Under the pieces are notes generated by a model. That model did not search any database, was not told the DNA's origin, and worked only from the letters and a program-made list of their open reading frames with translations. Both the position numbers and the translations under genes were made by a program. A stretch of 47,864 nt of DNA. Origin: Bdellovibrionota bacterium. GTDB taxonomy: Bacteria; Bdellovibrionota_C; UBA2361; OMII01. Where the stretch lies: the NCBI GenBank assembly GCA_044356215.1, contig JBIKWQ010000017.1:1-47864 (forward strand), in the 5' to 3' direction. Shown piece by piece: positions 1 to 47,864 of the stretch. Positions within the stretch are counted from its first letter, which is position 1. Every line of letters begins with the position of its first letter.

Positions 1-247
1 GGCCGGCAAAACCTACCCGTAGCGAGAAAGTGGAGGTTGAGTTGATATTCGATTTTCGAGATGGGAAAAAACCGCACCAGACTACGCCAAGGCTACGTCT
101 GGTCCGACAAAAGCCTCGTCGGCCGTAGCTTTAGCGAAGGCGGAGGTGTATCCCCTGAGATACATTGAGGATTTTTTCCCATCTCGAAAACTCGAAGAGC
201 AGCTCAAGATCCGCTTTCGCAGTAGGGAGGGGTTTTGCCGGCCTTCC
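1..247. mobile_element. IS5-type MITE (long imperfect palindrome), left end clipped by the window edge
   Basis: GGCCGGCAAAACC (1-13) is the reverse complement of 231-243. The arms pair imperfectly over ~75 bp (e.g. TTTTCGAGATGGGAAAAAA 53-71 vs TTTTTTCCCATCTCGAAAA 172-190). The right end ...GGCCTTCC is followed by TTAG (248-251), a YTAR IS5-type target. No ORF inside. Confidence 0.8.
77..144. repeat. REP-like inverted doublet inserted in the MITE loop
   Basis: CTACGCCAAGGCTACG (82-97) vs CGTAGCTTTAGCGAAG (124-139): 13/16 inverted match. Small hairpins at 76-103 and 104-122. It interrupts the otherwise symmetric MITE between CCGCA and GGTGTATC. Confidence 0.6.
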
Positions 248-325
248 TTAGGTAGATGCCGTAGTTCCTAGAAGCTGGTAATATCTATGCCACGGCACAG
301 AGAACATTTCGTTAAAGAGAATACT

Positions 326-712
326 ATGAACAACGACTCCCACAGAAACCCAGCGATTCGCACCATCATGATGCCGCGAGATACTAACGCGCTAGGCAGC
401 ATATTCGGCGGACACATCTTAAGCTTAATAGACTTAGCGGCCGGCCAACACGCCCGCACTGTAGCTCCTAAAAAATACGTCACTAAAATTATGCGGGAGG
501 TAGAGTTTATCGCTCCCGTTTTTGTCGGGGACGCCGTCAGCTTTTACTGCTCAACTATCAAGCAGGGACGCACATCGATAACTGTCCAGGTTGATGTTGA
601 GGCTGTCCGTGGTGTCGACAGTTTGCAAACTATAACTGTTACTACGGCGCAAGTTGTGATGGTCGCTGTCGATAGAGACAACAGGCCGATACCTATCTTT
701 GAGCAGGTGTAG
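326..712 (+). CDS. Acyl-CoA thioesterase (HotDog fold, YciA/BACH family)
   Basis: [24 protein letters not shown] and F-x-x-P-V-x-V-G-D motifs; ATG at 326 preferred over 287. Confidence 0.9.
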
Positions 713-720
713 TTCTCCCG

Positions 721-1311
721 CTAAAACACCACCCCCAAAAGCCGCTCCCAGATCGAGTCAGGGGCGATCTTCTCTCCGGTGTAAAGTAGATCGCTTGGAT
801 CTAGATTGAACCCCGCCGCGACATTCCTTAAAGCTTTTGGCTTGTCGTTCTGGCGTAGCGTATCGAACTTCGTCAGAATCACCACACAAGGGATACCTAG
901 ATCCGCGCAGATCGCTTGAATCGCTAATTCATCATCCTGCGGGTCTCTTCGGCAATCATTGAGCAGAACAACCGCGCGTAGATGTCGGCGATTACGTAGG
1001 AAATCAACCGCCAAACGGGAGATCGCCTCGCGATCCTGCTTCGATAGCTTAGCGAAGCCAAACCCAGGCATATCAACAAGGCATAACGCTCTATCTACCC
1101 CGTTCCAAGATCCGGACACCTGATAGAAATTCAGCTCTCTTGTCGATCCTGGATTGCCACTTACACGGGCCACTTTCCGACCCGTTAATCGGTTAATAAA
1201 AGTTGACTTACCAACATTCGAGCGGCCGATAATAGCGATCTCTGGGAGATTCTGCTTGCGGATAGTCTCCAGTGATGGAGCGCCAAAGAGGAACTCAGCC
1301 GCGCGTATCAC
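721..1311 (-). CDS. engB: Ribosome biogenesis GTPase YihA/YsxC
   Basis: G1 GRSNVGKS, G2 PGST, G3 DMPGFG, G4 TKFD. Confidence 0.92.
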   Translation of the reverse strand: MIRAAEFLFGAPSLETIRKQNLPEIAIIGRSNVGKSTFINRLTGRKVARVSGNPGSTRELNFYQVSGSWNGVDRALCLVDMPGFGFAKLSKQDREAISRLAVDFLRNRRHLRAVVLLNDCRRDPQDDELAIQAICADLGIPCVVILTKFDTLRQNDKPKALRNVAAGFNLDPSDLLYTGEKIAPDSIWERLLGVVF

Positions 1312-1462
1312 AACACCCCGTCTGGTACGATGTATCGTTAGGATCCTTAGGCAACGACCTCTCTAGCTTGGAAAGACGTCTGCCTAAAAAAGCGATGTAA
1401 AGAGCTAACGCGACCCAAACCGCTGTATATGCCCAGAAGAGATCGGGATATGTGTTCACCAT
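1295..1462 (-). CDS. ccmD: CcmD-like heme exporter small membrane protein
   Basis: Single TM segment LFWAYTAVWVALALYI with a basic tail; lies directly after ccmC. Confidence 0.7.
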   Translation of the reverse strand: MVNTYPDLFWAYTAVWVALALYIAFLGRRLSKLERSLPKDPNDTSYQTGCCDTRG

Positions 1463-1463
1463 T

Positions 1464-2153
1464 TTAAATACTCCGAGATAAATCATGCGCCGCTATCCGA
1501 CGCTCCGCGACACCTATTCGGTAGCGTACCCAAATAAGCAAAGCTCCAAGAGCCATCAAAGCGAAAACCGACGCGCCGAAAGCCCACCAGTAAGATGGAT
1601 CTTTAAGTCCACCACGCTCGATCACCTCTGGATGCAACCTGGCGCTCTGCGGCAAAAATTTAATGGAAACATAAACGATCGGAACTGAGAGCGCGCCGAG
1701 GATACCCAACACACTTCCGTGAATCGCGGTCTTAGCTGGATCTCCAAAATTTCTTAGGATCGTAAATGATAGAAAGATTAACCAGAGTACGAGAAACGTA
1801 ACTAGGCGCGGCTCCTCCCACCGAAACCAGGTATTCCACGCGCTGTGGCCCCAGATCATCCCTGTAACTAAAACGATCGTGCAAAGGACAAAACCAACCT
1901 CTCCGGCCGCGACTGACAATATATCTGCCCGCTCTTTACGCGTAGCCAGATAGGTAACACTAGCGACAAATACCAACCCAAACGCGGCGTAACACGCTAA
2001 AGCGCTCCCTACATGGAAATAAAACACTCGCTGAACAGCTCCCATTACCTGCTCATCAGGAACAACCATAAAAACAAGATATTGCGCCGCGGCCACTAAG
2101 AGAGCCACGAGGAGAGTTGTAAGATAGTGGCGAGGGTTACAGCTGCTTTTCAT
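1464..2153 (-). CDS. ccmC: Heme chaperone/exporter CcmC (CcsA/WWD family)
   Basis: FYFHV, WGHSAWNTWFRWEEPRL tryptophan-rich motif, RLHP; start placed at MKSS (uncertain). Confidence 0.9.
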   Translation of the reverse strand: MKSSCNPRHYLTTLLVALLVAAAQYLVFMVVPDEQVMGAVQRVFYFHVGSALACYAAFGLVFVASVTYLATRKERADILSVAAGEVGFVLCTIVLVTGMIWGHSAWNTWFRWEEPRLVTFLVLWLIFLSFTILRNFGDPAKTAIHGSVLGILGALSVPIVYVSIKFLPQSARLHPEVIERGGLKDPSYWWAFGASVFALMALGALLIWVRYRIGVAERRIAAHDLSRSI

Positions 2154-2199
2154 ATAGTTTCGCCGAAGCATATCAAGAATAGGAGCAGGGAGCAAAACC

Positions 2200-2913
2200 T
2201 CAATCCCTGACAACCGCCTCGTAGCTATTTACGCCTACCAAGAGAAAAGCCGTGGCCGAAATAAGAATTATCCCCGGCCAAATACTACCAGGCTGAACTC
2301 CTCCGTACAGAAGGCACTCAGTAGTTAACTCAACTCCCGCGAAAAACAGGGGGAAAAGCAGCGGCAAAGTTAACAGGGGAATAAGGACACCACGAAGTCT
2401 GGAGGTTCCAGCCACTCCCGATATCAATGTGATAAGCGCCGAAAGAGCTGCCGAAGCCCCCAGGCCGATCGTTGCTAGCTTAGCGAATACTGAAGTAAGA
2501 TCCTGATCTAAAGCGGCGCTAGTAACAGCTATCAAAAGCAGCCAATTGATCCAAAAGAGCACGGCGCTGACAAACACCTTAGCCAGATAAAGCTGTGGGC
2601 CAGTCACACCGGCAAGAAGCAATCCTTCAAAACCGCGCACCTCTAGCTCAGCCTCGCTAGCTCTGGCACTGGCTGTTGTAGTTGTAATCAGAAAAACAAC
2701 CCAGACAAGCATCGGATAGATCTTAGTGGTTGTCGCAGCATCAAGAACAGCAGAACTAACACCCGCGCCGATCAGGGCCGCCACGACTAGTGTTGTGCAG
2801 ATAAGTAAGGTGACGAGCTCCTTTCCTCGAAGCTCCAAGGAAACCTCCTTAACGATCATCAATTTAAAAGTCTTTAGCCACCTGAGCATATCTTGCTGCC
2901 TAACGGTTCCCAC
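2200..2913 (-). CDS. ccmB: Heme exporter permease CcmB
   Basis: Six TM segments; KEVSLELRGKE and LIPLLTLPLLFP; lies between ccmA and ccmC. Confidence 0.88.
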   Translation of the reverse strand: MGTVRQQDMLRWLKTFKLMIVKEVSLELRGKELVTLLICTTLVVAALIGAGVSSAVLDAATTTKIYPMLVWVVFLITTTTASARASEAELEVRGFEGLLLAGVTGPQLYLAKVFVSAVLFWINWLLLIAVTSAALDQDLTSVFAKLATIGLGASAALSALITLISGVAGTSRLRGVLIPLLTLPLLFPLFFAGVELTTECLLYGGVQPGSIWPGIILISATAFLLVGVNSYEAVVRD

Positions 2914-3625
2914 TACGGTACTTATCTATCGTTTCATTTAGATCACTGATCGAGCCATCTTTACCGGAATCGGCGACCACTGAACCTCTATCCATAACAA
3001 CTACTCTGCTCGCGATGTCTCTTAGCCTCGCCAGGTCGTGAGTGGCGATGATCGTGATGCCGCTCGTCCGGCTCTTCTCTGCCACAACGGTTCTTAAGGT
3101 CTCTGTCGCACGCTCATCTAAATTACTAGATGGCTCATCTAACAAAAGCACCTGCGGATTGCCCATAAGCGCTCTGGCTAGTGAAGCCTTGCTTTGCGCT
3201 CCACGTGATACCTCAGACACCGCGCGATCACGGAGATCCTCTAACCCCCACTCCCGAAGAGCCCCTTCTAAAAGATCTTTCGCTGAGGACCTATCTCGGA
3301 AAGCCATAAGCTTGGCATAAATCGCCAGGTTTTGCTCAAGCGATAGCTTAGAGTAAAGCGCCGTGTGATGCCCAGCGAAGCCAACTCGAGCGCCACTAGT
3401 TACCGAAACTTGACCGCGATCCGGCCTCGTAAGGCCCGCTAAAACTCGCAGCAACGTGCTCTTACCAGCGCCATTTGCGCCCAAAAGAAGCACTACATCG
3501 CCGGAGTGAAAACTAAGAGAGAGATCTCTAATAATCGTTTGAGAGCCGAAACGCTTTAGGATCTGGCGCGCCTCGACAGAGAGAATCGCAGGGTCGTCAA
3601 TTTCACACCTCTTCGCGCTAGCCAT
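2900..3625 (-). CDS. ccmA: Heme exporter ABC ATPase CcmA
   Basis: Walker A GANGAGKS, signature VSRG, Walker B LLLDEP, H-loop ATHD; operon context. Confidence 0.88.
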   Translation of the reverse strand: MASAKRCEIDDPAILSVEARQILKRFGSQTIIRDLSLSFHSGDVVLLLGANGAGKSTLLRVLAGLTRPDRGQVSVTSGARVGFAGHHTALYSKLSLEQNLAIYAKLMAFRDRSSAKDLLEGALREWGLEDLRDRAVSEVSRGAQSKASLARALMGNPQVLLLDEPSSNLDERATETLRTVVAEKSRTSGITIIATHDLARLRDIASRVVVMDRGSVVADSGKDGSISDLNETIDKYRSGNR

Positions 3626-3914
3626 GGCTCCGCAACTTTTCTAGCACCCGCCCTACTTCAATTGAAAGCTCGTCCTTTGCGCGTTCGTAATCCTCAAGAC
3701 CAATCTTGCCCATATTAAAATCTAACTCTAGATCCTTTAACTCACGAAGCGCGCGCTCTTTAGAATCAACAAGTCGGCCAACCGACTCCGCAGCAACAGA
3801 CTGCGCTTCGGCTAAGGTGCCACGCGATTCGAAGAAGGGAGCTAAAAGATAAAGTCCTACGCCAAAAGATGATGCCAGAGAGAGGGTTACCCAAATTGCG
3901 ACACTACTTATCAT
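3618..3914 (-). CDS. Small membrane protein resembling the CcmI/CycH N-terminal segment
   Basis: TM segment, then LRELKDLELDFNMGKIGLEDYE, a pattern typical of CcmI N-termini; lies between ccmF and ccmA. Confidence 0.55.
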   Translation of the reverse strand: MISSVAIWVTLSLASSFGVGLYLLAPFFESRGTLAEAQSVAAESVGRLVDSKERALRELKDLELDFNMGKIGLEDYERAKDELSIEVGRVLEKLRSHG

Positions 3915-5929
3915 ATAGAATGCGCGACCTCCGCTTTGCTTTGACTGGCTACCTGCGACACCTTAGCCACCGGCACCGCGACGATAACTCCTCCGATGAC
4001 CATAATTATAGCCCCGTACCAGAGCCAGACCTGCAGTGGGTTTACAAAAACTTTCATTGAGGCCTTTGTGCCGGTCTCATCTACACCAGCTAAGATCAAA
4101 TAGAGATCCTCTCTTTGGCCCATTCTAAGGGCAACCTCGGTAGTTGTCTCCTTGTTCTTTGGATAGAATCTAAGCTCTGGGGATAAGATCCCTATAACAG
4201 AATCATCCTTTAATGAACGTGCGTTCACCCGAGCTTGAACAGCGCTATAGTTAGCGTGCTCCTCTTCATGAAATTCAATTAGCTCAAGAGAGAATCTTCC
4301 GACATTAAAACGCTCTCCAGGAGCTAGAGTAAACTCACGCTCTGTCTTGTGCGCCATCGAAGCTGTAATAGCCACGGTCATCATCACCACGCCGAAGTGA
4401 ATGATATGAGCGCCATACTTAATTCTGTGGCGTCTGAAAAGCCGCGCTAATCCGCGCGCCGAGTAGCTTGGGGCCCCATCCAAAACAGCGGCACTCTGCG
4501 AGCGCAGTCCACGACCGATCTCTCCTAAGATCGTCATCACTACGAAGAAAGATATCGCGTATGCCAATACTGGGTAGAAGTCAGTTATACCAGCGGAAAC
4601 GAGCGCTATCGCTACTACTAACGCTCCAGCCAATGGTACAGCGAAGGAGCTCACCATCTGCTTAAGAGAGGATCTGCGCCAAGCAATCGTCGGGCCTATA
4701 CCCATTAAAAAAACAAGCGCCAAGAAGAGCGGCACATTTACAGCGTTAAAGAAAGGAATCCCCACGGTCTGTTTCTGTCCAGTGAATGCCTCCGAGAATA
4801 CGGGGAACATTACTCCCCATAAGACCGCAAAGCAGATACTTAACAGCACCAAGTTATTGAGCAAGAAAACCGTTTCACGAGAGAAAAGACTTTCGATCGA
4901 TCGATCTGGTCGTAGCTCCGCGCGGCGATATATTACGAGCGCCACAGCGAGCAAAACGATCGCCGCCAAATAAGTCAGAAAAACCCAACCTATATCGGTC
5001 GAGGCAAACGCGTGGACACTCTGTACTATCCCTGAACGGGTCAGGAAAGTTCCAAAGACCGTTAAGGCATAGGTCAAAACACAGAGAAATATATTCCAGG
5101 TCTTTAACATCCCCTTACGTTCCTGAACCATCACGGAGTGCAGAAAAGCCGTGGCCGTTAGCCACGGTAGGAAGGATGAGTTCTCTACAGGATCCCAAGC
5201 CCAAAATCCTCCCCATCCCAGCTCAAGATAAGCCCAGTGACCACCTAGCACTATCCCGGCCGTAAGAAAGGTCCAGCCTATTAGTGTCCAGCGCCTAGTT
5301 AAGCGGATCCAATCATTCGACATGTGGCCAGACGCCAGCGCCGCCATACAGAAAGCGTAAGGGATCGCGAGTCCAGTGAAACCTAGGTAAAGAGTCGGAG
5401 GATGAATCGCCATGTACTCATTCTGAAGCAATGGATTAAGTCCATTTCCATCTGGCATCACCATCGACGCTTTGAGGTAGCGAAAAGGGTTTGTCAGAAA
5501 CAGCGTGATTGTTGTGAAGAATAGAGTCGATGAATTTAAGAACGCGTAGAGCCAAGGCAAAAGCGGTCGAGGGTACCGCAAAGACGCTTTCGCTACCGCA
5601 GCGCAGAAAGCTGCCACTAGACCGCACCAGAGAAGCATCGAGCCATCCATTCCACCCCAGATCGCCGTAATCTTATAGATCCACGGCATGGCGCGATTAG
5701 AATACTGCCAGATGTATTGAATTGAGTAATCGTTGTTGACAAAGCCGTAGCCTAAGCCAACAAGCGAAAGGAATAGCGCCAGCGCCACTCCTATCGTTGC
5801 CCGTCTAAGAGCCTCAACGAAGGCAGGTGACAGAAGTCGCTTGCTCAGACCAACATAAGCGCCTCCGATCACTCCCAGCAACGCTAAGAGCCAAGCGACA
5901 CACAAGGCGAAATGCCCAAACTCAATCAC
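3911..5929 (-). CDS. ccmF: Cytochrome c heme lyase CcmF
   Basis: GLNPLLQ, IHPP, WAYLELGWGGFWAWDPVEN, RSGIVQSVHAF. Confidence 0.96.
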   Translation of the reverse strand: MIEFGHFALCVAWLLALLGVIGGAYVGLSKRLLSPAFVEALRRATIGVALALFLSLVGLGYGFVNNDYSIQYIWQYSNRAMPWIYKITAIWGGMDGSMLLWCGLVAAFCAAVAKASLRYPRPLLPWLYAFLNSSTLFFTTITLFLTNPFRYLKASMVMPDGNGLNPLLQNEYMAIHPPTLYLGFTGLAIPYAFCMAALASGHMSNDWIRLTRRWTLIGWTFLTAGIVLGGHWAYLELGWGGFWAWDPVENSSFLPWLTATAFLHSVMVQERKGMLKTWNIFLCVLTYALTVFGTFLTRSGIVQSVHAFASTDIGWVFLTYLAAIVLLAVALVIYRRAELRPDRSIESLFSRETVFLLNNLVLLSICFAVLWGVMFPVFSEAFTGQKQTVGIPFFNAVNVPLFLALVFLMGIGPTIAWRRSSLKQMVSSFAVPLAGALVVAIALVSAGITDFYPVLAYAISFFVVMTILGEIGRGLRSQSAAVLDGAPSYSARGLARLFRRHRIKYGAHIIHFGVVMMTVAITASMAHKTEREFTLAPGERFNVGRFSLELIEFHEEEHANYSAVQARVNARSLKDDSVIGILSPELRFYPKNKETTTEVALRMGQREDLYLILAGVDETGTKASMKVFVNPLQVWLWYGAIIMVIGGVIVAVPVAKVSQVASQSKAEVAHSI

Positions 5930-5946
5930 GACACCCTCTCCTTAAT

Positions 5947-6396
5947 TTAACTATCACCCCTTGCCGTGTCGGCCATCTTCTCTGGGGCCGCGCCAGGCAT
6001 CGCCGGTTCGTACTTTGATGGGCACTGGGTCTGCAGCTTAGCGGCTACGATCTTGCCGCCCTTAAAATCTCCATCGATCAGTACATCTCTACCAGCCTGA
6101 AACATATCTGGTTTAAGATTGCGGTACTCCACTGGCACAACTGAACTACCACCGGCTGGATCACTAACACCAAAGCGCAAAAGAAAACCCGGCTCAGTCT
6201 GATATTCGATCGGGTCTACTACCTTCCCTCCCACCCTAATTCTGGGGAGGTCGCTGGCATGAGCTCTCGTCAATAACTCCGTTGGAGTCAGCACAAGCGA
6301 GCTGGTACCACTGGTGGCCTGATAGACCAACACACCGCCCGCTACGATGAAAAAAAGCACTAAGCTTATAAATATACGACCCATACGTCCCGCCAT
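5947..6396 (-). CDS. ccmE: Heme chaperone CcmE, cysteine-type (CxxxY)
   Basis: IRVGGKV, PDMFQAG, and the heme motif CPSKY in place of HxxxY. Confidence 0.92.
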   Translation of the reverse strand: MAGRMGRIFISLVLFFIVAGGVLVYQATSGTSSLVLTPTELLTRAHASDLPRIRVGGKVVDPIEYQTEPGFLLRFGVSDPAGGSSVVPVEYRNLKPDMFQAGRDVLIDGDFKGGKIVAAKLQTQCPSKYEPAMPGAAPEKMADTARGDS

Positions 6397-6438
6397 GCTA
6401 TAACAGATAGCTGAAATTGGCGAGGGCGGGGGCAGGTC

Positions 6439-7080
6439 TTACCCGATCTCTTTAATCCTGGCCGCGAAAAGCTCCGAGGTCTTGACAACTACAGTGTCTC
6501 CTACCTTCACAACTCTTAGATTTTGAGGATACTTAGCCTTAACTGTCACATACCCTTCTGGGCTCTTTAGGGTAATTAGCTGCTTCTTTTTGTCTATAGC
6601 CTCAATAGTTAGAATATCAACACGCTCTCCAGCGATAACGGCCGCAGGCTTCTGCCCCTTCGCGGCGCGCCCGGCTAGGTCTACCCCTACTCCTGCTAAC
6701 TCCATCTCCTCCGGTGTTGGCTTTCTAACCTGGAACTCAACTGCCTCAAAGTAATCTAGCTCTACAGTATCACCCTTCTCTACCTGCTTAAGGTTTCTGA
6801 CCTCATTGCCTACCTTTAAAGGAACCAACCTTCCGTCATTTGTCTTTAGCGTCACGGCTCTCTTAGCGAGATCCACGCTCTCAACCTTAGCTGTCATCGT
6901 CTTTAACTCAGACTCCTCGCCTGCCAAGCCACCGCCCGGAAGAACACTACGCGATGATGTTTGAATAACGTTTAGACCCGATGGAGTTGTACTCTCGGAT
7001 ACAACATCTCCGGTGTAAGGAGTAGCGGAACACCCTACGAACAAAGCGGCTACAGTAACAACAGCAAGGCTTCTAAACAT
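6439..7080 (-). CDS. Putative lipoprotein with two repeated OB-like units
   Basis: Lipobox LFVGC; internal repeat KVESVDLAKRAVTLK..NLKQVEKGDTV / TIEAIDKKKQLITLK..NLRVVKVGDTV. Confidence 0.7.
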   Translation of the reverse strand: MFRSLAVVTVAALFVGCSATPYTGDVVSESTTPSGLNVIQTSSRSVLPGGGLAGEESELKTMTAKVESVDLAKRAVTLKTNDGRLVPLKVGNEVRNLKQVEKGDTVELDYFEAVEFQVRKPTPEEMELAGVGVDLAGRAAKGQKPAAVIAGERVDILTIEAIDKKKQLITLKSPEGYVTVKAKYPQNLRVVKVGDTVVVKTSELFAARIKEIG

Positions 7081-7151
7081 AATTCTCTCCATTTTTAGGC
7101 TTAAACAGCGACCGTAAAAAGCTACCCCGAATTACGACATCGTCGCAAGAG

Positions 7152-8228
7152 CTAACTCTCTACCCAATCCTCAAGCTCGGACCCAAGACGCTTGGTGACG
7201 AAACTCTTTAACTTATCACGAAGCTTGTTCTCTATCTGCCTGACTCGCTCCTTGCTGATATCTAAAGAATCAGAGAGATCTTGCAAGGTGAGCTTATCCT
7301 CGACAAGCACACGCCCTTGAAAGATCTCCAACTCCTTTGGGGTAAGGGTCTTCTCAAACTCTGCAATGCTATTAGCGAGGGCATCTCGCAACTGCTTCTT
7401 AGCTAACTGATCCTCGGCAGAGTCTCGATCACTTGGAATGACCGAGAGCAGGCTAGAATCGTTATCATCCTGCAGCGGCGCGTCAAAGCTCATATCTGAG
7501 CCCCCCAACCTCTGCGACATCTCAACGACTTCGCCCTCCTTAACGTTTAGCCTCTCAGCTAAGAGTTTGGTGGATGGGTAGATCCCCTCTCGCTCAAGAC
7601 GGTCGCTCTCTTTCTTTAAGTTAAAGAAAAGTTTTCTCTGCGCCTGCGTGGTTCCGATCTTAACCATGCGCCAGTTGGCTATGATGTAACGAATTATATA
7701 GGCTCTGATCCACCAAACGGCGTAGGATGGGAATCTAACTCCGCGGTACGGATCAAAGTTTTTCACCGCCTCCATCAATCCTATATTCCCCTCCTGAATA
7801 AGATCGAGAACATTTTTAGCTACTCGCTCATAGTCACGCGAGATCTTAACCACCAGCCAGAGAGACCCGGATACTAGGGTATAGGCGGCTTCAGGACTTT
7901 GAGATTCTCGGTACTCAACCGCCGCGGCGTGCTCCGCTTCTTTGCTTAGCGGAGCGAAGCGCCGGATCTCGGCTAGGTAGGCATCTAAAGGGCTGTAGGG
8001 AACAACTCCGCGCTCATGGTCACCAAACGAGCTATCTTCAGTCTCTCCGCCAGTAGCGCTATCGTCATTTGAGAGATCATCGGGTGAAACCTCCAGCAGA
8101 TCCCCCTCTACCGCGGGCAACTCATTATCAACGGGCGTCTCTGATGGCAGGAGCTCTCCTTCAAGGACAGGGACGTTGTCCTTGGCGCTCTCTTTATCAT
8201 TCTTTATCTTTTTAGTTTTTTTCTTCAC
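7152..8228 (-). CDS. rpoH: RNA polymerase sigma-32 (RpoH) family factor
   Basis: DLIQEGNIGLM, FPSYAVWWIRA, RpoH box KIGTTQAQRKLFFNL, ISKERVRQIE. Confidence 0.9.
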   Translation of the reverse strand: MKKKTKKIKNDKESAKDNVPVLEGELLPSETPVDNELPAVEGDLLEVSPDDLSNDDSATGGETEDSSFGDHERGVVPYSPLDAYLAEIRRFAPLSKEAEHAAAVEYRESQSPEAAYTLVSGSLWLVVKISRDYERVAKNVLDLIQEGNIGLMEAVKNFDPYRGVRFPSYAVWWIRAYIIRYIIANWRMVKIGTTQAQRKLFFNLKKESDRLEREGIYPSTKLLAERLNVKEGEVVEMSQRLGGSDMSFDAPLQDDNDSSLLSVIPSDRDSAEDQLAKKQLRDALANSIAEFEKTLTPKELEIFQGRVLVEDKLTLQDLSDSLDISKERVRQIENKLRDKLKSFVTKRLGSELEDWVES

Positions 8229-8346
8229 TGATGCCCCGGTTTAGCCTCATATACTCTACACCGAGACGACTCAAAGTCTCAATGAGCCTCGCTTGACTTG
8301 ATCTCAAACAACTTCTGTCGCTCACTCGCCGAACATCTACCTGATC

Positions 8347-9444
8347 ATGCTAAAAACATATGACAAACCTGCATTTAGCCCTTTAAGGGGCGCCCCATCT
8401 CTTAAGGAACTTGAGGTCTTTACCCGCCAGTTAGCCCTGATGACGCGAGCCGGAATCCCTATCCTTCCAGCTCTCGCGATGTTGAGGCGTCAAACTAAAA
8501 CGCAAGCTTTTAGAGAATCTCTTGCCAGGCTCGAAGAGTCGATCTCTGATGGGCTATCAATCGCTCAAAGCATGGTCAATCAGACGCGGTGCTTTCCTAA
8601 ATTTTACACCTCCCTGATAGCCGCGGGAGAGCAGTCCGGAATACTTGACCAGACCTTAGATACGATAGCACTAGAGTTGCGGTCGCGCCGAATCCTACGC
8701 TCTCGCATCTTACGCGCCGCGATCTACCCTGCTTTTGTAATCACAACACTTATAACGATTGTGGCCTTCCTGCTGATCTGTGTGGTGCCTACTTTTGAGG
8801 ATCTCTTTAACGAAAATGGCGCCCCTCTTCCTTGGCTTACACAAAAGATCATTAACTTATCGCGGCTATTAAACAGTTCATCGACGAGTTTTATAACGCT
8901 CACTATTTTGGCGCTTGCCCCATTTTTTCAGCGCGCGAGATACTCGGCAAGAATAACTCATATCGCGTATGACATCTCGTGCCGAATCCCGCTCTGGAGA
9001 TCGCTTACGCGAGCAAAACTCGCCTGTGAGTGCTCTTCTCTCTTAGCATCCCTCACAAGAGTGGGGATTCCCGTCCTTGAGGCTTTAAAGATCACGGGAG
9101 AAACGATCCAAAACGCGACGACAAAGAGAGAGCTAGAACTAATCCGCTCTCAGATTATTGAGGGAAACTCCTTAAGCGCGGCCTTCAAAAATTCAAAGCA
9201 CTTCCCTGAGCTATTCGTTAACTTGATCGAGGCTGGTGAGAGCTCAGGCCAACTAGAGGCGATGCTAAGCAAAGCGGCTGCGCTGTACCACGAGGAACTC
9301 GAACAGGCATTTGAGCTATTAAAGCAGTTGATCGAACCAGCGCTGATACTGGCGATCGGGGCCGTAGTTGGAACTGTCGTCCTGGCGATCTACCTGCCCA
9401 TATTCCAGATCGGTGATCTCTCAGGGGCTACAAATTTGTCGTAG
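8347..9444 (+). CDS. pilC: Type IV pilus/T2SS inner-membrane platform protein (PilC/GspF)
   Basis: FTRQLALMTRAGIP, AGEQSG/AGESSG repeats, YPAFV, LIEP, AIYLPIF. Confidence 0.88.
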   Translation: MLKTYDKPAFSPLRGAPSLKELEVFTRQLALMTRAGIPILPALAMLRRQTKTQAFRESLARLEESISDGLSIAQSMVNQTRCFPKFYTSLIAAGEQSGILDQTLDTIALELRSRRILRSRILRAAIYPAFVITTLITIVAFLLICVVPTFEDLFNENGAPLPWLTQKIINLSRLLNSSSTSFITLTILALAPFFQRARYSARITHIAYDISCRIPLWRSLTRAKLACECSSLLASLTRVGIPVLEALKITGETIQNATTKRELELIRSQIIEGNSLSAAFKNSKHFPELFVNLIEAGESSGQLEAMLSKAAALYHEELEQAFELLKQLIEPALILAIGAVVGTVVLAIYLPIFQIGDLSGATNLS

Positions 9445-9806
9445 TATACAAGGGAAGCGAGGCTACACCAACCGCAGTTCAGGTAGTTAGGGGACTTAAT
9501 ATTTTCGTGACTACTCAGCAGAAAAGGCACCCCCGACAGGGGGGTGTCAAGAAAGAAGATCCACGAAAATCGCCCATTTAGCGACGCCATAACTACAACG
9601 ATCAAAAAATCCGGTGAGTAGTTAGGTAATTTCGCGAATCCGCATCTCTTAAAACAGCTTCTTATCTGATACGGGACTTGCTGCCCATAGAAGAAAGAGG
9701 CTGTGGGAGCTGGGATGTAAACTTAGGCGAGCTCAACGCCAAGAGGGAGTATAATTGTGAGATACCCTTCAATTCGGTTGACCTTAGGTTTTTTTGGGGG
9801 ATGAAA

Positions 9807-10217
9807 ATGATAGCGAGAGAATCAAGAAACGAGAGAGGTTTTTCAATCGTTGAGCTACTCGTTGTTGGAGCGATCTTCGGCATCCTAGCTCTCATTGCTG
9901 TTCCGCAGTACTCGATGTACCGCGAGCGAAGCTATAAGACAGCAGCAGCTAACGATCTGCGCAACATCGCCGCAGCGCAGGAGAGCTACTTCGCGCAGAA
10001 CGCGAAATATTACGCCCTAACGACCTGCTCAAATGTGGACGCTCTCTCGCAGTGCGAGATTAACGGACTTCCAGGGGTAGCGCGCCTCTCAAAAGGAATA
10101 AATATGCAGATTGAGGCAGGACCATCTGGCTTCAAGGGAGAAGCTCGCCACGCCAAGAGCGATCTAGTATGCCGCTGGGATAGCACCCAGGGAGGCATGC
10201 TCGGCTGTACCCGATAG
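9807..10217 (+). CDS. Type IVa pilin-like protein
   Basis: Prepilin cleavage/methylation site RG|FSIVELLVVGAIFGILALIAVPQY; GGGGGA RBS before ATG 9807; C-terminal Cys pairs. Confidence 0.9.
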   Translation: MIARESRNERGFSIVELLVVGAIFGILALIAVPQYSMYRERSYKTAAANDLRNIAAAQESYFAQNAKYYALTTCSNVDALSQCEINGLPGVARLSKGINMQIEAGPSGFKGEARHAKSDLVCRWDSTQGGMLGCTR

Positions 10218-10302
10218 GGCTGGATTCCCGCTTTTTTGGCGGCTTAAAAAGTGCCACACTGAGGACCTCTCTTTCCTAATTATTTAAGTGGTGACGCTCC
10301 AG

Positions 10303-10710
10303 ATGAAAACATCTAGATCTCTTTTAATAGCCCTTATTGCTCTAACGGTAACGTCAGGTTGCTCGTTCATCTTTGATCCTTCCACGAGGAAGGCACCATC
10401 GCGCAGAGGCGACAACGGCAACACAACAGCACCTGTTCTAGAGCAGACCGAATCAGGCGTTGAGGTGACCTGGGAGGTACCGAGTGATCCGGTCGATGGG
10501 TTTGTGATTCGTTATGGGCAAGATAAAGATAACTTAACAAAAGAGACTACCATATTTAAATCAGAGCTACGGGAGGAACGCGACTCTCAGTACGGTCCGG
10601 TTTATCGCTATGTTCTGCGCGATGTGGCTAAAGCAAGCAAAGTCTATGTAGCGGTAGCAGCTTTTAAGGGAGATATCATCTCTGAATTTAGCGCCGCCAT
10701 GGGTGAGTAG
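10303..10710 (+). CDS. Lipoprotein with FN3-like domain
   Basis: Lipobox TSGC; VTWEVP..DGFVIRYG..YVAVAAF..SEFS pattern of fibronectin type III. Confidence 0.7.
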   Translation: MKTSRSLLIALIALTVTSGCSFIFDPSTRKAPSRRGDNGNTTAPVLEQTESGVEVTWEVPSDPVDGFVIRYGQDKDNLTKETTIFKSELREERDSQYGPVYRYVLRDVAKASKVYVAVAAFKGDIISEFSAAMGE

Positions 10711-10762
10711 AGTCCACGGGAAAAAACAGATCTCCAAATAGAGCGCTCTTGCATCTTCACAA

Positions 10763-12589
10763 TTAAGGTGTGTCACAATCCTCCGGTATCTTGCTCCAAA
10801 GCTGAAATCCCGCGTTTTTCGAGGTCATCTCATTGTTGTAGGAGGATGGCACTTTGCAGTAAGTCGCAACTATCTCGCTTGATATCTTCTTTGCGTAGTC
10901 AACTCCAAAAGTCTCGTATGGAGCGTGCTCACTCCGAGTATCTTGGTTGACCAGGATGAAATGTGGAGAGCTCGTCTTAATTTTGTCGACTAGAAAATCC
11001 TCGCCGTAACTAAAGAAGAATGTCGGCATGAGATTGTGAAAACCAGCGGCACCTGGCATTCGTAATATAAAATTAAGCATCGTTCCCTCGGGAAGAACAA
11101 GCAAACTCGAGTCGCTTTTTCTCCGTCGATTAATGACTTCAATAAAAGATTTCGCGACCTCAACCTGACTCCGCGGGGCGCGTATAGTATCTATCGAGAC
11201 GTCTGAATGATTAGGCGCGGAGTCCTCGCGCTCCTGCTGGGATAAAAGCGGTGTATCGCTCATCGCGACTGAAGGTAGCGTATATCTCTGAAAAAGCGAC
11301 ACTGAGGTAGCTACTAGAATAACCGGAACTCCTCTTCCTAAACCGATAAAGATAGACTTGCCGCTTTTCTCCCTGAGCAGCCCAAGAGAAACAACAATCG
11401 CTCCCCAATAGTATGGCCAGAAGATCGAGCCGTAGAGCGATATCGCGGGCGCGGCCATCGTTTTAACTCCAGCTAGTAGAAACGACACAAGCACTATGAG
11501 CGACTTACCACCCCCTGGCGCCATTCTGGGAATGAACGTTAAGGATGAAATAGCGACTAGAGAGACGCCAAGCGAAGCTATACCAAGCCACAGAAAGCCA
11601 AGCATTCTATCCCAAGAGATGAGGATACACTTCGCTAAGATCACTACGAAGGTCAGCACTTTGAGTATCGAACTCATCCTCGATCTGTCCGTGTAGACCC
11701 AAACACTCACGACAAGAGCGAATACCATGAAATTACTAAGCGCCGCGGGGAAATATCTGATCAGCGGATCGAATGAATACACCCCCACTCGCTTGTAAAA
11801 TGCGGCTAAAAGCGGTGAGCTAACAAAGCTCCTAAACCACTCGATAAATCGCGCCCAATCGTGGAGGCCGACCCCCTCCGCGGTCAATAAGACTAGACTT
11901 AGTATCATCGGCGCGGCCGCGCAGAGTAGGGTCTGAATTAGCCAATATCTCAATTTAAACCGAGTCGCGAAGGGTGTTATAAAAACAACCGCTCCGAACA
12001 GAACAAACTCGTACTTAAGGCAGACTGAGAGTCCATATAGAAATCCAGACCAGAGCAACCTCGACCGCTTTCCACCATCGACGAAGGCAAGTAGCGCCAA
12101 TAGGCTCCCCATAAAAGCGCTGGACGCGTATGGCATCGCGAAAGTGTACGGAAGGATAAAATTAAAAATACTATCACTGAATATCGTGACCAGGATGGCG
12201 CTGATCGCTATGCTCCAAGCCGATAATACCGTTGTCACCCGCGACAGGACCGCGAAGAGGAGTAGGACAAAAACAAAGCCATTTAGAATTCCGGCCGATA
12301 GGAGAACTGAGAGATTCTCCCCAAATATGCGAAATAGAAGCGCGTTAATCTGATATGAGGCGGGTGGAACCAGAAGATAGTAGTCTCTTATCGGCATCTC
12401 CCCGTGGTTCATCCGCCACGCCAGATAGATCTCGAAACCTCTGTCTATAATTATGTCGGTGACTCGGCCCCAGCAGAAGAAGGTCAAGTAGACATATAAT
12501 AATGATATACTAAAAATGGCGAAAAAGTTGGATGATAAACGGCTGGCCGCCTTGGATTTACAGCCTTGGGCTGATATCGCACTTGTCAT
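10763..12589 (-). CDS. GT-C-like polytopic membrane glycosyltransferase
   Basis: Acidic first loop (IDRGFEIY..GEMPIRDY..PP), ~12 TM segments, LKYE, periplasmic C-terminal domain. Confidence 0.7.
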   Translation of the reverse strand: MTSAISAQGCKSKAASRLSSNFFAIFSISLLYVYLTFFCWGRVTDIIIDRGFEIYLAWRMNHGEMPIRDYYLLVPPASYQINALLFRIFGENLSVLLSAGILNGFVFVLLLFAVLSRVTTVLSAWSIAISAILVTIFSDSIFNFILPYTFAMPYASSAFMGSLLALLAFVDGGKRSRLLWSGFLYGLSVCLKYEFVLFGAVVFITPFATRFKLRYWLIQTLLCAAAPMILSLVLLTAEGVGLHDWARFIEWFRSFVSSPLLAAFYKRVGVYSFDPLIRYFPAALSNFMVFALVVSVWVYTDRSRMSSILKVLTFVVILAKCILISWDRMLGFLWLGIASLGVSLVAISSLTFIPRMAPGGGKSLIVLVSFLLAGVKTMAAPAISLYGSIFWPYYWGAIVVSLGLLREKSGKSIFIGLGRGVPVILVATSVSLFQRYTLPSVAMSDTPLLSQQEREDSAPNHSDVSIDTIRAPRSQVEVAKSFIEVINRRRKSDSSLLVLPEGTMLNFILRMPGAAGFHNLMPTFFFSYGEDFLVDKIKTSSPHFILVNQDTRSEHAPYETFGVDYAKKISSEIVATYCKVPSSYNNEMTSKNAGFQLWSKIPEDCDTP

Positions 12590-12596
12590 TTAACCC

Positions 12597-14348
12597 CTAT
12601 TCCAACCGCCTTAAAACTACATCGCCCCACAACCCATGATCCCCGAAATTAGTACCGAGTGGATCGGCTACAAGCGACAATTCAGATGGCCCTACTAAGA
12701 GCAACCTAAAGGGAGCTGAGGCGCTGGGACCATTAGAGATCTCCGATTGCCATACGGTCTCACCGTTCAGCCGAATCATAAAGCGCATAGAGGACCTAAC
12801 GTTCGCTATCTTTTCTGGACCGCATTTTCCCACCAACTGATATCGCCCCGAAGGTAAACGATATCGTAGCTCAGACCAGGCGTGCACCTTAATTCCAGAG
12901 GATATCCGCGTATCGCTAAACCCATATTCCTCTGGCATTCCTGGAGTTTGATAGATCGGCCCACCACCCCACGACTGGCTTACAGATACTGGGGAGATAG
13001 ATGCTAACAAAATACTCTCGCCTATTCCCAGCCTAAAGAACTTCGAGAGACCCTCCGCTCTCGCCTGAGCCAAGACCAGCAATAGAGGAACTAGACACGC
13101 CAAACCAAGTGCTAATCTCGGACGACGATCAAGGCAGGCGAATATTCTGAGACGAGCGCGTGCTCCTAACGCCTCAAATGTTAGAGCTAACGCTCCCACC
13201 ACGACAACAACGGAGACTATTCTCCACTCGTGGTGATTACGGGGAAAGAACACAAACGAGATATTCAGGGCGGCTAGCGCAGTTGTGACTGCGTACCAAC
13301 CGGCCCTAGCCCCACTTCGAGAAGCCCACATCGCGGCAGCTGGAACAGCTGCCAGAAGATATCGTTCGTGCATCTCGGGGCAAAATGCGAAGAAACTAAA
13401 ATTAACGACGAGAGCTAAGAGCCAAATATCAGACCTTTTGAGCAAGGCAAGCAGAAATACCGATATCGAGCTTAAGCAGAACAGCGCAAGGCCAAGACTT
13501 CTCGGGGTTAACCACTCAAAACCCGAGATTTTAAGCAGCGGAGCGGAGCTAGGTATCGCTCCTACTCCAATTAGCCGCCATAAATTCGCGGCATTATTGG
13601 AGGCATTTGGCATAATTCCTATATTACTCCAGTACGCGCCCTCCGCCTGAGCGATAGCTACTCCGGATATGATGAAGGGGAGAAAGCAGAGCGACACCGC
13701 GAGTATCGCACATGGAATCGCCCAGAGTAGCTTCCAATCTTTTACCACAGCCCTGATGTATAATCCGGCGAAGAGCGGGCCATAAACGACAGCCTGAAAC
13801 TTAACAGTCACGGCGAGCGCGAACAACGCCGGACCGAGCATGTGTCTCCCTCTTTGATGCGCCAAAAGACCAAGAGAGATCGGGATCCACGGTAAGAGAT
13901 CGACCTGTCCCCACTGAGGACCATCCGCGATAATCGCTGGATTGAAAACCGTAAGCCAGAAGATCCACGATTCACTCGGTTTAGTTCCTGAGTTTCTTAG
14001 TGATGAACCAACTTGATAGATTAAAAGCATCCACGAGCACCACACCAGGAGGACGATCCATGACTTAACGAGATTAGTCGATGGCGGCCCGACTGATAAT
14101 CCGTCAAATATCTTTCCGCCAAGCCAGAGCCAATTTAACAAAAAAGGGGGGTAATTAGACTGAACCGATGAATAGCCTCCTGATTGAAGCTGAGTCATCC
14201 AACGAGTCATGGCTCCAAGGTCACCTCTGTGCCCTTCTGAGAGAGTGGCTACCACACAAACAACAAGCGCAAGTAGCCACCCGAGCGCCACACCCTCAGG
14301 AATCCCCTCTCCATTAACTCTATTATCTACCTGACTAGAGCTCGCCAT
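12597..14348 (-). CDS. GT-C glycosyltransferase (ALG6/8-like motifs) with C-terminal NPCBM-like domain
   Basis: GD..W, NYPP, NPAII, WGQVD, KFQA and MHERY motifs; C-terminal QSWG..GIKVHA..DHGLWG typical of NPCBM/NEW2. Confidence 0.75.
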   Translation of the reverse strand: MASSSQVDNRVNGEGIPEGVALGWLLALVVCVVATLSEGHRGDLGAMTRWMTQLQSGGYSSVQSNYPPFLLNWLWLGGKIFDGLSVGPPSTNLVKSWIVLLVWCSWMLLIYQVGSSLRNSGTKPSESWIFWLTVFNPAIIADGPQWGQVDLLPWIPISLGLLAHQRGRHMLGPALFALAVTVKFQAVVYGPLFAGLYIRAVVKDWKLLWAIPCAILAVSLCFLPFIISGVAIAQAEGAYWSNIGIMPNASNNAANLWRLIGVGAIPSSAPLLKISGFEWLTPRSLGLALFCLSSISVFLLALLKRSDIWLLALVVNFSFFAFCPEMHERYLLAAVPAAAMWASRSGARAGWYAVTTALAALNISFVFFPRNHHEWRIVSVVVVVGALALTFEALGARARLRIFACLDRRPRLALGLACLVPLLLVLAQARAEGLSKFFRLGIGESILLASISPVSVSQSWGGGPIYQTPGMPEEYGFSDTRISSGIKVHAWSELRYRLPSGRYQLVGKCGPEKIANVRSSMRFMIRLNGETVWQSEISNGPSASAPFRLLLVGPSELSLVADPLGTNFGDHGLWGDVVLRRLE

Positions 14349-14370
14349 TACTTGATCCGATATTATCTTA

Positions 14371-16302
14371 TTAGCGCGGCTCGCCGAGATTAATTACCTT
14401 GTATCCATCAATATCCGGTTCGCTTCTCCACGATACCTTCGACTGGCAGACCTTGCACATACCAAAAAATCCGTCATACGCTGCGGGTTCAACCAGGGCC
14501 TGTGTCGGTCCTCGGCGATCTACCATTCGACGTAGATACTCACATCGACGCGCCTCTGGAAGAATCATAAAATGTCTTAAAGGAGAGAGACCATAAGGAT
14601 TAACACGCGAACCCGATACCTCCATCTGGTTAGGCGCCTCGTTTAGAATAACCAAATTCGCGTTAGGTCGAGCCGCTATCCACTCTTTAATTTGCGGCCT
14701 TAAGTTGGGATATGTCGGCCCCTGCCACAAACTAGCTGAGGTAACACGTGAGAGAGCGGCTCTCGTATTCCCGCTATTCATTGATTGAATAAAGTGACTT
14801 AAGCAGAAAATAGAAACCAAAATCAGTCCAGTTCGATGCTGCCACCTCTGCCTCGGCGTTAAAGCCCCACCCGCACTAAGCGTCATTACAATCATCTCCC
14901 AAGTCACTATGTTACTCACATTATTAGGATGACTGCGCGCGACGTAATAAGTGGAGACAAGCCAAAGGTAGGCGAAAAATACGAGTCCGCTAAAACTACC
15001 AGGGACCGATCTATTCACCGCAAGGCGAGCGAAGAAATACGAGAACGCAAGTGAGAAGATATAAAAAGCGGTGAACTCATCAAACTGAATGGGGAGTGTT
15101 CCGAATGAACTGGCGTATAAGGTGGCGTATTCGTAAAATCCTAATAAGTCCAGGGGCGCGCCGCTTAAAAAAGCGTAAACGCAGATAAAAACCGAGACGC
15201 CGGCGAGTCCCAACAAAACCTCAGGGAGGAGAGACTTCTCAAAGTATGGTCGACGGAATGTTGTCGCTAACTTTAGACAGATGAAGAGAGATAGTGGCGC
15301 CAGTGTATAGAGCAAACTCTCGCTACTCCAGATAAACGCCAATACACTAAAAAGCACCATCAAAGCGGCCCAAAGCCCCCTGCCTCTCTCTTTACCAGAG
15401 ACGACTCTCATAGCGCACAGAAGAGCTATTAATGATGGTAGGAAACGCGAGCCGGAAACGGATGGATAGGCGATTGGCCCCTTAAGATCCGGAAGCCAGC
15501 CCGCGAAAAAGAGAGAAACCGCGCAGGCGACCAAGGCGCTCAGGAGGGGCGATATCTTCGCTCTAAAGGCGAGAAAATAAAACAACAGCCCGGTCGTCAT
15601 AAACGCCAGCGACGCGGCTACTAAACCAAACGCGTCGACCCCCTTTAGGTCAAACACCTTAGCTATTGATGCCGGTAACAAAATCACGCCGAATCCGTAC
15701 TGGCTGGGAACATCCCACAACATTTGGCCCCCCGCGAGGACGGCGTAGAGAGGGGCGAGATAAAACGACCAGTGGTGTCGATCTTTTTCGGCGCTGAGCA
15801 CCTGCGCTTTAACGAGAACTAAGATTATTAGTGCCGCCAAAGTGAAATGAACAACTTTAGAAAACTTAGACCCACCTCGACTTCGCCATAACACCTCTAT
15901 TGGCAGCGCAACCGCGCCTATCGCGAGGCAGATCCCGATCGCCGCGTATCCCTTAAAAGCAAAGTAGCAACCACCGATTACTGGGATAAGGTTCGTTAAA
16001 TCAGAGAATCTAGATTTATACGAACCCTCCAAACATCGCTCTTCAGCGCCCTCCGCAGATTTAGCTCGAAACCACTTATCTAAAAGTAGTGCGGCCAGAA
16101 AAGAGAGCTCAAAAACGATCGGCAGACTGAGATGAATAACTCTATCTCGTGACTCACCTATATTAGTTGGCAAAACTTGGAGCCAAATAATATAAAGGAA
16201 ACATACAACGAAAGTACCGTAGAAAAAAAAGCGCGCGTTCGCCAAGAATCTTAGGCCGCTTAGGGTAATTTTTTTACCTGCCACGAGTCCTCTCTCGCTC
16301 AT
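14371..16302 (-). CDS. Polytopic membrane protein, probable GT-C transferase (start 16302 or GTG 16284)
   Basis: ~14 TM segments; DRHHWSFYLAP..DVPSQYG loop; operonic with GT2 and the other GT-C genes. Confidence 0.6.
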   Translation of the reverse strand: MSERGLVAGKKITLSGLRFLANARFFFYGTFVVCFLYIIWLQVLPTNIGESRDRVIHLSLPIVFELSFLAALLLDKWFRAKSAEGAEERCLEGSYKSRFSDLTNLIPVIGGCYFAFKGYAAIGICLAIGAVALPIEVLWRSRGGSKFSKVVHFTLAALIILVLVKAQVLSAEKDRHHWSFYLAPLYAVLAGGQMLWDVPSQYGFGVILLPASIAKVFDLKGVDAFGLVAASLAFMTTGLLFYFLAFRAKISPLLSALVACAVSLFFAGWLPDLKGPIAYPSVSGSRFLPSLIALLCAMRVVSGKERGRGLWAALMVLFSVLAFIWSSESLLYTLAPLSLFICLKLATTFRRPYFEKSLLPEVLLGLAGVSVFICVYAFLSGAPLDLLGFYEYATLYASSFGTLPIQFDEFTAFYIFSLAFSYFFARLAVNRSVPGSFSGLVFFAYLWLVSTYYVARSHPNNVSNIVTWEMIVMTLSAGGALTPRQRWQHRTGLILVSIFCLSHFIQSMNSGNTRAALSRVTSASLWQGPTYPNLRPQIKEWIAARPNANLVILNEAPNQMEVSGSRVNPYGLSPLRHFMILPEARRCEYLRRMVDRRGPTQALVEPAAYDGFFGMCKVCQSKVSWRSEPDIDGYKVINLGEPR

Positions 16303-18289
16303 CAACAAAATCTTTAATCTCTGAGCTGGAATCAAGTCTCCGCCCCCTGTGTGTAATAGCTCGCACGATAAATTTAGGTCGCGCTTTTGACTCGTCGAGG
16401 ATCTTGCCAACATACTCCCCAACTATAGCGGTAGCAAATAGCTGCAAACCACCAAAACCCAGGATCAACGACACTATAGTGGTTAAGCCACGAGGCACCG
16501 CCGGATCAAGCGCCCAAACGCAGAGATTAATCACTAGGGCTACTCCAGCCAGCGCCATTAAAGCCACTCCTCCTAGAAGCAAAAACTCAAGTGGCGCGTA
16601 GCTAAAACTAAAGATCCCTTTGCGAGCCCACCTGAAATTCTTCCGTAGATTATTCGTTGAAACTCCAAACATTCGCTCAGGCCTGTGGTAATCCACACCG
16701 GTCTGCTTAAATCCTACCCATGCCCGCAAGCCACGGAGAAACTGATCGGTTTCAGGAAGTCGCAGCATCTGTTCCACCACCCGACGATCAATTAATGAGA
16801 AATCGCCAGCGTCGAGAGGTATATTAATATCGGCCAAACCTCTAAAGACTCGATAAAAGGCCTTATAAGCAAAGCGCATAAATCTAGTCGCTTCACGCCG
16901 CACCCGACGTCCGTATACCACATCGAAACCATCTTCGCGCCACTTTTCAAAGAAAGCCGGAATAACCTCTGGGGGATCTTGCAGATCGCCATCTAGGAGC
17001 ACCACAGCATGTCCAGTTGATATCTTCATACCACTCAGAAACGCGTTCTGCGATCCAAAATTGCGCGAGTGTTCCACTACAACTACCCATGGATCTTTAG
17101 CCGCGATCTCCGCCGCGACCTGGGCCGTGTTATCTGGACTGCCATCATTAACGAAAATGATCTCATACTCGACCTTCATCGAGCTAAAAACCTTGCGCAG
17201 GCGATCGTACATAATCGGAATCGCTTGCCCATCCATATAGCACGCTATCACAGCTGAGATCCGAATCGGCTCAGCGTCTCCAAGAGAGGCGGCTACTCGT
17301 GGGACAAACCTCTCTGCCCGCGCCCATTCGGTATAACTTTTAAGGCCCTCCTCAAAGGGAACATTAGCCTTCCAGCCTATCTTTTCCAGAGCTTTATCGG
17401 CGTTCCCGTACCAGTCCTTCAAATCCCAGGAGCGATTAACCATGCTCCCCCAAGCAGGCTCGCCTTCCAGCGCGAAGATTGATTTAGCGACACTCGCCAC
17501 ATCGCGCATCGTCATCTTTTTCGTCGAGGCTATATTTATCGATTCGCCGCGCGCTGTAGACACTCCGCGTGTGGCCGCTAGTAAAGTGGCTCTGATTACA
17601 TCTGAGATATAAACAAAGTCACGTGATATATCAGGATCAACAAAAGGCGGATACCTCCCCTTTAAGCCGTGCTCTACAAGAGTTGGCAGCAACCTTTCAG
17701 GCTCTTCCCATGGCCCGAAAACTGAGTACAGCCTTAGGTTAACACACGGCAACTTTCTATGCTTCCCCCAGTGAGAGATCATGTAGGAGGCGGCAACCTT
17801 ACTGACCGCGTAGTGGCTATTCGGATCCAGTGACCAATCCTCCTCCGATCCGGCGCAATTGACCCCGTACTCCGACTGAGTTCCGGCGTGCACAAAAGCG
17901 GCTAGGCCTATCTCCTCGGCGACGGAGAGTACATTTAACAAGCCGAGCACATTAGTTTGATAAATAATCTCAACTTTAGTCTGCTTAGCGTATCCGCCAT
18001 ATGTGGCGAAAAATAGCACTGTTCTTGGCCTGTAAGCGCGAAAGACATCTCTTACTTCGGCGGCTCTATTTATGTCGCATTTTACAAGAGATATATCGCT
18101 TACATCAACCAATCGCCACGGCACAGAGGCGTCGTGGACGATCGCGTGAAGGTCGTCACGAACTTCCCTGATAGCTCTAACTAAATTTGCCCCTATAAAA
18201 CCGCCAGCGCCAAATACAAAAATCGGCCCCTCAAGATCCGCTACGAGATCAGCGATCGGTCGATCGTCAACAGCGTTAGTTGTCATCAT
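16274..18289 (-). CDS. Fusion: NAD-dependent epimerase/reductase plus polyprenyl-phosphate GT2 glycosyltransferase
   Basis: N-terminal GAGGFIG and YAVSK; C-terminal VNDGSPD, SRNFG, DGDLQDPP, FLRG and two TM segments (GtrB/ArnC-type). Confidence 0.9.
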   Translation of the reverse strand: MMTTNAVDDRPIADLVADLEGPIFVFGAGGFIGANLVRAIREVRDDLHAIVHDASVPWRLVDVSDISLVKCDINRAAEVRDVFRAYRPRTVLFFATYGGYAKQTKVEIIYQTNVLGLLNVLSVAEEIGLAAFVHAGTQSEYGVNCAGSEEDWSLDPNSHYAVSKVAASYMISHWGKHRKLPCVNLRLYSVFGPWEEPERLLPTLVEHGLKGRYPPFVDPDISRDFVYISDVIRATLLAATRGVSTARGESINIASTKKMTMRDVASVAKSIFALEGEPAWGSMVNRSWDLKDWYGNADKALEKIGWKANVPFEEGLKSYTEWARAERFVPRVAASLGDAEPIRISAVIACYMDGQAIPIMYDRLRKVFSSMKVEYEIIFVNDGSPDNTAQVAAEIAAKDPWVVVVEHSRNFGSQNAFLSGMKISTGHAVVLLDGDLQDPPEVIPAFFEKWREDGFDVVYGRRVRREATRFMRFAYKAFYRVFRGLADINIPLDAGDFSLIDRRVVEQMLRLPETDQFLRGLRAWVGFKQTGVDYHRPERMFGVSTNNLRKNFRWARKGIFSFSYAPLEFLLLGGVALMALAGVALVINLCVWALDPAVPRGLTTIVSLILGFGGLQLFATAIVGEYVGKILDESKARPKFIVRAITHRGRRLDSSSEIKDFVDERERTRGR

Positions 18290-19194
18290 TCTAGCGCCTC
18301 ACGAATTACACTTAATATTCTTTCTCCCGATAGCCCGCTCTCCTCTTGATGCCATTTCTGCGATCCGTAGCGACCCGAAGGATATCCCGCGGCGCAGAGT
18401 GAGATCATATTTAAGTTGGGAATTCCGATTAAGCACGGAGCGATACTTTCCGACATGCCGGACGAACGGTAGTGCTCCTCGATAGTTATCAATTTGCCTA
18501 TCGTTCCTATCGACCTCTTAAATACCTCATCAATCTCAATGATAGGAAACTCACCTACGGTCCAGAGCTCAACAGAATCCGGTGGTAGCTGTGGAAGTAT
18601 GGAGATAACATTGCTTACTATCGGGCCCATGGCGACTACTACAACTTTAGATCCTCTAATTACACGCCTAAAGGTCGACCAAGATGAGCGAGCTTCCACT
18701 TCCCCAAAATTATCTACAGACGACCCCAATCTAAGATAAGCTGGTCCACGTCGATCAAGCGCCGCGTTAAGACACTTATCTACGTCACTCGCGAATGCCG
18801 GCGTGTAGACACGCATATTAGGGAGAGCGCGCATGACCCCAACATCCTCAAGGGCGTGATGCGAACCACCCATGATGCCATACCCGTATCCTCCACCATT
18901 TCCCACAAGTGTCACAGGTAGGTTATGAAAACATAGGTCATTTCGGATCTGCTCAAATGGCCGCAGAGCGATAAAAGGCGCTATGCTGTAGACGATCGGA
19001 GCGAATCCACGAGCCGCCAATCCAGCCGCGACAGAGATCGTATTCTGCTCGGCTACTCCGGTGTTAATAAAACGATCTCCCAATACCTCACGGACCCGCT
19101 CGAACGCCATGTAACCCAGATCGCCAGATAGAAGAACCAGGTCTTCGCGGGACTTCGCGAGATCGATAATAGTAGCGGCAAATTCCCTTCGCAT
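18286..19194 (-). CDS. Transketolase C-terminal (pyrimidine-binding) subunit
   Basis: GDLG, FINTGVAEQN, EQIRND, HHALED, PAYLRLG, IEEH. Confidence 0.9.
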   Translation of the reverse strand: MRREFAATIIDLAKSREDLVLLSGDLGYMAFERVREVLGDRFINTGVAEQNTISVAAGLAARGFAPIVYSIAPFIALRPFEQIRNDLCFHNLPVTLVGNGGGYGYGIMGGSHHALEDVGVMRALPNMRVYTPAFASDVDKCLNAALDRRGPAYLRLGSSVDNFGEVEARSSWSTFRRVIRGSKVVVVAMGPIVSNVISILPQLPPDSVELWTVGEFPIIEIDEVFKRSIGTIGKLITIEEHYRSSGMSESIAPCLIGIPNLNMISLCAAGYPSGRYGSQKWHQEESGLSGERILSVIREALE

Positions 19195-19199
19195 GATCC

Positions 19200-20045
19200 T
19201 TAACTCTTCTCCTCACGGCCAGGCTGAATCATATCTCGTTCGCAAAATTCCAAAACACCCTGATACATCTCCGGTGTCATCGGAAGATAATGGGAGTCGA
19301 CCGTCCCTTCAATTTCCGGTAATCCACGCCCCTTTATAGTTTCGGCGATAATAGCGAGCGGGCCACTCCGGTTTTCTGAAACTTCCCTGTAGGCTCTCAG
19401 CAGTGAGGCAAAATCGTGTCCCGAGGCGTGACTCACCGCAACTCCGAAGGAACTTAGCTTATCCGCTATAGGCTCCATGTTAAGGACATCGGTAGTTTTT
19501 CCAAATCCTTGAAGCCCGTTACGATCGATAAAAAAGATTAGGTTCCTAAGGCCGTGATGCGCGGCGAACGCGAAAGACTCCCAGACACTCCCTTCATTTA
19601 ACTCACCATCACTTAGAACGCAAAAAACTCTTTCCGCTGGCAAATTCGGGGTAGAATTAAGTTTATTGCCGAGTGCCAGTCCCGCGCACAACCCCGGGCC
19701 GTGACCGAGACTACCGGTCGCGAAGGGCACACTCGGGATTCCTGATGGAGGAGGATGCACAGGAAAAATAGATCCATCCTTGTAGTACTGACTGATGAGT
19801 TCAGACTGGTTGATATCTCCCGCCGTAGCTAGAACTGAATATAACGCCGAAGCCGCGTGGCCCTTCGATAGCAAGATTACATCTCCAGGGCTCCAGCAGT
19901 AGAAGCGGATAAAAGTTAGGATCTCAACGCAAGACAACGCGCTTCCAACATGTCCAGACTTGGCCTCATAATGAAGCTTCAAAAGAAGCTTCTTAGCCGC
20001 TAAATTAGATTTCTTAAGAGACTCTACGACGGGAAAATGGTCCAT
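19200..20045 (-). CDS. Transketolase N-terminal (ThDP-binding) subunit
   Basis: SGHVGS, LSKGHA, TGSLGHG, and the ThDP motif SDGELNEG..DRN. Confidence 0.9.
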   Translation of the reverse strand: MDHFPVVESLKKSNLAAKKLLLKLHYEAKSGHVGSALSCVEILTFIRFYCWSPGDVILLSKGHAASALYSVLATAGDINQSELISQYYKDGSIFPVHPPPSGIPSVPFATGSLGHGPGLCAGLALGNKLNSTPNLPAERVFCVLSDGELNEGSVWESFAFAAHHGLRNLIFFIDRNGLQGFGKTTDVLNMEPIADKLSSFGVAVSHASGHDFASLLRAYREVSENRSGPLAIIAETIKGRGLPEIEGTVDSHYLPMTPEMYQGVLEFCERDMIQPGREEKS

Positions 20046-20113
20046 TTGCCTCTCATTACTGGCACACTACACCCGCCAGAGTGCTAAACTGTGTGCACAA
20101 AAGCAATCCCTGT

Positions 20114-20827
20114 TTAAGTCTCTCGATCCGCGCTAATAAAGATCGACTGTGACAACATCCGAGCGAATGGAATACGCTCGAGAATATCGCCCATAAGTAT
20201 AGATGGTTGCACAAGTATTTTAGGGATCCCTGGGACCAAGAAATCTCGGTATTCAACCTGAATATTCACAAAACCAACCTTCCCTAGGAGGCCCTCTATG
20301 AAAGACTTTGAGAAAGCCATCTCATCTGGCTCAAGGCGCGCTAGTTTCCTAAAAGGCGCGTAAGAGAAAATTAAGTATATATAGGGATTAAAGAGATTCG
20401 GCTCAAGAAAAACAATCCTACCTCCTGGTCTAAGTAGATCATGAATCGCCCTTAGGCAGTCCTCTAGCTGATAAAAAAGGTGGTGCAGGATCCCGTTACC
20501 AACCAGATAGTCAAATCTCTCGTGCTCTTCGATATGAATCTTCGTGAAATCGACAACATCAAAGGTAAGTTTCGGGTATCGGTAGTCCACTCGAGCTGTC
20601 TCTATGAAGGTTGGAGAACAGTCAATGCCTTTTACGAACATCCCGCTTTTCTTAGCGATGGAGTAGGCCATCGCTCCCGTTCCACACCCTATCTCTAGAA
20701 CGCGCTTTTCCGAGTCACTATCCATTCGGGAGAGCATATAGTCACATCGGCGCTCGTATCGCGCGCGTGTGCTAAAGCTGTCCATAAAGCCCTGATTGAA
20801 CCCGTTCTCATCTCTGATCGACGCCAT
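20114..20827 (-). CDS. Class I SAM-dependent methyltransferase
   Basis: VLEIGCGTG, GID, ILHH, LRPGG..EPN. Confidence 0.88.
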   Translation of the reverse strand: MASIRDENGFNQGFMDSFSTRARYERRCDYMLSRMDSDSEKRVLEIGCGTGAMAYSIAKKSGMFVKGIDCSPTFIETARVDYRYPKLTFDVVDFTKIHIEEHERFDYLVGNGILHHLFYQLEDCLRAIHDLLRPGGRIVFLEPNLFNPYIYLIFSYAPFRKLARLEPDEMAFSKSFIEGLLGKVGFVNIQVEYRDFLVPGIPKILVQPSILMGDILERIPFARMLSQSIFISADRET

Positions 20828-20837
20828 AACTAAAGCT

Positions 20838-21977
20838 CTACCCCACCACCTCCAAATTAGCCCGCGGCACCACAACGGTTTCTCCCGAAAGCTCCGCCAG
20901 CCGAACCAGCGCCACCCTAGCTAGCGCGCCAGTCGCTATCTCCTTAGGCTCCTTCGGCAGCTCAACTATCTCACCCTGCAGACCAAAATACGGGACCCTG
21001 ATGATTCGCACGCGACCTCCGACTCTAAGAGCACCCTGCATCACTCCGGACCCAGATAGATTGGCGGACTCCAATGAAGACGACCTCGTTGTAATTACCT
21101 CAGGTCTTAAAGCCCCAGCGCGAACTTGCGTGGCACCATTGATTGAGGCCGCGCATCCATGCGCTTGCTGTAGAAGCTTTAGAGCCCGCTCGTTCATCGG
21201 CAGCTCGCCAAACCCCTCCGTAATAATCAGTGTCATCGCTACCGGCTCATCACCAGTTAAAGCGATACCGATATCGTATCCAACGTAACTAGCTAAAGTT
21301 GTATCGTCTATTGATCCTGTGACAAAACCAACGGCACCTCGCTTAGCCGCGAGCTGCAACGCTGCTAGTGTTGGCGAGTGTCCTCCTATAAGGATCTCTC
21401 CTGCGCACGTCTCTGGAATATCAGCCTCAGTAATCTTATTACTGGCTTCAACATTAAGGAGTGAGATGACTCCATTCCGCTCACCACCCACTCCGAAGAT
21501 TCCTTGAACTAAGGTAGCATCAGCCTTTATTACCGCACCCCGGCCATCATCTACGCTTTCAACCTCTCCAGATATGTATGCTCTAACAGAGATCTTGTCT
21601 GCCGGAGCGCGAATCCCAATGTGACCCGTTGCTTGAGATATAAACTCTATTACACCACTAATAGGAGCCTGAGCCTCTGTCTTAAATAACCCCCACAAAC
21701 CACGCATCTGGGCGATTATATCTCCCCTCTCTACATTGTCTCCCGGCTTTACAACGATCTTCTCTATCGCATCTTCAGGGGTAATCCCTAAGATCTCTGG
21801 AATCTTGACGATCCTTAGCTCCCCCTCTCTAAGCGCCTCGGCGATCACTGTTTCTGGATTAACGTTCTCTCCAGGAGAAACCTTTACTGTGCCGGACCTT
21901 GTCGGCAGTTCTCGCCGCTTACGCACCGTTACACTTCCCGACACGCAGAGGCCTGGGGTCAGAGCACCGTTACTCAT
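20838..21977 (-). CDS. Uncharacterised protein with barrel-sandwich-hybrid-like repeats and a C-terminal KOW/SH3-like domain
   Basis: VKVSPGENV / VKPGDNVERGDIIA..APISGVI hybrid-motif pattern; LRVGGRVRIIRVPYFGLQGEI..VPRANLE at the C-terminus. Confidence 0.7.
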   Translation of the reverse strand: MSNGALTPGLCVSGSVTVRKRRELPTRSGTVKVSPGENVNPETVIAEALREGELRIVKIPEILGITPEDAIEKIVVKPGDNVERGDIIAQMRGLWGLFKTEAQAPISGVIEFISQATGHIGIRAPADKISVRAYISGEVESVDDGRGAVIKADATLVQGIFGVGGERNGVISLLNVEASNKITEADIPETCAGEILIGGHSPTLAALQLAAKRGAVGFVTGSIDDTTLASYVGYDIGIALTGDEPVAMTLIITEGFGELPMNERALKLLQQAHGCAASINGATQVRAGALRPEVITTRSSSLESANLSGSGVMQGALRVGGRVRIIRVPYFGLQGEIVELPKEPKEIATGALARVALVRLAELSGETVVVPRANLEVVG

Positions 21978-23824
21978 AAAACTCCCCCACTTATCTCAGA
22001 GACTCCGGACTCGTTAATAAGTCCTAATCTCTGATAAACTTCTCTCTGCGCCGAAATAGTAAAACTTTCAGGAGAGAACGGCCTGTTACGACCATCTACT
22101 ATCACACCCTCTGCTCCCAATTTAACGACCCGTTCTACGGTCTTGCCAGCTCCCCCGCCTAAATTAACCTGCCTGTGCCTCGGCACCACTTTTAGGCGCG
22201 CCTCTAGCGCCTCATCCTTCGATACGAAGCGATGCACATCCCCAGCTATCACTTCACCTAGCTTGGTATCATTAATAAATATATCGGCTAGAACCTCTCC
22301 TTTTTTAAAGCTCTTTGGATAAACAGGAACAACCGCGACACCTATATAAACAACGCAATCGCGCTCAAAGATCTCCTGAGCTGCCGCTGGGTGGACAGAT
22401 GAGAACACCCCTAGGTGAGGTAACATAAAGATCGAATCAACCGCGAGCTGCGTGACCCCTTCTAGCCCAAATCCATCAATCATCATTAACGCGGCTTGTG
22501 ATCTAAGCGGCGCGTGGCTAAGCACACCACCAGAACCGATTACAGTGTCGAGCGCCAACATGTTAACTAACTCATAGCGATCCGAACCCTGCTTAAATAC
22601 ATCCGCGATCCCGCGTTCAGCGGTTCGAGACTCTACTCCTATAGCTAATGAGCGGTGATGCTTAAGCGATAAACTCAACGCCTCGCGGCAAACTGCCTGC
22701 TCAAGCCAGAGATCCTCTAGGGTCTGAGGAATTGAGGTCGGCCTAATCATTTTGTTACGAAGTCTATCGCGCAGCTCGCTGTCTTTAATCTCAAATGGCA
22801 GCCAACGCCTAATTCCCGCGACGCCTGCTTCTACTAAGACATTCGCCACAGAGTAACTCATTCCTAAATTGGCGCTCACTGTGCGGTTTGATGTCTGCTT
22901 ACCACTTTGATCGCGAAATACCGAGAAAACATCGGTCGTCGCCCCGCCTATATCAACGCACAGAACACTCTGCCCTGTGCGCTGCGCGAATGTGTTTACC
23001 ATATCGCCAACGGCTGCCGGAGTTGGCATCACCGCCACCGGAGTCCAAGAGAGTAGCTTTGAGTAACCGGGCGAATGACTCATCACATGCGAGAGGAAAA
23101 GCTCATGAATCGCCTCTCTCGCTGGTCCGATATTCTCACGATCTAAAGCTGGTCTAACGTTATCAACAACTATCACTTGGGCTATCTTACTTAAGATATC
23201 TTTAACGTGGCTGGCCGCGTCCTTATTTCCAGCGTAGATAACTGGTAAAGTAAGGGTATCACCAAACCGCGGACGGGGCGCGGCTGCGACTAAGATCTCA
23301 GCCATCTCGACAACGTGAGTGGCCGATCCACCATCAATTCCACCTGTAATAAGCACAATATCTGGCTTTATATGACGGATCCTCTCAATTCTCTCGTGGT
23401 CCTCGCGCCCATCATCAGCCGACACCGCCTCCATTACTATGGCACCCGCGCCAAGCGCGGCCCTCTCAGCGGACTCGGTTGAAAAAGTACGCACGACTCC
23501 CGCGACTAACATCTGCAAGCCCCCACCGGCGGAGCTTGTTGAGAGATATAGATCAATCCCGCGGCTTGGATCGGCGTCTGTTATTATAAAGCTATCATCG
23601 TCATTTAGGATCGCGCGACCGCTAAGCTCCTGAACCTCTTTAAACGAATTGAGAGCCCCAACTGTGACATCGGCTACTGGCTCCTCAACTGTAGTCGGAG
23701 CCTCACCGCGACCGGTCTGCCTCCAACCATCTCTAGTTAATTCAAATAGCAGCGCCTTAGTTGTGGTAGAGCCACAATCAGTAACCAAGACTGTCTTTAG
23801 ACTCGCTGGATTAACTCGCATCAT
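21974..23824 (-). CDS. GlmL/MutL-like (glutamate mutase L family) ASKHA-fold ATPase
   Basis: Phosphate-1 DCGSTTTK, SSAGGGL, phosphate-2 DIGGATTDVFS, RTVSANLGMSYS, adenosine motif GSGGVL. Confidence 0.85.
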   Translation of the reverse strand: MMRVNPASLKTVLVTDCGSTTTKALLFELTRDGWRQTGRGEAPTTVEEPVADVTVGALNSFKEVQELSGRAILNDDDSFIITDADPSRGIDLYLSTSSAGGGLQMLVAGVVRTFSTESAERAALGAGAIVMEAVSADDGREDHERIERIRHIKPDIVLITGGIDGGSATHVVEMAEILVAAAPRPRFGDTLTLPVIYAGNKDAASHVKDILSKIAQVIVVDNVRPALDRENIGPAREAIHELFLSHVMSHSPGYSKLLSWTPVAVMPTPAAVGDMVNTFAQRTGQSVLCVDIGGATTDVFSVFRDQSGKQTSNRTVSANLGMSYSVANVLVEAGVAGIRRWLPFEIKDSELRDRLRNKMIRPTSIPQTLEDLWLEQAVCREALSLSLKHHRSLAIGVESRTAERGIADVFKQGSDRYELVNMLALDTVIGSGGVLSHAPLRSQAALMMIDGFGLEGVTQLAVDSIFMLPHLGVFSSVHPAAAQEIFERDCVVYIGVAVVPVYPKSFKKGEVLADIFINDTKLGEVIAGDVHRFVSKDEALEARLKVVPRHRQVNLGGGAGKTVERVVKLGAEGVIVDGRNRPFSPESFTISAQREVYQRLGLINESGVSEISGGVL

Positions 23825-24540
23825 CCGATCCCCACAGCGGAACCCACCGCGACGGCCCAGTCTCTAACGATAAACTGAATTCTCTCTACTAAAAGCGCCA
23901 AACGAGCCATAACCGTAGAGCCAAAAAACGCACCGAAACACACCATAAGAAGCGGCCTACCCCAAGTAGCGCTCCGACTCCGTAACGATCCCTCGCGACC
24001 AAAGGTAAAGAAGAAATAATTTAAAACCAGTAGCAAGATCGCTACAAAGAGGGCGTTATTAAGGCTCTCCCAGATAGCCAGAGCTCCTCCCGACTCAAAA
24101 ACCAGGAGTGGTTTGCAGCTACTAACTATCTGCGGGATAACCTCCGAGAAGAAGCCTCTGATCGCTAAAGCTCCACTAGCCCCCAGGGTAAAACCAATCA
24201 CTAGCTTAGCCATCCACGAGTGGCGTCTTGAATAAAGAGTGTAGTAAAGAAGCCCAAAACCGATCGGTATAAGGTATAGAAGATATAGCGGCTGGTAGCG
24301 CTCTGATGTTGTGCCGTCTGGATAATGGGTAATTGTTGAGCCAAGGAGCGGATCGATAATTTGCGGCCAGAAAAAATCACGCAACACTAGAACTGGTGTT
24401 AGCCCGGCGGCGATTCCGATAAAGAGATGCTCAAAAAAACGGTAAAATCCGTTCTCTTTTATTAAAAAGCTAAAGATCGCCAGGGTAGCGATCCCACCAA
24501 CCAGAGTTGATCCGCTGGTCCAGAGAGCTGCGCTATTCAT
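23821..24540 (-). CDS. Uncharacterised integral membrane protein (GlmL-like operon)
   Basis: ~6-7 TM segments; ENGFYRFFEHLFIG and FGAFFGSTVMARL; overlapping start/stop codons with neighbours. Confidence 0.8.
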   Translation of the reverse strand: MNSAALWTSGSTLVGGIATLAIFSFLIKENGFYRFFEHLFIGIAAGLTPVLVLRDFFWPQIIDPLLGSTITHYPDGTTSERYQPLYLLYLIPIGFGLLYYTLYSRRHSWMAKLVIGFTLGASGALAIRGFFSEVIPQIVSSCKPLLVFESGGALAIWESLNNALFVAILLLVLNYFFFTFGREGSLRSRSATWGRPLLMVCFGAFFGSTVMARLALLVERIQFIVRDWAVAVGSAVGIG

Positions 24541-25399
24541 GCCGCCCCCGCTTAAAACGATTTAACAGGGGGATCAGATTTCCAAGCGCTATCAGTAATA
24601 TAATCATAATATGCGCCGCGCTAAGAGCTGTATTGGTAACGAGTAGATCCCGATTATCACTAGCCGGAAAGTTCTTGCGCAAAACTTCCGAATACCAAGC
24701 TGCTCCCGCTATTCCCTCTAACAAACCATTCAACTGCCCGGAGTCCAGGAAAATATACGCTTCAGGGATAGTAATCGAAGTGCACCCGTGAACTAGGGTT
24801 GGACGATACCCCTTCTTCTGAAAGAACTGCACGACTGTGTCAAAAACACCAACTAACCCGGTTACCTCAGCCACTAACTTAACTCGCTCAACCCCACCGA
24901 TCTGAGCGAAACGGGGAAAATGCGCTATCGGCATACCAGTCACGTCACGACCGAGAAACTTTGCAATATCAGGGGCGCTCACTAGAGCCTGAATAAAGAT
25001 CGCCGCACCTGGCTTGTATCCGGCGTTAATCCAATCTTCGCCGTATCTCCATGTCTGCCCCGGATGCTCACGCTCAAGGCGCTGGGCGACCTCTTGCGGT
25101 ACGCGAGTTAGGAAACGCTCTGACTGCTGGTATTGAGACAGGAGTATCACTGGAACTCGTCGCCTTAATAAGTGCTCGATGATCACCACTGCTTGTGGCT
25201 CATTCTCGGCGATCGTATTAGGCCCGAAATCAAGCCACACCATAGCGACCTCACCGGGGGCGAATGTGACTCCTTGCATCACATCATACATCCTCTCGGC
25301 GGATACCATTCGCGATGGGGCTCGTGATATCCCCAAGAAAACTGGAGCGCCAACCGCTAAGATCATCAGCAGATAAATTAACCTTCGGGGGATACTCAC
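24533..25399 (-). CDS. Uncharacterised membrane-anchored protein (TM-soluble-TM)
   Basis: N- and C-terminal TM segments; YGEDWINAGYKPG, SGQLNGLLEGIAGAAWY; ATGA overlap. Confidence 0.8.
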   Translation of the reverse strand: MSIPRRLIYLLMILAVGAPVFLGISRAPSRMVSAERMYDVMQGVTFAPGEVAMVWLDFGPNTIAENEPQAVVIIEHLLRRRVPVILLSQYQQSERFLTRVPQEVAQRLEREHPGQTWRYGEDWINAGYKPGAAIFIQALVSAPDIAKFLGRDVTGMPIAHFPRFAQIGGVERVKLVAEVTGLVGVFDTVVQFFQKKGYRPTLVHGCTSITIPEAYIFLDSGQLNGLLEGIAGAAWYSEVLRKNFPASDNRDLLVTNTALSAAHIMIILLIALGNLIPLLNRFKRGRHE

Positions 25400-26508
25400 T
25401 TCTTATCTCCCCCACTCTTGGCCGATTCGATCGACAACCACATCCGGATCGCCAACATCAATCCAGCGACCCCCGCGCCTAAACGAATCGCTCTAAAAGC
25501 CGCGCTATTAGGCACCTCTAGAAGCCACTGTCTAATCGACGGCATATCCTCGTAAATAACCTTTCCAAAAGAGATCTGACCCAACATTACAACAAGTGCT
25601 GCCGCCATCATCAAACCCGACTCAAATGTTTGAATTCTAAAGGCGCGGTAAGCGGCCGCCGCTATATAGACACCTAAGAGAGCGAACATACTCGCCCCTA
25701 GATGATTAAAGAGCCCGTCGTAAAGGAAATCATAGAGCCTTGAGCTAAACTTAGTCCCGCTCTCTTTTCGCTTCAAGATAGCGTAAGATGAGGCGACCTT
25801 AGCCGCTCGCTGAGATACTTGAGCTAACGCTGATTCATTAGTCGCGTCTAGATTATTCCATTGATTTCCTGATAGCGCGCTTACAGATTCACGCAGGCCT
25901 AACAGCTCTTGCTCACTATCTCTAATTAGCTGTGTGGTAGCTAAATCACCTTGCGCTATCTCAATGATACGGGACTCTTCCGCTTTAATCTTCTCGATAA
26001 TACGAAGCGAATAAGATTCAAGGGCGCTTACCCTTTTACTTAACTCAGGCACCCCAGTTGGAGAGAAGCTCCGTTCGTTTCCCGCGCCTAACTTGGCGTC
26101 TTCTACGATCCGTGCGGCGAAATCACCGATTATCTGCACGTCTCGAATCTTGCTCGCGCTGTGTCGCGTCATCATCCAGTGCGCTAACGTTGAGCCTATC
26201 ATTACTAATAGCCCCAGCAACAAAGCGGCGCTGTACTGCCAGCCTCGTTTCAAGAAGATAAACTTCGACCCGTGAGCCATTAGGATATTTATCACGCCCA
26301 ATCCGATCGCCATCGAGCTAACAGCGATAAAGCCATTTGAGATAGCCTCGTGCGCCGACTTAATTTTAGTTCCCTCGATAATGCTCTCAGGAGTTATGAA
26401 ATAAAGAAAAAAGTAGATACCACCAAGAAATGTGATAACTCTTAAAGCCAGCGCACGAGTATCCCTTCTCACTCCTCCGCCGCTGAGACCTTGATTACGC
26501 TCCTCCAT
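25396..26508 (-). CDS. Uncharacterised integral membrane protein with a helical extracytoplasmic insert
   Basis: 3 TM + ~150-aa helical loop + 3 TM; ASMFALLGVYIAAAAYRAFR, PNSAAFRAI. Confidence 0.8.
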   Translation of the reverse strand: MEERNQGLSGGGVRRDTRALALRVITFLGGIYFFLYFITPESIIEGTKIKSAHEAISNGFIAVSSMAIGLGVINILMAHGSKFIFLKRGWQYSAALLLGLLVMIGSTLAHWMMTRHSASKIRDVQIIGDFAARIVEDAKLGAGNERSFSPTGVPELSKRVSALESYSLRIIEKIKAEESRIIEIAQGDLATTQLIRDSEQELLGLRESVSALSGNQWNNLDATNESALAQVSQRAAKVASSYAILKRKESGTKFSSRLYDFLYDGLFNHLGASMFALLGVYIAAAAYRAFRIQTFESGLMMAAALVVMLGQISFGKVIYEDMPSIRQWLLEVPNSAAFRAIRLGAGVAGLMLAIRMWLSIESAKSGGDKK

Positions 26509-26512
26509 CGCT

Positions 26513-27319
26513 CTATTTGCCCTCCCAACCTAAAGACAAAAGATTAAGGGGTTTAAACCAAGAGAGCTCTGGGAACCAATTTGAAATGGTCGCTGAGATC
26601 ACTCCGACACATATAATCGCTACGATGATTAACTTGAAACGATCCTGCGCCGCTACTGTACCAACCTGAATCGGATCCCGACTAAGATAAGCCGAGGCTC
26701 CAAAAAGCTCCTCACCAATTAAGGTGTAATCACAGGTACAGATAAAGAAAGCGACCTGCTCCGGACTAGCGCTAGCCGCAACCTGTCGTGCTCCAACCTG
26801 TTGTCCTGCCTCGCTTAACACGAGGGATTCAGCGGCGAACGATCCGAACAAAAAAGCCGCTCCTGGCTTCTCGCGGTGCAGGAGCCCCATATACCCCGAA
26901 GCAAACGCGAACTGCTCACTTGAGAGAAACATAATACTCTCAGGATCAAATAATGATGAACGCCCCGCTTCGTTATACGCATCACGTACACTATCCTCAA
27001 CTACAGCCATCGCTTCTGGAGAATACTGTGGAACAAGTAATTTAAGTTTATATTGCGCGACTCTCTTCGCTATCGATCGCAGAACGCCTAAGCACGCATA
27101 GAGAACCGGACCGACATCGGTTAAAGCTGTGGTGAATGAGACAGCGCGCCCCTGCTCGGCGCATCTACCGACTGCGCCTTCTATAGCGTCGACCCCCGGA
27201 ATACGACGGATATTGTGCTCGAATCCTTTATTAATCCGCTTAAACTCACGGAAGAGAAGCAAAAAAGCGGCTACTAGAAGAGCTATTACCGCGGGCGTGG
27301 CGTGTTCTAATCCGTTCAT
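26513..27319 (-). CDS. DUF6754-like membrane protein
   Basis: IRRIPGVDAIEGAVGR..E.GR, QFAFA, AESLVLSEAG, FFICTCDYTLIGEELFGASAYLS; family recognised from memory. Confidence 0.75.
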   Translation of the reverse strand: MNGLEHATPAVIALLVAAFLLLFREFKRINKGFEHNIRRIPGVDAIEGAVGRCAEQGRAVSFTTALTDVGPVLYACLGVLRSIAKRVAQYKLKLLVPQYSPEAMAVVEDSVRDAYNEAGRSSLFDPESIMFLSSEQFAFASGYMGLLHREKPGAAFLFGSFAAESLVLSEAGQQVGARQVAASASPEQVAFFICTCDYTLIGEELFGASAYLSRDPIQVGTVAAQDRFKLIIVAIICVGVISATISNWFPELSWFKPLNLLSLGWEGK

Positions 27320-27624
27320 GCCGCAGGCGCCTCCTCTTTCTGGGCGCCACCACGTTTAAGCTCATCGCGACTACTAGCATTCTCAAGTAGCACAATAAGC
27401 TCCTCTACTCGTTCACTTGAACTTAAGAGCTTGCCGATTACAGGGACTAGCTCCGCTCCAAAGAGTGCTCGTTGGACCCCTTCGGTCGCTCCGTACAACT
27501 CTCTAGCAACACCGGTTAGGGGCTTAAAGCACTCAAGGAAAAAGATCGCGGGCGCTACCATGCGGCGCCTTACAAGAATTTGGGCGACATCCTCAAGGCT
27601 TTGAATTGGCTCGGTTTTTAACAT
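27316..27624 (-). CDS. Small hypothetical protein heading the GlmL-like operon
   Basis: 102-aa ORF with APAIFFLECFKPL..ERVEELIVLLE; ATGA overlap with the DUF6754-like gene. Confidence 0.7.
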   Translation of the reverse strand: MLKTEPIQSLEDVAQILVRRRMVAPAIFFLECFKPLTGVARELYGATEGVQRALFGAELVPVIGKLLSSSERVEELIVLLENASSRDELKRGGAQKEEAPAA

Positions 27625-27682
27625 GGCTAGCGGCTAGGGTAGTAGAATTTAGGGCGGAGGAAAAGTGATTATAGGCAGTGAC

Positions 27683-27834
27683 CGGGGCGCCGCAGTTATT
27701 TTTCAACACAGAGGACGCAGAGGACACAGAGAACGGCTATTTTATGGGCAATTATGGGGCTTTCTCTATGTCCTCTGCGGTCAAAAATTTGACTTATTAT
27801 CGCAGCAGTTTACCAAAAACACTGCGACGCCCTG
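27683..27834 (+). mobile_element. ~160-bp MITE, copy 1
   Basis: TIRs CGGGGCGCCGCAGT / ACTGCGACGCCCTG; internal CAGAGGAC-repeat hairpin; aligns with copies at 31944, 32608 and 38821. Confidence 0.85.
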
Positions 27835-28008
27835 GGAAGCGCCAGGGATGCGGTCCCGAAAAATTCAAGATCCTTTGCTTTTTTGAGCACCTGCAACATT
27901 TTTATCTGCCTTAACTGCTTTCCTTAAGATAATCCGCTCACCCCCTGAAACCAAACCGCGTTAGAGGCATCAGAAGATCTGTAGGATTTATTCTTAGTAG
28001 GTTTTATT

Positions 28009-30576
28009 GTGCGCACGAAACGACCTGAGCTGGTCCTTAGCTCTCTAACTGAGCATATTAACGACGCAGTTCGATCTATTGAGGCTCTATGCCTAGCGGT
28101 CTCGTGCTCATCAGCTCTTCTCATCCCCGCTCAAAATGTATCAGCCGCGCCTGCAAATAATATTCAGACCTACCCAGGTGAATACGTAATTACTAAGAGA
28201 ACAAGTAACACCGGCCCAATTGGATTGTCAGTCAGTCAGTTATCGGACAACAGCTCAAGTGCTACGAATAATTTAGAACAGCTCGGTAAATATGGAAGAG
28301 TAGTTAAACGGATTAACCGCGGAACAGATTTAGTTGTAGCGAGCGATCTTACGAATAAAGTCACACCCGGATCCCCTCAGGTAGCTGCTCTCTCAAATAC
28401 CGAACCCGACTCCGACTTCTGCAAGAACTTAATCTCGGCTGGCTTAGCTGAAACATGCACACCAAACTATAAACTTTCAATCCTGCAAACATCTGAGAGA
28501 GATCCACTGAGCTCACTTCTTTGGGGATTAGGCGATAGTGCAGGGATCGCCGCTGAGAGCGGCTGGGGGATCTCACAAGGCTCACGTCAGGTCGTGGTTG
28601 CCGTAATCGATACCGGTATCGACTACACTCATGAGGATCTCGCGAACAATATATGGACTAATCCATTTGAGCGCCCTGGAAATGGCTTAGATGATGATGG
28701 GAACGGGGTTATCGATGATGTACACGGAGCGAGGTTTATCTCTGCGGGAATCACCGGAGATCCTTTAGATGATAATCAACACGGAACTCACGTCGCTGGA
28801 ACGATCGGAGCTGTTCACGGAAACGGTCTAGGAGTTAGGGGGGTAGCTCCGTTTGTCACACTTTTGCCGATTAAATTCCTTGATGGCAATGGCTCAGGCC
28901 GATTATCTGACGCTATCGCGGCGATCGATTACATGATCGATCTAAAGATCCGCCTCGGTGTTAACATCAAGATAGCCAATAATTCGTGGGGTGGCGGAGG
29001 CTATTCACCCGCTCTTGAGGCCGCGATTCGCCGCGCTTACGACGCGGGAATTATCTTCGTCGCCGCCGCTGGAAACAGCGGAACCGACAACGACTCGAGC
29101 CCAACCTTCCCAGCGAGCTACGACCTGCCAAATATAATCTCGGTCGCCGCGATCGATCAGAATCAGAATTTAGCTCCATTCTCAAACTACGGGGCCTACT
29201 CTGTTGATATAGCCGCTCCTGGGGTATCGATCATAAGCACACTCCCCGGCCAGCGATACGGGGCGCTGTCGGGAACATCGATGGCTACTCCGCACGTCTC
29301 TGGGGCGCTTGCTCTACTCTTTGCTTTCCAAGATGGACTCTCGGTTGAGAGCGCTATCACCAGAACACTTGAGACCGGACGAGACTCAGCGACTCTAGCC
29401 AGCCCCGATGGATCGATAGCTTATGTGAAATCAAAGCGGATCTTAAATGTCCCTCGACTTCTTAGAAACGAGAGAACCCCAGTTAGCGATCCCAACGCTA
29501 GCCTTCCTGCGTGTGGGTATGACTTTAATCTCTCCAACACAACCGACTCTCCTGGTCTTGATCAAGCCGCGGATCTGACAAACCCAGTAAACCAAGCTGA
29601 TGAGGGTGATATTCGCGAGATAGCGCTTCCCTTTGATTTCCCATTCTTTCAAACTAGCACTAGATCGATCTTTATCTCGCCAAACGGGCTCGTTTACTTA
29701 TCGCCTCCGCGTGGTTCTGATTATCAGATAGCGTCGCGTGCCCCAAATTTCTCAATCGCGGCTTTCCAGAGCGATCTAACTCCGCGGAACGCTAGACAGG
29801 GGGCTAGGGTTTACGTAGCCGAAGACAGGACTGTGATCTATTGGAGCTCTGAGATGTACGCATACCCAGGGCTCGGACCTGTCACCGCCAGGTTGACTCT
29901 CTTCCGGAATGGGACGATCCGATCAACCGTTAGCTTTGAGAATTCAAACGATCCGGATCGATTGGCCTCACTAGCCTTAGGAAACGGTCTTATATCTCCA
30001 GCTTCACCACCTCAGGGATTAATCGGGGCTAGCGCCGGAACCACTAAACAATCAAGCACACTTGATATCGGTGATGCTCAAAGAAAGTTAGCCTCTAAAG
30101 GGGGATCGATCTTAAATTTAGCTGTTACTATGGTGCCAAACTGCTTCTCAGTACCAACACCTGTGCCAAATATTCCGGTCCCACCTGCCGCCTCCCCGGC
30201 ACCACAACCTCCTACACCGCAAGATCCACCAACAAGCCCCCCTCCCACTGACAGCGGAAGCTTGGCTAAGGTATCCTCTATTCGTATGCGCTACGCGACA
30301 AGGGAGCGAAACATCTCTGTAAGGCTACGCGGCTCCGGAACAGGAGCAGTAGTTCTGCGCGGCGCAGTAAATGGCACGGTCTGCCCGCAGGTAATCACAT
30401 CTGATTTATCGCAGGGCATTGGGGCTCTTAGACTCTCCTCTCTGCCCGCCAGCGCCAGACGCATTGAGGTGTTTAACGAAGATACAGGAGATGCTGTAAG
30501 CATCCCTTCTAGCCGGCGCGGACGCGTTAGAAGATTATCACAGCAGCGACTCTGTTCGGGGGTGTTTGGTTTGTAA
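28009..30576 (+). CDS. Secreted S8 subtilisin-like serine peptidase with C-terminal extension
   Basis: Catalytic triad VIDTG, HGTHVAG, GTSMATPHV; oxyanion AAAGN; Pro-rich linker near the C-terminus; start uncertain. Confidence 0.92.
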   Translation: MRTKRPELVLSSLTEHINDAVRSIEALCLAVSCSSALLIPAQNVSAAPANNIQTYPGEYVITKRTSNTGPIGLSVSQLSDNSSSATNNLEQLGKYGRVVKRINRGTDLVVASDLTNKVTPGSPQVAALSNTEPDSDFCKNLISAGLAETCTPNYKLSILQTSERDPLSSLLWGLGDSAGIAAESGWGISQGSRQVVVAVIDTGIDYTHEDLANNIWTNPFERPGNGLDDDGNGVIDDVHGARFISAGITGDPLDDNQHGTHVAGTIGAVHGNGLGVRGVAPFVTLLPIKFLDGNGSGRLSDAIAAIDYMIDLKIRLGVNIKIANNSWGGGGYSPALEAAIRRAYDAGIIFVAAAGNSGTDNDSSPTFPASYDLPNIISVAAIDQNQNLAPFSNYGAYSVDIAAPGVSIISTLPGQRYGALSGTSMATPHVSGALALLFAFQDGLSVESAITRTLETGRDSATLASPDGSIAYVKSKRILNVPRLLRNERTPVSDPNASLPACGYDFNLSNTTDSPGLDQAADLTNPVNQADEGDIREIALPFDFPFFQTSTRSIFISPNGLVYLSPPRGSDYQIASRAPNFSIAAFQSDLTPRNARQGARVYVAEDRTVIYWSSEMYAYPGLGPVTARLTLFRNGTIRSTVSFENSNDPDRLASLALGNGLISPASPPQGLIGASAGTTKQSSTLDIGDAQRKLASKGGSILNLAVTMVPNCFSVPTPVPNIPVPPAASPAPQPPTPQDPPTSPPPTDSGSLAKVSSIRMRYATRERNISVRLRGSGTGAVVLRGAVNGTVCPQVITSDLSQGIGALRLSSLPASARRIEVFNEDTGDAVSIPSSRRGRVRRLSQQRLCSGVFGL

Positions 30577-30615
30577 TGAATTGGGTATGGGCGCTGATGC
30601 GCGCCTGTTATTTAG

Positions 30616-31196
30616 GGAAAAGCGGCAAAACCTCGCTTACGCGATGTTTTGTTAGAAACGGCGCGTCCGCGCCGTTTAGGTAGATGCTGCTGTTACCAGA
30701 AGCTGATACTATCTGTGGCATGACACAGAGAACATTCGCTTAAACTTAACTGGGCATCGAAGAGTAAGACTGCACGCAGAGAGCGGTTTCTAGCTGATAT
30801 GGAACGGGTAGTTCCATGGAAAGAGCTTGAGGAAGTAGTTAGTCCTGTTGCTCCAAGTATGAAACCTGGACAGTTGGGAGGACGGCCAGCGTACCCGCTT
30901 AGCGTCATGCTGCGGATATACCTTTGTCAGACTTGGTATAATCTCTCAGAACTAAGGTTCGCTACAGGGGAATTAAAAAGAACTATCTGCACTTGAACAT
31001 CCTCTGCATGCTATCCAGTCTTTACTTGAAGAGACGGGTTCTGCTCGCGTCATGGGAGCAGTGTATCTAAAGCGGCCATTTTCCCGCAAATTACATAGCG
31101 GTGGCGGGTCAAACATCGCAATTTCAGATCCTAGACGGCGCGATTAGCGCCGTTACCGAGCAAAAACTCGCGTAAGCGAGGTTTTGCCTCGTCTCC
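30616..31196 (+). mobile_element. Internally deleted IS5-subgroup element (581 bp)
   Basis: ~65-bp imperfect TIRs (30616-30680 / 31130-31196) with a perfect core GGCAAAACCTCGCTTACGCGA; TTAG duplicated at 30612-30615 and 31197-31200; transposase remnants inside. Confidence 0.9.
30720..31070 (+). pseudogene. IS5 transposase remnant (N-terminus joined to C-terminus, core deleted)
   Basis: MTQRTFA, a frameshift near 30741, then KTARRERFLADMERVVPW..GGRPAYPLSVMLRIY..WYNLS. From 30951, in another frame, TKVRYRGIKKN..LSSLYLKRRVLL..* (stop 31068-31070). Confidence 0.9.
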
Positions 31197-31350
31197 TTAG
31201 AGTTACTTCGCTAAAAGAATTCTAGAAACTTAGACTTTAAAGACCGACTACGCTTCGTATCACGCTCTACAGTTATGAAAACATTCACTCTGCGAGAGGC
31301 CAATGAGATTAGATCAAAGGGCTGGGTGTCTTGAGATAAAGAGTTAAAAG

Positions 31351-31860
31351 CTACCGCTCTGACTGCGGCAGACTGACGCCTTCCATCATGCCGGCGCACC
31401 GGAGCGAGCTTCTGCGGAAATCAACTATTTTCTCACTGTATAACCTGGGTCGGCGCCCCCAAGCTGTCACCACGCCGAACACATGCCCCTGATCTACCTC
31501 ACCCTGATTTATTTCTGCTCGGTCACTAATAAAAGTACAAATTAGTTTTCCCTGCCTCGTGACTTGTCCTATGTAGACCATTTCCGAATCGAACATTCCT
31601 GAGGCCTTCACCCTGTAGTCAGAAAACTTTATCTCCGCCCCTGTCAGGGCGATCTTAACAAGATCCCCCTCTGAGCGGATAGACAATGGGTGATTAGCGT
31701 CAAGATCGTGCACTGTAGGCATGGACACCGAAAAGATCTCATCTCTGTCACAACCAGGAACAGCTAACGCCCCTAGAACCAGGGCCGCCATTTCAAAGAA
31801 GCCCCTTCTGTTGGTAGTTCGATTAGTTTCAGTTTGCCCCTGAGATAATCCTGTTGACAT
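31351..31860 (-). CDS. Hypothetical Tat-exported lipoprotein
   Basis: NRRGFF twin-arginine motif, then a hydrophobic stretch and VPGC lipobox; mature part not recognised. Confidence 0.5.
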   Translation of the reverse strand: MSTGLSQGQTETNRTTNRRGFFEMAALVLGALAVPGCDRDEIFSVSMPTVHDLDANHPLSIRSEGDLVKIALTGAEIKFSDYRVKASGMFDSEMVYIGQVTRQGKLICTFISDRAEINQGEVDQGHVFGVVTAWGRRPRLYSEKIVDFRRSSLRCAGMMEGVSLPQSER

Positions 31861-31943
31861 CACCCACCCCCAAATAAAAATACCCAAAACTCTGTTCGAC
31901 TATACTCCAGCCATCACCTTAGTCAAACGCTATCGCGACAAAC

Positions 31944-32105
31944 TAGGGCGTCGCAGTTCTTTTTCACCACAGAGGGCGCAGGTGACGCAGAGAACAGGCC
32001 ATTTTATTGGCAATTATGAGGATTTTCTGTGCCCTCTGCGTCCTCTATGGTAAAAAATATTTTACTAACTATCCCAGCAGCTTACCAAAAACACTGCGAC
32101 GCCCT
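31944..32105 (+). mobile_element. ~160-bp MITE, copy 2
   Basis: TAGGGCGTCGCAGT ... ACTGCGACGCCCT; same internal hairpin, more diverged. Confidence 0.88.
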
Positions 32106-32131
32106 CTTCTGCTATCCCCTAGTCTGGGGTG

Positions 32132-32308
32132 CTAAGTACGAAAATTTAACTCTATAAAGTTCGAGAATCTCTTTCCCAGCTCTCGCACTGAGGAGGTCTT
32201 TCCAACCTGTCTCGCTCCACTGAGTAGCAATGGCTTGCGAGACCTGGCCTCTTTCCAATCAACAAAGAACTGATCTATGTCGCGTCTGGCGTAAGTGGCT
32301 GTATCTAT
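32132..32308 (-). pseudogene. 5' fragment of an AAA_14/DUF4143-type ATPase gene
   Basis: Manual minus-strand translation: (I)DTATYARRDIDQFFVDWKEARSRKPLLLSGARQVGKTSSVRELGKRFSNFIELNFRT*. Walker A at 32195-32218. The presumed start codon reads ATA; absent from the ORF track. Confidence 0.85.
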
Positions 32309-32332
32309 GGAGCAAATAAATTTAAACTAACC

Positions 32333-32382
32333 GAATACAAGGTAATATTCTTATGCAGCCTGTTAGAATACAAGGTAATATT
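32333..32382. promoter_or_regulatory. 17-bp perfect direct repeat pair, candidate operator
   Basis: GAATACAAGGTAATATT at 32333-32349 and 32366-32382 (33-bp period), just upstream of the ATPase fragment. Confidence 0.55.
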
Positions 32383-32467
32383 ATGAGGTGCGATGTAAAA
32401 GAGTGCTGTTGAAGTTGCAAGGGATCGCGGACTTTAGAGAACCTGCCACGCCCTGTCCCACTAAGAG

Positions 32468-32540
32468 TGTAACATTCACATCTCGCATAATCTTGTTGAT
32501 ATGTGAATATTACAAGTGTAATATATTCATATCGATATGA
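32468..32540. promoter_or_regulatory. Inverted-repeat array upstream of the abiEi-like gene, candidate autoregulatory operator
   Basis: ATTCACATCTC/GATATGTGAAT (32474-84/32498-508), ATATTACA-ag-TGTAATAT (32507-24), TCATATCGATATGA (32527-40). Confidence 0.55.
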
Positions 32541-32566
32541 TTACCTGAGTATGAATAGTTACAGGC

Positions 32567-33317
32567 ATGGAAAGCGTCAGAAAACTTAAAAAACTAAGGA
32601 CCACGACTAGGGCATCGCAGTTCTTTATCACCACAGAGGACGCAGAGGACACAGAGAACGGCCATTTTATGGGCAATTATGGGGTTTTCTCTGTGTCCTC
32701 TGCGTCCTCTGTGGTAAAAAATATTTTACTAATTGTCTCACCAACTTACCAAAAACACTGCGACACCCTGGACCACGACCTTCTCCACTGCAGATGCGCG
32801 CCGAGTAGGGGTATCCACTCGGATGCTAACCTATTTGGTGAGTCAGGGGGAAATAGAGCGGCGAGCTCACGGCCTTTACTGTTTCCCGGACTACATTGAC
32901 GAACTTGACCTGCACGGCATTCTTCAAGAACTACTCAAGATCGTCCCTGATGCCATCGTCGGTCTTGAGACCGCGTTGCAGCTTTACAATCTGAGTGATG
33001 AGCCGACTAGAACGATCCACTTAATCGTCAGTCAAAGTAATGCGCCTACTCGCAGACTCCCAGACGTCCGGTTCTTTCGCGTCAGAATGCCGCTTTCTCA
33101 ATTCAAGACCCAAAAGGTCAGGGGATCAAGGGTGACGACGATTGAGCAGACAATGGTGGACTTACTCAGGGCAGGACACTCAATTTCTGATATGGTTAAG
33201 ATATTTCATGGAGCGCAGCGTCAAAGAATGACCGTTGACCTCTCGCAGTTGATGAAACTTGGCGAGCGCTTCCATGTAAAGGGTAAAGTAGCGCGAGTTA
33301 TCGAAGCGGTGTATTAA
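32567..33317 (+). pseudogene. Type IV TA antitoxin AbiEi-family gene interrupted by a MITE
   Basis: Removing 172 bp (MITE plus one target copy) restores MESVRKLKKLRTTTFSTADARRVGVSTRMLTYLVSQGEIERRAHGLY..ETALQLYNLSD..VTTIEQTMVDLLR, the AbiEi wHTH plus C-terminal pattern. Confidence 0.82.
32608..32770 (+). mobile_element. 163-bp MITE, copy 3, with target-site duplication
   Basis: TAGGGCATCGCAGT ... ACTGCGACACCCTG flanked by GACCACGAC (32599-32607 and 32771-32779); perfect 29-bp internal stem 32630-32658/32687-32715. Confidence 0.92.
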
Positions 33318-33410
33318 GTGAAGGAGCAGGAGTTACGCATAAAACTGAAGCAGCTTGCCAAAGACCTACGGCTCCGTACCCCGGTAGCCCACATTTATGT
33401 CAGTGCTTAA
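33318..33410 (+). pseudogene. Probable truncated AbiEii-like toxin 5' end
   Basis: GTG immediately after the antitoxin stop; MKEQELRIKLKQLAKD resembles AbiEii N-termini; stops after 30 codons with no nucleotidyltransferase (KGG) motif. Confidence 0.5.
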
Positions 33411-33580
33411 ATAAATACTATGGGTATCTAAAGCCACACTTGCGCAGACGCGATTGTCCGGGTGAAAACATGGTGGCGAACTGGATCGTCAGCAACACAC
33501 ATCGCTCCAGTTGGGACTAGCACTCCGACTCAAACCAAGCGAACCCCTCAAAAACACCCCCAGCTCCCCTGACGCCAAAC

Positions 33581-34414
33581 CTACTTCCCTTTCCTAGCCC
33601 GCGCTAACTCCTCTTCCAGTAAAGAGATATGCTCGCCCTTTGTCTCTTCTATCAATCTTAGTTTATCTTCTAGCGCCCCCTTAGCTCCTGAGATCTTTTT
33701 TATCGCTTGATTCTCTGTGGCGCTTAGTGCCGTCGACAGCTCACTTAACTGCTCAACTAACTCGGCCTCACGTTTTTTCGCGTTTAATGGCTGCGGTCTA
33801 GCGCGCATCTGACTGACTCTCCGGTCTAGATCACTTTGAGCTGTTGAGACCCTTTTTAACCTAGCCTTAATCTCTCCTAACTCATCTTCTGCATCCACAA
33901 TCTTAGACACCATCGCTATATTGTCCGCGTCCTGTTGCAGAGATCTGATCCGAGATCCTTGAGCTGTTATCTCACTTTGCAGCTGTCGCAAAATTCCCCG
34001 CCTCTCAACAAACCTATCACGTAGCTCCGCGGACGATAGCAAGGTCGATGGTGATATCTCATCGCCGTTAATCTCTTTGAAAGCTGATTTAACCTCACCA
34101 TTTGTACCGAGCACCATTAATAACGCGCTGAGTCGTTCCCCCGCCTGAGGCGCCTCTGGTAATCGTCCGATACACACAAGCTCCTGATCGTCGTCCTTAG
34201 ATGGGATCCAGGTTGCCGCTACCGCGCGCGGAGGCTTATCTCCACTTGCCGCGACCATGATTACCTGTTCCACCTCCCCTGAAAACGCAACCTTGTCAGC
34301 TATAGTAACCTGCCTCGCATCTTGGGCGTTACCACTTCCTGCCGTAAGTGATGCGACGATAAATGTCGCTAAAATATTTAGGAGGGCTGATCTACATCTA
34401 CTCCAACTGACCAT
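33581..34414 (-). CDS. Exported hypothetical protein with long C-terminal coiled coil
   Basis: Signal peptide-like N-terminus; heptad-rich C-terminal half. Confidence 0.7.
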   Translation of the reverse strand: MVSWSRCRSALLNILATFIVASLTAGSGNAQDARQVTIADKVAFSGEVEQVIMVAASGDKPPRAVAATWIPSKDDDQELVCIGRLPEAPQAGERLSALLMVLGTNGEVKSAFKEINGDEISPSTLLSSAELRDRFVERRGILRQLQSEITAQGSRIRSLQQDADNIAMVSKIVDAEDELGEIKARLKRVSTAQSDLDRRVSQMRARPQPLNAKKREAELVEQLSELSTALSATENQAIKKISGAKGALEDKLRLIEETKGEHISLLEEELARARKGK

Positions 34415-35363
34415 AGAACTCCTCCTCTTTGTCAGTCTCCGTCTCGCGTTTTAACGATGCGGGAGTCGAGGTCCTCTCGTCTCTATCTTTTGGTTCAGCG
34501 CGATCCTTGGCGATCGCGTTCTTTAAAGCTTTTACCCGCTCCGCTCTCTCAAGAGCTTGATCAAATCCGATCGATGTCTCTGGCTCTAGGAGCTTTAAAG
34601 TTAACTCGATCCATCGCGACTCACGTTGAATCGTCTCCCTGCTTAAGAAAACTAAGCGCCCCTCCTGCGAGATCCTCTGCGATAGATCAAAATCCCTTAG
34701 TTCGCGATCTAAGCGCCGCTGACGCTCACGCAGATCGTCACGCGCGGAATCGATCTCAGAGTCCGCGCGGCCAAGCCGCACATCAGCGGTTTTACGAAGG
34801 GTACTACCGTCGGAGACATAGCTGTGAAGATCATCGATCGACTGCCGCTGCTCATCAACCTGCTTTTGGGCTGTCTGAATCTCAGACTCGATCGATGAAA
34901 GCTCTTGCCAGATCGAGAACCAGCGACTTAGCTCTGTCTCGGTTCCTTGATCTATTCCAGAGATTCGCGCCTTTTCTAGGGTCCAAGAGCCCGACTCGCG
35001 CGATATTGGGTCATCATAGTCACCGGCATATCTTCCCTCTCCAGTTTCAGATCCCGTCAATCTTAGGCGAACATCACTCTGCCCGATTACTAAAGGCTGT
35101 CTAGTTTTGCCAAATGGATCGATCGGCGCTATGCGCTGAGCCGACACCCGCAGATCCCCAATCGCGACAGCTAGGCTCTGTTCATTAGCTCGTTTCGCCA
35201 CGATGAAAGGGAAGACACGTTTAGGTGAGTCACTCTTTAAAGTTCCGACATATACCCCGGGAGCTAGGTCTGGAAACGCCGCGGTGTACCATCGCGCGAG
35301 CAAGAACACCGAGCCGCCAAGAAGAGCCAATAGAGCCAGTGCGATAAAGATAAAACGTCGCAT
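34398..35363 (-). CDS. Membrane-anchored hypothetical coiled-coil protein
   Basis: N-terminal TM segment, beta-rich domain, then E/R/Q-rich coiled coil; overlaps the next gene. Confidence 0.7.
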   Translation of the reverse strand: MRRFIFIALALLALLGGSVFLLARWYTAAFPDLAPGVYVGTLKSDSPKRVFPFIVAKRANEQSLAVAIGDLRVSAQRIAPIDPFGKTRQPLVIGQSDVRLRLTGSETGEGRYAGDYDDPISRESGSWTLEKARISGIDQGTETELSRWFSIWQELSSIESEIQTAQKQVDEQRQSIDDLHSYVSDGSTLRKTADVRLGRADSEIDSARDDLRERQRRLDRELRDFDLSQRISQEGRLVFLSRETIQRESRWIELTLKLLEPETSIGFDQALERAERVKALKNAIAKDRAEPKDRDERTSTPASLKRETETDKEEEFYGQLE

Positions 35364-35516
35364 ACCGGTCTATTCGACACTATGTTAGCGCCGTTTGTAA
35401 ACGTGGAAAGGGAGAATTGTAGCTGCGACTTTCGATGTGATTTAACCCCCTACAAGCAAGAACTACTTAGTGGTATATATGTAATTTCGAGAGAGCAACC
35501 CTAAGGAGCCCGTAAC

Positions 35517-35876
35517 ATGAGTATCCCCATCGCAATTCAACTCATTATAGCTCTAGGAATATTCAACGTCTGGGTGATTCGCTTCAACAAACCCACGGCG
35601 TTTCGTGGCGGAAACGCTCAAACGATGGCTGAGGAGTTTCGGGTTTACGGTCTCTCTGATGGCATGCGGAGATTAGTTGGGGCTCTAAAATTGAGTCTAG
35701 CAGCTCTTCTGATTGTTGGTATCTGGGTACCAACGATCGCTGTAGTAGCCGCTTTGTGTATGGCTTTCCTAATGTTGGTAGCCGTCGCCATGCACGTCAA
35801 GGTATCCGACCCGATTACAAAAGCAGTTCCTGCGTTCTGTATGATGGCGCTGTCGCTTGCGGTTGTTTTGTCTTAA
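35517..35876 (+). CDS. DoxX-like membrane protein
   Basis: Four TM segments; MAEEFRVYGL, AVAMHVKVSDP; AAGGAG RBS. Confidence 0.85.
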   Translation: MSIPIAIQLIIALGIFNVWVIRFNKPTAFRGGNAQTMAEEFRVYGLSDGMRRLVGALKLSLAALLIVGIWVPTIAVVAALCMAFLMLVAVAMHVKVSDPITKAVPAFCMMALSLAVVLS

Positions 35877-36703
35877 ACATTATCCAGCTTAAGCGACAAA
35901 CACTTAGCGGCGCCACCCGCTTTAATAAACTCGCTCAACTCCACAGGATACGCGGTGAATCCGTGGCGCTCAAGAAGCTTGTACGTCTCTAAACATCCCG
36001 CCGGAAGTACAACATCCTTGCCAAGCACGACCGCGTTACAGACAAATTGAGTGGCGTCCTGCGCTGGGACACGAATCAACTCAATAGATCTCTCTAAACG
36101 AGCCAGATCCTCGGCGTTGAACGCCCCGGGGTGGACCATCGCGAGCTTATCTGTCAGGGGACAAAAGCAGGTATCTAGATGGTAGAATCGGGGATCCTGT
36201 AGCTGCACCTGTATCAGATCACCGCACCCCACGATCTTAGCGGCCTCCTCGTTAGCTTCTCGATCAGTTCGAAAACCGTAGCCGCAAAACAACTTAGAGC
36301 CAGCAAAGAGGGCGTCTCCCTCCCCTTCAAACGATCCACTAGTGACCTCACTTACGCTAAAGCCGCGCGCCTGAAACCACTCTCTAAAAAACGGCTCCTC
36401 ACCCGCGCGCTCTTTGTGGCGAAACTTTGAGAGAACGACCTGCTTGTCACGAATCAGTCCCGCATTCGCTGTGAACACCATATCTGGCCAACCATCGGCG
36501 TGCTCTACATACTCAAGCCATCCACCGAGCCTTAAGATGTGGTGATGGAGGTTCATCCACTGCGAAGACGCCAGAGATTTTTCTGGGGTTTTTGAGAGGT
36601 CCATCCACGGGTTGATCTGATACCGGACATCGTAGTCTTTGGGCCGACATACGAGCCATCGACCGTTGGTGAAAAGAGGTGAATTCGGATTGCTTGTTAA
36701 CAT
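35873..36703 (-). CDS. Amidinotransferase/pentein-family hydrolase (DDAH/arginine dihydrolase-domain-like)
   Basis: YQINPWM, PDMVFTANAG, FEGEGD, FYHLDTCFCPL, and catalytic Cys in GGAAKCL. Confidence 0.88.
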   Translation of the reverse strand: MLTSNPNSPLFTNGRWLVCRPKDYDVRYQINPWMDLSKTPEKSLASSQWMNLHHHILRLGGWLEYVEHADGWPDMVFTANAGLIRDKQVVLSKFRHKERAGEEPFFREWFQARGFSVSEVTSGSFEGEGDALFAGSKLFCGYGFRTDREANEEAAKIVGCGDLIQVQLQDPRFYHLDTCFCPLTDKLAMVHPGAFNAEDLARLERSIELIRVPAQDATQFVCNAVVLGKDVVLPAGCLETYKLLERHGFTAYPVELSEFIKAGGAAKCLSLKLDNV

Positions 36704-36737
36704 AGAGTTAGCTTTTCTTGAGTAGTTACACCTTATC

Positions 36738-37931
36738 TTAACACACCATTCGATACGGGATCTGCACTAATCCTTGTCGAATCTTAAAACTCTCCACTGT
36801 AGGTGAAAGAACGTGGATATCACTAGCTATCTTAAGTTTTTGCGCGTGCTCCAAGCGCTTTATAAGGTACTGATCAATCGTCGCCTGATGGTGAATGACT
36901 AATGCTAGGTTGCCACGCTTTGTCGCTACTACTAGATCAATTCTAGTTCGACCGCGCTTTGAGAAGTGATGTAAGGTGACTGGGCCGTTACCTGAATATT
37001 CATGCTGCGCGAGGATCTCGTTGACAACTAAAATTCTATAAAGGTCCCTTTTTTCCGCCCCTAAGTAGCGCGCGACTGCCGGGTCTAGAAGGGTGAATCG
37101 ATCAAAACCATCACCGCCGGCGGCCTTTAACGGAGAAATTCGATAGATCACAAACAGCGCCTCGAGCCCCTCAGTATGTCGTCTAATTCTTCTGGCATCC
37201 TCACCGAGTCTGCGCGATATGTCCGCCTCTGATGCTTCAGGAAATTTCGCTATTAGTCCTAGCACCTCTCGGGCCAGGGCCCCATCGTATCTCGCACCTT
37301 TGAGTTGTGGCAGATCTCGGTAGCAGATCGACTGAAGCCATTCCTCAATCAACTCTTCCCGCAAAGATTTATCGCCCAATTGGCATATCGCGGGCATACC
37401 GCCACGCTCAAGCCAGGAATCTACGTCCATGGTGGTGCAGGGTGATTGATCAACAGTCTTAGCTTTAGTGATATTCCCCCAGCCAAAGCGAAAAGATCGT
37501 TTTGCCATCTCTCCGATAGTCAGCGGATATAGTCTTGTCAGCCCCAGCCTTCCTGTTAAAGCCTCCCTTACTCCGTCCACCTTCATGAAATCAACGGAAC
37601 CAGTAATCATAACAGCACCACGCTTGCGACGTTCATCCGCGAGAACTTTCAGCACATCGAAAAGATCTGGTGCTTTGTGCGCCTCATCGACGATGATCGT
37701 TTTAGAGAGGTCTTCACTGCTTGAGAGAATAAAACTCTCCGGTTGAGATCGCGCCTCGCTGAGAATATTCGGGCGATCCAAGGTCAGGTAGCTCAATCGT
37801 CGAGGCTTTGCTATCAGGTCCCTAAGCAGGGTACTTTTCCCAACTTGCCTAGCGCCAAGCACCCCCACTATGGCGAAAGCTCGAAGCTTTTTGTCAATGA
37901 TATCAATTATATATCTATCTCTTATGTGCAT
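36738..37931 (-). CDS. AAA_14 ATPase with DUF4143-like C-terminus (COG1373-type)
   Basis: GARQVGKST, IIVDEAH, ITGS, EALTGR, RGGMP, RDL, and RIDLVV (PD-(D/E)XK-like end). True start ATG 37931; the upstream 15 codons derive from the palindrome. Confidence 0.88.
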   Translation of the reverse strand: MHIRDRYIIDIIDKKLRAFAIVGVLGARQVGKSTLLRDLIAKPRRLSYLTLDRPNILSEARSQPESFILSSSEDLSKTIIVDEAHKAPDLFDVLKVLADERRKRGAVMITGSVDFMKVDGVREALTGRLGLTRLYPLTIGEMAKRSFRFGWGNITKAKTVDQSPCTTMDVDSWLERGGMPAICQLGDKSLREELIEEWLQSICYRDLPQLKGARYDGALAREVLGLIAKFPEASEADISRRLGEDARRIRRHTEGLEALFVIYRISPLKAAGGDGFDRFTLLDPAVARYLGAEKRDLYRILVVNEILAQHEYSGNGPVTLHHFSKRGRTRIDLVVATKRGNLALVIHHQATIDQYLIKRLEHAQKLKIASDIHVLSPTVESFKIRQGLVQIPYRMVC

Positions 37932-37934
37932 TAG

Positions 37935-37976
37935 ATGCTGTATAAATTTACAAGTACTTGTAAATTTATACAGCAT
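37935..37976. repeat. Perfect 42-bp spacerless palindrome
   Basis: ATGCTGTATAAATTTACAAGT|ACTTGTAAATTTATACAGCAT; both strands translate to MLYKFTSTCKFIQH. Confidence 0.95.
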
Positions 37977-38000
37977 TTAGATTCCGAGATAAAGCTATTT

Positions 38001-38747
38001 CTACTGCCCCCTAACCCTAATCACCCGAGCCGGCGATCCAACAGCGACTCCCCAATCAGGTACATCTGTAGTCACAAGCGAATGAGCTCCGATAATCGCG
38101 TGCTTGCCGATCTTCACGCCATCTAAGACCGTTACTCGTGCTCCTAGCCACGCGTGCTCACCGATCTCAACACCACCACGGATGTCCATCGGTCTCGTGA
38201 TCAGTGGCTCACTCTCATTACCTTCTGTGTGATTACCCGGTCCAATATAACAGTATGCTCCTACTAGAACGCTCTCACCTATGACTACCTTTGAGTTTGT
38301 GGCAACCCGACAATAAGAGCCAATATTGCACCCTGCTGATAATTTTATCTCGCCGTGCTTGGCCGCGATCGTTGAGAACCTTCCGACACTCACTCGATCA
38401 CTTAGCTCTATAGACGCATCACCCCCTCTTACATCTAAGGTGACGTAATCGTCGATCAAAACTCCGGACCCTAGAGAGATACTCCCTGGTATTCGCACTA
38501 TCCCACCCTTACCGATCGCTGGTCGTCTGCCACACCGTTTAAAAATTAGCGGATAGAGCGCTGCCCTGGCTGCGAACCCTAACAGACCTGGTAGCCAACT
38601 GCAGAGACCCTGAATCAATTCGTTAATAACTAACGCCCCTAATCCCTTAGCTGGTCCAACGGTTAACTCACGGTAAGTCGCGAGCCCGGAGCGCTTAACA
38701 TCAGATAGCTCCGCCTGTTGCGGGGTCATGGCTGGTTGCGGTGACAT
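38001..38747 (-). CDS. Hexapeptide-repeat (LbH) acyltransferase
   Basis: [LIV]G-x4 repeats; IGEHAWLGARVTVLDGVKIG..GAHSLVTTDVP..GSPARVI. Confidence 0.9.
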   Translation of the reverse strand: MSPQPAMTPQQAELSDVKRSGLATYRELTVGPAKGLGALVINELIQGLCSWLPGLLGFAARAALYPLIFKRCGRRPAIGKGGIVRIPGSISLGSGVLIDDYVTLDVRGGDASIELSDRVSVGRFSTIAAKHGEIKLSAGCNIGSYCRVATNSKVVIGESVLVGAYCYIGPGNHTEGNESEPLITRPMDIRGGVEIGEHAWLGARVTVLDGVKIGKHAIIGAHSLVTTDVPDWGVAVGSPARVIRVRGQ

Positions 38748-38820
38748 AGGCCAAGAGATTACCCCTGAGCGAGGGCTATATCAATTGCCACAAAAGCGAA
38801 ATGGATACACCTTGACCAAC

Positions 38821-38946
38821 TAGGGCGCCGCATATCTTTTCACCACAGAGGACGCAAAGGACACAGAGAACAGCCATTTTATGGGCAATTATGGGGTTCT
38901 CTCTGTGCCTTCTGTGGTAAAAACATTTTACTAATTATCCCAGCAG
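38821..38946 (+). mobile_element. MITE copy 4 (right TIR missing)
   Basis: TAGGGCGCCGCA..ACCACAGAGGACGCAAAGGACACAGAG..TATCCCAGCAG, after which similarity stops. Confidence 0.8.
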
Positions 38947-39140
38947 ACGGCCAATCCCCACGCTACACGCTCAAATCAAGTCCATTTAATTGCTTCTCAA
39001 ATACAACAATCTGCAAATATAATAGCCACTTAGCTTACCTGTGATGTAATCTATCGGGGAAGGTTATGCTTAGCTGGCAGTTAGGTCACGAGTAAGGTAA
39101 CCTAAGCTCCTGTCTTACCAGATACTTGAGTGGATTTTTT

Positions 39141-39695
39141 ATGTTACCCTCTGACCCATCAGGATTCCTTACAACCACCCTAGAGAGCGCCCTCGCCTGG
39201 GCTCGTAAATACTCCCTCTTTTCATACCCGTTTGTTACAGCTTGCTGCGGTATGGAGTTTATGTCGGTTAACTGCTCGCACTACGACACTGATCGTTTCG
39301 GTGCCGCTCTACCGAGATTTACACCGAGACAAGCAGACCTTCTCTGGGTAGTAGGAACTGTTAATCACAAATTAGCTCCTGTTCTTCTTAGAACCTACGA
39401 GCAGATGGCTGAGCCTAAGTGGGTTGTAGCTTTTGGAGCATGCGCTTCAAGTGGTGGCTTTTACGACAACTACACAACCGTAGCGGGTATCGATAAGATA
39501 ATCCCTGTCGATATGTACATTCCTGGATGCCCACCACGACCAGAGACGGTACTAGATGCGCTAATGAAGCTACAGAGCGATATTCAGAGATCAAAGCAAC
39601 AGATAGTTCCATCTCACGGTGGTCGGCAGTATCACCCAGAGCTCCCACCATTACTGGGCGAGCCAATTGATACACGATTAACTAAGCCTGTGTAA
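39141..39695 (+). CDS. nuoB: NADH-quinone oxidoreductase subunit B
   Basis: TACCGMEF, PRQADL, QMAEPKWV..GACASSGG, PVDMYIPGCPPRPE. Confidence 0.93.
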   Translation: MLPSDPSGFLTTTLESALAWARKYSLFSYPFVTACCGMEFMSVNCSHYDTDRFGAALPRFTPRQADLLWVVGTVNHKLAPVLLRTYEQMAEPKWVVAFGACASSGGFYDNYTTVAGIDKIIPVDMYIPGCPPRPETVLDALMKLQSDIQRSKQQIVPSHGGRQYHPELPPLLGEPIDTRLTKPV

Positions 39696-41397
39696 CAGAT
39701 CTCTGTTCAGCGATCCAACCAACTAGCCGATCGATCTCAATCGGCTTAGAGAAGAACTCACGGGCTCCCAAAGCAGCGAAGCGATAGAGCGAGTAATCAC
39801 TCGACTCACCACTCATCACACCTACTCTGAGCTTAATGTTATCCCGAGCTAATAAACGCAGAAGATATTCAGCCCCCTCTCCGTTTGGCATATGGGTATC
39901 ACAGAGCACCGTTGCTCCAAGATTACTAGCGATGAACTTATGAGCCTGATCTGCCGTCGAAAAACTCACAGAGCGAACTCCATGCCGACTAAGAGCACGA
40001 GAGAGAGATTCTGTATGGTCAACATCATCATCAACTAGAACAAGCTTCACATCGCCATAAGTCTCCGAGACTCCTCCATCAGATAAATTCGAATACTCAC
40101 CCTTAACAACAGAGCTCTCCTCGTCTTTAGGCGCCATGCGTATCGCAGGAGGTGAAGGTTTTGCTATGGGCTCATTTGGGTCGCCCTGAATGTAAATATC
40201 AACCGCGGCGCCCTGAGTATTTTCGTTTGTTGATACGACTAGATCTCCTCCCTGATTTATTAGCGAAGCTTTTGTACTTACAAGCCCCACTCCCCAGCCG
40301 TCGCTACTCGCACGCACTCCTTGGCCCGAAAGCGAGACTCCTAAAGCCAAACTATCGATCACACTCCGCGGGATACCCGGACCGTTATCTGAGACCCTGA
40401 CCAGCCATTTGCGAGAGGTTACTCCTTCAACATCAGGAGATAACATCAATTCAATCTTGACCTCTCCTGGACCTGAATATATCACCGCGTTACCGATAAC
40501 ATTAGATAAAGCGCGCTCGAGCTCTAGTTGCGAGATCTTTCCGCGCGCCGAAGATCCGTATGGTAATAGCATCCTAAACCTACAGCCTCTCTCTAACGCT
40601 TGCGGCTCAAAACGATCGACCACTCTTCTAATCACAGAGGGGATATCAACCAGATTAGTTATGCCGCAAGCTCGCTCCCGCTCCAGTACTTCACGCGAAG
40701 CATTAGGAGCAAACCTAGCTAACAAAGCTTCCGCGTACTCAAGCTCATCGCGGAGCCGCTTAGCCTCCTCGTATATCTGCGGGTGTTCCGCCGCCGCGTC
40801 GGAGATAAGATATTTTAAAGCCGCGAGTGGCGCCTTTACGTCGTGCGCTATACCCGTCATCTGGTCTATCTTGCAACGCAATCCAGTGGTTCTCTCTCCA
40901 TAAAGTCTAAGTGAAGAGATAACTGGGTGGTAAATAGACAACCAATCAGAGAATGCCTCTGAGATCATGCGCGCTGAATCAACTTGCTTCGGTGTCGCGA
41001 TACTAGATAATCCAAACCAGATAACCGCTTCACCACCCTCTAACAACTCCTTTGGCATCGACATTCGAGTAACTATTGAGCCGCGAAACCGCGCGTCTAA
41101 AAACCTAACCGTATCAAGAGCGTGATCGCGAACTCGGCATGGAGTTTTTTGATCCCGCTCTTCAACTAACATCCCCAGAAGCGTCTCTGCTGGAAGAATA
41201 GGAGCTTCTTTTGGCCGCGCTATAAAGTGTTCACCGCTATTACGGCGGATAATGATCGCCAATGAAGAGAACTCCCCCCGATACTCGTGATCGATCTCCC
41301 AAGCGGCCCGTTCTAGCAGGCCCTCAAGAGACCCGTCACCCACACCACTACAGTGAGCGAGCGCCCTACCTAGTATCTTATAGATCCCCTCTTTCAC
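39682..41397 (-). CDS. Cytoplasmic hybrid histidine kinase/receiver
   Basis: H-box AHDVKAPL, N-box NVIGNA, G1 DNGPGI, G2 GWGVGL; receiver VDDD..DTHMP..KP. Confidence 0.88.
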   Translation of the reverse strand: MKEGIYKILGRALAHCSGVGDGSLEGLLERAAWEIDHEYRGEFSSLAIIIRRNSGEHFIARPKEAPILPAETLLGMLVEERDQKTPCRVRDHALDTVRFLDARFRGSIVTRMSMPKELLEGGEAVIWFGLSSIATPKQVDSARMISEAFSDWLSIYHPVISSLRLYGERTTGLRCKIDQMTGIAHDVKAPLAALKYLISDAAAEHPQIYEEAKRLRDELEYAEALLARFAPNASREVLERERACGITNLVDIPSVIRRVVDRFEPQALERGCRFRMLLPYGSSARGKISQLELERALSNVIGNAVIYSGPGEVKIELMLSPDVEGVTSRKWLVRVSDNGPGIPRSVIDSLALGVSLSGQGVRASSDGWGVGLVSTKASLINQGGDLVVSTNENTQGAAVDIYIQGDPNEPIAKPSPPAIRMAPKDEESSVVKGEYSNLSDGGVSETYGDVKLVLVDDDVDHTESLSRALSRHGVRSVSFSTADQAHKFIASNLGATVLCDTHMPNGEGAEYLLRLLARDNIKLRVGVMSGESSDYSLYRFAALGAREFFSKPIEIDRLVGWIAEQRSVTQA

Positions 41398-42722
41398 GCC
41401 GCCTCTTGTAACGATCCGGCTTTAGCTAAGCGAAATACCTGGGCGCAGAGAACTCGTGGATCTTTTCCTTTACTTACAAGAGCGTCTGCTCCCGTCTCTA
41501 AAGCTGAAACCTCAGCGTCGATCCCATCGTCTGATGTCAGCATAATCACCGGAATAGTGGATAATCGCGGCTCGCTCTTTAGGTAGGTGATAAACTCTTT
41601 GCCGTTCATCTCAGGCATGTGTAGATCGCAGATAATAACCTTCGGTAAGAACGTGACGCTATGGAGCAATTGATCAAGCGCCTCTCTGCCGTTCTCGGCG
41701 AAAGATACAGAGAAATTCTCTCGCCCCAGCAACCGCTCAACAACCCTACAAAACATCGGGTTGTCATCTATAACAAGGACCGGGATTCCTTCTTGACTTG
41801 GCCCCTCATGACGACTTTGCTTTAAAGACTCGGGAGCCAAAGTGATTGACTGTGATTGGTTCATAGCCACTACAACGCGATCTTCATTAGTAGCGGCTAT
41901 CTCGATCGGAGTATCTTTTATACTCCATGAGAGCCTGAGATTTGTGGGGCTTCCTAAGGGACGCACGAGTACTTTGCCAGCCCGAGCATGAGTGACTATC
42001 TCACCCTCTATCAAGCTTAAATGCAGCAGGACACTCTGAAGCGCATCGGGGTGAATTGAACCGACAGCCATCCTTCCCTCAACTGTCGAGAACTGATAAC
42101 GCCCCTTCTCTTCACTCGATAATATCTCTAGACTTGAGGCGCCAAAGTTAATCGCCTCGTCGATCAAGATATTTAGGATCTTCTCGCAGAGCTCCCTTCT
42201 TTTATCGCTTTGGATCCGATCAACATTTGCTTCCGACTCAGCTAATATCCGCTCGGCCATATCGAGAGCTTTGGCGATCTCTGTCCACGGCGCCATAGAG
42301 ATATTCGCCTCGCCATCAAAGAACTCGAGACCGCGAACCTCCGCGGGATCTGTCGCGATGAACCCAACGATTCGTGGACCCTGCAATGTAACAACAGCGC
42401 CTACTTTTCTAAGCGCTGACATCATCTGCCTAGCGGACTCACCAAAGACTGTCATATCAGGAACGGGTACGTAATCCTGATACGGCATGCGAAGCTCCCT
42501 GGCCGCCGCGTTTACAAACTCCCGCTCACTAACACCTACCCAAGCCGCGGCGAGCACGCCCCACTGCCGCCTATCGTGGGACGATGCGACCACCTCCCGC
42601 ATAACCGACTTCGGGATCAACTTATGCATAGCCTTCACCAGAGATGGTAATCGCCGAGTATCTTGACCAACTTCACGCCGCTTAGAAAACACACCCAAAA
42701 CTTTAGCGATTACCTTCATCAT
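41394..42722 (-). CDS. Receiver-domain protein with degenerate PilB/GspE N-terminal-like domains
   Basis: C-terminal REC (VIDDN, DLHMPEMNG, IPVIMLT, K); N-terminal FIATDP and ILNILIDEAINFGASSLEI resemble GspE/PilB N-domains; no Walker A. Confidence 0.75.
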   Translation of the reverse strand: MMKVIAKVLGVFSKRREVGQDTRRLPSLVKAMHKLIPKSVMREVVASSHDRRQWGVLAAAWVGVSEREFVNAAARELRMPYQDYVPVPDMTVFGESARQMMSALRKVGAVVTLQGPRIVGFIATDPAEVRGLEFFDGEANISMAPWTEIAKALDMAERILAESEANVDRIQSDKRRELCEKILNILIDEAINFGASSLEILSSEEKGRYQFSTVEGRMAVGSIHPDALQSVLLHLSLIEGEIVTHARAGKVLVRPLGSPTNLRLSWSIKDTPIEIAATNEDRVVVAMNQSQSITLAPESLKQSRHEGPSQEGIPVLVIDDNPMFCRVVERLLGRENFSVSFAENGREALDQLLHSVTFLPKVIICDLHMPEMNGKEFITYLKSEPRLSTIPVIMLTSDDGIDAEVSALETGADALVSKGKDPRVLCAQVFRLAKAGSLQEAA

Positions 42723-43348
42723 AATTTTACATCCTCTCTTGGAATCCAAACTACCCCGTGTTGAACTACTCCCACACGAAAGCTCTCTAAAAGTCCACTA
42801 TGTCGACCGGCTACAGCGATACCCAAAAGAGCTAATCGCGGCAGGAAGCCTGACACCTCTCCCGCGGAAAATACTGGGCGTGCCGCGTCGGCAAACAAGC
42901 TCCTCTCCCTAGGTCGGTCTAGCGAGAGAACAGTAGCTAGCGGCCCAGTGTCAACGCACTCAGACATGATAGCTGCGTTGCCGATACGACCGCTCTCAGC
43001 ATCAACTGGGTAAAACCAGTAGCAGGCCTTCGCGGAGAGATCCTTTATTTCAAACGCGCCCTGACTCAATTCATTTATGGCGCTATCTCTCAAGCGCTCT
43101 ATAGCTGCTCTGGCCTGAGAAATATCGAGCTCGAAAACACCGCGATCTCCGTCAGAGAGCCAATTCATCATCCGACCTGGAGTTTCACGTGTTAGAGATT
43201 CGGGAATATTTTGAATCAGATTCTCATCGTGAGTCATTCCGTATAAAGACACAGCTAGCAGCCCTATGGGCAGCATCACCGCGCAGAGAGCAGCCGTCTC
43301 AAGAGCTACGAATCCAGCGAGTTTTTTACTACACGAGGAGCTCTTCAT
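42719..43348 (-). CDS. TadE/TadF-like pseudopilin
   Basis: KKLAG|FVALETAALCAVMLPI (G-x4-E plus hydrophobic helix); Tad context. Confidence 0.65.
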   Translation of the reverse strand: MKSSSCSKKLAGFVALETAALCAVMLPIGLLAVSLYGMTHDENLIQNIPESLTRETPGRMMNWLSDGDRGVFELDISQARAAIERLRDSAINELSQGAFEIKDLSAKACYWFYPVDAESGRIGNAAIMSECVDTGPLATVLSLDRPRERSLFADAARPVFSAGEVSGFLPRLALLGIAVAGRHSGLLESFRVGVVQHGVVWIPREDVKL

Positions 43349-43354
43349 CGCCTA

Positions 43355-44425
43355 CTAATTCTCCAACACAATTCGATCAGTGATTGTCTTGGTTAGAGAC
43401 GCCGCCAGCGTATCACCTAAAAACTCACTAACTGACGCTCCTACCTCGCGATAGGCGCCTCCATTAATACCTGAGTTAAGTGGTCTGAAATTTATCGAGC
43501 GGGAATCATCTATAACTAGGGTGTAGAACTCTATCGGGAAATTAAAGTCACGCGCGGACTCTTGCAGAAGATTATAAAGAGTCTGTGCTACCCCTAGATC
43601 ATAATTGGCGCGGCGCAGGATCAAAACTATGCTTCGCACCTCACTTACTTGGCTTAGTAGCTCATTAGAGGCCACATCTCTAGCGGCAAACGCGAGATCT
43701 AGAGGATTAATTAATCCTCCCTGTACTCCCCTCAGGTTTGATAAATTTCTATCCTGAACACCGGTCGTTTGGCCGCAGCGAGGTATCTGATCACTACGGT
43801 TATCGGAAACTACCTCTAGAGCCTCACTTACTCCCGGAGCAACACTAACAACACTCCTAGCGTTAGCGATTAAGCTCCAATTAGCGACGACTTTTTCTAT
43901 AAATGAGCTGGCTGCTTCTAAGCCCGGATCTCCGCATGGGCTTGACTCTTGGGCTACCGTCCGATCTATGATGATAAGAGCGGCCGCCGACTGAATCCGT
44001 GCGGTTGATCTCACGGCGATGGGAAGGGCCATTCGCTCCATCCCAATTAGGTCTTGAACGAACTGAAAAAACACCCCGTTGTAATTAGCCTGAGCCCCTA
44101 CTATTCCTCCCGCCTCACTTCGTGTATGGAACACCTCTGATAACTCGACTAATCCATCAACGTTACGCATGCGTGCTCTAATATTTCTGTCTACATCTTG
44201 CGCCGATAGTCCGGACGCCAAAGCATCAAATACCTGCCTATCTGTTACTTTTTGAAGCTCATCACGAATGCTAAAAAAACGGGCAAAATCGGCGGTTACA
44301 CTGAGCATGACAGCAATAAACGGAAGAATAAGTGCCGTAAACAGGAGTGTCGCGACCCCACTTGAATGATGGATTCTATTCCAGGCTACCGATCTTGTTC
44401 CGCGCTGATCACCTACCTGAGACAC
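43355..44425 (-). CDS. TadG-like Tad pilus protein
   Basis: SG|VATLLFTALILPF..DFARFF..ELQK..D Tad N-terminal pattern; GTG 44425 has an AGGAGG RBS. Confidence 0.65.
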   Translation of the reverse strand: MSQVGDQRGTRSVAWNRIHHSSGVATLLFTALILPFIAVMLSVTADFARFFSIRDELQKVTDRQVFDALASGLSAQDVDRNIRARMRNVDGLVELSEVFHTRSEAGGIVGAQANYNGVFFQFVQDLIGMERMALPIAVRSTARIQSAAALIIIDRTVAQESSPCGDPGLEAASSFIEKVVANWSLIANARSVVSVAPGVSEALEVVSDNRSDQIPRCGQTTGVQDRNLSNLRGVQGGLINPLDLAFAARDVASNELLSQVSEVRSIVLILRRANYDLGVAQTLYNLLQESARDFNFPIEFYTLVIDDSRSINFRPLNSGINGGAYREVGASVSEFLGDTLAASLTKTITDRIVLEN

Positions 44426-45233
44426 TCGCGACCTCCTGCATAATCGAGCCAACCTGCATAAGTGGAACGGTCAGGAAGCACACTATTAAACCAGCGAAAG
44501 TGAGCACTAGAGGCAGCACAGCTTTTACAGGAAGTCTGGCAATATGCTCCTCTATACTCTCTTGATACGCTAATTGTGTTGCGTCACTAAGCTCCTTAAG
44601 TGGCCTAACGATCTCACCACCCTGTCTATGCGCTAAGGCCAAATGCGCGCAGGCGTGCTTAACTGACGGAGTCACATCATCTCTCTTTGACGCCGTATCA
44701 AACGCCGCATCTACCGGCGTTCCGCTCTCAGCTAGCTCAACTATCCAGCTCATTAGATGAGACACTGGGTCGTTAGCTTTATACGAGGCTTCTCTAAGCG
44801 CTGGAACGATGTCTAGCCCAGAGCTAACCGCCATAACGATCCGTTCCATCACAGTTGGAAGATAGTACTCCATCTTCTTCAAACGGAGCTTTTTATTCCG
44901 ATCAGTTTTCCGACTGTGGTAGAGCTCCCCAGCGCATAAACCAACAAACGCGGCAACCAGAAGTGATGAAAGTGAGAATTTTAAAAATATCGCGTAAAGT
45001 ATCGCTGCCAGAGTTGATCCTATGCCCCACGCGGCGCGCCGAGCTCTCTCGCCTCCATACGGCGGGTCCTCTAAAGCACGCCTCTGGTCTTCTCTCTGAT
45101 CTATTTCGACATCACTATCTTCTTTTAGAAGGGCCTCAGCTATCTCTATACCACCACCCGCATTAAGACGAGCTGACACAAACAAGAGCCAGATACCAAA
45201 GAGCGCGATAACAAAGCTTAGCGTAAGGGTCAT
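44409..45233 (-). CDS. tadC: Tad platform protein TadC (T2SSF family)
   Basis: LPTVMERIVMAVSSGLD, QGGEI..L, PVKAVLPLVL. Confidence 0.8.
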   Translation of the reverse strand: MTLTLSFVIALFGIWLLFVSARLNAGGGIEIAEALLKEDSDVEIDQREDQRRALEDPPYGGERARRAAWGIGSTLAAILYAIFLKFSLSSLLVAAFVGLCAGELYHSRKTDRNKKLRLKKMEYYLPTVMERIVMAVSSGLDIVPALREASYKANDPVSHLMSWIVELAESGTPVDAAFDTASKRDDVTPSVKHACAHLALAHRQGGEIVRPLKELSDATQLAYQESIEEHIARLPVKAVLPLVLTFAGLIVCFLTVPLMQVGSIMQEVASVSGR

Positions 45234-45237
45234 AGAG

Positions 45238-45939
45238 CTAAAGCCTCTCCTCCTTACCCATGCTCAGCATCCAGAAAACTCCGGACACTATCAACGCTCC
45301 ACCAACGCTAAGCAGAACCACGCCAGCGGTTTTAGTGAAAGCGAGCGCCACGCCTCTGGCGTTCATAATTCCCTGCATCGCCGCGATCAGGGCGGCGCAT
45401 AGAGCTATCCCGATAGCCGACATCCTGTGCATCGCCAGGGCCGCTCGAGTTTTCCGTCTAAAAGATTGTCGCTGACGAACCACACGAACAACTCGATGTA
45501 ACGGCTCAGCGAGCGAGCTGCCGTGTTGCCTTGATAAGACCAGGCACCGCTTGAACAGCTCGACCTCCGGAGAGTTCTCACCACTGAGAAATGACTCAAT
45601 CGCTTGAAACTCATCTTCTCCGGACCTGAGCCGCGCCTTAAACAGGCGCGCCTCTTCTCTAAATGGCGAATCACTTGGGAGATACTGCTCGCAGTTTGCT
45701 ATCGCGCTTAAAGGATCAACACCCGCTCTAACAGAGGATGCTACGGAAGTTAATAGAGCCGGGAGATCGCGCTCTAGAGCTGCCCTTCTTCGCTTAGAGC
45801 GTCGCGACCATCGTGACACTTTTCGGTTTAGACTGGGATTGGCTTGTGTTGAAGCACCTGTCGCCTCATTAACAACATGAGAGTAGGAAACCAGAAGCCG
45901 CGAAATTATGGCGCGATTTCTCGCTACTAATCCCCACAT
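45238..45939 (-). CDS. tadB: Tad platform protein TadB (T2SSF family)
   Basis: DLPALLTSVASSVRAG, HGSSLAEPL, two C-terminal TM segments. Confidence 0.8.
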   Translation of the reverse strand: MWGLVARNRAIISRLLVSYSHVVNEATGASTQANPSLNRKVSRWSRRSKRRRAALERDLPALLTSVASSVRAGVDPLSAIANCEQYLPSDSPFREEARLFKARLRSGEDEFQAIESFLSGENSPEVELFKRCLVLSRQHGSSLAEPLHRVVRVVRQRQSFRRKTRAALAMHRMSAIGIALCAALIAAMQGIMNARGVALAFTKTAGVVLLSVGGALIVSGVFWMLSMGKEERL

Positions 45940-45940
45940 A

Positions 45941-47269
45941 CTACCTCTTCAATGACAGCGCGGCCTCTCGATACGAGACATCAAGTGGCAACTCCAACTT
46001 CTCTGGCAAACTCGAGAATCTGTAGCGGTGAGGCTCTTGCTCGAGCCTCTCCCTAAATGCGCTAACACGGCTGACAACAACCCAGTGAGGATCGTTGTTT
46101 TGACACCGATAGACAAAGATCTCTCGTTGTCTAAGAACTCCATCAGCTACCGGGCCTAGTTCCCGTACCTCCATAATCCTGCGCGCCCCAGTGTGCTTAC
46201 AGACATCTACTACGACCATAACTTGCACCGCTGTCGCCACCTGAGCACCCAACAGACCGCGATCAGCATTTCTCTGAACACGCGCCAAGAAAAGCTCAAG
46301 CCGCGTTACCGCGTCCACAACGTTACGCCCATGAATCGTCGAGAGTCCCGAGTGTCCGGATGCACAAACATCAACAAAGGCCTCGGCGGCCTCAGCATCG
46401 CGGATCTCACCGAAGATAATCCTGTTCATCGCCATACGCATACCAGCGCGAATACACTGCGCGGGAGAGACCCTTCCAGTACCCTCAAGGTTCTCCTCTC
46501 GTGTCGTCATATAACGCACATGCGGATGGTCTAATCGAATCTCTGGGGTGTCCTCTATTACCAGAACCGACTCATCCCCTGGGATCGTTCCAGCTAAAGC
46601 TCTTGCCAGAGTAGTTTTTCCGGTACCCACCTCGCCCACTATCATAATCGTCCGGCTTATCCCGACTATCGCCCGTAGATAATCAAAGACAGCGCGCGGG
46701 GCTAAGCCAACTTTTTCAAGATCATCTAAGCGGACCGATGTGAATCGATTGATGCGGATCGTTAAGTATGGGCCGTCATCACAGAGAGATTTATGAACGG
46801 CATGAATCCGAACCAGAGAACCAACCATACCATCAGCTATCGGCTGCTTAGTTGAGTATGATGTTCCGGCGCGGTGTAGCAGCCTCTCTACATAAGCTTC
46901 ATACGAGCGCTGATCAGGGAACTTAACCTGAGTTCTCAGACAGCGGCGTCCCTGCTGGACTGATATCTTCGAGAATCCCGCCACTATAATATCTGAGATC
47001 TTCGCATCATCGATTAGAGGCTGCAGTAAGCCAAAGGGATGAAGGTCGCCCTCTAGATGTGAGAGTATCTCATCGCGCTCAAAACTTGATAACTCCACCC
47101 CAGCCCTAGCCGCAGATTCAGCGACTATAGATGTGATATCCCCATCGCGCGCGGTTTGTTTACCGAGCTCACCGCGAGCCAATTGACGTCTTGAGTCCTC
47201 GAGCACATGCGCCAGCAAGGGCGACAAAGCGGAGCTCGGGTAGCCGTGTGAGTGATCACTAATCGACAT
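45941..47269 (-). CDS. cpaF: Tad/Flp assembly ATPase TadA/CpaF
   Basis: FGLLQPLIDD..ISDI, Walker A GEVGTGKTT, IEDTPE, GEIRDAEA, SGHSGLSTIH; GGAGGT RBS before ATG 47269. Confidence 0.92.
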   Translation of the reverse strand: MSISDHSHGYPSSALSPLLAHVLEDSRRQLARGELGKQTARDGDITSIVAESAARAGVELSSFERDEILSHLEGDLHPFGLLQPLIDDAKISDIIVAGFSKISVQQGRRCLRTQVKFPDQRSYEAYVERLLHRAGTSYSTKQPIADGMVGSLVRIHAVHKSLCDDGPYLTIRINRFTSVRLDDLEKVGLAPRAVFDYLRAIVGISRTIMIVGEVGTGKTTLARALAGTIPGDESVLVIEDTPEIRLDHPHVRYMTTREENLEGTGRVSPAQCIRAGMRMAMNRIIFGEIRDAEAAEAFVDVCASGHSGLSTIHGRNVVDAVTRLELFLARVQRNADRGLLGAQVATAVQVMVVVDVCKHTGARRIMEVRELGPVADGVLRQREIFVYRCQNNDPHWVVVSRVSAFRERLEQEPHRYRFSSLPEKLELPLDVSYREAALSLKR

Positions 47270-47864
47270 CAGCCAAACCTCCCGCACCCGACTTCGCGCC
47301 CAAGAGAAATCCTTCTGGCAGAGTATCAGTGGCGATCCACTCACCATCAACTAGCGCGTATTGCCTCCGCTTGTCGCCATGACCGAAAGCGACTACTCCA
47401 TCAATGCGCGCCTTGGCAGTCTGCTTCTTAATCGGAGAGAGATCATCCGACGAGAAGTGAGTAGCACGCCAACTATCCTCATCCTTTGAGCTCCTAAGAG
47501 CGAAAGCTATCCTCCCTAGAGGGACCGCCGTGTTGATCGCTAAGCACTGTTCCTGTGTCACCAAGAGCGTCGCAGTACTGGGAACACCGCTACCTGGGCC
47601 CCGAGATAGCTCAACCGGAGCTAGCGATCTCTCGGCTGATATCACTCGAACGCGCTCCGCTATTACGGTAGTTCGGGTCTTCTCAACTAATAGAACATCA
47701 ACTACAGAGCCGCTACGAGCCCAACCCTCTACCGCCGATGTAGCGTCAACCTTTACGGTCATCGCCCGCATTCCAGGAGGGATGCGCCCTAAGATCGGAT
47801 TCTTCGCCTCGTCCTGATTACCCAGATTAGCCTCCATTATCGGCAATCCCCCAGGAAGAGCTAC
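47259..47864 (-). CDS. cpaB: Flp pilus assembly protein CpaB/RcpC (5' end outside the window)
   Basis: IPPGMRAMTVKVD..VEGWARSGSVVDVL..TATLLVT..FALR; frame is open to the window end. Confidence 0.88.
   Translation of the reverse strand, partial: VALPGGLPIMEANLGNQDEAKNPILGRIPPGMRAMTVKVDATSAVEGWARSGSVVDVLLVEKTRTTVIAERVRVISAERSLAPVELSRGPGSGVPSTATLLVTQEQCLAINTAVPLGRIAFALRSSKDEDSWRATHFSSDDLSPIKKQTAKARIDGVVAFGHGDKRRQYALVDGEWIATDTLPEGFLLGAKSGAGGLADVD

Follow-up and report, generated by a model that had tools for sequence, protein, structure and literature searches.

The window, a 47,864-nt stretch of a Bdellovibrionota contig, carries seven minus-strand ORFs at 20838..27624 that are co-oriented and tightly coupled, with gaps of -4, +4, -4, -8, -4, and -4 nt. 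Two possible accessory genes lie 5.9 kb upstream.

27316..27624, minus strand: g1, 102 aa, small, probably amphipathic protein without a family
26513..27319, minus strand: g2, 268 aa, DUF6754 protein (PF20539)
25396..26508, minus strand: g3, 370 aa, predicted six-TM protein
24533..25399, minus strand: g4, 288 aa, predicted TM helix, extracytoplasmic alpha/beta domain, and second TM helix
23821..24540, minus strand: g5, 239 aa, five to six predicted TM helices
21974..23824, minus strand: g6, 616 aa, ASKHA ATPase (PF13941, MutL/GlmL)
20838..21977, minus strand: g7, 379 aa, hybrid-motif/swiveling/KOW partner
33581..34414, minus strand: possible accessory gene, 277 aa, N-terminus like a signal peptide, C-terminus long and helical, no Pfam family
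34398..35363, minus strand: possible accessory gene, 321 aa, anchored by an N-terminal TM segment, with a beta-rich domain and a long helical region

An earlier note had recognized this layout, and its domain assignments held: g2 matches DUF6754 (E 3e-77), g6 matches MutL/GlmL (E 7e-121; 404 bits against a cut-off of 27), and the g7 model matches an NqrA hybrid domain and an Spt5 KOW domain. The note also called g1 a small soluble protein; it is small, but its solubility is not clear, the sequence being helical-looking and moderately hydrophobic. No Pfam family matched g1, g3, g4, or g5. Pfam, NCBIfam, PADLOC, and PDB sequence searches and the literature searched assign the cluster no function, and that literature yielded no paper naming DUF6754.

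The gene set is widespread. It recurs in about ten other phyla, as the note had supposed, and because the same genes are kept together across many phyla, the clustering is far beyond chance. Within this phylum, g7 was found in 78/78 genomes, nearly always in single copy, and DUF6754 in 117/124; this near-universality extends to genomes of 1.2-1.8 Mb. Since the system is near-universal in one uncultured phylum and reaches five copies per genome elsewhere, it probably does something central for its host organisms.

The ATPase and its soluble partners

The g6 protein is a long-form GlmL homologue with a C-terminal extension of ∼120 aa. It is highly conserved, with many invariant polar residues, and shares 50-54% identity with copies from distant phyla, compared with 30% over 433 columns with mutase-linked GlmL. 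It falls below all three NCBIfam cut-offs (222/475, 207/600, and 173/204 bits for NF040745, NF040744, and TIGR01319). The ASKHA motifs noted earlier are intact (DCGSTTTK at 16-23, DIGGATTD at 291-298, and GSGG at 430-433) and 96-100% conserved among 56 aligned homologues; from these motifs, we infer ATPase activity.

Three domains make up g7: barrel-sandwich hybrid motifs (53-126), a swiveling beta/beta/alpha domain (154-298), and a KOW/SH3-like domain (316-379). Its Pfam matches, RnfC_N and Biotin_lipoyl, are both below cut-off. The predicted model (pLDDT 92) matched PTS enzyme I (2wqd; Z 9.6, rmsd 2.6 over 107), NqrA (4u9o; Z 8.4, rmsd 2.0 over 65), and Spt5 KOW (5ohq; Z 9.5, rmsd 1.2 over 52; all three VIA). 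The g7 alignment has no conserved His or Cys, with at most 39% His and 38% Cys in any column, and lacks a conserved Lys of the lipoyl or biotin type. The gene directly follows g6 in 79/90 loci and in 16/16 further Bacillota loci, and the two are fused in 54/150 representatives. Judged by gene order and fusion, g7 is a fixed partner of the ATPase.

Conserved residues of g1 are E31, P35, P49, and E81. The best 19-residue hydropathy has a median of 1.42 and exceeds 1.6 in 9/43 homologues. The gene adjoins g6 in some lineages and g2 in others, is duplicated together with g6-g7 in three loci (L085, L096, L178), and is fused to g6 in 1/150 representatives (P0031). We consider g1 probably an amphipathic adaptor or membrane tether.

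The membrane cassette and its neighborhood

Most conserved of the membrane subunits is g2, with a predicted TM helix, a Rossmann-like alpha/beta domain (∼37-214), and a second TM helix; K+R bias places the domain in the cytoplasm. Structure matches to its model (pLDDT 92) were generic Rossmann folds only (best Z 10.7, rmsd 3.3 over 146 residues). The protein contains a near-invariant Cys-Asp pair, C196-D197. Long g2 homologues are extended at the N-terminus by Fn3 or PQQ-like propeller regions: DUF6754 is C-terminal, behind variable outer regions, in 118/120 of the best long homologues, 96 of these carry a hydrophobic signal at the N-terminus, and a few long homologues (P0052, P0091) contain helix-turn-helix domains. 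The g3 protein has six predicted TM helices and an inside N-terminus, and its TM3 and TM4 are separated by an outer, lineage-specific insert of ∼140 aa; it gave no Pfam, NCBIfam, or PDB sequence match. The predicted N-terminus of g5 is outside. Its invariant residues T209, R213, and R220 lie in or adjoin the last helix, with one invariant Arg within it. It has no family and no solved relative, and no Pfam family was present in the best 120 of its 1415 homologues. Neither g3 nor g5 has a Cys column above 50%.

Positive-inside charge bias suggests opposite membrane orientations within the pairs g2/g4 and g3/g5. The g2-g4 profile match is weak (E 0.005-0.015), and taken together, the g2-g4 and g3-g5 similarities are weak or not significant (E 0.005-0.018 and 0.08-0.5). 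In one case, a DUF6754 protein (P0221), a g4-like domain occurs in the outer region (E 1.5e-24). Possibly, g4 is an inverted paralogue of g2.

The cassette order g2-g3-g4-g5 is kept in 89/92 DUF6754 copies with enough downstream DNA, and 38/41 genomes picked for the g6-type ATPase also encode DUF6754. The copy numbers of the two parts differ. Four genomes have one g6 and one g7 with 5 (G149), 5 (G156), 4 (G145), and 3 (G155) DUF6754 copies, and a fifth has two of g6/g7 with four; up to five dispersed cassettes per genome occur in WOR-3- and Zixibacteria-labelled genomes. Conversely, G031 (93% complete) has g6-g7 without g2 or g5, as do three MAGs of unknown completeness; fused g6-g7 metagenome loci have g1-g5 in 0/22 cases within up to 8 kb per side, and one genome (G140) has a split cassette. 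The seven-gene machine of the earlier note stands as a linked set but is better described as two separable modules, soluble g1-g6-g7 and membrane g2-g5.

In many relatives from the order, the two accessory genes lie directly upstream of g1. Of 35 chosen loci, 33 were informative (the other 2 had <1.2 kb upstream), and in 22 of the 33 the 321-aa gene lies on the same strand no more than 3.6 kb upstream of g2. Other orders of the class often have it tens of kilobases distant or on a different contig, and it is therefore not a core part. The 277-aa gene is possibly a lineage-specific accessory, its membership being uncertain. Outside the phylum, neighbors often handle peptides or amino acids, a pattern read without a null model and with many housekeeping genes among them: glycine cleavage genes near 15 loci (Pfam-checked in 5), peptide ABC binding proteins, TldD/PmbA, asparaginase II, and peptidases (C26 in 5 Bacillota loci; also M14, M20, and S58). 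None of the fetched loci holds a homologue (≥30% identity, 120 aa) of the glycan genes just downstream in the window, and no regulator recurs beside the cluster.

Independence from glutamate mutase and B12 enzymes

The note had found no B12-binding mutase subunit in the window, and indeed, the sole long-ORF DxHxxG match is a pilus ATPase rather than a B12 domain. It had asked whether glutamate mutase is encoded elsewhere. No glmE (PF06368) scored over cut-off in 61 genomes of the order, namely this one (96.5% complete) and 60 relatives, or in the 41 genomes behind the chosen loci (control 3/3). The aminomutase barrel (PF09043) was likewise absent from this genome, and 0/3 phylum genomes encode it (control 2/2). 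In unrooted trees, with both groups sampled by best score, g6 and the mutase-linked GlmL and Or-4 proteins fall on separate sides of one branch (support 100), although an AU test did not reject attaching g6 next to the short group (p 0.078). Short forms have glmS/glmE or oraS/oraE beside them in six Pfam-checked loci (L142, L155, L160, L164, L167, L140); none of these genes is among the window neighbors of g6, and g7 adjoins a short mutase-linked form in 0/30 loci. With no glmE over cut-off and with g6 placed away from mutase-linked GlmL in these trees, the ATPase is, as far as sequence can tell, not a glutamate-mutase helper. None of the three outcomes that the note had listed as refuting it came up, and its reading of g6 as the probable ATP-driven component of a membrane complex is supported.

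Other B12 enzymes do occur in this genome: methylmalonyl-CoA mutase is represented by two large subunits, and a 1242-aa protein, the size of a methionine synthase, has a B12 domain. Methylmalonyl-CoA mutase is encoded in 67/78 phylum genomes; of the 11 without it, 11 keep g7 and 10 keep DUF6754. The GlmS profile had no match in g2, g4, or the g6 insert (E 0.07-0.29), and no B12 enzyme recurs among the neighbors checked. Searches for client ammonia-lyases or dehydratases gave 0/5 for PF06751 (E. coli as positive control) and 0/5 for PF02286, for which no control rang.

A possible ATP-driven transporter, its rivals, and known systems

We tentatively propose, at a probability of about 0.4, that the set encodes an ATP-driven membrane transporter of a new type, which most likely works as an importer, with a shared energizing module. 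Equally tentatively, it would represent a class of primary active transporters in which chaperone-like grip and release by an actin/Hsp70-fold ATPase, in a cycle akin to the one that repairs B12 enzymes, drives an inverted-symmetry carrier. Cassette g2-g3-g4-g5 would be the translocation unit, its path formed by g3 and g5 as two six-helix subunits of opposite orientation; the outer domain of g4 would capture substrate, and g2 would hold a related domain inside. Soluble g6-g7, probably tethered by g1, would bind and hydrolyze ATP; driven by this nucleotide cycle, the swiveling domain of g7 would take hold of the g2 cytoplasmic domain and let it go again, resetting the carrier. This step is modelled by analogy on the diol/glycerol dehydratase reactivase, an Hsp70-like ATPase with a swiveling domain. 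Several cassettes that differ in their outer domains may share a single soluble module; peptides, amino acids, or cell-wall fragments would be the likeliest cargo. In favor, we count the cassette order, g6-g7 adjacency and fusion, DUF6754 co-occurrence, several cassettes per ATPase, the opposite orientations, the g5 helix Arg, the variable outer regions, and the peptide/amino-acid neighbors. Against it, we count the genomes and fused loci with g6-g7 outside a complete set, the split cassette, the weak g2-g4 and g3-g5 similarities, and the lack of resemblance of any part to a known transporter in Pfam, NCBIfam, and PDB sequence searches.

The main rival, somewhat unlikely in our estimate, is an essential envelope machine: g6 would supply the power by which a lipid, a lipid-linked glycan, or a protein is exported, flipped, or assembled through g2-g5, and g4 would act outside together with the g2/g3 outer domains. 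Presence of g7 in every phylum genome surveyed, nearly always in single copy, suits an essential role in the envelope no less than it suits nutrient uptake. Also in favor of this rival, the set is near-universal in the phylum down to genomes of 1.2-1.8 Mb; Fn3 or propeller domains are typical of envelope proteins, the invariant membrane Arg could bind lipid phosphate, and two anchored, long-helix proteins lie upstream in this order. However, multiple dispersed cassettes suggest several cargoes, the set occurs in lineages with different envelopes, and the downstream glycan genes do not accompany it in the fetched loci. A constant core with variable outer domains would also suit transmembrane signaling, with ligands sensed outside, the g2 inner domain switching the ATPase, and g7 acting on transcription or translation; the g7 KOW/SH3-like domain and hybrid motifs resemble those of NusG and RNA polymerase, and helix-turn-helix domains occur in a few long homologues. 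We regard this as unlikely: a receptor would not need as many as about sixteen TM helices, the KOW and hybrid matches are to common folds and of middling Z, and recurrent regulators are missing from the neighborhood.

Less probable again is a PTS-like coupling of transport to chemistry, with g6 as a kinase or oxoprolinase-like activating enzyme that modifies the incoming solute and g7 as a mobile carrier. Hydantoinase_A weakly matches 54/56 aligned g6 proteins (best E 1e-6), and the conserved polar residues of g6, the enzyme I phosphohistidine-domain match of g7, and C196-D197 of g2 would fit, but g7 lacks a conserved His, Cys, or carrier-type Lys, and the published role of GlmL, the closest named relative, is that of a chaperone rather than a kinase. 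We give little credence to a cobalamin role, in which the ATPase strips B12 from g2 as the final step of a corrinoid importer or reactivates an enzyme such as methylmalonyl-CoA mutase. Full-length homology to GlmL, the frequency of that mutase in the phylum, and weak PF02310 matches in 5/56 g6 proteins (best E 0.009) point that way; retention of the set in mutase-free genomes, the GlmS profile result, and the neighbors checked point away. That g6 is an ordinary glutamate-mutase or aminomutase reactivase beside unrelated membrane genes by chance is scarcely credible: homologues carry such database names, but the reading is contradicted by the glmE and aminomutase negatives, the linkage across phyla, and the absence of g7 beside short forms.

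In databases, the ATPase is mislabelled as a vitamin-B12 enzyme helper, and our comparisons show that many MAG proteins carrying the label "glutamate mutase L" or "methylaspartate mutase" are misannotated; on the strength of such names, glutamate fermentation can be claimed falsely. To our knowledge, the solute pumps known to be driven by ATP rely on ABC, P-type, or rotary ATPases, and none on an ASKHA ATPase. If the transporter reading is true, GlmL would be a derived, stripped-down offshoot of an older machine. A compact Bacillota copy (L169, L181) makes the function directly testable.

Among known systems, GlmL/MutL (PF13941; NF040745, TIGR01319) and Or-4 (NF040744) share with g6 an ASKHA core of ∼490 residues (HH probability 100) and the phosphate-1, phosphate-2, and adenosine motifs. 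In contrast to them, g6 is ∼120 aa longer, scores below the NCBIfam cut-offs, and branches separately in the unrooted trees; its genetic links are to g7 and DUF6754, not to glmS/glmE or oraE. PTS enzyme I has the swiveling beta/beta/alpha fold in common with g7, which lacks its conserved phospho-His, and the seven proteins match no PTS family. The barrel-sandwich hybrid domain of NqrA/RnfC resembles that of g7, and g3/g5 recall NqrD/E, a pair of oppositely oriented six-helix subunits; however, g3/g5 lack conserved Cys, and the set has no flavin or Fe-S Pfam family. One energizing module for several dispersed membrane units is the known pattern of group II ECF and is also found in shared-ATPase ABC importers, but g6 has the ASKHA fold rather than that of a P-loop ABC ATPase, and no ABC_tran or ECF Pfam family matches the seven proteins. 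In the account of the diol/glycerol dehydratase reactivase in PMC7674605, the alpha subunit combines an Hsp70-like ATPase with a swiveling domain, by which a partner subunit is bound and then let go. On that account, DdrA/GdrA has the same two domain types as g6 and g7 (two genes or fused), a likeness of domain types only; g7 adds hybrid and KOW domains, and its genetic partner is the membrane cassette.

The seven-gene cluster and its surroundings

The window is one entire contig of a 3.24-Mb source genome (96.5% complete) in which each of the seven genes, g1 to g7 in reading order, is present once. They lie on the minus strand at 20838-27624 and are co-oriented and close-packed, as the earlier note had described, with junction gaps of -4, +4, -4, -8, -4, and -4 nt. 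The features discussed here are as follows.

10763-20875, co-oriented with the seven genes: glycan cluster downstream of g7
20838-27624, minus strand: g1 to g7
27625-33580: block between g1 and its two usual upstream genes
28009-30576, inside this block: subtilisin-family protease
32733-33317, inside this block: AbiEi-type antitoxin gene

Family searches identified g2 as DUF6754 (PF20539), bearing out its first description, and matched the 616-aa protein g6 to PF13941 (MutL/GlmL). The ASKHA motifs on which g6 had been called a GlmL-like ATPase are intact, with 96-100% conservation over 56 homologues; g6 scored under the cut-offs of all three NCBIfam GlmL-type families. Weak hybrid-motif hits were the only family matches for g7, and g1, g3, g4, and g5 matched no family. 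PADLOC gave zero hits across g1-g7, a plasmid match was looked for with g2 and none was found, and PDB sequence searches with g2, g3, g5, and g6 returned nothing useful; a match of g4 to 8h2i was dismissed as a sum of weak repeat matches. In the ESM Atlas, g4 fell only into hypothetical-protein clusters and g5 had no usable named match, which indicates neither novelty nor absence for either. Long fused forms of g4 were also looked for and none turned up, a negative of little weight. At Rfam gathering scores, 27 loci and the window yielded four tRNAs, a downstream SAM hit, and two FMN hits on the other strand, and no riboswitch precedes the genes of the system; Rfam thus gives no clue to a cargo. 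A promoter scan found 12 sites, fewer than the 16.5 in shuffled sequence.

The gene set is real and conserved. All seven families share a locus in 58 of 94 loci, counted after removal of six duplicates and with many of the incomplete loci truncated by contig ends. The closest GTDB loci (73-79% identity) are mostly labelled Bdellovibrionota. Within the source phylum, g7 was found in 78/78 genomes of at least 90% completeness and DUF6754 in 117/124 (72/73 of the high-quality ones), and g6 was found in 41/41 genomes searched of the order; DUF6754 was found in 0/14 control genomes. The earlier note had suggested similar gene sets in diverse uncultured lineages, and relatives do recur well beyond the phylum: by record label in WOR-3, Zixibacteria, Eisenbacteria, Latescibacterota, Poribacteria, Gemmatimonadota, Planctomycetota, Armatimonadota, and Bacillota and by protein name in Cloacimonadota, Chloroflexota, Eremiobacterota, and Coatesbacteria. 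Against 18 distant-phylum copies, g6 retains 50-54% identity; the other genes tested retain 22-46%.

The 5.9-kb block that parts g1 from its usual upstream genes is probably an insertion. Three copies of a dispersed palindromic repeat of ∼150 bp fall in it (27685-27835, 31946-32105, and 32610-32771), and a fourth lies at 38823-38946. The first copy has a folding energy of -32.5 kcal/mol (z -6.8), and blastn of 27651-27930 gave 263 hits in the genome, inverted self-matches included; the repeat resembles elements of the REP or MITE type. The N-terminal domain of the usual upstream protein at 34398-35363 resembles the C-terminal region of a Ser/Thr protein kinase encoded elsewhere in the source genome (L189:943-2703, contig C9; E 4e-8). 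The glycan cluster comprises a methyltransferase (ATG at 20827, 10 nt past the g7 stop), a split transketolase, a fused epimerase-glycosyltransferase, and three large proteins that match known families poorly or not at all. We rejected its methyltransferase, transketolase, and glycosyltransferase genes as parts of the system, finding no homologue in any fetched locus.

Relation of g6 to mutase-linked GlmL

In PMC4682846, MutL/GlmL is called a chaperone reactivating glutamate mutase, with citation of a diol dehydratase paper. We find that g6 is not a mutase helper. The lack of a mutase subunit noticed in the window extends, for glutamate mutase, to whole genomes: GlmE exceeded the cut-off in 0/61 order genomes and 0/41 chosen genomes, with a few weak hits, all below it, and ∼770-790 bits in three control genomes. 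Searches of the source genome for an aminomutase barrel and ethanolamine ammonia-lyase, whose controls worked, found neither. For comparison we took 30 short Bacillota PF13941 proteins (∼460 aa; best 30 loci); those checked adjoin glmS/glmE or oraE, and g7 stood next to 0/30. The proposed separation of mutase-linked from DUF6754-linked forms was examined with FastTree on all 121 rows and IQ-TREE on 42 chosen rows, intermediate forms lying outside the sample. A single branch split the two groups with support of 100, and the window's g6 nests within the long forms (96-99 in the 121- and 42-row trees); however, a placement of g6 beside the short forms was not rejected (AU p 0.078). We found no support (E 0.29) for reading the g6 insert as a mimic of the B12 domain of GlmS.

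That g6 is a true reactivase standing by chance beside membrane genes is, on these results, scarcely credible. A cobalamin role is also very improbable: methylmalonyl-CoA mutase is encoded in the source genome and in 67/78 phylum genomes, and the 11 genomes without it keep g7 in every case and DUF6754 in 10.

Among short forms, two loci carry GlmL and GlmE directly after a MurD-like ligase in place of glmS (L155:44-4382 and L160:24-4273), and two more (L161 and L162) have an ORF there that matches the ligase in size. This arrangement possibly links glutamate mutase to cell-wall peptide synthesis.

Two modules and their predicted architecture

The seven genes form two modules, a membrane cassette (g2-g5) and g6-g7 with g1. 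Of 92 g2 copies with 2.6 kb or more of downstream sequence, 89 keep the order g2, g3, g4, g5. g7 is the next gene after g6 in 79/90 loci and in 16/16 further Bacillota loci; where it is not (11 loci), g7 was elsewhere in the genome in the five checked. g6 and g7 are a single fused protein in 54/150 representatives, g1 and g6 in 1/150, and the neighbor of g1 varies by lineage, being g6 in some and g2 in others. DUF6754 is encoded, in one to five copies, in 38 of the 41 genomes behind g6-type loci chosen among the 80 returned. Several genomes have multiple copies beside one g6 and one g7 (five in G149 and G156, four in G145, three in G155), and G153 has four with two ATPase modules. Against strict coupling, the order member G031 (locus L190; 1.9 Mb, 93% complete) keeps g6-g7, with g2 and g5 not found; both are likewise missing from three MAGs of unknown completeness. 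g1-g5 occurred in 0/22 fetched metagenome loci with fused g6-g7, a count covering the fetched DNA around the fusion only. Mirror-tree correlations were 0.91-0.97 inside the cassette, 0.94 for g6-g7, and 0.76-0.89 between modules, values that are confounded by shared descent and descriptive only.

Four loci (L085, L096, L178, and L179) carry two divergent g6-g7 pairs in tandem, with an extra hybrid repeat in one g7 of L085 and L096; this suggests a possibly dimeric ATPase that has here become heterodimeric. Lineages outside the phylum (L083:9228-9665 and 15 other loci) encode a conserved ∼145-aa membrane protein, without a Pfam match, either immediately ahead of g1 or close to the cassette. It was not found in the source genome and is likely an eighth component in those lineages.

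Structure models cover g2 and g7. The g7 model (pLDDT 92) contains the hybrid motifs and KOW domain read from the sequence: its hybrid motifs resemble NqrA, its swiveling beta/beta/alpha domain resembles PTS enzyme I, and it includes a KOW/SH3-like domain (each at Z 8-10). Aligned g7 homologues conserve neither a His nor a Cys nor a carrier-type Lys, so g7 is none of the known kinds of phospho, lipoyl, or biotin carrier. The g2 model (pLDDT 92) shows a Rossmann-like domain flanked by two helices, with generic matches only. Average K+R counts place this domain inside (4.6 after vs. 0.6 before TM1) and predict the g4 domain to be outside (3.2 after vs. 0.9 before TM2, the bias being weaker at TM1), with the N terminus of g3 inside and that of g5 outside. 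A g4-like domain occurs in the outer region of one natural DUF6754 protein, and long DUF6754 proteins have Fn3 or PQQ-like propeller regions ahead of TM1. The alignment of g2 with g4 is in register but weak (E 0.005-0.015); for g3 and g5, no significant paralogy emerged.

Proposed mechanism and alternatives

The most economical reading, to which we tentatively give a probability of about 0.4, is an ATP-driven carrier in which one ATPase module serves several cassettes. The cassette would be a translocation unit of inverted symmetry bearing one domain outside and one inside; g1 would hold g6-g7, which would grip and release g2's inner domain as ATP is turned over, and a single such module could drive several cassettes. 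Our guess for the likeliest cargo is peptides, amino acids, or cell-wall fragments, because the neighbors, taken without a null model, include glycine cleavage genes, peptide ABC genes, and several peptidases. At one locus (L126:4810-6833), the genes directly ahead of the cassette encode a nucleotidyltransferase and an APH-family kinase, a pair reminiscent of AmgK/MurU peptidoglycan recycling.

An essential role in envelope export or assembly would account equally well for the universal single copy in the phylum, and we regard it as possible if somewhat unlikely. A signaling system seems to us rather improbable, and transport coupled to chemical modification more doubtful still.

For the ATP-driven carrier, a mechanical precedent may be found in the glycerol dehydratase reactivase, in which, according to PMC7674605, an Hsp70-like ATPase joins a swiveling domain and the partner subunit is released on ATP hydrolysis. 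The parallel with g6-g7 would be one of mechanics only, not demonstrated homology. Dehydratase reactivase is absent among the matches listed for the g7 model, though a likeness may exist. The earlier note had proposed an undescribed system, and we found no published account of the cluster, nor DUF6754 named, in the literature searched, which excluded subscription papers and supplements. The parts are old folds; the system that they make up fits no known kind and is undescribed as far as our searches extend.
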